Assembly: GCF_006345805.1 (NCBI RefSeq)
Contig: NC_043008.1
Location: 50,530,001 to 50,594,000 of the forward strand
DNA from: Octopus sinensis
Taxonomy: Eukaryota
Length of the DNA: 64,000 nucleotides
Reading direction: 5' to 3'
Positions within the stretch are counted from its first letter, which is position 1, and each line of letters starts with the position of its first letter. The position numbers and the translations under genes are program-made. The notes beneath the pieces were generated by a model. The model had not been told where the DNA came from. It saw only the letters and a list, made by a program, of their open reading frames with translations, and made no database searches. Below, one piece after another: positions 1 through 64,000 of this stretch.

Positions 1-315
1 AGCCAGGTGCTCTTCCTGTTGCTTAACCTTAGTGTTTCTCATGCAAGGGTTTCTTTATTCCACTTGTCCATGCAAAACTCAGAGCTGCAATATCTATTGT
101 TTTTAGGCAGCATAAAAATGAGATTGCCATTTTTGCTCAGACTATCATGCAAAAATGTGGAATGTAAACACACGCACACACACACAAATACATACTTGTT
201 TGACCTGACAGATTAAGTAACTATGAAATTAATTGTGCTTTTTATGTGTTATGTGGTCTGATATTACGCTTTGTTTATACTAGTAAAACATTTATATGGA
301 CTGAAAAAGAATAAT

Positions 316-355
<40 letters not shown>

Positions 356-2436
356 ATTCTCTCTCTATCTCTTTCTTTTAAATGTGAGTAGCCATGTTGC
401 TTCTCTACTACAAGAAAATGTTCTACGCCAACCCCTTCTCGCATATCTTAGCTACCATCTAGCATAAGAACGCATCCCTACTCCTCCTTGGTTTGTAGAC
501 TTGCAAGTTGCATAGTGAATTCACCTGTACCTGTGTCACACAAAAGCACCCAGTACACACCAGAAGTGGTTGGCATTAGGAAGAGCACTCAGCTGTAGAA
601 ACCATGCCAAAGCAGGCACTTAAGCACGATGCAGTCCTTGAATCCATCAAACTGTCCAAACCATACTAGCAAGGTATGTAGACATTAGATGATGAAGATG
701 CTCTGTTAAAACTCTGTATCTATCATGTAAGACCCCTCCATTTTCAAGATATTGGCACATTGTATCTTGACTGTTAGCTATCTTTATTCTGAATGACCCA
801 TGGTGTCTAGAAATTTGGAAAACAAAGAGCAATTGCTTTGCCACTAGTTATTGTGCAACTGGAATGATATTTCACGTTCTCTGGGATTTTATTTCTTCTG
901 TGAAAATAACAGAATTGCATGGTAGTTCATTTTCTTTCACAAATTCTTCACTAATTCCTTTTCTTCTTTAATTATTGAAATTTATTGTTGATATCAAATA
1001 TCAAAGATATATTTAAATAAACTTTTCAATTATAAGCACCAGTTCGAAAGAAAGAGAAAAGGGCACTTGGTTATATGACAGGACTTGACTAATGTATCTG
1101 TTGTTTCCAGGACAACTGCTTTACCAATAATACTACAGAGTGTCTACCATTCTGTTTTTTACTCAGATTAGGTTCTATATATTATACCTGTACTAAAAAA
1201 TATATGTACAAGTATATATAAATACATTATGTGGTTAAAAATGTTTACAACATCATGGTTTCAGGTTCAATCCCATTACACAGCACCCTGGGCAAGTATC
1301 TTCTACTATAGCACCAGGCCAGCTGATATCTGAGTGGATTTGGTTGATGGAAACTTTGGGAAGCCTATCATGCTTGTGTGTGTTATTGATAGATTTTTGA
1401 GAGCTGGGACAATATGAAATTAAGTGATATACTCAAGGATACAATGCTTTGTCTGGTTCAGGAATTGAACCCATAACTGTATGATTATGCGCTGAATACT
1501 CTTAACATTACACCATGTACTTTGACACAATCAAGGAATTCAAAAGGAAAAGAAAACTATCAAATGGAAACTGGGGCTAAATGTGTGTGTTTAAACAAGT
1601 ACAAGTAGAATATTCCTAGCCATGGGGAATATTACCTTGCTTGGAAACAGGTGAAGGTTGACAACAGGAAAGGCATTTGGCTATCGAAAATCTGCCACAA
1701 ATTCTATCAAACCTATGCAAGTATGGAAAAGTGGATGTTCGATGATGATGGTGATGGTGGTGGTGATGTGTGTGAATATGAGACTGTTAGAACCCTTTAG
1801 TATTGTTGAAGACAAGACACCTTTGAATTGCTGGTTGCACAAAAAATGCATCTGGTACACTCTATAAAGTGGTTGGTGTTGGGAAGGGCATCCAACTATA
1901 AAAACCTTACCTAAAACCAAACACAACCAAAATGAAGCCTCCCAGATTCATTTTGGTAAGTAAACCTTTTCAATCGATGCCAAATGGACAATGGACATAA
2001 AACGATGATGATTACAATAACAACAAAGTGGTGGTGGTGGTGATGACAGCAGTATGGGTGCAATGTGTATGTGCAAATATGCATAAATAATGCTGTCCCA
2101 CAGCCTTGCTTGAGCAAACGGTAATATCAACATTCGTATTCCTTGTTGGGATTATTATGATTGGTCACTCTGCACTTTCAAAATGTGTAGGATAAATAAA
2201 ATCCCTTAAGGGCTGACCGACAGGAAGAGCATTTGGCTGTATTAATCTGCTTCAAATACATTCCTGTCCAACTCTCATGCTAGCATGAATGTTAAATGAA
2301 ACAAACCAAGTTGTAGATTTCAAATAGCGGAAACTATTTATGTATGATACTAGAAATATTGAAGTCTCTCTGAGACATTTAGAAATTCAATATTTCTAAT
2401 TTCGGTGACCAGTGAATAGATTTCACTGTAAATATA

Positions 2437-2579
2437 TATATTTGCGAAGGCTTGGCAGGTATCTCAACTAGCAGGACTGGCTACCCCAGACTGATGACGA
2501 GCAATGGACTCAGAAACATGCATGTCTTTAGGTGCTAGCCCTAGCTGGTGGGGGTGCTTGCCTCCCCTTCGCAAATATA
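2437..2579 (+). ncRNA. Minimal type-I hammerhead ribozyme motif at the tip of a long rod-like hairpin (probably degenerate; Penelope/retrozyme-like)
   Basis: CTGATGA 2491-2497. Stem II GAG 2499-2501/CTC 2509-2511, closed by a C-A mismatch instead of G-C. GAAA 2513-2516. Palindromic stem III ACATGCATGT 2516-2525. GTC cleavage triplet 2524-2526. Stem I extends about 50 bp with G-U pairs, ending in a perfect 14-bp pair (2437-2450/2566-2579). Confidence 0.7.
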
Positions 2580-3313
2580 AGGACACAGGAAATGTGTCAA
2601 GGCTGACAGGAAGCCTCGATGCTTCCTAGGGCTAAATAGCAGTGGTGTAATTCCCTTTACGGGACTGTCACGTTATGTTGACAGTATACAACCACTCTAT
2701 TTCTGATACCTAATTTGAGAAAACGAAGTGGCAAACACACTGTAGTTTAGATAATTGATAATGTGCTCAGCTAATGAGTGATAGATTTATGGTTTGAATC
2801 TTGTCATTGGACCTGTTGCCATTGTGTCTCAAACTGGTGCTGTAATGTCATATGTAATTTACATTAAAATCTTAATTCATTTCTTAAAATATTTTAAATG
2901 GCTATTCTTTTGTTGTTGTTTTTTTTTTATTGTTGCTATGTCAACTGTTTTATTTATTATATTTTCTACAGCATCACTTTCATAATTCCATTTTATTTTT
3001 ATATCTTTTGTTTTTGAGATAGTATTAACAACTGATGTAATTCTCATTTCAAAGATCTAAGGAATATTGTTGTTGTCCCCCCCCCACCCCCAATAATTTT
3101 ATTACATTATACTGGGTACTAGACTATATTTCTAGTGAGAAATACCTACTTCTGTTTGTCTTGATCTCCCTCCATTGAAAATATCTATCAATATACTCGA
3201 TATTTACTTTCAATAGAAGCAGTTGAGCAGTTAATGTTAGACGCTTTTCATCATTTGGAAAATGTTGGTTTAATTATAGCAATATATGGTCATGATTAAA
3301 TATAGTAATATAT

Positions 3314-3549
3314 TTAAGGCAACAAGCTGGCAGAAACGTTAGCACGCCGGGCAAAATGCTTAGCGGTATTTCGTCTGCCGCTACGTTCTGCATTCAAATT
3401 CCACCGAGGTCGACTTTGCCTTTCATCCTTTCTGGGTCGATTAAATAAGTACCATTTACACACTGGGGTCGATATAATCAACTTAATCCATTTGTCTGTC
3501 CTTGTTTGTCCTCTCTGTGTTTTAGCCCCTTGTAGATAGTAAAGAAATA
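3314..3549 (+). mobile_element. tRNA-derived SINE family A, tail subtype 2 (…ttagccccttgt.g.tagtaaagaaatag)
   Basis: Head gctggcagaaacgttagcacgccggg, B-box-like ttcaaattcc. TSD gattaaatatagtaatatat at 3294-3313 and 3550-3569. Confidence 0.85.
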
Positions 3550-3580
3550 GATTAAATATAGTAATATATGATGATAGTAA

Positions 3581-3792
3581 GGTGGCAATCTGGCAGAAAT
3601 GTTAGCACACCAAGCCAAATACTTAGCAGTATTTTGTCAGTCTTTACGTTCTGAGTTCAAATTCCGCTGGGGTCGACTTTGCTTTTCATCCTTTTGGCGT
3701 CGATAAATTAAGTACCAGTTGTGTATTGGGGTTGATCTAATCGACTGGCCCCCTCCCCAAAAATTTCGGGCCTTGTGCCTAGAGTAGAAAAG
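3581..3792 (+). mobile_element. SINE family A, tail subtype 1 (…aatttcgggccttgtgcctagagtagaaaag)
   Basis: Same head and core as 3314. TSD aatatatgatg(a/g)tagtaa at 3563-3580 and 3793-3810. Confidence 0.85.
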
Positions 3793-3838
3793 AATATATG
3801 ATGGTAGTAATTCTTATGTTGGTTGGTATTAATATGCT

Positions 3839-4625
3839 TTCTACTATGGGCAGAAGGTCTGAAATTTTTTGTTGGAACAGGCTGGTCAATTATGTCAACC
3901 CCAGTACTTGACTGGTACTTATTTTATTAGTACCAAAAAAGATGAAAGGCAGAGTTGACCTTGGTGATATTTGAACTCAGTATGTGAAGCCAGAAGAAAT
4001 GCCACTAAGCATTTCGTCTGCTAACAATTCTGCTGGATTTCCACCTGAAGTGTTAATGGTTCCTGACATAGGCACAAAACTGAATTTTGACAGAGTGGGA
4101 AGTTGTTGATACGATTGGCCCTAGCCACTAATCAATTCCAAAAGGAGGAAAAGTGAAGTTGACTTTGACAGGGTGAACTAAGAACATAAAAAGTTGTAAC
4201 TAAATATCACAATTTATTTTCTCTGATGCTCTGATACTGTTATTCTTTATTATGTTAGAGAAAATAGAATATTTGGGGTAATTTTACATTTCTCAATGAC
4301 ATTAGTGATAGGCACTGGCATAGCTGTGTGATTAAGAAGCTTTACCTCCCAACCAGGTGGTCTTAGGTTCAGTCCTTTTGTGCAGCACCTTGAGCAAGTG
4401 TCTTCTGCTATAATTGTTCCTATTATAGGCACAAGGCCTGAAATTTGGGGGAGAGGGACAGTCGATTACATTGACCCCAGTGCTCAACTGGTACTTAATT
4501 TATCAACCCCGAAAGGATGAAAAGTAGAGTCAACCTTGGCGGAATTTGAACTCAGAACATAGTGACAGGTGAAATACTGTTAAGCATTTTGTTCAGCGTG
4601 CTAATAATTCTGCCAGCTCACCACC
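3839..4625 (-). mobile_element. Cluster of minus-strand SINE family A copies (about 3839-4046, 4065-4200, 4425-4625) with a family B head fragment
   Basis: Reverse-complement core ccccagt..aactggtactta...gaaaggatgaaaggc..agtcgacct..gaatttgaactcag, repeated. Confidence 0.75.
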
Positions 4626-6263
4626 TTAGTGTCTTCTACTATAATGCCAGGCCAACTAAGTTCTTGAGAGTGAATTTGGTAAACAGAAATTGAAAGCTCA
4701 CCACTGTGTGTGTGTATGTGTATATCTTGTCTAGAATATCACCTGGTGGTTGTAAATGAGCATCACTGTCATACAGGTGAGGTTGTTCATTTCCAGTCTT
4801 CCATGAAAGAAATGTCTAGCTATGGGAAAATATTACCTAGCTTGAAAAGAGGTAAGAGTTGGTGACAGGAAGGGCATCCTACCATGGAAAATTTGACTCC
4901 TGCAAGCGTGGAAAAGTGGACATTAAATGATGATGATGATGATGAGCAAGATTCATGAATGTTCATTTTGGTTTTCATTCCCATAACTTCCCAGTTCACC
5001 TTCACTTGAAAATATACCTTCTAAGAAAAAAATATGTCTGGCACCTCACCCTTTTCTTGATTAATTATTTTGATGCAGGTAAAGGATCTTTAGATTGTTG
5101 AACTTTTTTGTTTTGTTTTGAAAAAAGGCAGATAAATGACTATTTGTGAGACTTAAGTATGATCATTAAAATATTTATTAATTGATTGATCAATATATAT
5201 ATATATGTGTGTGTGTGTGTTTGAATGTGTATGTATGTGTATAGATATGTGTGTGTAATGTAGAGTGGTGGTCTTTGTACGTAGCATCCCTCCCTTCCTG
5301 TTACCTTGACACCAATGAAAAAGTAGTTGGCATGCTTGTCCTTGGCAAGTATGGTGGAAGAATTCACCACCATGATAACTAACAAAAGACTTGAATCCTG
5401 AACATTTCCAGATTCTCTTTTGTTTCTCTTTCTTGCATTATATTCTGCATTTTGCTTCACAAAGGAAATATTTGTCTGCCCAATACTACTACTACTACAA
5501 CGACAACAACCGCAGCAGCTACACTATGTTTTGGAGTTATCTGAAAGCTGGCACTATAGAGGTCCTGGTCTCTACTCCCCATCACACACATTCTCTCTTT
5601 GTCTCTCTCTCTCTCTCTCTCTCTGTTCGTATTTTACTCTGTCACTCTCTCCTTTCTCAATGAGGAGTGATTTCTGTTGCTGTTCCTAAATATAGACTCA
5701 ACCATGCAAGTTCATGAAGTACATATATTTCTGTGTGTACACGTTTGTTGTACTCATCAGATCCATTGTACTCCTCACAATTCCTATTGTATTCATCACT
5801 TTACACTCACCATATCCATCCTCCTTGTACTCATCATCACATTCCTCCTTATACTCACCACATTTTGCTCTAGTTCTGTTTTTGAACATGAAACACGACA
5901 AACTCTGCACAAAGCTTTTTCATCTCATATATTTCAAGGAAACTGAAACTGTCAGCTGATGTTACTTGCAACAGGCTTTCCACATTGCATGACCACCATT
6001 GTGGAAGACCTGTTTAGTTTGAATCTGCTGATTATATTTACTGGACGGAATCAGCCAAACACACTTTGGTTCATTTTTTTTTTTATTCTGTCGCTCTCTC
6101 CTTTCTCAATGAGGAGTGATTCCTGTTGCTATTCCTTAATATAGGAATCATTTAAGAATCTATTTTCTATCAAGGCATGTAATGAACAGGTCTCACAGCA
6201 TTGCAACACCACCACCACCACCATCATTTGTCATCATAAATCAACTGGTATGTGTTGGATGGG

Positions 6264-6475
6264 TGAGCTGGCAGAAACGTTAGCACGCCGGGCGAAATGC
6301 GTAGCTGTTACGTTCTGAGTTCAAATTCCGCCGAGGTCGACTTTGCCTCTCATCCTTTCGGGGTCAATAAATTAAGTACTAGTTATGCACTGGGGTTGAT
6401 ATAATCGACTTAATCCATTTGTCTGTCCTTGTTTATCCTCGCTGTGTTTAGCCCCTTGTGGGTAGTAAAGAAATA
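6264..6475 (+). mobile_element. SINE family A, subtype 2
   Basis: 17-bp TSD ggtatgtgttggatggg at 6247-6263 and 6476-6492. Confidence 0.87.
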
Positions 6476-7249
6476 GGTATGTGTTGGATGGGATCTCAAG
6501 CTCTAAGTCTGATATCATTTAGAGTTAAGCACTCTTTAACAGATCAGAGACTACAGCTTGTTTGTATGTTCCATTTTTAGCATGGTTTCTACAGCTGGAT
6601 GTCCTTCTCAACACCAACCACATTACTAAGTGTATTGTAGTACTAGCATTATATATGTGTGTGTGTGTGTAAAAATAAAATTTCTTTCTTTCTCTTTCAC
6701 ATACATTTCAACATTATCACACACTACTGAGCATCTGTTTTCTCCCATTATGTAGACTGATCATGATTATTTCTCTGACACTGTTAGATTTTGGTAGTTT
6801 CCACTAATTAGTACTACTTAGTCTTGGCTATTTTCAACCTTACAACAATTTGATTTGAGATCCATCTCTCACTTTCTCTCTCTCCACATGCACACACACA
6901 TACACACTACATATGATGGTGTGTAAGATGCACTCTTGCATAAGATAATCCCCTACTTTTTTGTGGAAAACACAAATTTAATGTTTCATCATATACTTAC
7001 GCACTGGATATCCCATCCATAATACAGTTGCATTAGACACAATGCAATTTTATTACATTTAAGAATAAAATGTATCTTATACATCAGCATACACTCTGTG
7101 TGTGTGTGTGTGTGTGCAGGCATGGCTATATTTACTTTGATGAATTGTTTTTTTTTCCCTCCTGTCTTTTTTATTTTTGTTTTTACAGAAAATTCATGAG
7201 TTTTGGATAATAGACTGTTAGAGATGGATAACTTCAGTCAAACTTAGTA

Positions 7250-7258
<9 letters not shown>

Positions 7259-7316
<58 letters not shown>
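7259..7316. repeat. (GA)n microsatellite, about 29 units
   Basis: Direct reading. Confidence 0.95.
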
Positions 7317-7321
<5 letters not shown>

Positions 7322-8652
7322 CATGTGTGTCATGGAGATAGAATATTAAAATATCCGTCAGATTATCTTGGTCAGTCTAATTTTCTATGGGACCATGACA
7401 AATGAATAAACAGTATCAAATGGAAATGTTCTCCATGGTTTGAATGCGAGGGTGTCACATGATCTATACCATTATGTCAGCTGGGATCAGGGAATTAGTG
7501 TTGGTTGCATTCATTATTTGTTCGAAACAAGAAACCTGAGCTTCTGTCATTTTGTTGCAATATTCCAAATATCCTTTCCATAAATTTTAACAGGACAACA
7601 AACAAACAAACAAACAAACAATATGTGGGGGAGTCTTGGAAACGAAACTAAGAAGAAAAAAAAAAAAGAGAAAGAAATACAAATAATATCTAAAGAAAAC
7701 AAAAGAAATACAAAATGAAAAGCATTCTAGGTTTTGAAGCGGCCCTTTGAAGAAAGAACTAATGTTATAAACTTAATAATTATGCTCTTGAGACATAGTC
7801 CCTGGATTTTTAACACACTGACACAGAACTAGACCCCCTTCTTCTTTGATTACTCTTCTGAGATTACATTTGGATTACACAAGATTAAGATTTTCTTTAT
7901 GCATCGTTTAAAAATGTAATAAAGCTACAGCTGAGGCATGAACCCAGCTGCTGACTACATACATATGTACGTACATGTGTGTGTTTGGTCTTTTAGTTGT
8001 TCCAGTCATTAGACTGTGGCCATGCTGGAGTGCCACCTTGAATGAATCACCACCAGTACTAATTTTTAAGTCTGGTACTTATTCTGTTGGTCTCTTTTCC
8101 TGAACCACTAAGTTACAGGAATGTAAACAAGCCAGCACTGGTTATCACATCTACACACACACACACACACACACACAGGTATGCAGTTAGGAAGTTTGCT
8201 TCACAATCATGTGATTTTGGGTTTGGCCCCACTGCACAGCTGTGGGTAAGTGCCTTCCTGAGTAATTGTCTTCTTTTATAGTTCCAAAGCACTGAATGAA
8301 TGCTTTATGAGAGAATTTGGTGCACAAAAATTATAGAGAGTGTTTCATTGTGTGTGAATGTAATTGTATGTTGATATTCCTTGTTGGCATTGCAATTGGT
8401 TACTCTACACTTTCAAAGACCTGATATGGCATTGAGGTCAATCTGGTCACCCCCCATTAATTGGGACAAAATCCAGATTTAAAACACTAGATGATGATGA
8501 TGATGATGATGATGATGAATAAAAACATTCCTTATATGAAAAACAGGTAAGGGTTGACAACATGAAGGGCATCTGGCTGTAAAATCCTGCCTGAAATAAT
8601 TCTTCATTCAGCCTAATGGTAACATGGAAAAACAGGCATTACAAGAACCATA

Positions 8653-8701
<49 letters not shown>

Positions 8702-9131
8702 ATCTTGTCACAAGATTATAAAAATAACAGTATTTTGTCAGCTATGACATTAATATATTTATCAATGTACTTATCAAAATAGGTGGACCTAAAGCTAGCT
8801 CGGGGCAGGGGTAGAGGTTATTCTGCTAAAGAAACTAAGGGTTTATTAAGTCACTGTATCACAGATGGCTTATACTTTTGTTGCCATGTCTGCGCCAGTC
8901 TATTTGGCCTAGATTTACAAAACTTAAACAATCAGAATGTACTCTTCTTATAGTACTTCGCTTTGATCATAAACAGTCCTATTAAGGAGAAATTATTTCT
9001 CTGTTGGGGGATTTTCTAGCAGATCAGTGGCTTTTTCCAGTTGCATTTGCCATCAAAGTGTACTTTTAATCCATTTGATACCAACCTGCCCAAGACCCCT
9101 GTTTTTTTTTGAGTGGTACAGATTTCCTGTT

Positions 9132-9362
9132 TTAACCCTTTTGATACCAAGCCGGCTGAAACCACCTCTGGCTCTGTAGTACAAATGTCTTGTTTTACAC
9201 AAGTTTTGAATTGAAATCTCCCACCAAACCTTAGTCACAATTTATGTTCCTAACATTAGCTTAATGATAACTAAGTTATATTACTAAATCCTTTGTTATA
9301 TTTAAAATTAATTGAAAGAAACACAGAGCATCCCAACAGAAATATGGTAACAAAAGAGTTAA
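9132..9362. mobile_element. piggyBac-type MITE with TTAA TSDs
   Basis: TTAA|ccctttt gatacca ... tggtaacaaaagag|TTAA, imperfect TIRs. A truncated second 5' end lies at about 9066. Confidence 0.7.
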
Positions 9363-11030
9363 AGTTATTTAACTTAAAATTCTCTATTAAAACTTCATAT
9401 TAATTTATGTTCCAAACATAAATTTTGCTATATTCAATATTTTTGAAATCAGTTGAAACAAACGGTTGTATTTTGAGAAAAATATAAATACCAATAGGTT
9501 TGATAGGGATGTGTGTCTGTTTCTTTCAATTTGTTCACAAGAGTCATTCCCAGAGCTACCTTGTACACACTGTAAAATGATTGGTAAATGAGCAGAGAAG
9601 TGCAGAGTTGTGAAGTCCCTTTAATCCTGTGTAGCTAAGTACTATTCAGCCTCTCTAGTGTTGGTGTCCCCGGTACACTCTGCAAGGTGGTTAGTAATAG
9701 AAAGGACTTCCAGTTATAGAAACCAAACCAAATGACACACTTGAGCACCAGACTTTGGGAGCAGTGGCTCCTATTAAATGATACGGATCATGACAACCCA
9801 TCCCAGCATGAGGGGCGAGTCCAAATTATGAACTGAGCCAATGATTTTGAACTGAAATATTTATTGACTTGACACAAAACTTGAAATCAGGAAAGTGGCG
9901 AGGTTCTGTAGTCCACTCTGATTTTAAAGACAAGAGCAAGATTACTGACAACATACACTCATAAGTATTGTTGAAGAAATATAAATGTTAGTACTTTCAT
10001 AACTTCCTTGGATTCTTTGTGCCAAAAGGAGGGGGGAAAGAGAAAGATGGGGGAGATGTCCTTCAAAAACAGGTAAGGGTTGACAAGAAGTCTATCCAGC
10101 AGTAAAAATCCTATCTCAGAATTCATTTGCTAGCATGGATAACAGACATTAAAAGAAACAAATATGCATATATGAGTAAACACACACACACATATACACA
10201 ATTACTATGTTACTGAATTAATTGATGAGATCTTCTAGATCATGGTTCACTTGGGAGCTGTGCTCCATCATATTGAACAACACAGTAAGAAGAAATTTGT
10301 AAATGCAATACTGAAACCAGATAAAAATAGCACAGTTTGGTTTTTAAATCTTTCTCTCCTTCCTCCCACAATGTAAATGATGTCGGGAGCTCAACACTGA
10401 CCAGTCCACTCTCACTACTGGCCCCTACTTGTGACAGTGTCTTCAATTACTCGCATACATTGCCAATATTTAGATATCTTGTTGCGTCAATTGGTGCTAG
10501 TGTTCACTTATCATCACCTGCAGCCAGATAATCTAATTTGTTCTGTGGCATCTGATATTTGTCTTCATATGTTTCTAGTGCTGTGTGATCTGTTACATCT
10601 AATTCTATCATGTTCCAGTCCATTTCTTCAAAGCCATATTCTATGTCTGCAATTGTAAATGTGCTAATAGCAGTGATAATGCTTTTGCTGCTCAGAATTC
10701 TTCTTTCTCGTTTTCATAGGTCTCTCTCTCTCTCTCACTTTTGTTCTTTCATCTATGTTTAATTACCTATAATAAAAAGCAGCGTTATCCATCTCCTGTA
10801 TTATCTCCATTTCTATAGAGCTACAAATCATCGGTTTGACTCGTTACTTTACTATGTTACTCTGTCTCCTGTATTGTCAACTTCCTATGATTGCCAAGGC
10901 CAAATGATAATTTAATGTCCTCACTAAATCTCCCAGCAATACTGAAGAGATTTTACAAGCTGTCAACTATTCAACTGTGTGCCATTTTAGGTCATCCAAG
11001 AGGATGAAGGGGTGGAGTATTTGAACCTAA

Positions 11031-11070
<40 letters not shown>

Positions 11071-11473
11071 CCCCCTCTCTCTCACACGACATAAGAGTGC
11101 TAGATATGGTACAGAAGTGTTATCACTTGAAAATATATCACTAGATATTTTAGGTGAGACTAAAATTCAGAGTAGTTACTATCTAACACTTCATCATCTT
11201 CGTCCTCCTCACCTTTGTTATTCAAAGAGCAGGGAATAGCAGAATTGGTTAGTGTTGACGGTGGGGTAGGGTGGATTGGGGAATGCAGTGTCGTAATTTG
11301 TTACATCTCTTTACATCTTGTGATCAAATCCCACCAAATTCATCTTTAATTTTCATCCCTCTAGGGCTGGTAAAACAAGAAAAAATTGCAGTTGCCAATC
11401 AAGTAGTGGAGGGGGTTTGATCACCTATACCCATCCCTCAGCGTGTGTAGCTTTGGACCATTGTTAAAAATCA

Positions 11474-11745
11474 TTATGATCGAGGCAATGAGCTGGTGGA
11501 ATCCTTAGCATACTGGACAAAATGCTTATTATGGGTTTTATGCCTATATCGGAAACTGTTGTTGTTGTTAACTGGCAGAATCCTTAGCATGCTGGACAAA
11601 ATGCTTAGCATTTCATTCACCTTTACGTTCCAGTTCAAATTCTGCCAAGGTAGACTTTGCTTTTCTTCCTTTTGTGGTCGAGTTGAAAACTGGAGTTGAT
11701 CTAATTGACTTATCCCCACCCTCAAAATTTCAGGCCTTGTACCAA
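11474..11745 (+). mobile_element. SINE family A with duplicated head
   Basis: Head segment tgg..gaatccttagcat.ctggacaaaatgctta occurs at about 11495 and 11573, followed by core and subtype-1 tail. Confidence 0.7.
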
Positions 11746-12284
11746 TAACAAAAAAGGGTTATTGTTGTTATTGTTATTGAGTGGTGGGCTGGCAGAATCA
11801 TTAGCACACTTGTAGTATTATAATTTCGTACATAGACATGCAGTCACATATACATGTTAGCGTACACATGCACACCCACTCTCACAAATGTATGCACCCT
11901 TCTACACTATTGTTGTACATCAGTTGCTTATATGTTGTTCAAGAAGTCAGTGGAGACAGAAGCATATAAACATAGACAATTGGGAGTTTCTATGAATGAG
12001 TCACAAACTAATTTGGTGAATGAGTGTGACAGAGACTATTCCAAGTAGAATGAATGAAAGGATAAACTTTTGAACTAAGCTATACGGTTGTAATGACTAT
12101 TCAATCCTTTACTATTCAAATTCCTCCCTCAAATGTAATGCTTATTTATTCATATTGTTTTGAATCAATCAAACATTTATTTGTAGCTCTCAGATTTCTA
12201 TGATGTGATTGTTTAATTTTAGAATAACATTGTAGGGTAGGTGTGAGAGCTCAAATCCGTTTTGGTTTGGACATAAAGCATGAG

Positions 12285-12600
12285 GGTGCGTGACTTGGTG
12301 ATATTTGGCTCATGATTGTAAGGTCACAAGTTTGATTCCCTGGTGGCGCATTATGTCCTTGAGCAAGGCACTTTATTTCCTGTCCATTCCAGTCCACTCA
12401 GCTGCTAAAAATGAGTAGTACATATATTTCAAAGGGCCAGCCTTGTTATATCCTATGTCACACTGAATCTCTCCGAGAAGTATGTTAGGGGTATGCATGT
12501 CTGTGGAGTGCTCAGCCACTTGCATGTTAATTTTACAAGCTGACTGTTCTGTTGATTGGATCAACTGGAACCCCCATTGTCATAAACGACAGAGTGCCAG
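12285..12600 (+). mobile_element. tRNA-derived SINE family C
   Basis: tRNA-like head (gtttgattccc) and central tccttgagcaaggcacttta...ccagtccactcagctg. A minus-strand relative lies at about 54290-54465 (ccagctgagtggactggagc...gtgtcttgctcaag). Confidence 0.65.
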
Positions 12601-13736
12601 ATCAAAAGCACTCTAACCATGACAACCCAGCTTTTGGCAGATCTTTAGTACTATTGTGTCCCTGTTTAAAGTGTTTGGGGTTTGATTTGAAGAAAATTTT
12701 GCTGCTATGTAGGTGTAGGCATGAGTGTGTGGTTAGGAAGTTTGCTTCCTAACCACATGGTTTTGGGTTTCAATCCCACTGCATGGCACCTTGTTCAAGT
12801 GTGTTTTACTGTAGACCGAGGCTAACTAAAGATTTCTCAGTGAATTTAGTGATTGTTGCAGCTAGAGAGGTAAGAGGACGATTTGATTATCAAAGAGAGT
12901 AAAGATCAGATTTATACAACTGTGACATTCTGAGTTTTTGATTTTGGCTAAAAGTTTCTTCAGTTATAATCTGTTACTTCAAATTATTTAATATCATGCA
13001 CACACACGTATATGCATGTATGTATATCCACACACACACACAGATGCATATTATATGTGTGCACATATATAGACACACACACACAATATGAAATGTCAAT
13101 GATTTGAAAGAAGTAAATGATGAAGGAAATCATTTATTTCTTAAAAGAAAGAGGCGGAGAATCTTTTTTTCTGAAAACATGTTTATTAACCATACTTTTT
13201 GATATTGATTTATTTTAACTATGCTTGAGGTTAGGTTTTGTATGAACAAGCAATCTTATGATGCATCTTAGTGTATGAAGCATCTGTGACACATCTTAGT
13301 GTATTATTTGTTATTTGGTATATAGATGCATTATAAGATGTTATTTCTCCCTTTCTGGTTGTTGTTGTCGTACATTATTATTGTTTACAATACTTGCCAC
13401 TCTATACCAGTTGTAAATCTGGACTCATGTGTCATTTCAAGAAATCAATACCAATGGTGCACGTACACACACACACACATGCACACATTTCTTGTGAGGT
13501 TGAACATAACATGACAAACCAGTTATCTGTTTAACGTGAGGTTGGTTGTTCATCTTCAACTGTTTCACATCTTATAGTAAAGTATGTTTGTCGTGTGTAT
13601 GGCTGGGTGTGGTTACGTGCACATTAACCCTTTTAAACCAAAGAGCAGCTAAAAGCGTCTGTAAATCCATTTTAAGCAAGACGACATAGAGTAGTTGAAA
13701 GCACATCAAATTTCATTCACTGCAACAAAAATAATG

Positions 13737-13768
<32 letters not shown>

Positions 13769-14044
13769 AATGTATACATTAAGAAAATCCAGAATTGTAT
13801 GAACCAAAAATGAAGGTGGAATTAGATGTAACACTGTGAACTGAATCTGTAAGACATGCACCCAGATAAATGCAGACTTAGTCTAACATTACTGTCATCA
13901 ATGAAGCATCTCTAATTTTACATAGAAATTTGATTTTGTTTTCCTCACTGGCAACCTCAAGAACTCTGATTTATAGGTTGTGTGATGATGTTCATGGCTC
14001 TCTCATTATTATTATTAGAATAGTTTAAATGAAATTAATTAAAA

Positions 14045-14285
14045 TGAAATAGGTGGCACGTAAAAAGCACCAACCGATTGTGGCTGCTGCCAGCCTCCCT
14101 TGGCACCTGTGCCGGTGGCACGTAAAAAGCACCCACTACTCTCACAGAGTGGTTGGCGTCAGGAAGGGCATCCAGTTGTAGAAACACTGCCAGATCAGAC
14201 TGGAGCCTGGTGCAGCCTCCTAGCTTCCCAGAACCATCCAACCCATGCTAGCAAAGAAAACAGACATTAAACGATGATGATGAGG
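14045..14285 (+). mobile_element. RTE-type 3'-end element with (GAT)n tail. Further copies at about 540-700, 1615-1770, 4740-4945, 22240-22395, 43730-44420 (-), 44705-44855, 45290-45480, 46975-47195 (-), 56180-56300 and 62005-62350
   Basis: Shared gtggttggcgttaggaagggcatccag..gtagaaa...ccaacccatgctagcatggaaa..ggacgttaaa(tga)n. RTE-clade elements typically end in short tandem repeats. Confidence 0.7.
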
Positions 14286-15809
14286 TACTACATCACTTCT
14301 AGGATTAAAATTGTCATAACCATTCCTCTCTTGCATAAAACAGGTTTGGGCTTGGGCAGAATGTTGAAATTCTCTGGTTGCAGACAAATCATCAGGAATT
14401 CCATTTCTAGGCCACAATAATGTCCTTTATATTTTCCACCAGCAATGACCAAAACAGTGTCTTACAGGAAATAGATTGTGTAGATAGCTGCAATCAATAG
14501 ATTTACTCCAGCAATCAGCCTCACCAAGATTTGAACTCAGGATGTAAAGGGATGTAACTGAATAGATGCTGCACAGTATTTTAGCCATCACTTTACCACC
14601 TTTGCATTTAATTTTAATAGTGATTTCTAATTTAGGTACAAGGCCTGCAAAATTGTGGTGAGTGGGGTTTAGTTGATGACTATGATCGCAGTACTAAACT
14701 GGTACTTTATTTTATCGCCCCCTCCACCTCCCAAAAGGATGAAAGGTAGAGTTCACATCAGCAGGATTTGAACTCGGAACATAAAGAGTTGAAATGAATG
14801 CCATAAGACATTTTCCAACTCTAATCATTCTATCAATCCACTGCCTTCATCTAAGCTTATTAATGCCACCCGAATGGTACTCTTATTATGTTGGTAGTGG
14901 TAGTGGTTCATCCCCATAATATTGCTCCTAAAGACGATGATTAGATAATATTTGGAGTTAATTAAGTGTTGATAAACAGCAGAAAAAGATGAGATTAATA
15001 TCTTGTGAATCAATTTGTTTTTAATATGTAATTGATGCCAGAAGAAGAATTTTGTTGTGTTGTCTTGGAGAAAATGTGTGGCACCATTTACCAGAGGTGA
15101 CTTAACTGGAAAAAATAACTGCCATTCCCATTCCATAGTTGAGTGGTTGACATTATGAAGTGCATCTAACCATGAAATATTCCCTCCCATCTCCTCATTA
15201 ACACATGTCAAAGCTGAAAACAAACATAGAAATGTGTTTGTTGTATGTGTGTCTCTGTCTATGCTGTTGGAATTAATAGCTGGTTTCATAATGGGAAAAC
15301 TAATGAGCTATTCTCATACCTTGCTACTGTAACTGTGTGGAAAAAACATTTTTTTTTCTCTCTCTGGAATAATTTAAAAAAAAAAAAAAGAGAAATTGTT
15401 TTGTTAACCTTATTCTTCATGCTTCTATGTTCTACTTTGCATTTCATTTGGTTTGTTCACCAGTTGTCTTTGAATGTTCTATTCTTTGTCTGTGTTTGAA
15501 CCCAGAACTTAGATTTCAGATGCAAAATTTCAATGTTCTCGACTATTATGCTAAAATCTCGTAGATACAACATTTACTAGTTAAATTTTGGGATATTTTA
15601 AACCGATTTCAATAACTATTTCATTGATTCCCTGTTGATTGTACACAAGTTATTGGCATAACTTTTCTGGTCTAATTTCGAAAGGTTAAGAAACAAATCT
15701 GTTTCATGTTTTTGTTGCATCTTTGAAATATTTTTTTCACTAAAACGCAAACTTCTGGATCTTGAAATGTTTCTCATACAATTTTTTGTTTCTTTCTTTC
15801 GTTATCCAG

Positions 15810-16021
15810 GTGCTGATGATTTGTCCAGGCAAGATTTTGCTCGAGAGCTTGGTAATGCAATAACTGGGCTTAATGACTTTGACGCCGATTACTTACCTGA
15901 AGAGGAAGCTTTGAAAATTGGATTGGTACCACTGGATATCGACGATGTCCAGATGTTAACAGATCCCAATCTTGTTACTGATGCTGCCACTGAGGATTCC
16001 TTTAAACTCGACCGGCAGTGA
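15810..16021 (+). CDS. CRTC1: CREB-regulated transcription coactivator (CRTC/TORC), last coding exon (TORC_C transactivation domain)
   Basis: Pyrimidine tract and acceptor ttctttctttcgttatccag|GT GCT GAT (phase 1, G|GT). Encodes (G)ADDLSRQDFARELGNAITGLNDFDADYLPEEEALKIGLVPLDIDDVQMLTDPNLVTDAATEDSFKLDRQ*, matching the recalled CRTC C-terminus pattern (..L.ML.DP....D.A.ED.F..DR). Paralog number is nominal, since invertebrates typically have one CRTC. Confidence 0.88.
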
Positions 16022-16324
16022 GGCAACATCATTGCAGTCTACATGTAACGGTGTTTCAAGCGACATCAACATTTGTTGTTCTGCATTAGCCAAGCGAGAT
16101 GCATGATTAATATTGCCTGTCAAAAAATCTGGAATATCTACCCTGACCCTTGAAAAAAAATGAATAACAAACAATTTTTTTGCTGCTCAATCATCTCCAG
16201 TATTCCAGATATATATATATATATATATATAAATATATATATTTTTCTTTCTTCCTTAGCTGATGGTAGTTCTGGAGGCCGTGGGGAAGAGAATGCATTC
16301 TGGTGCTGTGTCCTTCCCTACCAC

Positions 16325-16430
16325 AAACTGCATCCATTGCCATGACTACCACCAACGCCACCACCACCACCACCAACAACAACACTGCTACTAGCACCAC
16401 CACCACCACCACCACCACCACCACCATCCC
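16325..16430. repeat. (ACC)n/(AAC)n trinucleotide repeat
   Basis: Direct reading; about 300 nt after the CRTC stop. Confidence 0.9.
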
Positions 16431-16663
16431 TTGGCTTCTACTGTACAAAGCTTACATTCACCTTTCAATTCCTCTCTTCATACATGTTCTATGACAGTAG
16501 ACATTCCATCTCATCAGCACACACAGGCATCGCATGATGCATATGTATGTATGTATATATGGATGTATGTGTGCATATACTTAGATATACATGTGTGTGT
16601 CTGTGTGTGTATTTATATCTCTATACACGTGCATAGATATACCTGTATGTATATATATGTGTG

Positions 16664-16694
<31 letters not shown>

Positions 16695-16936
16695 ACACAC
16701 ACACACTCATGCACACGTGTATGTAGTAAAACCAAAAGAAATCAAGAATAAAAAAGAAAATGTAAAGTCCAAATGATGCTAATTCTTCTTGATAGTTCAT
16801 CACTAGTGTATTAGGTCTGTGGTAACCTCAGTTGAGTTAGTTGCTACTTTTGAAGTAGACATCTTAAGATTGTTATGCACCGGGGGAATACATTTTACTT
16901 CTCATCCAAAGAAATGAAATATAAAAATATACACGC

Positions 16937-16981
<45 letters not shown>

Positions 16982-17461
16982 TACAAACATGCATGTTCAT
17001 ATATGTATAGTTTTTTGTCAACAAAAAAAGTACTCCATCCAATGAGAGATATACATCATTTAACACACACTTATTAAAATAAGGGCTACCAATAGTTTCT
17101 TGCCATTACGACAAGTGGTCAGGCATGTTTTATACCATGCCTTGTGTTCTCCAAGAAATCTTCTGGCTCTGAGCACAGTTAGTTCTTTAAATGATATCTA
17201 CAAATAAGTGGACAAACAAATGTGGCACTCAACACATTTGGTAGAAGTTACACGTGTTATTTAATATGAGTTTGTCTCAGCCCCATGACACTTAACATTG
17301 CATCAGGCATTTGGATACCTTGATAAATCAGGTTTGCTCTACAAGCCTGTGCAAATTTAAGTTGCAACAGAGCTGAGTCGAACTCTTACTAAATGATACA
17401 TGTGTGTGTGTGTATGTATGTATGTATATGACTGTATATGTATATATGTATTTATTTATAT

Positions 17462-17625
17462 ATAGGCGCAGGAGTGGCTGTGTAGTAAGTAGCTTGCTTA
17501 CCAACCACATTGTTCCGGGTTCAGTCCTACTACGTGGCACCTTAGGCAAGTGTCTTCTACTATAGCCTTGGGCTGACCATAAGCCTTATGAGTGGATTTG
17601 GTAGACAAAAACTGAAAGAAGCCTG

Positions 17626-17659
<34 letters not shown>

Positions 17660-17800
17660 ATGTTCCCGTAACTTAGTGGTTTGGCAAAAGGGGCCGATAG
17701 AATAAGTACTAGGCTTACAAAGAATAAGTCCTGGGGGCGATTTGTCGACTAAAGGTGTTGCTCCAGCATGGCTGCAGTCAAATGACTGAAACAAGTAAAA
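17462..17800 (+). mobile_element. tRNA-derived SINE family B
   Basis: Head taggcgcaggagtggctgtgtagtaag...ccgggttcagtcc, core ggcaagtgtcttctactatagcc...gagtggatttggtagac, internal (GT)n, tail cagtcaaatgactgaaacaagtaaaa. Confidence 0.85.
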
Positions 17801-18699
17801 AATGTGTGTGTGTATACACATATGTATGTAACATATACATTTGTATATACATATATATGTGTATGTGTGATAGTTTCTATTTCTTGAGACAATTCAAGAC
17901 TTGGAATTGGGTACACAGAAGGTAAGTGGAAGCCTGCCAGATGGCTTGCACCTGTAATTAGACAAACAGTCCAGCCTTGCCACGTATTTAGTGTTACTGA
18001 TTACGCCTGAGCATTATGTTTGGTGTACATGTGTCTGAGGAATACTCAGTCAGATGCACATTAATTTCAGAAGTAGCTTTAGTTGATCAAACTGGATCAA
18101 ACCACGGAACGTCCATCCTTAGAAGACAGTGGAGGTTCAGCAGCATCATATGTGTATGTGTGTGTGTCTGTGTGTCCGTGTCCACATACACTCACATACA
18201 AAGAAGATCACTTTCGATAAGTTTTCATTGCATCATAAGAAGCAGAATCTGGGATGAAACTGAAAATTCTAGAGAAACACATTCTGCAAATAAAATACAT
18301 GTACGCATGCACACACACATATATATACACATGTGTTCATATATGCTTATGTGCATTCATGTGTCCATACATGTATATGTATGCCTGTATGTGTATATAT
18401 ATCTAGCTGTAAAACAATACCTCAATTATATGTATTTGTCTAATCCATGGTAAGATGGGGGAAAAAATGGACATACGCCAAAGATATATGTGTGTATATA
18501 CACATAGATATAGATAATGACATACATATGTATATACATGTTAAAATAAGGTTGTTATTTTCAAACAAGCATAAGAATAAAAATGGAGCATTTACTAATT
18601 GTATGACTCTCTATTAAGTGGAAAATTAGATTTATTGTGAATATCAAAGTTGATTGGGTTTTCAGAATACATACATACATATATATACATATATATTTT

Positions 18700-18831
18700 A
18701 AATTGTAAGTATATGAAAGAATGGAGTTGAACGACTAGTTAACAAATATCCTTTATTCTCGACATATGTCGAGAATAAAGGATATTTGTTAACCAGTCTT
18801 TCAACTCCATTCTTTCATATACTTACAATTT
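18700..18831. repeat. 132-bp near-perfect loopless palindrome
   Basis: Centre gacat|atgtc at 18765/18766. 66-bp arms with 2 mismatches. Confidence 0.95.
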
Positions 18832-20239
18832 TAAAATAAACATACAAATTTCCGCACGAAGACACGTAGTCTATGCCCTATGGACGTAGCTTCAACCGTG
18901 TTCTTTCTGATGTGAATTTGCTACCCAGGTATCGGTTATCTTTCGAATTATCCTTAATAAGATAATTCATTCAATTACTCAATATATACATATATATATA
19001 TATATTATATATATATATATATATATGTATGTATATATAAAATCTCAGAAGTTATAAATATGAGAGGAAAATAAGAATTTGCATACTCATGCATGCATAC
19101 ATACATACATACATACATAAATATAGAGACAAACTGTTGTTGTTGTTGCTGCTGTTGTGGTTGGAACTTAACCATTTTCATCATCTTTAATTATTCAATT
19201 CTATTTGTGGCAGTTTTTAAAGTGTTACTACTACTGCCTGACTGAAGTGACCCCTGCTTGTTTATTTCCAATCCTTTTTGCCTCCCATATTCACTCACAC
19301 ACTTTCACTCACTTCACCCACCCACCCCTCTACCTTCTTGAAGCCTTCTTTATCCATATTATTGAAACAAATTTATTTCTTTAAAAAAAAAAGAAAAGAA
19401 AAGAACATCTAATTGCAATGTGAAGAAGACAAAAAAAAAAAGCAAAGAAAAAAGAACTAAAAAAAAAAACAAATGAAAATCACCCTGCTGAAAAAAAAAA
19501 TATAAAGAACAAGTAAAAGAGAGAAATGCGAAACCTCTCCTCCCTTGTCAACCAAACCACCATTATCACCCTATTGTCTCTTTCTCTCTTCTCCACTTTA
19601 GCTTTTAAATATTGAAAAAGTTCTGGTTGGCCGACATGTATCTAATCTTGTTGAACTCATCACAAATTATTATTATTATTATTATTATTATTATTTATTG
19701 ATAGTAATGATAAGTTCTAACATAACATTGAAGAGAGAGAAATCAGTTTGACTCATAATATCCCAAAGCCCATTTTGAAGATTGTAAAGATTTTTAAAAA
19801 ATAAATATAAACAATATATATATATATGAAATATAAATATAAATGTACACACACATACACACACACATAACATTTAAAAGTATGGCCTAAGATATAAAAA
19901 AAAGAGAGAGAGAGAAAGAGAGAAGGCAAAGGATATGATGAAGTTAGTTGAAACCAAGTACCTTTAGATTGTGGGGCAGTTGCGTTTACTGTGACACCAA
20001 ACAGGCTCGCCAGTCTTAATATGTGGGGAGGTAACGATGTTAATTTATCCATTAAAACTTTTGTTAGTTATAATTTGGATTGGTCGGGCCTAGTTGATGT
20101 TGTTATCTGTAGCTCTATTGCCTAGCAACCACTAGATTCAAGCTTTGGTTCCTATGATAGAATGTTTTGTTTTCCCCCTCTTTTTTTTTTTTTTAAAGCC
20201 ATACTTGTAAATGTCTTTCTTATATGCATACATACAAAC

Positions 20240-20251
20240 AAATGCATTGTG

Positions 20252-20305
<54 letters not shown>

Positions 20306-20456
20306 TATGCACACACACACATACATACATATATACAAAACAGGATATGCACACATTTTTACATATAGTTATACAATGTATGTATGTATACATTTTTTAT
20401 ATACATTGTGTGTGTATACATATATATATATTCATACATTTACGCACATAATATAC

Positions 20457-20488
<32 letters not shown>

Positions 20489-20552
20489 ATACATATACAC
20501 ATATGTATATATACATGTGTGTATACATATATATCCATATATACATATATAT

Positions 20553-20593
<41 letters not shown>

Positions 20594-20690
20594 CACCTAA
20601 ATGTTTGTATATATATAAAATGCATCTAAGTATATGTTCATGCACATGTATTTTATATATAACGTGTGTGTGTGTGTATACATAGTGTGA
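20240..20690. repeat. Large compound (AT)n/(AC)n/(GT)n microsatellite block
   Basis: Direct reading; source of several spurious Y/I-rich ORFs. Confidence 0.95.
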
Positions 20691-23029
20691 CATTTTGACT
20701 GCATATAGTTGATCTACTTGCTGTCCCTCTTCCCTTGCCATCTTTAATGTTGTGCATGCATATCACCACATCACCATATTTTGGACATAAATTGAGATCT
20801 AAATGCATGTTTGCTTTGTTTCTTCCTCAACTGTGAATAAACCAAAAGAATATTTTACACACAATGAAATGTGTAACCAAAAAAAAAATAAAATAAAAAT
20901 AATAATAATGATGATGATGATGATGATGATGATAAGGACAACACCAATAACAAGACTATTGAAAAAAAATCTATCCAAGACTGTGTAATACATAAACATT
21001 GTCACTTTTAATCAACTTTTATTTCTTTCAAAAAAAAAAAAAATGTTTTTTGGGTTTTTTTTTTTTTAACCCTCATCTCTGTCTCTCTGTGTGTGGCCCA
21101 CTTCTGATATCAGAGAGTCATAAAGATATCATCCTCATTGTTACTACCACTATTACTTCAACAACTAATGCCAATATCAACACCGCCACCACCACCACCA
21201 CCAATAATAATAAAATAATAATAATAATAATAATAATAACAACCACAACAACAGGTATGTTGCACCCCAATCCTCATATCACTGTGTTAACTCATTATAC
21301 CGGTTTTGCTCAATATGTGATATGAGGAGGGACGTTTAAGAAGTGTCTGTTACCGGAGTTCTGTTTTGTCTTATTTCTACCTGGTTTTAATTCTATTTAC
21401 CTATTTAATTACTCTCTCTCTCTTTTTTACAAATGCCTTTTCCATAATTCTTGTTCAATTTTTAACTAATATTATAGCATTATTTTGGTGTCTCATTATG
21501 TTTTCTCTTGATTATTTTTTGATTAGTCTTTCTCCTTCGCTTCAGAAAATCTCATATAAATGATGGTGGAACTGTATCAAAACAAGGGTCAGAAGAACAG
21601 CCTCCCCCCCGCCACTGACTTTTTTTTAAGATTTTTTTTTTTAGTTGTGTTTATTTTTCTATACTTAATATTCAGTTGTAAATATTTCACAAGCTGTACA
21701 TTTTTTGGAAACGTCCTTAAAATACTTCCTCCTTGCTCAATTACAAGTCCTAGTTTATTCGTTCAAATGTGGAACTGTCAAAATTTCCTCCACTGGCTGA
21801 TAATGAAGACTTTACATATAGAGAGCACGTGCACACACAATTCCCCCAAAATGTCAAAAGAACGATATAAATTAAAGGAAAGAAAGAATGACATTGCATA
21901 TATCTATAGCCTTACTGGAGACTAAGAATGGTTATCTAAATCTTTTATTTAATATTGTGAGCATTATTTCATTTGTATGAAGCATGATGCTGGAGATACT
22001 GCTTCAGAACAGGCATTGACATGTCAAGAGGTCGTATCAGTGAACAGTATTTCTAATTAGAATAATTTAATCAGGAAATCCCCCAAGATTGACTGTTAGG
22101 ATCTTATTATTTTACATTAACCACTGCAGCTGCTGTTGTGGTTTCTGTCCCAAATTTTTAAGGAAGTGAAAACCGATCTCTCTCTCTTCTCTCTCTCTCT
22201 CTCTCTCTCTCTGTTATATATATATATATAGCACTCACTACACTCATGGAGCGGTTGGCGTTAGGAAGGGCATCCAGCCGTAGAAACATTGCCAGATCAG
22301 ACTGGGCCTGGTGCAGCCTTCTGGCTTCCCAGACTCCAGTTGAACCGTCCAACCCATGCTAGCATGGAAAGCGGACGCTAAACAATGATGATGATATATA
22401 TCTTTTATATATATATATGATATCATGCACACACACTACATATTTGATAAAGATTGGTATAGTGATTCTATATTCTAAATAGTTTTCATTAATAAGTGAC
22501 ATCCTGGTGTTGTCATTTGGTTCATATTCAATCTGTTAGCAACAATCAATAAGAATTTCTTTATTATTTATTAGAAGTAGGGTAATAAGAATGGTTCTGT
22601 GATTGAAAGATAAAAGATTTTTTTTTGCCTTCATATTGTTACCAAAAATATTCTTGTGCGTGTGTGTGTGTGTACACATCTATAAATATTTAATACATCA
22701 AAGAAGTCCATAAAAAAAGTGCCTCTTTTCTTTGAATGTTGTCTAATTCCAACTAATTACCACTTTTATTAAATGTCATCTTTGGCTTTTGGACTAATCT
22801 CAACAAAGAGTCATTTCTGAACCTTTTTTCTTTTACATTATATAATCTCAAGATTGAGTATCTATCATTTTTACAAAGGTTGTTGTGTGTGTGTGTATCT
22901 ATGTATGTGTGTATGTGTATGTATATATACACATACACCACTGCCTCTTGACTGTCCATTCATTTTTAATCTGTTTTTACAGAAATTTGAATGTTCAGTT
23001 TCATATATATTCATATCCATATATAAACT

Positions 23030-23099
<70 letters not shown>

Positions 23100-23529
23100 A
23101 GTAAAATCCATGAACTTGCTATGAGAAGTGGAAAATTTAGCTTTTCAGATAGTCCTTCTTGAGGTAAAAGTTGAGAGAAATTGAGAAAAAAAAGCAGTTT
23201 CACATCTTAGAAAAAACTAAGTTGCAAGAGGATGTAAAACTCTGGTATTTGAATATATGTACATACTTTTATGAATGTAGGTGTGTACACACACACATGC
23301 ACATTCATGTGTGTTTATATGTATATATACACACACACACACACACACAACATACACAGACACATGTACAAATAGCTTTATGGTGTTGTTAGCTTGTGTG
23401 AAGGTCAATAGTTATTTTACAGTCATGAAAGTTAAGTAATTAACTTTCTAAGCCTAATTAATTGGCTATGCCATATTCAGTTGAATTCACTAACGGATAA
23501 CCTTTGCCCATCCTTACTAAATAAGAGAA

Positions 23530-23566
<37 letters not shown>

Positions 23567-24729
23567 CTTTTGGCTTTAATAGTGTATTTTATTTTAAGAC
23601 TATTTTCTAACATTTAAAAATAATATATTAAAGTGTTCATTTGAATGCCAGTATAATTGATTACTTCATTTTATCTGTTTAGTAATAATAAGATACTAAT
23701 TAAATTCGAGGCTTATTTTTATTACTCTTCTCATTTCTCTACCAAATATACTATACTACACTTGTACCATTTATTAGTGTGTGTGTGTGTATAATATATA
23801 TATATATATATATATATAGATGTATATGACATTTTCAGTTATCAAAGAATGCAGCTTGATGAAGTAATCCATTACAACATTAATATGTGAGCTTTAAATC
23901 TAGTTTTTTTTTTGTTTTTTTTTCCTCCTTCCACTTCTTTCTCCGTTTCTTTTAATTGTATCAAAATTTTCGGCAGAAAGCTTTAACTTTGAGAAGTGGT
24001 GTTTGGTATCTCCAGTTTTAGCTTAGTTGCTGTTTGAAGGTGTGGAAGGCTGGGCTGTCATAAGTTCTTCTATCTATATTACTCTAAACAGTTAAGTTAT
24101 TGTTTAACCCCAGGTCAGTCCTATGATCAAAGGTCTTCTTGCCAGAACCATCCCATCTTTACAGACAGTTTATCTCAGACTACTTCATTTTATTTGTTTA
24201 AAGGCAGTAAGAGTATAACTTAGTTACATCTAGTAAGTCACACAACCCTGTCGAGGCTCCTACATTGGTTCAACATAATTTTATTTTGTATTCAAGGTCA
24301 AAGTAAACAGTTTAAGTCTTAAAAAATCTCTCTCTGTTTTAAGTGTTTCTAGTTCTCATTTTGTCTACAGTTTATAAAATTAAATATCGCCCTCTAAGTT
24401 GGTACTAGACGTTATCACGTTACTGAACTTGCTATTACAGAAAATACATTCATTTTATTGTCTTATTAAAATTTTTTTAGGAAGGGTAGAGGGCCTGTTA
24501 GAATTTAAGTTTTATTATTTTCATCAAAAATTAGGAGTAGCTTTCACAGATTAGACAAACATTAAAAACATTTCTCACTCAACTTTTTATTAGAACAAAG
24601 AAAGTTAGCAAAATATATGTTTGATTGTTTTAATTTTCCCTGTAGCCTTTCTGTTTCTGCTTTCCTTAATACTATTTATCTCTGGATGTGTATGATGTGA
24701 TCTATGACTGCACAGATACTAAAACAGAA

Positions 24730-24944
24730 GGTGGCAAGCCAACTGAAACGTTAGCAAGCCAGGTGAAATGCTTAGCGGTATTTCGTCTGTCTTTAAGTTC
24801 TGAGTTCAAATTCCGCCGAGGTCGACTTTGCCTTTCATCCTTTTGGATTCAATAAATTAAGTACCAGTTGTGTACTAGGGTCGATCTAATCGACTGGTCT
24901 CCTCCCCCAAAATTTCACGCCTTGTTCCTAGAGTAGAAAAGAAT
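24730..24944 (+). mobile_element. SINE family A, subtype 1
   Basis: TSD tactaaaacagaa at 24717-24729 and 24945-24957. Confidence 0.85.
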
Positions 24945-27892
24945 TACTAAAACAGAAACTATGATAATAATAATTAAATAATAATATAAACTCTATCAGT
25001 TTACTTACAGCAATAATAATAATAATAATGTTATTTTTTTTTAGTTATTTTCTGTTCTTGTGTCATTTGTGGTTATTTCAATGTTAGATATCTGTCGCTC
25101 TGCTCATAACACTTTTTCAAAATTTCTGATCCTAATTAAGTGACCTGTCCTAATTAGTTCACTCTTCTTTGTGCATCTCATCTGAACTCTGTGGTTGGTG
25201 GGTTTGTTGTTGCCTCAGAAGCTTGATTATTCCATTCTGTTTGCATTCTCTCTCTCTTTTTCTTCAATTATTTCAATTATTTGATCCTGGATGAACTAAA
25301 TATTGTTACTAATTGGTCTAACGTTGCTGTCTTCAATGATTTTTACCTTTATTCCTAACAAACTTATCCTATTTGTGTGCTCATTCTTTGTTCTTTTTTT
25401 AACAATATTTCTGTTTGTTTTATTTTGGTCTCTAAGATGTTGCCTATATTCTTCTCTAAACTAGAACTTATTACACAAACTCTGAATTCATTGTGAAACT
25501 AATCTGATCATTTAACTCTTGTGTTTCTCAAATATTTCGATTTTTTATTCTAATTGTTTTAAACAAAACAAAACAAAAAAAAAAGGAAACCTGTACATTG
25601 TGTTCTTAAATTTTAATTTCTAATTAAAATCTTGACAAAATATCTCTTAGCTGAATTAATCCCATTTCAACTAAAATCTATTGTATATTTGCCATTCTTC
25701 TTGTTTGCTGGAACTTCCATTTTGGATGTTGTCATGAAACATTATTATTAACAGATTATCCGGTGACATTTCAACTGAATCCTGTAACTCTTAAAAACCT
25801 GGAACCAGACTATAATTGTGCTGCACTGCTTGGCATTATTGTGAGGGCAACATTCAAAAGATTTAGTTCTCAGTTTTCTTTTCATCAGAACTCTAAAAAA
25901 TACAACAGCAGCAAGAATTTAATTTAAAAAAAAAAAAACAAAACAAAAAAGACAAAGGAAGAAGAAGAAGAAGAAAAAAACCCAGAAATCCTTAGAATGT
26001 GGACAAGTACGTCTTTGGTTCAGCTGGTCTGCTCTAAAGACACAATATAAACCTGAATAAGAAAAAAAGCTTTCATTTGTGAAAGAATCCTGTATGTTTA
26101 ACAGATATTTTACTACACACTTTATAAAAAAAAAAAAAAAAATCAAACCAAGTGGAAGATCTGTATAGTTTCAGCTATTGACTTCCTTCGTTGTTTCCAT
26201 CAAAACATCAATCGGGGTGTTCTCTTACCGTTTCAGATCTCCCTTACTGTTGACAATATTTTTGTTATTATTTTTTCTAATTATAATGATAATCTAATTG
26301 TTTTTCATCGGATGTTATCTTCCACAAGTTGAATAGTATGTCAAAGTATCTATATTTGTTTTTGCTGTATATATTTTATGACAATATTTGTTGGAATTTT
26401 TCCTCTTTTTTCCTTTTTTTTTTTTTTTCCTTCTTCTCTCTCTCTCTCTCTCTCTCTGAATCACCATATACCAGAAAAAGTACTTTTGAAAAGTATTATC
26501 AAGTATTAATTTTTACTTACATTATAATTATTTCATATTCCCCCTTCCCTTCCTCTGCCTCCTCTCTTTTTGTTGTAAAACTTTTCCTGTAATATTCTGT
26601 AATATTGTTATCAAAATGAATAACCAAGGTGTACTGAAAAGAAATCAAAACTGCTATAGCAATATCATATTAACATACACACTCACACACACACACACAC
26701 ACTCTCTCTCTCTCTCATATATATATATATTAATATATATATATATAATGTGTTGCATTTTCAACCTTGCTGTATACACTGAAATTCTAAAACTGATCAA
26801 AGAATCTTTCACATCATTGTGTATTTTCCATATGATCTTAATACAACTAGATTTAAAAAAAAAAAAAATATTTCATTAACTAAAAAAACAAAAACACATA
26901 GAAAAAATCCTCTCTAAAATTTGGTTTACTGCTTATCGATTTTGCCAACTACTCATATCTGATGTGTGTGTATATGTCTAAACATCAATCAGTTAAAAAC
27001 TTCTTTGTCTTAAATGAAATTCAACATTCAGAAAAATATGGGGGAAATTCTAAGCGTCTCTGAATGTTTTCAGTCTTATTATATAAGGCTCCATTAAACA
27101 TTGTCAGCTTTTAATTCAGGATCAACACCCATTGCCTCCAGCAAACTTGCTGGTGACAAGCTTGTTCAAGAGATTCCTACACCATCACAATGGGAATTAT
27201 ACGTCAGGCATTGAACAACAGGCCTTGTTTTGGGGTCAGAAAGAACTAAGTATATCTGTGAAAAAGAAAGGCTTTCATATTTCTCAATATTATTTTGAAA
27301 GTGCTGATCATTAAACTGGCTGATTTCATGGTCTGTCTTTTTTTTCTTATTTCTTTACATTTGTAATTTCAATAATTACAATCACAACTTTCACCACTGG
27401 CCAACAAACTCAGTACTAAATAACTCAAAACATCAAAACTCTGAAATGGTCTCCCTTCATTTTTTTTTTCATTTTTTTTTTTGATTTTAATGGTTTTTAA
27501 CTTCATTTTAGTTCTGGTTTCATTCAAAATGTTTGTATCTGTTGTGTGTGTGTATGTGTATATGTATGCATACACATATGTGTGTGCATGCATGTGTGTG
27601 TGTGTGTGTGTATATAATCATCTTTTTAATTGGTGCAATAAAATTTGAGACATACACATTGATGCCATTTTGAATTTTCTTTTCTGAAGTGTAAAAATAT
27701 TTGCCAAACAATAACTATAATTTCTTGAAATGGCTTCGTTATAAATCCAATCTCACTCTTTAAAGTGGATGAAGGTGGGTATTTTATTTCAATTTATCCC
27801 ACCTTAGAGCGAATAGATGTACATATCTAGACTTATATAAAAACAATGAATTGGATTGAATAGTTTTTAAAATTGATATTGTTTTGAGGGAA

Positions 27893-28320
27893 GACAGTGA
27901 GCTAGCAGAACTGTTACCATGCTGGACAGAATGCTGCTAAGCGTTTTGTCCATGCTTACGTTCTGAGTTCAAATTCTGCTGAGATGGACTTTACGGTTCA
28001 CCTTTACGGGGTTGATAAAATGATTATCAGTTGAGCGCTGGGGGTCAATCTAATCAACTTAGCCGCTTTCCCAAAAATGCTGGCCTTGTGTTAAAATTTG
28101 AAACAAATATTTGTTTTTTTTGGTGGGAGGGGAAACAATAATTGCAAGAATCTGTAGAGTGGTGGAAAAAAATGCCTTGTAGTATTTAGTTACATCCCTT
28201 TAAATTCTGTGTTCAAATCATGTCAGGGTCAATTTTTGCCTTTCATTTTCATGGGGTGAATATAACTAAATACCAGTCAAGCACTGTCAATTTAATCACC
28301 TCTGCACAAAAACCTGTGGC
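27893..28320 (+). mobile_element. Two degenerate SINE family A copies
   Basis: gagctagcagaactgttaccatgctggac...ttctgagttcaaattctgc core, plus a second decayed core at about 28190-28320. Confidence 0.6.
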
Positions 28321-29723
28321 TTTTTGCCAATGTTAGGAATCAGCATAAATACTCGTCTTTAGAAGTGAAAACAATTGTCTTTAATGGATACCTATGAAAA
28401 TATGGGTTCTTCATATTTTAGCAACTTTCAGAGTTAGGTTCTTTGTAAATGTCTTCATTCTGCCATTGAAGGAAGGGCTGGAATATTGTTATCCGAATTT
28501 GTCTTTTAATGAATATCTCCTCCTATTGCTGCTGCTGCTGAAGTGTTTGTACCAGTTCAGTTAAACCTGTTCATAATAATAATAATAATAATAATTATAA
28601 TAATAATATGTGAATTAAGCTGATTTAACCAATTTTGCGGCTATTCAAAGTATTAAAGTTTGTTATGGACTCTATTTGTTAACTGTTGAAACACAAAACA
28701 ATTACGAAACAAATCAAAACGTTTATTGATTTAAATGTTTTGTTTTGTTTTCAATTATTATTATTATTATTACTTAATAAATTTCTATGGTTACAATATT
28801 TTTCTAATCATTGTTGCTGTTTGATTTTTTTTTTTTTTTTTTTTTTGGTAATTCCTCGTTTACTCTATGTTCTGTTTTTAACTGCTTGATTTAATGTGTT
28901 TTGACATCAAAACTATGATATGAGTAACAGCTACTACTACTAATAATAATAACAATAGTAATAATGATAATATTAATAATAATCTAGTTCTTTGAAAAAA
29001 ATTTTACTTTGAATTCTCTAAACTTTGGTTAGTGAACTTTAAAAAACTTATAATTTTCTTATCACCACCACTACCATCAACACCATCACTACTACTACTA
29101 CTACTACTACTCTGTCCACCTGATACGTGGGAACAATTCTGATTTACTAAGTAAATTAAGTCAGCTGTGAAGCAGTTAACTCTGCATCTTCTGTTTACCA
29201 AAAAAGGAAAGAAAAAAAAAAGGCTCTATTCAGTGGATGAACCACTTTAAGATGTGTTGGTTCTTGAAAAATTCTTTACTTCACACAAGTATTATAGACT
29301 TATGACCAGCTGTGAGAAACTTGTTTTCAAAAATCTTTTTGAAATGGAACACACACAAACACACACAAAAAAAAGAAAAGAAAATCAATTTAAAAAAAAA
29401 AATTAAATAAAATAATTGGTCTTGTGTAGTAATTTTGCTTTCTGTCTCCAAACTTATATTGAGAAGAAAAGTCATCTTTTTAATATCATTATTTAATTTG
29501 ATCATAATAAACAGTTGTTGAAAACATGCTAAAGTGATTCTGAGGAAAAGAAAGGAGATATATACATAAAAGCCTTTATCTTTTTGTGACATCAGTGTTG
29601 CTGAAAAATGACTTTTTACATTTACCAAAATATTATTAAAGTAAATAAATATGTAAAATTTCTCTTCATTTGTATGTTGTTGTTTTTTTCCCCATCTTCT
29701 GTTTTGTCATTTGCATATTTTAC

Positions 29724-29729
29724 AATAAA
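29724..29729 (+). terminator. Candidate distal polyadenylation signal (AATAAA) for an extended CRTC 3'UTR
   Basis: tacAATAAAttaattttgtaata in a U-rich context, at the boundary where SINE density rises again. One of several AATAAA sites. Confidence 0.3.
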
Positions 29730-30239
29730 TTAATTTTGTAATATTGACTCTTTAACTTTTTATTTTCATTTCTTCAGGTCAATATTTTAACTCCCAGATT
29801 TTGGTAAACATCTCCAGATTTTGAAAGTACATTTCCACATCTCCAGAATTCTTCAAGAAGTAGAAAAAAGCAATGGATTAGAGTATCTTAGAGTAATGAC
29901 ATTCCGAAGTCTTACAGGTGAAGTACTTCTACTACGAATAGATTCGTAGTAGGATCTACAACAGGTATGAGCAACCCTTTTTGAGAAGCAGGCCACATGA
30001 GACACGAGGCCACACTATAAAGAAATTCAAGGTAATTTTTCATCAAGTGTGCCATTCAGAAAGTCACTCGGGCCACAAGCTCTCCATGACTGATCAATAC
30101 CTTTGATAAAAAAATATTGGCTTTACAAAGCAGAAGTTGGTGTAGCCTCAGGTCATCAGGTCAGTTCCTGATGACTTGGATTGACTAACATCTTATGTTG
30201 TGGAATGAAATATTTCTGGTTAAGAAACTTTTACTCTTT

Positions 30240-30612
30240 TACTTGTTTCAGTCATTTGACTGTGGCCATGCTGGAGCACCACCTTTAGTTGACTCCAGGA
30301 CTCATTATTTGTAAGCCTAGTACTTATTCTATCGATCTCTTTTTGCCAAACCGCTAAGTTATGGAGACGTAAACACACCAGTATCAGTTGTTAAGTGATG
30401 TTGGAGGGACAAACACAGACACACAAACATATACAAACACACATACACAATGGGCTTCTTTCAGTTTCCGTCTACCAAATCCACTCACAAGGCTTTGGTC
30501 GGCCCGAGGCTATTGTAGAAGACACTTGCCTAAGGTGCCATGCAGTGGGACTGAACCTGGAACTATGTGGTTCGTAAGCAAGCTACTTACCACACAGCCA
30601 CTCCTACGCCTA
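30240..30612 (-). mobile_element. SINE family B, full length
   Basis: Reverse complement of the 33409 copy; ends ...ctcctacgcctat. Confidence 0.85.
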
Positions 30613-30789
30613 TGAATAACTACCACATCTTACCCAACTGCGTCAAGCAATCAACAAAGCCTCTCTGTAGTTGTTCACTTTGAATGGATTAACTGGAAAA
30701 TCTCTCTATCCTGATCTGATCTTACCATGTTAAACAGTATTTGGGACATAAAAAGTAGTATGGTTACATGGAATGGCAATCAAAGAAAT

Positions 30790-31380
30790 AATGGAATTAC
30801 TTCTAGTCTAAGCATAAAACCCTGAAAATTTTGCGGGAAAGGGGGTTTAGTAGATTACATTGACTCTAGTGCATAACTGGTACTTATTTTATTGACCCTG
30901 AAAGGATGAAAGGCAAAGTTGACCTCAGCGGAATTTGAACTCTGAAAGCAGTGGCAGATGAAATGCTGCTAAACAATTCACCTGGTGTGCTAACGATTGT
31001 GCCAGCTCACCACCTTGAAGAAATAATATAATAGAGGAGAACAGTATCAGGTGTGAGAGAACCTCAAAAGTGTGATCACTCTAAACAGAACGAAGGTAGG
31101 AATATTTTGATATAAAACTCATACGTACACACAATGTTAACTCATAAACACATATTCGTCATATAAACCGTTATAGTATAGGCACAAGGCCTGAAAATTT
31201 GGGGGAGAGGGCCAGTCAATTAGATCGATTCCAGTACACAACTGGTACTTAATTTATCGGCCCCAAAAGGATGAAAGGCGGAGTCAACCTCAACAGAATT
31301 TGAACTCAGACTGTAAAGACAGTCGAAATACCACTGAGCATTTTGCCTGGTGTGTTAACGCTTCTGCCATCTCGCCGCCT
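30790..31380 (-). mobile_element. Two SINE family A copies (about 30800-31017 and 31175-31380)
   Basis: Reverse-complement family A core and tail aggcacaaggcctgaaaattt. Confidence 0.75.
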
Positions 31381-31813
31381 ACACATTCTTAATATGATAG
31401 CTTCTATTTCTAGTTGTCCATCAGATGATGACAAGTCTTCCTTATTTGTGCATCCTTTGATGACAGAATATTCCACTCCTTCATGTGTAGCTTCACTTGT
31501 ACAAGGAACATGTAAATGTTTTGGTTGTAGACGTCTAGGTGGGGAAGCTCTGCACACATGCCTCTTTTCTCACTTGTGAGAGTATTGGGTGCACTTAACG
31601 TCTATGCTTTCAAGCTTTCCACCAGTGAGTGAAATCACTAAAATGTGTGACAGGTGGTCATGTCTATTACTTTACTACTAAAGAATTGGTGTTTTTCTTC
31701 TTCAAAGTGGTCTTCAAATAATCTTTGAACTCTTTTGGTTTTTCTAACCAGGCTTTGACCATAACTGGCCATAGAGGATGCCTTTACAGCGTGGATTCAA
31801 TGCTGCTGGTGTT

Positions 31814-32178
31814 TGTTTGTTTGTTGAGCGAAGCGGTCTTCGTCCTGGGAGAAGTCCGAAATGTGGTCCTTTGCTATTCGTAAGACCTGCAGAAGAAAAA
31901 GCAGGTCAACCCCCGACACCGAGAGCATCGACGGATGGATGAATGCAGATCCAGGCTCAGCGGTTGCGTAGGAAGTCGGGGATAAGAAACAGGAAGAAAG
32001 AGTGAGAGAAAGTTGGAGCAAAAGAGTACAACAGGGGTCGCCGCCACCCCCTGCCGGAGCCTCGTGGAGCTTTAGGTGTTTTCGCTCAATAAATACACAC
32101 AACGCCCGGTCTGGGAATCGAAACCGCGATCCTCCGACCGTAAGTCCGCTGCCCTAACCACTGGGCCATTGCGCCTCC
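31814..32178 (-). mobile_element. Full-length, young tRNA-derived SINE with 13-bp TSD
   Basis: Minus-strand head GGAGGCGCAATGGCCCAGTGGTTAGGGCAGCGGAC...GGTTTCGATTCCC (A and B boxes), CpG-rich body, (CAAA)n tail. Perfect TSD tgctgctggtgtt at 31801-31813 and 32179-32191. Confidence 0.9.
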
Positions 32179-33408
32179 TGCTGCTGGTGTTGAACTCAAC
32201 AGAGGATTTCTATGTGCATAATCTGACTTAACCCCTTACCTGGCAAAGATGACTTGTCTTCATCCAATTTGTCTTTTTTGGAGTGCAATGAGTAAACTTG
32301 TCCAAAACACAGAATTTCAAAAACAGTCACAAACGAGTTTATACGTCAATTCTCGGTTTCTGTCTGTTTTTTTTTTTTTCTTTACAAATCACATCCAGAT
32401 GTTAAACTCAGAGGATGACAATGAGTACAAACCATGTATTAGAAGCTTGGATACATCAGATGAGAGTGCAAACTTGTCTGATAAAAAATATTTGCCTGAA
32501 AATGTAACGTTCTCTCCAACAAAAGTCACCGGGAAGGGGTTAAAAAGTTTTCTGGACATATTGGATATTAAAGGTACCGTGGATTTCAATGTGTTGGCTA
32601 TATGTAGTACATGCCTTGCACCCTTGTCACAGAGTGCCTGACAGCAGAGGTCCTTGGTGCAGTGGCTGTGATGCTTGTTTAAAAAGACTCTTTATGATTA
32701 CGGAGGAGGAGTGCCAAGCAGTGATAAGTGAAATTGCAATGTTATTATCAGTCCGAGTGTGCTTGATGCACGTTTGAACTGAAGCTACTCACTGCGTTTT
32801 GTCACAGAGAATATATCTTACTTGTTGACAAATGGTGTGTGTACACCTAGACCAGCTCGCAGCACCATCTACCTAGACTCTGAGATGTTAGCATTTCGGA
32901 GTAGTTATCTCCTCATCGGTCACAGACACTAAGCAGACGGCATTGCGAGCTGAATTAAGAGATTAAGCAATTAGCTCTCTTATGCTTTTCCAGTCACCGT
33001 ACGATGATTGGCAACTCTACACAGCAGCTCACCATAAGTGAATTATAGAGAGGGAGCGCTAAGCAGTGATAAGTGAAATGTTATCGGTCCGAATATCTAA
33101 CTGATCTACGTGCATACACACTATTTGTCAACAAGCGAGATATATTCTCCATGACAAAACACAGTGAGTGGCTTGTTCCCTGGTTCAAACATGCATCAAG
33201 CATATTCATAATGATAACATTGCAATTTCTTTATGAGTCACCCAAAGACACCCAAAGGCCTGCTATCTGGGGTGGCATGGAATCTCCCTCTTTCAGTTTA
33301 CTGCTGTATTGAAAAAGTGAGAAAGAAGTAGATGATACAGTGTATCATTGAGGATAACCTCAGTTTTTTTTTATATTTACAATCAGATCCATTCTTCCAA
33401 GTCTTTAA

Positions 33409-33750
33409 TAGGCGTAGGAGTGGCTGTGTGGTAAGTAGCTTGCTTATGAACCACATGGTTCCGGGTTCAGTCCCACTGCATGGCACCTTAGGCAAGTATC
33501 TTCTACTATAGCGTCGGGCCGACCAAATCCTTGTGAGTGGATTTGGTAGATAGAAACTGAAAGAAGCCCGTCGTATATATATATAGGTATAAGTGTGTCT
33601 GTGTTTGTCCCCCCAACATCGTTTGACAACCGATAAACCGATAGAATAAGTACTAGGCTTACAAAAGAATAAATCCTGGGGTCGATGTGCTCGACTAAAG
33701 GTGGTGCTCCATCATGGCCACAGTAAAATGACTGAAACAAGTAAAAGAGA
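33409..33750 (+). mobile_element. SINE family B, full length
   Basis: taggcgtaggagtggctgtgtggtaag...tgactgaaacaagtaaaagag. Confidence 0.85.
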
Positions 33751-33799
33751 GTTGCTGCAATGAAAACCCACAGGGCTTGAGTCGATTTACCTGAGCACA

Positions 33800-35390
33800 T
33801 TCATCAGCATACATTCTGTATCCAGTAACCTGTTCAGACCTGTGTTTGGTGATGATCTACTGCCTTCTAATGTTGAAAGGATTCCCAACAAGTCAGAAGT
33901 TCATAGTGATTCTGCCTGCCTTTCTGTGTTTTTACAGAACAATGTGATCATACCAACGAGGAAAAAATTTTATGGTATGGAGCCAGCATACAGCATTGCT
34001 CAATTCCCATTTTTACCTTGAAGGGCTGATTTCTGCCTTCCAACAGTATCATCTCTGAAACTGGCAGGGGGAATTTGGAGCTATGGGTAGACAACCAAAC
34101 TTTCTGAGAATATTCCACAGAAGATTCTTGAACCTTTGAGTTATAAATACAATGAACGAATCCTGATGTGGTTCTCTGTACTGTTTTCTAAAGTCATCTT
34201 GTAATGATGGCTTGGAGATTCTCAGCAATGGATAAGAGTGTTCTCTGTCACAGGTTGGAGCAAGTAGATTTATCTCCCTTGCTTTTATAGCTGGTAACTA
34301 TGTTAGTATAGTATCTTCCCAGTGCTGAGTAAACTATACTCCTGATTCTACCTACGCCTCTGATGTGACAATGAAGCACTCTTGTGCAGTGTAACCATCT
34401 ACCTATTTCCAGATCTCTTGGTGAAATGTTGTCCTGTCTTGCAGGGGTTTGTTTTACCCTTTTTAACCTTTTGATAGCAACACTAACTTCAGCAAAAGCT
34501 GGAGGCTTGATTAGGTGGGAAATGACAGGCATTTCATAAAAATTCCTCCATAACCTCCAGATTCAATAGTTTACACCACCTGAAGTATTCTCTCCAGCAT
34601 CCTGCTATTGCTGATTGATTTTCCTGTAGAAATATGCTGTTCGTCAGTTCACTGAGGTCATAAAAGGTGTTTATCATGTCATACACTTGGATCCCTGAAG
34701 TTTTGACAGCCAGAATTACACAATGGCCCAAAACATTTCATGGAATGAGCACAAATCAAAAGAGGAAGAGGAGGATTGTAGACGTTTTTTACCCATCTCT
34801 GCCACTACTGTTAAGCAGATCATCAGATCATAAGGAATGTTATATTTTGGAAACATCTGCTGCCTAACAGAGAATACGACCTCTCAACAACATTGATGTT
34901 TATTGGAAGAGGCACATCATCATGGAATTAAGAACCTGTCAAGGCTAATGGGGTACAGAGGTTCCTGGCACAATTGTGACTGCTTACAGAAAAATTCGAT
35001 GGATAACACATTATTAAACATACAGTCAGACAATACACACATACACACAGACAGCAGCAAACATCATCAAAAACTCACTGAAACATATTCTGAATATGAA
35101 AAAAGATATCACAGAACCTAGGTTTCATCATTGGCTTTCTGTTAAAGTTCCTGGGTTTCCATATGTTAATGTTGACCATATATCTGTTCCTGTATATGCA
35201 GGCATGGGCAAGATGTTTTTGGAAGATTGGAAATTGCATATACATGCAAGTTTCCCATTTTCTACACCAGCAATGTTTATTCAAAGGAAAGGCCACCGAC
35301 TTATCAGTAATGTTTTCACAGGCCTTCATCTCAGAACACAAAGATCCAAAACAGAAACTGTAAGGAACTTTGCGTAATCTTCTAACAGTT
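33800..35390 (-). mobile_element. Degraded RTE-clade LINE (reverse transcriptase region)
   Basis: Minus ORF 34248-34532 contains PPAFAEVSVAIKRLK...QDNISP...KGDKSTCSN (RT N-terminal motifs). Downstream frameshifted LWNILRKFGC and VKMGIEQCCMLAP (about 33975-34110) resemble the RTE 'GV.QGCVLAP' region. Confidence 0.75.
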
Positions 35391-35399
35391 CCACCAATT

Positions 35400-37650
35400 C
35401 ACTAATCTGGATTGATATGGTTTTTGGTCAGCCATGAAAGGACGAAAAGCGAAGTTGACCTCAGTAGAATGTGAACACAAATCACAGAGAATTAGAATAA
35501 AATACCACTTTAATGGTATTCTATTCTTTAATGACAGCCAGTTTACAAGCCAATTGTATCACAGTGGCTAATATACAACATATAACATTAATGGCACTCC
35601 GTTGGTGACGACAACGAGGGTTCCAGTTGATCTGATCAACCCCAGTGTTCAACTGGTACTTATTTTATCAAACCTGGAAGGATGAAAGGCAAAGTTGACT
35701 TCAGTGGAATTTGAACTCAGAACATGAAACCGGACAGAATATAACATTTTACCTGGCATGCTAATGATTCTGCCAGTCCACCACCTTCTCCTTCCTGCCA
35801 TTCCAACATGGAACACTGATGTTAAATGATGATGATGATGATGATGGCAAGACAGAAATATATCAATCATATCTACCTTAGTACTTTATTTTATTGACTC
35901 TGCAAAGATGAAAATTGAAGTTGACCCCAGTGGCATTTGACCTCACAGTATAAAGGACTGTAGCTAAATCCCCACGAGGCATCTTGTCTAATGGTTCTGC
36001 TAATCCACCATCCCTGATCTCTAACATAGGCCCACGACCACAGATTTAGTAGGGATGACTTGATTAAAACAACCCCAATATTTGTAAATCTCACAACACG
36101 AGATATTCAGCAACAGTACTTTGGAGTAAAGATCGTTTGCCAACATAACATGACTGTCTTGGTTTAGGATGAATGTTGCTGTAATTTAGCCCTAGGAGAC
36201 ATCATCTCCAGCTGGCTATACGACATGATCTGTGTCCTTATATTTTCAAACTAACCTGGAAATTGCGATACACATATATTGTTTTGAGTTGAGTGGGGAA
36301 GCTAGATTCCCTTGCTCGAAAATATAAGGACACAGATTGTGTTGTATAGCCAGCTGGAGACGATGTCTTCTGGGGCTAAATTACAGCATCATTCGTCCTA
36401 AACCAGGACTGCCATGTTATGTTGGCAAATAATCTTTACTCCAACCCCAATATTTGGTACTTTACTGGTCCCAGAAAAATAAAAGGTACAGTTAATCTCT
36501 GCAGGATTTGATCTTAAAGCATAAAGAGCTGTAACGTTATTGCAGGATATTTTATCCAATGCTCTTAACGAGTCTGCCAATATACCCCATATTATAATAA
36601 TTATTTCTAAATTTCTGGCACAAAGACAGAAATTTTTGATGTGATGGGAGTTAGTTAATTAAGCTGTTTCCAGAACTTTACTGGTATTTTATTGACCCTG
36701 GAGGAGTGAAAGGTAAAGCTGATCTCAGTAGGATCTGAACACAAAATGTGAACAGCAAGAACAAATACTGCAAGGTATTTTTCTAACTCTCTCACAGATC
36801 AGCCTCTCTGCTCCACATAATAATCCTTTCTACTAGAAGCACAAGGCCTGAAATTTGAGGGGATTAGTTGATTACAACGACCCCCAATGTTTCAATAGTA
36901 CTTTATTTATTGACCCTGAAAGGATGAAAGGCAAAGTTGACCTCAGCAGAATTTGAACTCAGAATGTAATGACAGACGAAATACTGCTAAGCACTTCACC
37001 CAGCATGATAATGATTCTGCTAGCTTGCCATATAATAATAGTCCTCTCTATTAAGGCGGTGAGCTGGCAGAATTGTTAGCACGCTGGGCGAAATGCTTAG
37101 TGGTATTTCGTCTGTCTTTACGTTCAGAGTTCAAATTCTGCCGAGGTCGACTTTGCCTTCCATCCTTTGGAAGTCGATAAATTAAGTACCAGTTGTGTAC
37201 TGGGGTCGATTTAATTGAACCCCACCCCCAAATTTCGGGCCTTGTGCATGGAGTAGAAATGAATAATCCTCTCTACTATAGAGACATGGCCTGCTATTCT
37301 GGGGGAGCAGGGCTAGTCGATTACATTGACCTCAGTTCTCAACTGATGCCTGTTTCACTGATCCTGAAAGGATGAAAGCAAAATCAACCTTGGTTGGATT
37401 TGAACTCAGAACGTAAAAACAGACTGCTTCAGCATTTTGTCTAGCATGCTACAAATTCTGCCAGCTCACCATTTTAACAACAAAAATCCTTTTCGGGGAG
37501 AGAGAGAGTCATTTACATCAACTCCAGTGCTCAACTGGTACTTATTTCGTCAACCTAGGCAGAAATTGAATTCAGAACATAAGACAGAGGAATTAACACT
37601 AAGCATTTTGTCCAGCATGCTAACAATTCTGGCAGTGTGCTACCTTAATA
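35400..37650. mobile_element. Dense SINE family A cluster (about 7-8 copies, mostly minus; plus copy at about 37055-37260)
   Basis: Repeated aggatgaaaggcaaagttgacctcag..gaatttgaactcag cores, interrupted by the 36121-36444 inverted repeat. Confidence 0.75.
36121..36444. repeat. Long inverted repeat, 127-bp arms with a 70-nt spacer
   Basis: 36121-36247 (ttggagtaaagatcg...gtgtccttatattttc) is the approximate reverse complement of 36318-36444 (gaaaatataaggacacag...aatctttactccaa). Confidence 0.93.
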
Positions 37651-37654
37651 ATAA

Positions 37655-38060
37655 TAATTTGAATGCCCTGATGCAGTACCAGGCAGTGGCTCTCCTGGCT
37701 TCTGACTTTAACTGATTAGAAGTGTTATCATGTACAGATTTTGTCTTGGTATAAAAGATGGGCTACAGCAAATATTCTGCTCAATACCACAGATTTGCTT
37801 GTCAGTTGCTTGACCATAACCAGTTGAGCATGTCCTTGAGTGGCAGATGATATATGCATCTTTGATCATGAGCAGAAGTAATGGGGGAGCATCATAGCCA
37901 TGTGTTGAGAGGAATTCTTTGAAGTTTGAATAATTCACCTCTGGAAACAAGGGTGTTTTGTTCAACACCCTTAAACGACCCTTATTCAGGAACCATTTGA
38001 GTGGGATGGGCTACTTGACCCGAAGAAAATTCTGAGCTCCACCTGCAAGGTCTTGTGCTG
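37655..38060. repeat. Unclassified interspersed repeat
   Basis: GC-elevated block starting right after an (AAT)n run, with no credible ORF. Classification is by recollection only. Confidence 0.3.
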
Positions 38061-38429
38061 TTTACCTTGATGAGATCAATATGCTGCGCACATATGATTG
38101 TGATGCATGTACCCTCATTAGACGGATAGTCATGATGGGTATGTTGGATTTCGTATATTTGTACCCCTGTGTCACTTTTGTTACAAGCATTTACTTTGAT
38201 CTTCTGCTGTCTCTACCAGTACACCTGTTGTTGCTATACAAACTTGATTTTGAGATATTCTGCTTCCAGGCTTTGTCTGACCAAAGAAAATCTCTTCATT
38301 AATGACCATCTTGATCGTTACTCATAAATTAGTAAGGATTGGTAATTTCCCAGTCTGGCAATTGAACCCATGGTCTAGCGATCGTGAGTGGCAACACTAG
38401 GCCACATACTTTGACACACATATATATAC

Positions 38430-38915
38430 ATACATAGGGCAGACAAATCACAAAACCATTCAGGTAGATGGCCCTGCTTGATCTGTAGAAAAGGTGTAGG
38501 TAGAAACTCCATAAGATGTACCCAGTGTAAGCTTTGCACACATAAGAGGTGCAGCAATATCAAAGGGAGGCTAACTGGGAAGATAGTTTTTGTATGTGGC
38601 AAATGCTCAGATGCTATGAACCCTGAAAATGTGCAGAGAACAGCTTGTCACATTCCAAGGAGAAAAACTTCAAGTAATTGATAGTTTCTGTTATCTAGGA
38701 GACCAAGTCAGTTGCAGGGGTGGATGCTCTAAGAGTGTAGCTGCTAGAATAAGAATAACCTGGGCAAAGTTCAGAGAGATCCTACCTCTGTTGGTGACAA
38801 AAGGCAGCCTCTTGCTCAGAGTAAAAGGTAGACTGTATGACGCATGTGTACGAACAGCCATGCTACATGGCAGTGAAACATGGGCCATGACTGCTGAGGA
38901 CATGTGTACACACAT
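38430..38915 (+). mobile_element. RTE-clade LINE ORF fragment (Cys-rich finger plus post-RT thumb region)
   Basis: C.ICRKGVGRNSIRCTQCKLCTHKRCS...FVCGKC, then after a frameshift EKLQVIDSFCYLGDQVS...RIRITWAKFREILPLL...KGRLYDACVRTAMLHGSETW. Confidence 0.85.
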
Positions 38916-40628
38916 ACCGACAAACATGTATATTGTTCAAAAGGTTTTAGAAAACTAAGTTCCGCAAAAGATGAGAGCATAGTCAGTGTGTTAAAAACGG
39001 CACTCTATAACGGTAATCCTGTGAAACTGTCCAAGCAAACCTTGCTCTACTGACCAGGGATATGAAGGCAGCTGACATGAACAATGACAGTAAAAGTTGT
39101 CTCCCTTAAGCATGAACTTTTTTTTTTTTTTAAATAGATAACTGTGTGTATTTGCACCAGTGTCTGTCCTTTAGACATTATTTCAGAAACAGGTTATTCA
39201 GCTGATTGAACTAAACCCTCGCTGCTGAACAGTTAAGAAGTTTGCATCCAGAAGCTCAATCCCACAGCATAGTATCTCAGGCAAATTTATTTAATACCAG
39301 GCTCTTGTGATTGAAATTGTGTAGACAGAAAGTTAACAAAAGCCTGTCAGTTGGATTGTTCCTAGATTTCAAAAGCGCAGCTTTGTGGCCCGGGGATGGG
39401 TTGTTACACTCATGGTTGCGAAACTCCCAGATCAGGCAAATGCGTTGGTGTCTACGAGCAAAATACTTCATGTCATTCTGCAATCACTTTATGACACCTG
39501 ACATATGGAACATAAACAGATGTCAAAGTGCACCTGTAGAGGCAACACCAATTTGGTGGAGGTGGGAGTGAGCCAATGTACAGCCACATACATTTGGTCA
39601 CTATAAACAAATCATTTGTCCAGGTTGGTCAGCAAGAAATTGAAGAACCGTCTCTCTTGGACTACAACAGACTACTCTACACGTGTCTGGAAAGCTCAGG
39701 TACTTACATATTAATCCAGGGGCAGGTGATTTCCCTTGATCCAACAACTGAATCCTCGTTATTGAGCCACAGTAATCCACCACCATAATCCCTCACATTG
39801 AATCATGGAGAAGGAGTGAGCAGTTATGGCATTCATACTTTCCTCAATTTCATTAGCAATACAAATGCTGTCTTTAATAGCACCTACTCAGCTGTTATAA
39901 TTTAAATGAAGCCTTGACTTTACGAAAAAAATGTATGTAGGATATGTCATCTTGGTGGAGTTGATGTGGCCATGTGGTTAAGAAGTTCAATTCCAGGGTC
40001 AATTTCTCTGTACTACATCTCGGGTGGCAGTGACTTCTACCATACTAGTGATGTGGCCAAACCCTTGGGAATAAAATTGGGGAGACAGAAACTGTATGGA
40101 CAGTTGCGTCAGAAAGACCATTCTTGTTTTGTGGTGGTCTCAAATATCAGGTTAGCCCCTACAGTTCATGAATATACACTGTTGTTTAACTGCAGGTCAG
40201 CATCATGCAATGTGTCCTTCCTCTTTTCAGATGGCAGGGTATGATTTGAAAGGGACTTAGCTGCTCTTCCTAGCAGGTTAAGCATCCACAAGGCGACTCC
40301 CTCATTAAAAATTGCATTTGGTGGCGGTGGGAAGATGGGAGATGCAATAGAAAAAAATATAAATATATAAATGAAGAAATATATATATAAATGAAATAAT
40401 AAACAAACTGAAGAATTTCTCATTTTTTTCGTTTTTTTTCCTTATTTTTTTTTTTTTACATACCATTCTTTGCACAGATTCAAAGTTTCTAGAATATTGT
40501 TTAGAGTTCTCTGCAAATATGGACCAGAATAAGTATTGCTTTGACTTCCTTTGAAACAGGTCTGCATCCAAAATTTGAGGGTTTTACACAGCCAAATAGT
40601 ATCGTGTTAAACCTCATAAGTTACTACA

Positions 40629-40663
<35 letters not shown>

Positions 40664-41294
40664 ACGAGGGAGAGCAGTTTAGAGGAATTTGAAAACTAGT
40701 ACCAATGGTTGCATACAAAGTTCACCCTCCCCACAAGCTCTTTATTCCAGTGTTGTACAAACCATTCATAGAATGTAGAGGAAGTCCCCAGTTAACAGAA
40801 ACAAAATACCTTTACTTATTATACAGTGTGGTTTTATTTATTATTTTTTTTATGGTATATGTTTTTTCCCTGTTGTTAATTTTTCATTATATTTTTCTTT
40901 TTAACCAGCTTTTATTTAACTTGGAAGTAGGGTTCTGTTAACCTAACAGAAAGAGAAAAAAAAAAAAAAAACTCTGTAATGCAACCTAATTAGAGGGAAA
41001 TACGAGATATTAAGTATTCGTTCCGATACACCACCATTATTTAAAGAGAAAAGAAAAGGGAAGAAAAAGAAACGTATAAAAGTCTTAAAAGTAGGGAAGA
41101 TGTATGATCAGTGGGGAAGGGTCCCTGAGAGATCTTACCCCGTCATCCCCCATCCCTCAAAATATAAAAACACAAAAAAATTTAATAAAAAAAAAACCTG
41201 TTCCAAAAGCTTTTAAAAGATGATATTAATGGATGATATATTGGTCAGCCTTCTTTTGTCATGAAAAAAAATTATAATAATAATAACAATAATA

Positions 41295-41975
41295 TTCCTT
41301 TCTACTAAAAGCACAAGGCCTAAAATTTTGTTTGGAAGGGGGCAAGTTGATTAAATTGACCCCAGTGCTCAACTGGTACTTATTTTATCAACTCCAAAAG
41401 GATGAAAGGCAAAGTCGACCTTGATGGAATTTCGAACGTAAAACCAGAAGAAATGCCATTTTGCTTGGCATTCTAATGATTCTGCCAGCTCATGGCCTTA
41501 ATAATAATAATAATAATAATTTCTGATACTACTACAGATTCAGAAATTCTGGTGGAGGGGGACAGTCAATTATATCAGCCTCAGTACTTAGCTGGTACTT
41601 AATATAAACTGACCCCAGAAGGATGAAAAAGGCAAAATTAATCATGGCAGGATTTGAATTCAAAAAATAAAGGACCAGAAAAAAAATACCACAAGGCATT
41701 TTTGTCTGATGTTCTCTTGTTTCTGCCAACCCCTTGTCTACCACCTCCTTACAGTAGTAATTTCTGATTTAGGCACAATGCCAAAAATTAGGAGGGGACA
41801 GGGTAAGTCAGTATTATCAACAACATTACGTGGCTGGTACTTTATTTTGTCAACCTCAAATGGATGAAAGGCAGAGTTGACCTCGGTGGGGTTTGAACTC
41901 AGAACATACAGATCAAGAAATAATGCAAGGCATTTTTTTTTTCTGATGGTCTAACAATTCTGCCAATTCACCTCC

Positions 41976-42008
<33 letters not shown>

Positions 42009-42450
42009 TTTCAAATTTTAGCACAAGGCCAGCAATTCCAAGGGGGAGGGGCGGGTAAGTCGATTACGTTGACCCTAGTGCTCAAATGGTACTTATTGTA
42101 TCAACCCCGAAAGGATGAAAGGCAAAGCTGACCTCGGCAGAATTTGAACTTAGAACTTGGAGATGGATGAAATGCCGTTAAGCATTTCACCTGGCATGCG
42201 AATGATTCTGCCAGCTTGCCGTCTTAAAATAAGGATAATTCTTTCTAATTTTGGCACTTAACCCAGCAATTTTGAGGGGAGGAAGGGGCGCAAGTCAATT
42301 TCATCAACCTCAGTATTTCACTGGTATTATATTTTACTGACCCCGTAAAGTATGAAAGGCAAAGTTGACCTTGGCCGGATTTGAACGCAGAACACAAAAG
42401 AGTTGGAAGAAATGCTGCAAACAGCATTTTTCCTGAAACTCTAATGATCC
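41295..42450 (-). mobile_element. Head-to-tail array of five SINE family A copies separated by (AAT)n or AT-rich tails
   Basis: Units at about 41295-41500, 41520-41750, 41760-41975, 42005-42225 and 42240-42450, each with the reverse-complement core. (aat)n runs at about 41270, 41500, 41980 and 42470. Confidence 0.85.
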
Positions 42451-42930
42451 ACCTCTACACAATAGAAATAATAATAATAATAATAATAATATGTAAAAGA
42501 AAAGAACGAAATAAAAATTGAATTAAAAATAAAAAAATTAATGAAGTTGAAGAATGATGGCCTGTCTGACCCCACCAACTTCTTTACTGGACGGCTGCTA
42601 CGTCAGCGGTCAAAGAAAGAGAGCAAGAGGGGCCAAAAGAGAAGAGTCTGAAAAGATGCAGCAAGCAGGTGCTACACTTTCAGGCACATTTATATACATC
42701 AGTGACAACACACCATCTCCTCCTGTGACTTGCTTATCACAGACATATTATGTTTTATTTTTGTTCTTTTGTTGGTTTTTTTTTTTAATCAATGCAGTTG
42801 CCTGTGGTGAAGAAAAGTTAAGTTTTTGTTTCTGTTATTTATATATGTATATATATATATATATACAAACACATATATATATATGTATTTTTTTTTTTAA
42901 CCAAATCTGAGATTCCATCTTGAGGCAACT

Positions 42931-43176
<246 letters not shown>

Positions 43177-43210
43177 TTACAAACATGTGTCAAATATACA
43201 TTATATACAC

Positions 43211-43257
<47 letters not shown>

Positions 43258-43590
43258 CACCCTGTCCAATGGACGGTGCTGAGTTGTCAATCATTTAAAC
43301 TAGATTTTCTCAAAACCGTCCCATAGGACTCCCCTTTGAGAAACACTGATTTAACCTAAATTTGAGACACCAGCAAAAGAAGAAATAAAGAGCATTTTTT
43401 TTATTCCAAAGAATGCTTTATCAATCGCATTCTCAATTGAAATCGATTTTTGTAATTTTTTCAAGACTGATACACGCCTTGATACCGTTGGTATCTACAT
43501 ATCAAATTTGAGTGCAATCGGATGGCGGATGCCCGAGATCCTAGAAGACACACACACAGACAGACAAAATGGATTTTATATAATAGATAT
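43258..43590. mobile_element. Helitron-like non-autonomous remnant
   Basis: aaatttgagtgcaatcggatg...gagatcctagaagacacacacacagacagacaaaatg...atataatagat: (GACA)n plus an ATAGAT end, a layout typical of non-autonomous rolling-circle elements (recalled pattern). Confidence 0.45.
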
Positions 43591-46214
43591 ATCATTCACA
43601 TGATTTAGCTCTGTGCATCTTTTTCTGTATCTATCTATATCTACCTACATAAATGTCTGTCTATATCTGCATTCCAGTAATTGAGTTGTGAAATATTAAA
43701 TTCTACAGATTATATATATAATTACACACACACATAATCGTTGTTTAACATCTGCTTTCCATGATGGTGAACCAGAAGGCTGCACCAGGCTCCAATCTGA
43801 TCTGGCAAAGTTTCTACAGCTGGATGACCTTCCTAATGCCAACCACTCTGAGAGTGTAGTGGGTGCTTTTAAGTGCCACCGGCACAAGGACCAGTCAGGC
43901 GGTACTGGCAACGACCATGCTCAATTGGTGTTTTTTTACGTGCCACCAGCACAGGAGCTAGTCAGGTGACGCTGGTAATGACCATGTGCGAATGGTGCTT
44001 TTTATGTGCCACTGGCATGGGAGACAGTCAGGCAGCCCAAGCAATGTCACGCTCAAATGGTGCTTTTAATGTTCCACTGGTATGGGTGCCAATCAGGTGG
44101 CACTGTCATCAGCCACAACAACGATTTCACTTGCCTCAACAGGTCCTCGCAAGTGCAGTTTATTGCCCAATGATTAAATGGGCTGGTTACGCAACAGTGG
44201 CATAGTCCACAGTTATGGTCTCACTTGGCTTGCCAGCTCTTCTCAAGCATAGCATATCTCCAAAGGTCTCGGTCACTTGTCATTGCATCAGTGAGGCTCA
44301 ATGTTCAAAGGTTGTGCTTCACCCCTCATCCCAAGTCTTCCTGAGTCTACCTTTTCCACAGGTTCCCTCAACTGCTGGGGTGTGACAGTTTTTCACACAG
44401 TTGCCCTCATCCATTCGCAACACATGACCCCCCCACACACACGCATATATATATAAATAATTACACATACATATATATGAAAAATGACACACACACAACA
44501 GGGGTGTTTTTGTTTTGCTTGGCTCTGAAGTATATTGTGCTTTCTAACAACACAGTATGTCTCTAAAAGGATTTTTCTCCAGACAAAACCTGCAGCTTCT
44601 TGCTTTTCAGTGACACACCTATATTAAGTATGTTATAGTGATAAAACAATTTTTACTATAGAGCTGTTTCTATTGCATAATTCGAAAATACACACATACA
44701 CACACACACTGTGAAGTGGTTGGCATTAGGAAGGGTATCCAGCCACAGAATCATGCCAAAGGAAAGAGACATTGGTGCAGGTTTCTGATTTGCCAGTTCC
44801 TGTCAAACCATCCAACCTGTGCCAGTCTGGGAAATGGATGTTAAATGATGACGATATATATATATATACACACACACACGTCGACTTTTCCCAACACCCA
44901 ACATGGGTCAGCTGTTTCATTACCCATATATATTAACATTATCATAATTATTATCATCATTATTATTATTAAAGTGTGGCAGATGGGCAGAGCACTGGAC
45001 AAAAGGTTTTTTTTAGTGTATCTAGTTATGTTCTCAGTCGATTTTTGTACCTGTTAAAAATGATTATTATTATTTATAGGCATAGATGTAGATGTTTGAT
45101 TAAAAAGATTGCCTCCCGACCATGTGGTTTCAGGTTCAGTCCCACTATGTGGCACAGTGGGCAAGAATTTCCTACTACAGCGCCAGGCTGACCAAAGCCC
45201 TGTGAGTGGAGATGGTAATCAGAAACTGAAGTCCACCGTATGTGTGTTTGTCTAGACATCACATGATGGTCATAAATGAGCACCACAGTCATATGACCAA
45301 TACTGTCAATTTCCAGTCACCAACGAAAAACATACCTGACAAGTAGGAAATATTACCTTGCTTGGAAACAGGTAAGGGTTGGTGACAGGAAGGGCATCCA
45401 GTAATAGAAAATCTGCTTCTACAAATTCCATCTGACCCATGCAAAGATGGAAACGTGGACATTAAAATGATGAGGATGATCTCAAAGGTGGTGGACTGTA
45501 AAAATGCTTAAACTAACAGAGAGCGGCTTTTAGTTACAGCCCAGAGTTCAAATCTTACTGAAGTCGACTTAACCTCTCACACTCCCAGGTTCCACAAAAC
45601 ATGAAACAAGATGATTACTAAAGAATCAATTTGACTAAATTCCTTGAAACAAAATCCGTCACCTTTGTGTTAATTATGAGAATTTGTTAATTTTAGATTC
45701 GTTTCAATTACTTTTTTCAATTAGTCCAGTCTTCATTATTCATTAACTTGTGCATAACGAACATCCTAAATTCTGTCTCCTGAAACTTTTTACAAATGCA
45801 GACATACATAGATATGGTATGTTTCTTGCAGCTGCGCATGCATGCACACACATACACAGCAATGCTGTACGTAATGTGCTGCACACATACAGACATGCCA
45901 TGGTGTTGGTGCTGCACACATGAACAGATATAATAATGCAACAGTTGTACAAGCAAACCTGGCAAGATGCTGCTAATGCAAATATGCACAGGTAAATGGT
46001 GCAGTGCTCCTACTGCACACACACACAGTCAAGTGTTGCTACTACAGCTGCAGACATTGCATAGTACTGCAACTGCACACACAGACATAATAAACAACAT
46101 GCACGAGAAACCAGTCAACTAAATGACAATGATTAACTGATCAATAACGAGCTGCAATCACACACTCACAGATGCCTTGGTCCCACCCCCCACCCCCACC
46201 CGGCCTCTTCTCAA

Positions 46215-46700
46215 GTAGCTAACTTCATACTTGTACTACACACTCCTACCCGACACAGCACCCCCCTCACTCCTCTCCCTGATACAACACCCCCCTCACT
46301 CCTCTCCCTGTCACCTTTACCTGACACAACACTCCCATCTCCTTCCCATCACTCCTACAAGACAGCCCTCTCCTCCCCTTCACTCTTATCTAACAGCCCC
46401 TCCACCCGCTGTTCATTCCCACCCACCCCCTCCCGACACAGCACCCCACTCTCTCCTCTCCTCTCTGTCACTCTCATCTAACCACACCTGACACGGCACC
46501 CCATCTCCTTCATGTCACTCCTACCAGACACAGCCTTTCCTCCTCCTCCTCCTATCATCCCTGCCTGACACAACCACCCCCTCTCTCCTGTATGTCACTC
46601 CTACCACCTCTATCTAGTTCCCTGTGATACAATCTCTCCTCATCCTCTCACTCTAGCTCACTCACCAATTCCTACATGAGATAAACACTTCCCTCTCTCC
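46215..46700. repeat. C-rich degenerate minisatellite (ctcct...gacacagcaccc units)
   Basis: Recurring cctgacac/ccgacacagcaccc and cactcctctcc motifs. Near absence of G on the plus strand. Confidence 0.8.
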
Positions 46701-47264
46701 TTTCCCCTTCAGGACTTTGGAAATTCACTTTCCAACCCAGAATGTTCCAACAGACACCAACCAGCAGATTTTTCAAACGAAACATCAACGCCCCACCCTC
46801 TCAACCAGTCGCACTAGTCTAGAAGACACCTGCACAGGTGATAATCAGGTCCTCTCCTCTGGTTCTGCCATGTTTTTGTTGTCTAATGGCTTTCGTTTCA
46901 TTGACTTCTTTGTTTGAATAGTGAAGAGACAATATTTAAACAATGATAACATTTCCTCAAGCTATAACACATTGACATCATCATCATCGTTTTAATGTCC
47001 AGTTTTCCATGCTGGCATGGGTTAGATGAAATTCACTGAGGCAGATTTTTCTATGGCTGGATGCCTTTCCTGCCACCAACTCTCGCCTGTTTCCAAGTAA
47101 GGTAATATCCCCACCCACCTCATCTTTACGTGGAACATTTGAATTGAATGACTGCCTGTATGACAGTGACACATCACACAATGTCAGCCACACCTATGCC
47201 TGGAGAGTCAACTCCAACCAGGTTTGAAATCAAAGCCTAGAGTCATAGTTAACATTGATAATGC

Positions 47265-48070
47265 TTTCTACTGGAAGCACAAGGCCTCAAATTTGGGGGA
47301 AGGGATTAAGTCGATTACATTAACCCCAGTGCATAACTGGTACTTATTTAATCTCCCCACCCCAAAAGAATGAAAGGCAAAGTCAACCTCAGTGGAATTT
47401 GAACTCAGACTGTAGTGGCAAACGAAATACTGCTAAGCATTTTGCCCAGTGTGCTAACAATTCTGCCACCTTGCTGCCTCATCATAATTAACATTAATAA
47501 TCTTTTCTACTCTACGCAGAAGGCCTGAAATTTTGCAGGAGGGGACCAATCGATTAGATTGACCCTAGTACACAACTGGTACTTAATTCATCGACCCCAA
47601 AAGGATGAAAGGCAAAGTAGACCTTGGTAGAATTTTAACTCAGAATGTAGTGGCAGGTAAAATACCTATTTCTTTACTACCCACAAGGGGCTAAACACAG
47701 AAAGGACAAACAAATGGATTAAGTCAATTATATCAACCCCAGTGCGTAACTGGTACTTATTTAATCGACCCCGAAAGGATGAAAGCCAAAGTCGACCTCG
47801 GCGGAATTTGAACTCAGAACATAGCGGTGGGCAAAATACCGTTAAGCATTTTGTCCAGTGCGCTAACGATTCTGCCAGCTTGCCACGTTGCCATAAAAAC
47901 ATTTATTTCTAAAATAGGCAGAAGGCGAGACATTCTGGAGCACGAGTTGAGTCAATTACATCAATTTCTCTCCTTAATTTCCTTCAACATTGGAAGGATG
48001 AAAAGGAGAGGTGAGCCGGACTAGATTTCAATGTAAAGAGATCTGAGTCCGATGATGCTCTACTGATTCT
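47265..48070 (-). mobile_element. Tandem SINE family A copies (3-4, both tail subtypes)
   Basis: Cores at about 47340-47400, 47575-47640 and 47750-47820. Subtype-2 tail cccacaaggggctaaacacag at about 47680. Confidence 0.8.
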
Positions 48071-48149
48071 GTGATTTGAGTATCCACCCCCACCAACCCA
48101 ACAATTTCATTTAGAAATAAATGATGAATGTAGAATGTGAATCACTGAC

Positions 48150-48353
48150 CTGTGGGTAACTGGTGATATATAGCCCATGAGGACATATGCTGTGATACTT
48201 TGGAAATGGAAAAAGATACCATTAGTGATGAGTGCAAAGAACATTGTGTAGTCGAGGGTGTCCTTGGCATGTGTGATGTCCATCATGAGGAAACAAGCAG
48301 GAATTTGCACAACTACCGATGCTATGCTTGTGTAGAACTGCAGCTCTGCTGGG
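48150..48353 (-). CDS. SLC35E2: SLC35E2-like transporter exon (204 nt)
   Basis: ccttttgcag|C CCA GCA GAG...CAC AG|gtcagt. Encodes (T)PAELQFYTSIASVVVQIPACFLMMDITHAKDTLDYTMFFALITNGIFFHFQSITAYVLMGYISPVTH(S). Confidence 0.92.
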
Positions 48354-48659
48354 CTGCAAAAGGGGACAAAATTACAGATTAACAGACAAAAAGAAACAGA
48401 AAAAGCATTGACAATGGCGAGAGAGTGAAGAATGAAGAAATGAATACAGAAATAGGAAAACAAAAAGATTGGGAGGAAATGGTTGGTTTAGAAATGTTTT
48501 TATCATTTTGTGTCAGAGAGTGTGTGTGTGTAAAATTAAACCAGATAAACAAGAATTACATGAGGCTTAAACATGGGTTAGTTCAATAATTCACATCAGC
48601 AGAGTTTCCAACCCATTGACTTGTACAGCTGATCAATGGACAAAACTAAACTAAACTAT

Positions 48660-49335
48660 TACTCTCTTACTTGTTTCAGTCATTTGACTGTAGCCATGCT
48701 GGAGCACTACCTTTAGTTGAAGCCTAATACTTATTCTATTGATCACCATTGCTGAATTGCTAGGTTATAGGGATGTAAACACACCAACATTGGTTGTCAG
48801 GCAATGGTGGGGGACAAACACAGACACATACACACACATACATATGATGGGCTTCCTTCAGTTTCTGTCTATCAAATTCACTCACAAGGTTTTGGTTGGT
48901 CCATGGTAAGGTGCCACACAGTGGAACTGAACCCAGAATCATGTGGTTGGGAAGCAAGCTTCTTATCACACAACTGGAATCCCTGTTTATCTCCAACAAA
49001 AATATAGATGCCCTTACTCACTTTCAACAAACTCTCTCTCTCTCTCTCTCTTTGTATACATATGTGTATACATACATACATGCATGCACAGGCATGGCTG
49101 TGTGGTCAAGAACCTCACATTACAACATGCTTCCAGGTTCAGTTCCACTAGGTGGCACTTTGGGAAAATATTGTCTATGATAATCTCAGGGCAACCAATA
49201 CCTTGTGAGGAATTGGCAGACAGAAACAGTGTGGAACCCTGTGTGTGTGTGTGTTTGGTGTTTGTCCCCTTCCTACCAATTGACAACCAGTGTTGGTTTC
49301 TCCATGTCTGCATAACTTAGTGGTTCAGCAAAATA
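48660..49335. mobile_element. Head-to-head SINE family B pair (minus about 48660-48970; plus about 49085-49335)
   Basis: cttgtttcagtcatttgactg tail at about 48668 with a minus-strand body, and a caggcatggctgtgtgg head at about 49088. Confidence 0.75.
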
Positions 49336-49599
49336 CTTTGGCCCTGACAAAAACAACCTTCACAGCAGAGCTTGTAGCATAACAAAATGCACCCGAAATG
49401 GTTGGCAACAGGAAGGGCATATCATCAGGTTCAAAAGGAAATGATTGCAAATACAATGAACAGGACTAACATTTAAGGATAAGGGATGAAAAATGAAAAG
49501 GGGGACCACGGCTCAAGGAGTTCTGTAATACAAGTGAGCTGACCATTTGCAATGCTAAGCTCAGGAAACAGGCCTGGCACCTGATAACCTGGCAGTCAG

Positions 49600-50340
49600 G
49601 AAGACATTGCAAGTTAGATATGCCTCGTACTCACACCATCACCAGGAAACGGGATTGGCAACGGGATGTGAATATTAATTGACTTCCCAGTGAAGAATGT
49701 AAGAATGTTTGAGAAAGACTAGAGATCCGTGAATACAAAAACACTCCATCAGGGGACCCCACAGACATGCCATCTCACCCTCTGCCTTTCCTATCACTCG
49801 GGCACTTTCATTTCACTAATCTTTCCTCTTCTTAGCACCCATATTTCGTTCAACGCAACCAGGCCCTGCATTAACCCCTGCAGTCAGTCTTCTGTGTGGC
49901 TGTGGCTTCAGAAACACAAGACAATCTGGAGGTGGAAGGTTAAGGTAACTGAATTCTTTGGCCAGACGAAGGTTTGAAGGAATATTGACTGAGATGTACG
50001 ATAATGAGGAGCTAGAGGCTTATAACAATGGGGAGTTTTGAGATGCCAAAAGCCATGACCCATGTAGATGGATGGAGAAAGGTTCCAACCAGACAAGAGG
50101 TGATGGTGCTTCTATAAGAGCCATAAAAGCTAAAAGCTAAGCCCGTGAAGAAGGGAGGAAGAGATGTGAGAGTAAGAGGCAATAATGAAGTGGCTAAAAC
50201 AGATGCTAGATGTCAGGATTGCACGGCAAGGAGAAAAGCTGAGAGTGGGAAGTTTGTTAGGGTTTCATAGTGGAGAGAATCAGGGGTTTGAGGTGTTTAG
50301 GTTCTAGAGTGGTGTATCAGAGAGAATGAAGATGTTGTTG
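49600..50340 (-). mobile_element. Possible heavily decayed LINE remnant
   Basis: GC-elevated, non-simple block that is CT-rich on the minus strand, as in CR1/L2-type endonuclease regions. No clear motif recovered. Confidence 0.25.
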
Positions 50341-50383
50341 GAGGAAAAGAATGTGTTTGGAATGAAAGGAATTTAAACACACT

Positions 50384-50609
50384 TTAACCCTCTCATTTAC
50401 CATATTGTTGTTGGAATACACTGCTTTTGCTTTAGTTAATTGTGAAAATAATAAAGTCAGTGAAATAGCAATCATTAAGCTAGTGTTTAGAGCCTAAGTC
50501 AATGGCGAATTTCAGTGGAAGGTTTTTAATTTATATCATACTAAAAAAAGGAAGTTTGTATCACAGAACCAAGGGGCAGTGTCCTGTGGGTCAGAATCAG
50601 AAGGGTTAA
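50384..50609. mobile_element. piggyBac-type MITE, same family as 9132, opposite orientation
   Basis: TTAA|ccct ... aggg|TTAA. The internal ttaccatattgttgttggaatacactg resembles the reverse complement of the 9132 copy's right end. Confidence 0.65.
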
Positions 50610-50884
50610 AATAGGGGGTTTTTGTGTCATGAGATAAGAGTTGTTCTCAAGTGGATTGGACTGAAAATGGTTAATCAATATAACATCAAAAGAAGGCACT
50701 TCATTACAATCTGTTTGAATAAATTTGTTCCTGACTATGACTGGTCATCAAATCATAAAAGTAAATTATCTTTATTCCTTCTTTATACAAGAAGCCATAC
50801 TTGCAGCCACTTGAAACCACAAACAGTCGACTAAAGGCCTAGAAAGATCAAGCCATCTAACCATTGTCTCGTCAAAGCTAAAAT

Positions 50885-51260
50885 GATGCTGAGTGATAAA
50901 AAGCTTGCTTCCCAATCATGTGGTTCTGGGTTCAGTCCCACTGAGTAGCACCTTGGGCAAGTGTCTTCTGCTATAGCCTGAGGCCAACCAAAGCTTTGTG
51001 ACTGGATTTGGTAGACAAAAACTGAAAGAAGCCCATTATATATGAATATATATCTATGTGTGTGTGTTTGTCCCTACCTCACCACTTGACAATTACTGGT
51101 GGTGTGTTTGCGTCCCCGTAACTTGGCGATTCGGCAAAAGAGACTGATAGAATAAGTCCCAGGCTTAAAAAATAAGCATTGAGGTCAATTCCTTTGACTA
51201 AAAAATTCAAGGTGGTGCCCCAGCATGGCACAGTCTAACGAGTGAAACAGGTAAAAAAGA
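50885..51260 (+). mobile_element. SINE family B
   Basis: gcttgcttcccaatcatgtggttctgggttcagtccc...ggatttggtagac...aaaagagactgatagaataagt. Confidence 0.8.
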
Positions 51261-51499
51261 TAAAAATGAACTTCTGCTGGTGTCATGATAAAATGCATGT
51301 GCAGGGTATTCTAGAATGGTTGACGTTAAAGAAGGACATCCAACCATGGAAAGCACAGCAAAAATGGAATGGCCATGATAAAGGATATGGTTCACTGAAC
51401 TGTCTGAGAAAGCGGTAAATCCAGATTAGGAACCAACTTGAATTGTGACCTGGTCAACTCATGGCAGCATCAAAAATGGATGATGAAGAACAATAAAGA

Positions 51500-51712
51500 C
51501 AACAGAATCGGTAGCACGCCAGGCGAAATGCTTAGCAATATTTCGTCTGCCGCTATGTTCTGAGTTCAAATTCCGCCGAGGTCGATTTCGCCTTTCATCC
51601 TTTCGGGGTTGATTAAATAAGTACCAGTTATGCACTGGGATCGATGTAATCAATAATCTCTTTGTCTGTCCTTGTTTGTCCCCTCTATGTTTAGCTCCCT
51701 CTAGGCAGTAAA
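51500..51712 (+). mobile_element. SINE family A, subtype 2
   Basis: tagcacgccaggcgaaatgcttagc...gttctgagttcaaattccgccgaggtcg... Confidence 0.8.
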
Positions 51713-52391
51713 AAAAATATTTTGTGGGGTTTCTTTTTAGCACATCAGTGGCATGTAAAAAGCAAGATTGGAGCCTTGCTTCCCTTTGAAATATCAGTAT
51801 TTGCAGATTAAGACAAACAACCTTCTCAAGCACAGGGCTTGAGGTACGGTTCTACAGCTTTTTAAAAACCTCTAGGAATACTATATCTCATGTGTATCTT
51901 TTTATTTTTAAAGACAGAGTGATTTGGTAGCTATTTCTAGCCAGTCAAGCTCTCTTATATACTTGAAGAAATGTATGCATATTCTTGAAGAAATTAAATG
52001 CATTTACTTTTCACCTCAAAGACTGTGGGCTAATAGTGTACCTTGTAAGGATTAATTTAGGCCAACAATGTGTCTTATAAGGATTTGTTTAGGCCAAAAA
52101 GAATGACATTTAAGTGCTAATTAATGCCAACAGAATATTTTGTTCTCTGGTTTGTCTGGAGGAAAGCTTTTTAGTCCTCTTATATAATTACGTGTGTGTT
52201 CATGTTTCCATTATTTGAAATACAGGCAAGAATCAGAGCCAGAAGAGAATCCAGTTGTAGAAATCTTGCACCAATTTCTTCCTTGTCCAAAACATGCTAG
52301 CATAGAAAAAAAAAAGACCAGAACACATCCGTAAAATTTGATCCCAAAATTATTTCAATTTATTTTGATGTTATTTTAACTTATTCTCATA

Positions 52392-52446
52392 TGCCTTGTG
52401 AGTGGATTTGGTAGACGGAAACTGAAAGAAGCCTGTCGTATATATG

Positions 52447-52477
<31 letters not shown>

Positions 52478-52680
52478 ATGTGTTTGTGTGTTTGTCCCCC
52501 TAGCATTGCTTGACAACCAATGCTGGTGTGTTTACGTCCCCGTCACTTAGCGGTTCGGCAAAAGAGACCGATAGAATAAGTACTGGGCTTACAAAGAATA
52601 AGTCCCGGGGTCGATTTGGTCGACTAAGGCGGTGCTCCAGCATGGCCGCAGTCAAATGACTGAAACAAGTAAAAGAGTAG
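52392..52680 (+). mobile_element. SINE family B, 5'-truncated, low divergence
   Basis: Starts at gccttgtgagtggatttggtagacgg; tail tgactgaaacaagtaaaagagtagagt. Confidence 0.85.
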
Positions 52681-53364
52681 AGTAATATCCTAATTTGCAG
52701 TTGAGATTATTTTAAATTGTACTTTGAGTGACAGTAGAGGTCAGTGAACGCCTACAAGATTGTTGCAGTTGCGATCTGACAAGGCGTTTGATAGAATTGA
52801 TCGGGTGCTTACCAACCAAGCAGAAGGTTTAATCATTCGCATCCAATCATTACAAATCACCAAAGGTGTATATTACGAAGATAGATAACTCTTGATGGCT
52901 TACCAAATGGCTTTTGAACGTTTCACGATTCTTACTTATTACTGGTAATTTAAGGGTTCTGGAGTAAAGATAGATAACTCTTGTCAGCTTCATTCACCTC
53001 ACTGGAGGAATTCCCACCACGTTTCGACAGCTCCATTATAGGATCCAGTGGCTAAGGACATCACCAGAATCACTGCCCTATCAGTTGATATATAACCATT
53101 TATCACCTTCTCTTCACTATATTACTGACACTACAACAAACAGAATATATTTCTAGAGGTTTTCCCACAACCCCTAACGCCTACCTAAGCTACCCACAAA
53201 GAGTCAAAGTGCAGTTTTCAGAAACCCCCTCAATCGATATTTCCTCTTCCCTTACCTCCTAATATTTTATGCCAGTCTTAAAATTAGGACTGGGAAATTG
53301 TGTATCTGTGCACAACCAGCAAGAGATATGACAGTCAAGATAACAAAATGCTATACATACTTAC

Positions 53365-53418
53365 GTATATCTATATTTTTCACCACTGATAAGCATTTTA
53401 GAATAAACATTTTGTAAA
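53365..53418 (-). CDS. SLC35E2: SLC35E2-like transporter small exon (54 nt)
   Basis: cttctgtttcag|T TTA CAA AAT GTT TAT TCT AAA ATG CTT ATC AGT GGT GAA AAA TAT AGA TAT AC|gtaagt gives (C)LQNVYSKMLISGEKYRY(T), the expected 'CLQNVFSKKLLSGDKYRFS' segment. Phase 2-2, and it bridges the flanking exons exactly. Confidence 0.9.
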
Positions 53419-54468
53419 CTGAAACAGAAGAAGACAGGAAATTAGTTGAATGAAATCAGAGAGAGAGAGAGAGAGAGACATGATGGGTGTGATTACAACA
53501 GACGAAGACTGACGGGATGAGGAATGACAGGTAAAGTAATTAAATGATGAAGATGTCTAAGGTGTATGTTAACACAATACTATGTTCTTACTTACCTTTC
53601 GTGCCACACACTAAAGGAAGGAACTTGAGAGAGAGAGGGGGGAGAAAGAGAGAGAGAGAAGGAAATAGAGAGAGAGAGAGAGAAAGAAAGAGAGAGAGTG
53701 AGAGAGAGGAGACAGCCAGAGGAAAATGACGAAATAATGGTAAATGGTGGTAGTGCTTATTTGTTGTAACAGCTGTTGGTGGTGGTTACGACAGTGACGA
53801 AGATCACTCACACTAAAGTACATGCAATTTATTGTAATTGGCATTTTTTTTCTTTTAATTCAGTTAACAAAATAAATTGTTTGCTGTCAACTCCTTCCTT
53901 CTGACAAAAACCACAACAAACTATCGGAATGCCTGTATACATTCATGTGCGTGTGTGTGTGTGTGTGTGTGTGCAATTACATGTTTGCATTGATCAGTCG
54001 ATGCTTTTCTTGGTCCTCCGTCCCCTATCTTTCAGTTACCACCTCAGCTAATACCCATCACAACTTTCTCTCCCTCTCTCTGTCTTGTCCTTTGCCATTG
54101 TCATCATCATCGCAATAACAGACAACTAAAGCCACCAACCCCAGTGTTCACCAGTGAAATCCCTACAATTTCTATGCATTTCACTTGTAATAATGGTTTC
54201 AAATTTTGGCACAGGGCCAACAGTTTTTTGAGAGGAGTTTTACTGACTCCAGCATTTTCTTCCTTCCTTCTCAAGTCATATCAACTCATAAGGGCCAGTT
54301 TCCCAGTTTCCATACCCTATAAATTCCCCACCTGGATGGGACACTGGTCCGTTGCAGGGTTAACTCATTTTTGCCAGCTGAGTGGACTGGAGCAATATGA
54401 AATGAAGTGTCTTGCTCAAGAACACAAATGTGTTGCCTGGCTCAGGAATTGAAACCACGATTTTATGA

Positions 54469-54862
54469 TAGGCATAGGAGTGGCTGTGTGGTAAGTAGCT
54501 TGCTTATGAACCACATGGTTCTGGGTTCAGTCCCACTGTGTGGCACCTTGGACAAGTGTCTTCTACTGTAGTCTCGGGCTGAACAAAGCCTTGTGAGTGG
54601 ATTTGGTAGACGGAAACTGAAAGAAGCCCATCATATATGTGTGTGTGTGTGTGTTTGTGTGCCTGTGTGTCTGTTTGTCCCCCCAACATCGCTTGACAAC
54701 TGATGCTGGTGTGTTTACGTCCCCATAACTTAGCGGTTCGGCAAAAGAACCCGATAGAATAAGTACTAGGCTTACAAAGAATAAGTCCTGGGGTCGATTT
54801 GCTTGACTAAAGGCGGTGCTCCAGCATGGCCGCAGTCAAACGACTGAAACAAGTAAAAAGAG
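54469..54862 (+). mobile_element. SINE family B, full length
   Basis: taggcataggagtggctgtgtgg...cgactgaaacaagtaaaaag. Confidence 0.85.
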
Positions 54863-55319
54863 GAGTTGAACACCACAGTAGTTGACTGACACTTATTTTA
54901 TCAACTCCAAAAGGATAAAAGGCAAAGCTGACTTCAACAGAATTTGAACCGAGAACACAGGCAGGCGAAATGCCACAAAGAATTTGGTCTGGCATGCTAA
55001 CAGTTCCACCAACTCACTTGGAATAATAAAAGATGTAACAACAACAACAACAGTCAAGATGGAAGCAATAATGATTACAATAAATACAGATTTAGAGATG
55101 ATAATCATCGTCGAGTTTATGTTTTTGTAATTATTATGATAATTGTAAATGTACACCTGATAATGAAGATGATAAATGTAGACTTAATGAGGATAATAAG
55201 GACATTAATGAATTAATGAATACAAAAGTGAGGATGATGACAAAGAGAAAATGTAATTAGAATCAACATCGTTACAATTCAATAATAATTGAACATTTTT
55301 GATTCATCAATAAATATGA

Positions 55320-55470
55320 CAGTTTATTATTATTATTGTTATAGTTATTATTATTATTATTGTTATTATTATTATTATTATTGTTGTTATTATTATTGTT
55401 GTTATTATTTTTATTATTATTATTGTTATTATTATTGTTGTTATTATTTTTATTGTTATTATTACAGCTG
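55320..55470. repeat. (TAT)n/(TGT)n microsatellite
   Basis: Direct reading; gives the poly-Tyr/Cys ORF artefact. Confidence 0.95.
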
Positions 55471-56353
55471 CTGTTGTAAATAGTGATTAATTCCCCCCCC
55501 CCACCTCAGTCAGTTCTGCAAGAACAATATGTCACACACAACCAGTAAATCAACTGAATTAGATGTGTGATTATGATGTCAGTGTTTCTGACTTTCTTAC
55601 CATGACCTTCCTTCTTATGCGAACCACTTTACAGGGTGCAATGGCTGCTGTTTTCCTCATAACACAAGAGCTCTTCACTGAGCAGTTTTGAAGGAGATGA
55701 ATCTTTGTTGTGCCAGATGTAGAGACAGTAAAGTATGATAGCAGGAGGCGAGACAGGAACAGGTGACCCCCACCAATATTTTACAATCTAGTATTTATTT
55801 ATAGATTCATTTATAGTTGATGGTCTTATTGTTGCTATTATGTTAAAGTGTCGTATGTCCAAATTTGGCCAAATATGTTTTTTTTCAATATTTCTTTTTG
55901 CTTGCAATAGCCAGTTCTTTTGGTCAAACTATCGTATCTCCAGCTGCTTCAGATGCCAAAATATCTAAAATTGTCAAAGTGTCCTACAACAGTTTTGATC
56001 TGGAATGGTGAAACTATTTTTTTTTGTTTTCTGAAAAAGCAATGTTTTGGACTTATGACACTTTGGCATAATAGCAACGATATATTTTCAAATTTTCCAA
56101 AACCTTAAACAAACCAAAAGATATATATATTTCTTTTCCAATTATCCATAAAATCATGTCTAATCATGGGGAAACATCACCATACCCGGATACGGGAGAA
56201 GATTGATGATAGGAAGGGGACATCCAGCCATAGAGAATCTGCTTCAACAAATTCCATCTGGCCCAGGGGATGGGGGCATGGAAAAGTGAATGTTAAAAGG
56301 AGGATGGAAAAAAACAAATAAACAATGATATAGTGTGTGTGTGTGTATGTATG

Positions 56354-56399
<46 letters not shown>

Positions 56400-56675
56400 C
56401 ATACACACACACACACACATATATATAAAATAAAAGTAGATTACATATCAATAATTATATGTTCAATATAAAAGCACTCAATATTGTGCATATACAGACA
56501 TGTTCATACATACATAAAATAATAAAAGTAGTTTATATGCCAAGGAGCACAGACACACACACACACACTCATACATATATACACATGTACAGATGAGTAT
56601 GTGTATACATACAAAAGAAATGCATTACATGTCCCTGAATACATATATATATGTGAGAGTGTGTGTGTGTATATA

Positions 56676-56722
<47 letters not shown>

Positions 56723-57016
56723 CACACACACACACAAACGCGCACACACACAGGGGGAGTGCAAAAGTAGGTATACAGTTATGAAAAAGAAAACACGTAC
56801 AATACTCATGTATTTTTATAAAATAAAATTAAAAGTTGCGATAAAAGTATTATTATGATTAATGACACTGAAAATATCAAAAATGAGGTCAACTAATTTA
56901 ATGTTTTAATAATTTTAATCAAGTATTATAACACTGATACGACACTTACTGTATACCTACTATTACACCCCACCCCACCGTGTATGTATGTATGTATGTA
57001 TGTATGTATATATATA

Positions 57017-57104
<88 letters not shown>

Positions 57105-58169
57105 GTAAATAAAACTGGAAAGTTCAGAGGCTGACTATCAAAAAATGGTGTGAGAGCTGTGAAATTTGGTATGCATAAATTTCAATTGTTCTTCTTAATA
57201 ACTGTTTTGTTTCTTTCCAGGTAAAATGGACATCTGTCTGTTCAAGGAAGACTTCTACTGATAGAAGAAGTGTGTGGGCCACAAGGGGGACTATACTGAA
57301 AAATAAACCTCATTCGGTCACATTTCAGGAGAGTATCTTGGTCAGCCTATGAACTTTTCAGTCAATCCCTGTACATATACAGATACATATATACAAAAAC
57401 AGTTATTTCTGTTTTCTTGACATATATATATATATATATATTGCAAAAAGGACTTGATATAGTCGCAATATTTGAAGAAAGATTTTCTTAAAAGATATTA
57501 ACTATTTTTTTTTTTTTAAAAACCTTTGGAAAACAGAATAACATGAACTTTTTGGAATGTAATTTTCATACTGTGTGTGCTTCCATTGTTCAATTTTCCA
57601 AACACATGGCATGGATTAATCTAAGACTTCTTCAAATAATAACTTTTGAAGAAAATCTTTCTTCAAATATGTGTGTGTGTGTGTGTATTATATATATAAA
57701 CAAGCAACAAAAATTATTGATTATTAAAAACATAAATATCAATATGTATTAATCAGGCTGAATAGCCAATAACTGATGGTGACCATGTGGAGCAGACTTC
57801 TTAACAAGGCAGAAAGCCAGAAATATCAGAAGACAAGAACTGTTGATTACACCAATGTCAATATATGACTGGTATTTCTTTTACAGTGTGTGGAAGAGAT
57901 AACTAGTGAATCTGGCTTTGGCATTATTTGGGCTTAGAGAGCCTAAAGGCCCACAACTAAAGACTGGATGGCATTTGTGTCTGCTGTTGTAACAATTCTA
58001 TCAAATAACAACACAGTTGCATTGTAATAAATGTAAATAGTTTTATTCTCTGGTGAAGAGGGCCACCTTAAGGCAGGACACACTGGTCTAGAGGCCCAAT
58101 TCAGATCTATGTTGTAGCTTCCTGTTAATAAGGCCCAATGTGTTGGTTTGCTCATAAGCCTATAAAGCT

Positions 58170-58445
58170 GTTAAGAAGGTTCTGCTGGAGGGAGGGAGGG
58201 GGCGAGGGAGGGAGGGAGAGAGAGAGAGAGAGGGAATGATTGGTGTGACAAGCTTGGGGGGGGAGGGAATAATGTTTGGTAGTGGTGGGGTGTGAAGTTT
58301 GGTGATGTAGGAGGGTGTGTGAAGATTGGTCATGTGCAAGGGCGGAGTGAAACTTGACAATGTGGGTCGGGGTGGGGTGGGGGCAGTGGAATGAAGGTTT
58401 GTGCTGTGGGGGGAGGGAGGAATGGAGTTTGGTAGTGTAGGAGAG
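58170..58445. repeat. G-rich degenerate tandem repeat
   Basis: (GGGA)n and (GA)n, then about 30-nt units such as gagtttggtagtgtaggag with many G-runs. Confidence 0.75.
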
Positions 58446-59516
58446 AATATGCAATAAATAAAGTCATAAAACAACTTAATTTGGGTCGACAGTTTTGTTG
58501 ACTGAAAACATTACAATCAAAGGCAAGCCAACCATGACTACCCCCAGCTTATGGTTTCAAGCACAATGTATCTAGGACAACATTACTCAATAATGTCCTT
58601 CATTTTTAGTGAGGTGGGTTTGATCTGAAGGATATCTTACTGCTATTTCTAGCAGGCTGAGCACCAAAGGGGTCCCCTCATCATTGAAAGAGAAAACCTC
58701 CTCCAAATGACTTTTCCTGAAGAAGTAAATATAAACATCAATGTTATCCCCTCCTCATCTTGACCCCTTCCTGAGGCCCACATCTTTAATCATTTATTAG
58801 TTTCAATCATTGAACTGCGCCCATGCTGGGCAGGGCCATGAGGGTTTTAGTCAAACAAATCAACCCCAGTCCTTATTTTGCTTAAGTCTGATAATGCCCA
58901 CCCAGGTGTACTGGGCGAGTTTTTCCATGGAACCAAAACAAGAGAGGTCATCAAGTATGTTGTTGCAGATGAAAGGAGGAGATAATCCTTGATTATAATC
59001 TCTTAAAGGTTTAAATCTACATATATAGTATAATAAAGAGCTTAAGCTGCTCAACAAAATACAGTTACTTAGAATTAGTTAATAATTTCCATCTCAGAAA
59101 TAACTTCAAGAAAGTATACACTTTCACACTTTTGTTGCATGCCCCGAAATGCCATTTAACACTCCCAAGGGTTATCAGAACCTCAGCTTTATATATATTC
59201 AAATTATGTCTGTTGGAATCATTTCTCAAGAACCACAGAATACAGAGTACTTTTATTGATGCCTATAAATGAAAGAGGTAAACATTTACAAGAAAAACTG
59301 AAAAACAAGTGCTTTTTTCAAGCAAAAGTCCCTTGTGATAATTGTTCTGTATTGTCTTACAAAGACTCCCTTGTCATATTCTCCTTTTCAGAAATGTATT
59401 GAATTGGAGATTGGCTCACTGGAAACCTGTAACCAACAATGCTATTGTTCACAAATTTTGACACAAGACAAAAAAATTTTTAAATAATAACATGGAAGAG
59501 AAAAAGAAATGACTTA

Positions 59517-59795
<279 letters not shown>

Positions 59796-60323
59796 TTAGG
59801 TTGGGTGGAAATTACTGTATAAGAAGCAATATTAGCAACACACAGACAGAATCATATAGGAACATATTGCTGAACTCCATGCCAATCCTGAACAAACAGA
59901 CCCATGTCCATAGACATTCTAGCCAAGACCATCCCATCTTATTTGCAGACAACATACCTAAAACTATCTCACTTAATGCATCCTTCTTTCATAAGGTGGT
60001 AGAATGTGATTTGGTGATTTGGCTGCTAATTCTAGCAGATCGGGTGACTGAGTAGAGACTGTCATTGGTGCTTACATGTGTCTATGAACCAAACACATGT
60101 AGGCACATAGCATAATCTTACTAGAAATATAGTAACAGAAGGGTTCGACAATACCGGAACCTGACGAGTACTTTTTTCCTCTTCCTTTTATCATGGTGAG
60201 GATGAATGGAAAAATTGATTTCAACATGATTTAAGCTCAAAACAGAAGAAATTGAATACTGAAAGGCATTGTGTTTGGCATTCTAAAAGATCTGCCAATC
60301 TACTACTAATAATAATGATAAAA

Positions 60324-60490
60324 ACACCAGGACTAACAAGTATATATAACATACAGAAAATAGCACTACTAGGCACCATGCACATCCTATGTAAAACATG
60401 TTCAATACAGTAACCATAAGAGCATCACAACAAACCACAGTAAATACCCAAGGCACACACAGCTGCACTTGGTAATGCAGTGAAAGCATG
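60324..60490 (+). mobile_element. 5'-truncated R4/Dong-like (RLE) LINE 3' end, copy 1
   Basis: 60324-60413 encodes TPGLTSIYNIQKIALLGTMHILCKTCSIQ*, the typical RLE C-terminal 'IQK..LLGTAHIL' motif. Flanked by (TAA)n-like runs. Confidence 0.7.
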
Positions 60491-60514
60491 TGATAAAAAT
60501 ATGACTACTGATAT

Positions 60515-60785
60515 AATAATAATAATTGGTGTGTTGGGAATGGTAAAGAAGGGAGCGGAGAAGTATATTAAGCAACTGCCTGGTAACTCCAATATCCTTG
60601 AACTACAAAAGTTACCCTTGATGGGTACAGCGCATATACTAAAGAAAGCACTCTCCATCTAATATGGAATAGACGTGGTGATGATTTTAGCATGCAGAGC
60701 AAAACAAAAGTGCCCTTGCTACTCTTGGCCTCCAGAGGACGCCAGGTACTAAGGCAGCTGAAATAAAGTTTTAATGAAAGGAAAT
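60515..60785 (+). mobile_element. 5'-truncated R4/Dong-like (RLE) LINE 3' end, copy 2 (different family)
   Basis: IIIGVLGMVKKGAEKYIKQLPGNSNILELQKLPLMGTAHILKKALSI* (stop at 60662), followed by a 3'UTR and (ATA)n. Confidence 0.75.
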
Positions 60786-60796
60786 GATAATAATAA

Positions 60797-61452
60797 TCCT
60801 TTCTCTTATAGGCACAAGGCCTGGAATTTTTAGGCAGAGTGGTAAGTCAGTTACATTGGTCCCAGTGGTCAACAAATATTTATTTCATCAATCCCCAAAG
60901 GATGAAAGGCAAAGAAGAGCTCAGTGGAATTTGAACTCAGAACATGAATCAAATGCTGCTAGGCATCATCTTTGTCCAGGATGCTTCTGCCATGATTTGT
61001 GTGGGAACTAGGAGCGTGCTCTCAAGGGAGATAATCAGAGATCGTAATACTTCATGTAAAGTAAAGCAAATATAACAAATAATCCAGAATCCTTGTCCAG
61101 TACCGGATTGATCCCAAAATCTAATCAGTTTGTGCTAGTCATGAGGCCAAACATCCCTGAAAGCTTCATCGAAATCCATCCAGCGGTTCTTGAGATTTCT
61201 TGTCCACAGACAAAGAAACAGATGCAACTGAAAACAATACCTCTGCCTTCGCTAAGGTGGAGGTAATAACAATCCTTTCTATAGGCACAAGGCCTGAGAT
61301 TTTGGGGCGATCCCAGTGCGTTACTGGTACTTATTTCAGTGACTTCCCAAAAGGATGAAAAGCAAAGTCAACCTCGGCAGAATTTGAACTCAGAACAAAA
61401 TACTGTTAAGCACTTTGTCCAGCATGCTAACAATCCTACCAGCTCACCACCT
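60797..61452 (-). mobile_element. Two SINE family A copies (about 60797-60965 and 61272-61452) flanking a Helentron-like remnant
   Basis: aggcacaaggcctg... tail and aggatgaaa.gcaaag core, twice. Confidence 0.7.
61070..61268. mobile_element. Helentron/HINE-like remnant with terminal hairpin
   Basis: Hairpin tacctctgcctt-cgct-aaggtggaggta at 61238-61265, preceded by cacagacaaagaaacaga repeats. Confidence 0.5.
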
Positions 61453-61509
61453 TAGTAGTAGTAGTAATAACAATAATTATAATAATTTCAGTAGTACATC
61501 ATTTCTTAC

Positions 61510-61645
61510 CTCATTATCCCAACAACTATCATGTTCCTCCAGAAATTGGGCGGTTTGCCTTCGCGCTGTATGGGGACATACATGCCGCAAGGGAGATAAA
61601 TCTGTACAAAACCCAACACCGTTGTCATAACCATCTGCATGGCCC
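61510..61645 (-). CDS. SLC35E2: SLC35E2-like transporter, most 5' exon visible in the window (136 nt)
   Basis: Minus strand ttcattttcag|GG GCC ATG CAG...ATA ATG AG|gtaaga. Encodes (G)AMQMVMTTVLGFVQIYLPCGMYVPIQREGKPPNFWRNMIVVGIM(R), resembling the SLC35E2 'GAVQM...PPNF...VGLMR' segment. Not translated in this frame by the ORF track. Confidence 0.88.
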
Positions 61646-61951
61646 CTGAAAATGAATTTAAAGGAACAAAAGAGTAACTGGAAATTAAAAACAGCTTTCA
61701 TAAACTACAGCATAACGATTGGAATTTTTTAATTATTAGTTTACATTCGATGGTTTGCTCTCTCTTCATCCTGGAAAAGAAGATGTTTACCACAATCTGT
61801 GAGGACACTACGGCAACTCATACTTAACATCTCAGAAACAATGAAAAATCAAATTCTTCTTTATATAAAAAAGAAAATCGTTTTTAGTGCTAAACTTTCA
61901 ACAGGCAAAATGATGGGCAAGCCATATATATTCCATTTATTATAAAATTTC

Positions 61952-61982
<31 letters not shown>

Positions 61983-62699
61983 CATATAGACACAAAAATA
62001 TCATCATTATTTAATGTCCGTGTTCCATGCTAGCTTGGGTTGGATGGTACCACAAGAGCTGGCCAGGCCAATGCCTGCACCAGACTTCCTGTACATGTAC
62101 AGATGTGTTGTGTGTATGTCTCTCCTTGTCTTGCCATTGCATGCTAGATGTAAATGTGGGTCCCTATCATACAAGCAATGGCATTCATTTCCAGTATTTT
62201 GCAAAATGTCTGGCCAGCCATGGGGGAAATATTACCTTGCTCGGAATATAGGTGAGGGTTGGTGATAGGAATTGGCATCCAGCCATAGAAAAATCTGTCT
62301 CAATTAGACTGGCACATGTGAACAAGGAAAAGTGGAGGTTAAAACGATGACGAAGATAAAATATGTAGGTGTGAAGTCAACCGAGTTGTTAGCACATCAG
62401 ATAAATGGAAATGCAGTATTCACTCCAGTTGTCTGCACACTTGAGTTCAAATTGTGTCAACGTTAGCTGAGCCTTTCCTCCTTTCAGTGTGTTAATCAAG
62501 TACCAGTCCAATACTAGGATCAATACCCCCCCCCCACTCCTGTCGCCTCTCTGAAAGAAATCAGCTGTTTTCAGATCTGAAGAGAGATGGGTCCCAGCAG
62601 GATTTTTAAAAAAATGCCCATGACATATCATACACTGCAACAATGCTTCTGCAACCTCATCAAGGGTTAAGGCAATACGTAAGTATATAGAGTTGGGAT

Positions 62700-62890
62700 C
62701 TGGGGCCCAATCGGTTGCATGCCAGGAAAAATGCTTAGCAGCATTTCAGGCATTTGTACGTTCTAAGTTCAAATTCTGCCACGGTCGACTTTACTTTTCA
62801 TCCCTTCAGGGTTGATGAAATAAGTACCAGCTGAGCACTGGGGGTTGATGTAATCGACTTAACCCCTCTACTGAAATTGCTGGCCTTGTG
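62700..62890 (+). mobile_element. SINE family A
   Basis: gttctaagttcaaattctgccacggtcgac...aagtaccagctgagcactggggg. Confidence 0.7.
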
Positions 62891-63002
62891 CAAAAATTTG
62901 AAACCAACATAGGGTGCATATACACACACACACACACACACACATAGGAGAGGAGAAGAATTTAACAATCTTTTATTTTCTTCATTTTACTTTTCCAAGG
63001 CA

Positions 63003-63385
63003 CAGGGGTGGCAGTGTGGCAAAAAGCTTGCTTCTTAACTACATGGTTTTGGGTTCAATCCCATTGCACAGCACCTTCAACAAGTGTCTTCTATAACCCC
63101 TGAGCCAACCAAAGCCTTGTGAGTGGATCTGGTAGATGGAAACTGAAAGAAGCTCATATTGTGTGTGTGTGCATGCGTCTGTTTGTCCCTCACCACTGCT
63201 TGACAAATGATGCTGGTGTTTATGACCCCATAACTTGGTGGATTGGCAAAAGTGACCAGGTTTTAAAAAGATATAGATTAAAAATTCTTTTTTTAAACTG
63301 GGTTGTCGATTTAATTGACTATAATTTCCCAAAGGTGGTGCCTCAGCATGGCCACAATCTCATAACCGAAACAAATAAAAGATAA
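63003..63385 (+). mobile_element. SINE family B, diverged
   Basis: gtggcagtgtggcaaaaagcttgcttc...gccttgtgagtggatctggtagatgg...ccgaaacaaataaaag. Confidence 0.75.
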
Positions 63386-64000
63386 AATGTACTTTTAAAT
63401 TCAGACTGTATTTCAAATGAGATTTGAATTCAGAATGTGAAGAAACCTAATAACCTCTTACAACAACTATGAAAAAAAGAAAAAAAAAAATTTAAAAAAC
63501 CCCCTACACATGACTGTCTCGAGTCCTAGGCCTCATGGGGCCAGTTATCTGATTCCCATAGTGTGGAAGTGATGAAATCACCCCAACACCTCTGCTGAAT
63601 GGGACGACAGCCAGTCGGAAGTTGATTCATTTGCAGCAATGTGGCATGAAGTGCTTTCACTCCCAAACACAACAGTGATCTTGTGACACCATGAGAGCAA
63701 CACCTTAACTACCAAGTCACGCGCATTCACACAACAACACCAAACAGCCACAAACAGGTCAGCACAACTGGGTGGAGAATGATAAATATAGCTGACCTCA
63801 AAACAAAACCCTGTCCTTATCTCTATCAACCATGGCGAGAAAGGCAAGGGCTCTGGCTTTGAGATTCTGCCCCTGGATACAAAAAGGGCCTGCCCCATGT
63901 TACAGTTAACTAACTTATTAAGACCTCATAACCATTTTCACCCACCCTTTTCATAGTAAACACTTCTCTAGAAACTAGGTTACATCCACCATTATTATAA

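What the first reader, a model, noticed from the sequence alone, without database searches (positions are those of the whole stretch)
2437..2579. Hammerhead ribozyme at the tip of a ~140-nt rod, sense-oriented in the putative last intron of CRTC
Seen: CTGATGA (2491-2497), 3-bp stem II (GAG/CTC), GAAA (2513-2516), palindromic stem III ACATGCATGT and a GTC cleavage triplet (cut after 2526). Stem I continues through taccccaga/tttaggtg, aggactggc/gctagccct, tcaactagc/gctggtggg, ggcaggtatc/ggtgcttgcc (fully paired with G-U) and a perfect 14-bp tatatttgcgaagg/ccttcgcaaatata. The two strands are not exact inverted copies but still pair through G-U, which hints at selection at the RNA level. Established: minimal hammerheads with palindromic stem III occur in Penelope-like elements and cleave as dimers, retrozymes form rod-like RNAs, and intronic ribozymes exist in vertebrate genes (CPEB3 HDV-like; RECK hammerhead). 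Inference: an octopod Penelope/retrozyme-like family, with this copy able to cut or fold CRTC pre-mRNA, a memory-related coactivator. Caveat: the 10.1-11.1 pair is C-A rather than G-C, so this copy may be inactive.
Basis: partly seen in the sequence, partly recalled or inferred. Interest (0 to 1): 0.82.

Follow-up and report, generated by a model that had tools for sequence, protein, structure and literature searches.

The report
Hammerhead-like relic in a retroelement fragment
The hairpin really does carry a hammerhead-ribozyme-like motif at its tip, but it is the front end of an old, truncated mobile-element copy sitting in a CRTC intron, and this copy probably cuts poorly or not at all.

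Summary
CTGATGA (2491-2497), GAAA (2513-2516), the palindrome ACATGCATGT (2516-2525) and GTC (cut after 2526) sit at the apex of a 143-nt rod, 2437-2579. The + strand folds at -71 kcal/mol (z -7.6) and the - strand at -55. A relaxed hammerhead descriptor hits only this site in the window; shuffles give 0.005 hits per window.

The hairpin is not a unit on its own. It continues into a ~105-120-nt structured tail (2580 to ~2683-2698). That tail recurs as both arms of a 324-nt foldback at 36121-36444, which lacks the ribozyme boxes. The copies share outer ends, differ at their inner ends, include a head-to-head pair and abut (TA)n. This fits 5'-truncated copies of a Penelope-like or retrozyme-like retroelement.

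Points against the wider reading:
- No RT/GIY-YIG remnant was detected by Pfam in 1-4990.
- There is no tandem copy and no second hammerhead in the window.
- Rfam reports no hammerhead match, but a control motif also failed.
- The core has a C·A pair (or two extra bases) at the base of a 3-bp helix II.
- The active fold is 10 kcal/mol less stable than the rod.

The element lies 13.2 kb upstream of the last CRTC coding exon, on the same strand. Nothing shows a host function. It is a new member of a known kind, of modest interest.

The parts
2437..2579 (+). 143-nt rod (extended helix I) with the hammerhead-like motif at its apex. The 5' edge overlaps an (AT)5 run at 2432-2441.
2491..2497 (+). 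Core box C3-A9 (CUGAUGA)
   Evidence: descriptor hit
2498..2512 (+). Helix II region. C2498 is either the extra base after A9 or position 10.1. Three pairs GAG/CUC (2499-2501 with 2509-2511), loop CAAUGGA. A2512 is either an extra base before G12 or position 11.1.
   Evidence: family hallmarks from PMC4209133
2513..2516 (+). Core box G12 A13 A14 plus A15.1 (GAAA)
2516..2525 (+). Helix III: the 10-nt palindrome ACAUGCAUGU. As a monomer it gives 3 bp plus a UGCA loop. It could form a 10-bp duplex between two copies.
2526..2527 (+). Predicted cleavage site, between C17 (2526) and U1.1 (2527). Not tested.
   Evidence: follows from hammerhead numbering applied
2580..2698 (+). 3' tail of the same repeat unit. 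It has three to four local hairpins kept by compensatory changes. The 3' end is uncertain, between 2683 and 2698.
36121..36444 (.). Related copy: a foldback made of two head-to-head copies of the tail (arms 87% alike). There is no CUGAUGA box. The centre matches only 2548-2579 of copy 1.
15811..16021 (+). Context: the last coding exon of CRTC (TORC_C domain, stop at 16019-16021), 13.2 kb downstream on the same strand.

Best explanation
Window 2437 to ~2698 is one 5'-truncated copy of an RNA-propagated repeat. The repeat's RNA consists of a type-I hammerhead motif closed by a very long helix I (the rod), followed by a ~105-120-nt structured 3' tail. The most likely source is the terminal (pseudo-LTR) part of a Penelope-like element, or a non-autonomous, retrozyme-like element that such elements mobilise. 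In the active element the hammerhead would process longer-than-unit transcripts. It would probably act with a second copy through the palindromic helix III, while the rod form keeps single units uncut. This copy landed at a (TA)n run in a CRTC intron, in the sense orientation. It is most likely a fossil. Its helix II is only 3 bp with a C·A at its base, and the inactive rod is much more stable than the active fold. I therefore expect little or no self-cleavage and no role in CRTC expression.

Shown: the motif, the rod, the strand bias, the shared tail, the second copy, and the gene context. Inferred: the retroelement class, the processing role, and the inactivity.
For: Motif and rarity.

Rod and polarity: the + strand gives -70.9 and the - strand -54.9 kcal/mol. 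Arm differences are 10 G-U-compatible against 2 A-C. Simulated neutral decay of a perfect palindrome reaches -70.9 in 0.65% of runs.

Family: 2548-2683 matches both arms of 36121-36444 (blastn E 2e-9; nhmmer E 3.5e-37). The three tails share the outer end and differ at the inner end. The foldback arms differ mostly by transitions, with no strand bias (8 against 6). That is expected of a DNA-level inverted pair.

The tail is structured. 94.7% of cells are paired, and 4 of 19 pairs show changes on both sides, against 0-1 in slid controls.

Literature: Penelope-like elements carry hammerheads near their 3' ends in pseudo-LTRs. They insert 5'-truncated, often with an adjacent inverted truncated copy, and favour microsatellites (PMC8557442). 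Their hammerheads have a base between A9 and 10.1 and palindromic helix III/loop 3, occur mostly as solo copies, and cleave poorly (PMC4209133). [quoted passage not shown] Animal retrozymes are depleted from introns (bioRxiv 10.64898/2026.07.22.740005).
Against: Only one hammerhead-bearing copy could be examined, so neither the consensus core nor stem covariation of the ribozyme is known.

No RT or GIY-YIG remnant appears in six frames of 1-4990. There is no tandem array and no second hammerhead in 64 kb.

Helix II (3 bp) and helix I (very long) are the reverse of the published Penelope pattern, which has helix II of 6-8 bp and helix I of 4-5 bp. An extra base before G12 is not described for that family.

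Rfam hammerhead models give nothing even at E<=10 on 65 nt. An unvalidated hammerhead-like motif of Penelope type from a metagenome was also missed, so the negative result carries little weight.

The G-U excess could partly reflect transcription-linked mutation bias on the sense strand.
Confidence: 0.66

Rival explanations
1. It is a domesticated intronic ribozyme or structured RNA that acts on CRTC pre-mRNA, by cleavage or by folding. This is the reader's functional reading, analogous to the RECK and CTCL intronic hammerheads of amniotes.
For: It has the same orientation as CRTC and lies inside the transcribed region upstream of the last coding exon. The core boxes are intact and the + strand rod is more stable than neutral decay predicts. 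Intronic domesticated hammerheads exist in amniotes (PMC6155905).
Against: It is part of a repeat with another copy 34 kb away. The base of helix II is non-canonical and the active fold is 10-12 kcal/mol less stable than the rod. No orthologous sequence could be obtained to show conservation. Retrozymes are selected against in introns, so surviving intronic copies are expected to be inert.
Confidence: 0.07
2. It was never a ribozyme. It is a foldback or inverted duplication (MITE-like, or a DNA-level palindrome) whose loop happens to resemble a hammerhead.
For: The helices are only 3 bp and there is a C·A at 10.1/11.1. Rfam reports no match. The hammerhead fold of 2483-2533 has a positive free energy of +1.0 kcal/mol. 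The related copy has no boxes. The window does contain a true DNA-level foldback of the same family.
Against: The chance rate of the motif is 0.005 per window, even before requiring it to sit at a rod apex. Homology with the second copy runs past the 14-bp 'terminal repeat' on one side only, which a MITE bounded by that repeat would not show. The rod arms are only 62% alike as DNA, yet the rod still pairs as + strand RNA. The palindromic helix III and the base after A9 are family hallmarks that no chance model asks for.
Confidence: 0.1
3. What matters is the long double-stranded rod, not the ribozyme. The intronic hairpin would serve as a substrate for small-RNA processing or for A-to-I editing enzymes.
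For: It is a ~50-bp, nearly continuous helix in a transcribed intron. This is an inference from general knowledge that long intronic hairpins are bound by such enzymes. Nothing was tested here.
Against: No microRNA family matches the hairpin. At 143 nt with many bulges it is unlike a microRNA precursor. Any such processing would be a by-product of a repeat insertion, and no conservation data exist.
Confidence: 0.08

Closest known systems
Minimal hammerheads in the pseudo-LTRs of Penelope-like elements (Cervera and de la Pena 2014, PMC4209133; Craig et al. 2021, PMC8557442)
   Same: Both are type-I topology with CUGAUGA and GAAA boxes, a base between A9 and the G-C pair, a palindromic helix III/loop 3 that allows dimer action, and C17. 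Both occur mostly as solo 5'-truncated copies, form head-to-head inverted copies, insert at microsatellites, and are expected to have low activity.
   Different: Helix II here is 3 bp, not 6-8, and helix I is a ~50-bp rod, not 4-5 bp. An extra A precedes G12. No RT/GIY-YIG ORF was detected by Pfam in 1-4990. Linkage to a full element is not shown.
Animal non-LTR retrozymes (Cervera and de la Pena 2020, PMC7229834; Li et al. 2026 preprint)
   Same: Both involve a small (170-400 nt), highly self-paired RNA unit with one type-I hammerhead. Helix III is a short stem with a palindromic tetraloop, as in invertebrate retrozymes. Both are non-coding and AT-rich, and both are proposed to depend on Penelope-like elements.
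   Different: Retrozymes are defined by tandem arrays and circular RNAs. Here there is a single truncated unit with no tandem copy. Expression and circularity are unknown.
Intronic hammerheads of amniotes (Rfam HH9/HH10; RECK, CTCL, DTNB introns; PMC6155905)
   Same: Both are type-I hammerheads derived from retroelements, lying in the sense orientation in an intron of a protein-coding gene.
   Different: The amniote examples are ultraconserved at orthologous positions, have canonical cores and match the Rfam models. Here the core is non-canonical, Rfam does not match, and conservation is unknown.
Rod-shaped hammerhead RNAs of viroids and plant LTR retrozymes
   Same: In both, the most stable fold is a rod in which the two hammerhead boxes face and pair with each other, so the ribozyme can form only transiently or as a dimer (contrast noted in PMC7229834).
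   Different: Those carry type-III hammerheads, often in both polarities, on autonomous or LTR-flanked circles. Here there is one polarity only, type I, and a genomic repeat.

Membership tests
Hammerhead ribozyme (type I) | Core boxes C3-U4-G5-A6-N7-G8-A9 and G12-A13-A14 | tested here: met
   CUGAUGA at 2491-2497 and GAA at 2513-2515.
Hammerhead ribozyme (type I) | A15.1-U16.1 pair followed by a non-G at position 17, with three helices around the core and helix I open | tested here: met
   A2516-U2525 and C2526. Helix I is 2488-2490/2527-2529 and continues as the rod. Helix II is 3 bp. Helix III is 3 bp plus a tetraloop.
Hammerhead ribozyme (type I) | G10.1-C11.1 pair directly next to A9 and G12 | tested here: not met
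   C2498 and A2512 occupy those places. The G2499-C2511 pair is one step further in. The descriptor matches only when one extra base is allowed on each side.
Hammerhead ribozyme (type I) | Match to curated covariance models (Rfam Hammerhead_1, _3, _II, HH9, HH10) | tested here: not met
   No match at the gathering threshold, nor at E<=10 on 401 nt or 65 nt. An unvalidated hammerhead-like motif of Penelope type, used as a control, is also missed, so this test is weak.
Hammerhead ribozyme (type I) | Site-specific self-cleavage | not testable with these tools
   Energetics only: the active fold gives -60.9 against -70.9 kcal/mol for the rod. The isolated domain gives +1.0 against -11.5. The double hammerhead gives -26.7 against -35.1.
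Penelope-like element hammerhead (pseudo-LTR) | Extra base between A9 and 10.1; palindromic 15.2-16.2 and loop 3 | tested here: met
   C2498 and CAUGCAUG.
Penelope-like element hammerhead (pseudo-LTR) | Long helix II (6-8 bp) and short helix I (4-5 bp) | tested here: not met
   Helix II is 3 bp. Helix I continues for ~50 bp.
Penelope-like element hammerhead (pseudo-LTR) | Lies in a repeat flanking an RT plus GIY-YIG ORF | tested here: not met
   Six-frame Pfam scan of 1-4990 finds nothing. Solo truncated copies are the rule in published genomes, so this does not exclude the family.
Penelope-like element hammerhead (pseudo-LTR) | Insertion habits: 5' truncation with a common 3' end, an adjacent inverted truncated copy, and a microsatellite target | tested here: met
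   Three tails share the outer end and have different inner ends. The pair at 36121-36444 is head-to-head. The copy-1 edge lies in (AT)5 (criteria). The sample is only three tails.
Penelope-like element hammerhead (pseudo-LTR) | Many genomic copies forming consensus families with compensatory changes | not testable with these tools
   No collection on hand holds the source genome. Two protein-space searches and a metagenome pattern scan found no further copies.
Animal non-LTR retrozyme | Tandem repeats of 170-400 bp, each with a type-I hammerhead | tested here: not met
   There is no tandem array in 1500-4000 and no second hammerhead in the window.
Animal non-LTR retrozyme | Expressed as linear and circular RNA of unit length | not testable with these tools
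   No transcript data are available.
Domesticated intronic hammerhead (HH9/HH10 type) | Conserved at the orthologous intron position across species | not testable with these tools
   The only related-species DNA retrieved (L001-L003, 89% identical) covers window 14283-16231, not the hairpin.
MITE or foldback DNA transposon | Unit bounded by terminal inverted repeats, with homology between copies ending at those repeats | tested here: not met
   Homology with the second copy continues ~105-120 nt beyond the 14-bp 'terminal repeat', on the right side only.

The most novel reading that the evidence does not exclude
This would be a cephalopod family of rod-shaped, hammerhead-tipped retroelement RNAs. 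The ribozyme is held inactive by a ~50-bp helix I until two units meet. The family would be expressed as small linear or circular RNAs, with copies in neural genes such as CRTC that cut or restructure the pre-mRNA.
Probability: 0.1. Interest if true: 0.65.

Novelty: new member of a known kind. Interest (0 to 1): 0.33.

Why it matters
Hammerhead motifs in animal retroelements are already known in thousands of copies, from cnidarians to amphibians. A solo, probably inert copy in an intron is therefore ordinary.

Two things could matter. First, none of the four hammerhead papers I term-searched for 'cephalopod' or 'octopus' links a hammerhead to cephalopods; one names Octopus only as a host of Naiad elements, which lack canonical hammerheads. 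Second, this element pairs a hammerhead with an unusually long helix I and a covarying 3' tail. If the family is large and its consensus core is intact, it would add a structurally distinct variant to the Penelope/retrozyme group. It would also give a handle on how such RNAs keep the ribozyme switched off.

For CRTC biology there is at present no reason to expect any effect.

Tried and rejected
1. Rfam at the gathering threshold over the window, and at E<=10 on 401 nt and 65 nt, gave no hammerhead family. The control shows the models also miss an unvalidated Penelope-type hammerhead-like motif, so the negative result is uninformative.

2. I looked for more copies through protein space. I searched six-frame translations of the hairpin and of its flanks plus copy 2 against 5.8 billion predicted proteins. 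Neither search found a hit, and all three protein searches are now used.

3. I tried to reach orthologous loci through the CRTC last exon. This returned only short fragments. The best (P0001, 97% identical) lies on ~1.6-1.9-kb genomic contigs of a related species that stop 11.7 kb short of the hairpin.

4. A metagenome scan for CTGATGA N8-20 GAAACATGCATGTC gave 10 loci. Six are GC-rich, apparently coding bacterial DNA (chance). Three carry an AT-rich repeat with a Penelope-type motif, and one more AT-rich locus (L011) matches the pattern but could not be parsed as a hammerhead. None is related to this element in its flanks. The two AT-rich contigs checked (L011, L012) have no obvious RT-like ORF by eye; Pfam was not run.

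5. A six-frame Pfam scan of 1-4990 found no Penelope ORF. A + strand scan of ORFs of 30 aa or more in 4946-15860 looked only for CRTC exons, and only TORC_C was found.

6. The MITE reading is rejected because homology runs past the terminal repeat on one side only.

7. The reading 'rod = simple decayed inverted duplication' is disfavoured by the simulation and by the contrast with copy 2.

8. The microRNA reading has no support.

9. The SRA run numbers of the related species were not found in the paper library, so the organism could not be named.

Full report

Yes. The sequence reads exactly as described:
- CTGATGA at 2491-2497.
- CGAG / CAATGGA / CTCA at 2498-2512.
- GAAA at 2513-2516.
- The 10-nt palindrome ACATGCATGT at 2516-2525.
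- C at 2526, followed by TTTAGGTG.

RNAfold of 2430-2585 gives -71.7 kcal/mol on the + strand. That is z -7.6, and none of 200 dinucleotide shuffles does as well. The - strand gives -55.7, z -3.6.

I wrote a relaxed hammerhead descriptor: CUGANGA, an optional base, helix II of at least 3 bp, an optional base, GAAA, helix III of at least 3 bp closed by A-U, a non-G, then helix I of at least 3 bp. It hits only 2491-2526 on either strand of the window. It hits 0.005 times per shuffled window (400 shuffles). The descriptor was tailored after the fact. The motif nonetheless sits at the exact apex of a ~50-bp rod, which no chance model provides.

**2. What the core looks like**

Read in the canonical register, helix II has four positions.

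Read against the published Penelope-type hammerheads, the picture shifts. Those conserve a base between A9 and 10.1 and a G10.1-C11.1 pair (PMC4209133). On that reading C2498 is the usual extra base and G2499-C2511 is the G-C pair, but A2512 is an unexpected extra base before G12. Physically both readings give the same thing: a 1x1 C·A internal loop under a 3-bp helix II.

Helix III is 3 bp plus a UGCA tetraloop as a monomer. That matches the short palindromic helix III described for invertebrate type-I hammerheads (PMC7229834). It could also form a 10-bp duplex between two copies.

**3. Energetics**

The minimum-energy fold does not form the hammerhead. CUGAUGACGAGCA pairs with UGCAUGUCUUUAG, so the rod runs almost to the tip.

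| Construct | Hammerhead fold (kcal/mol) | Alternative (kcal/mol) |
|---|---|---|
| 2437-2579 | -60.9 | -70.9 (rod) |
| 2483-2533 (isolated domain) | +1.0 | -11.5 |
| Double hammerhead, two copies of 2477-2538 | -26.7 | -35.1 (free dimer); -30.6 (two rods) |

Nearest-neighbour energies ignore the tertiary contacts of the core. Even so, this copy is at best a reluctant ribozyme.

**4. Rfam**

No hammerhead family is reported at the gathering threshold, nor at E<=10 on 401 nt or 65 nt.

As a control I took a motif found in a metagenome scan: CUGAUGA-U-GAUGUU-CGU-AACAUU-GAAACAUGCAUGUC. It has a 6-bp helix II, a bulged U and the same palindrome, but it has not been validated as a ribozyme. Rfam does not report it either. 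The Rfam negative therefore carries little weight for this class.

**5. The hairpin is not a unit of its own**

The sequence to the right of the hairpin (2548-2683) is homologous to both arms of a 324-nt foldback at 36121-36444. Blastn gives E 2e-9 and 3e-7. An nhmmer profile of the three arms gives E 1e-43, 2e-42 and 3.5e-37, with nothing else in the window.

Aligned, the three tails share their outer end (...GTTATGTTGRCA...ACTC) and differ at their inner end:
- Copy 1 reaches back through the hammerhead to 2437.
- The right-hand copy of the foldback starts about where GAAA and helix III would be.
- The left-hand, inverted copy stops at GAAAATATAAGG.

The foldback has no CUGAUGA box.

The left flank of the hairpin (2137-2290) belongs to a different repeat, also seen at 8375-8626. 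The 5' edge of the hairpin overlaps an (AT)5 run. No tandem copy exists.

**6. RNA-level signals**

- *The rod.* Its two arms are only 62% alike as DNA (33 of 53 aligned positions). Of the 12 transition differences, 10 give G-U on the + strand and 2 give A·C. In the foldback at 36 kb the arms are 87% alike, and the corresponding counts are 8 and 6, as expected for a neutrally decaying DNA palindrome.
- *Simulation.* I simulated perfect palindromes decayed by the same 12 transitions and 8 transversions. They fold at -53.4 ± 7.2 kcal/mol on the + strand. Only 0.65% reach the observed -70.9, or 0.9% if the better strand is taken.
- *The tail.* It folds into local hairpins (z about -5 against mononucleotide shuffles). 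Across the three copies 94.7% of cells in 19 pairs are standard pairs. Four pairs changed on both sides, against 0-1 when the partner is slid by 1-3 columns.

Three sequences, two of them close, make a thin sample. A transcription-linked mutation bias could also add G-U pairs on the sense strand. All the signals nonetheless point to the same polarity as the hammerhead.

**7. What it most likely is**

Several features together describe a retroelement copied from its 3' end: a common 3' end with variable 5' ends, a head-to-head pair of truncated copies, an edge in a microsatellite, a structured 3' tail, and a hammerhead ~160-170 nt from the 3' end.

Among known classes this fits Penelope-like elements. 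Their insertions are 5'-truncated, often carry an adjacent inverted truncated copy, favour microsatellites, and have hammerheads near the 3' end in pseudo-LTRs (PMC8557442). Most of their hammerheads are found as solo motifs with low activity (PMC4209133). It also fits the non-autonomous retrozymes thought to derive from them, which are 170-400 nt, highly self-paired RNAs (PMC7229834; 2026 preprint).

Membership is not proven, for four reasons:
- No RT/GIY-YIG remnant appears in six frames of 1-4990.
- There is no tandem array and no second hammerhead.
- The helix proportions are the reverse of the published Penelope pattern.
- I could not reach any other genomic copy.

**8. Gene context**

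The last coding exon of CRTC is 15811-16021 on the + strand. It follows an acceptor ...ttatccag| and carries the TORC_C domain (Pfam 7.7e-14, stop at 16019-16021).

No other Pfam-detectable exon lies on the + strand between 1 and 15810. The hairpin is therefore 13.2 kb upstream of that exon on the sense strand. This is consistent with the last intron, but middle exons of CRTC may escape Pfam and the upstream exon was not located.

A related species is 89% identical over 14283-16231, but those contigs do not reach the hairpin. The organism could not be named. The best named relative of the exon is a bivalve protein at 66% identity.

**9. Function**

I commit to the following. In the parent element the hammerhead processes longer-than-unit transcripts, probably through pairing of two copies at the palindrome. 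The rod keeps single units intact. This much is inference from the literature. The copy in the CRTC intron is a fossil with little or no activity, which is inference from the core defect and the energetics. Retrozymes are depleted from introns in Xenopus, which suggests that active sense-strand copies in genes are selected against. That fits an inert survivor.

**10. Verdict**

It is a new member of a known kind (hammerhead-bearing retroelement relics), with an unusually long helix I and a covarying tail that would deserve a genome-wide look. Interest is modest.

Noticed in passing
window 36121-36444: A 324-nt foldback (-222 kcal/mol). Its arms are 87% alike and are two head-to-head copies of the tail that follows the hammerhead hairpin. 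It has no ribozyme boxes.
   Followed up: yes
window 2580-2698, 36318-36444, 36121-36247(-): The shared tail keeps three to four local hairpins through compensatory changes. Four of 19 pairs changed on both sides, against 0-1 in slid controls.
   Followed up: partly
window 59517-59795 (-) and 42934-43176 (-): The ORF at 59517-59795 (-) matches the triose-phosphate-transporter / SLC35-type family (Pfam TPT 3.4e-24). The ORF at 42934-43176 (-) looks like the same family by eye and was not scanned. Together they suggest a neighbouring gene on the opposite strand, 3' end to 3' end with CRTC.
   Followed up: partly
window 2348-2403: A small AT-rich hairpin just upstream of the element, with weak, sub-threshold microRNA-like Rfam scores (mir-4680 E 0.32, mir-725 E 1.5).
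   Followed up: no
window 2137-2290 and 8375-8626: Two copies of another short repeat (71-80% identity). One abuts the region left of the hammerhead element.
   Followed up: partly
window e.g. 4444-4660, 30833-31050, 36860-37065, 42042-42256, 47532-47920: About twenty copies, on both strands, of a ~200-nt SINE-like repeat containing ...GGAATTTGAACTCAGAAC....
   Followed up: no
window ~34250-34560 (-) and ~38400-38900: Open frames that look like fragments of a non-LTR retrotransposon reverse transcriptase. Not checked against Pfam.
   Followed up: no
L004 443-479, L009 572-608, L012 3212-3248 (-): Metagenome contigs of an AT-rich, probably eukaryotic genome. They carry a repeat with a Penelope-type hammerhead-like motif (bulged U, 6-bp helix II) and the same CAUGCAUG palindrome. 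Rfam does not report it.
   Followed up: partly
L001-L003 (Logan SRR11869391, SRR11869385, SRR11869384): Genomic contigs of a related species, 89% identical to window 14283-16231, with a CRTC last exon 97% identical in protein.
   Followed up: partly
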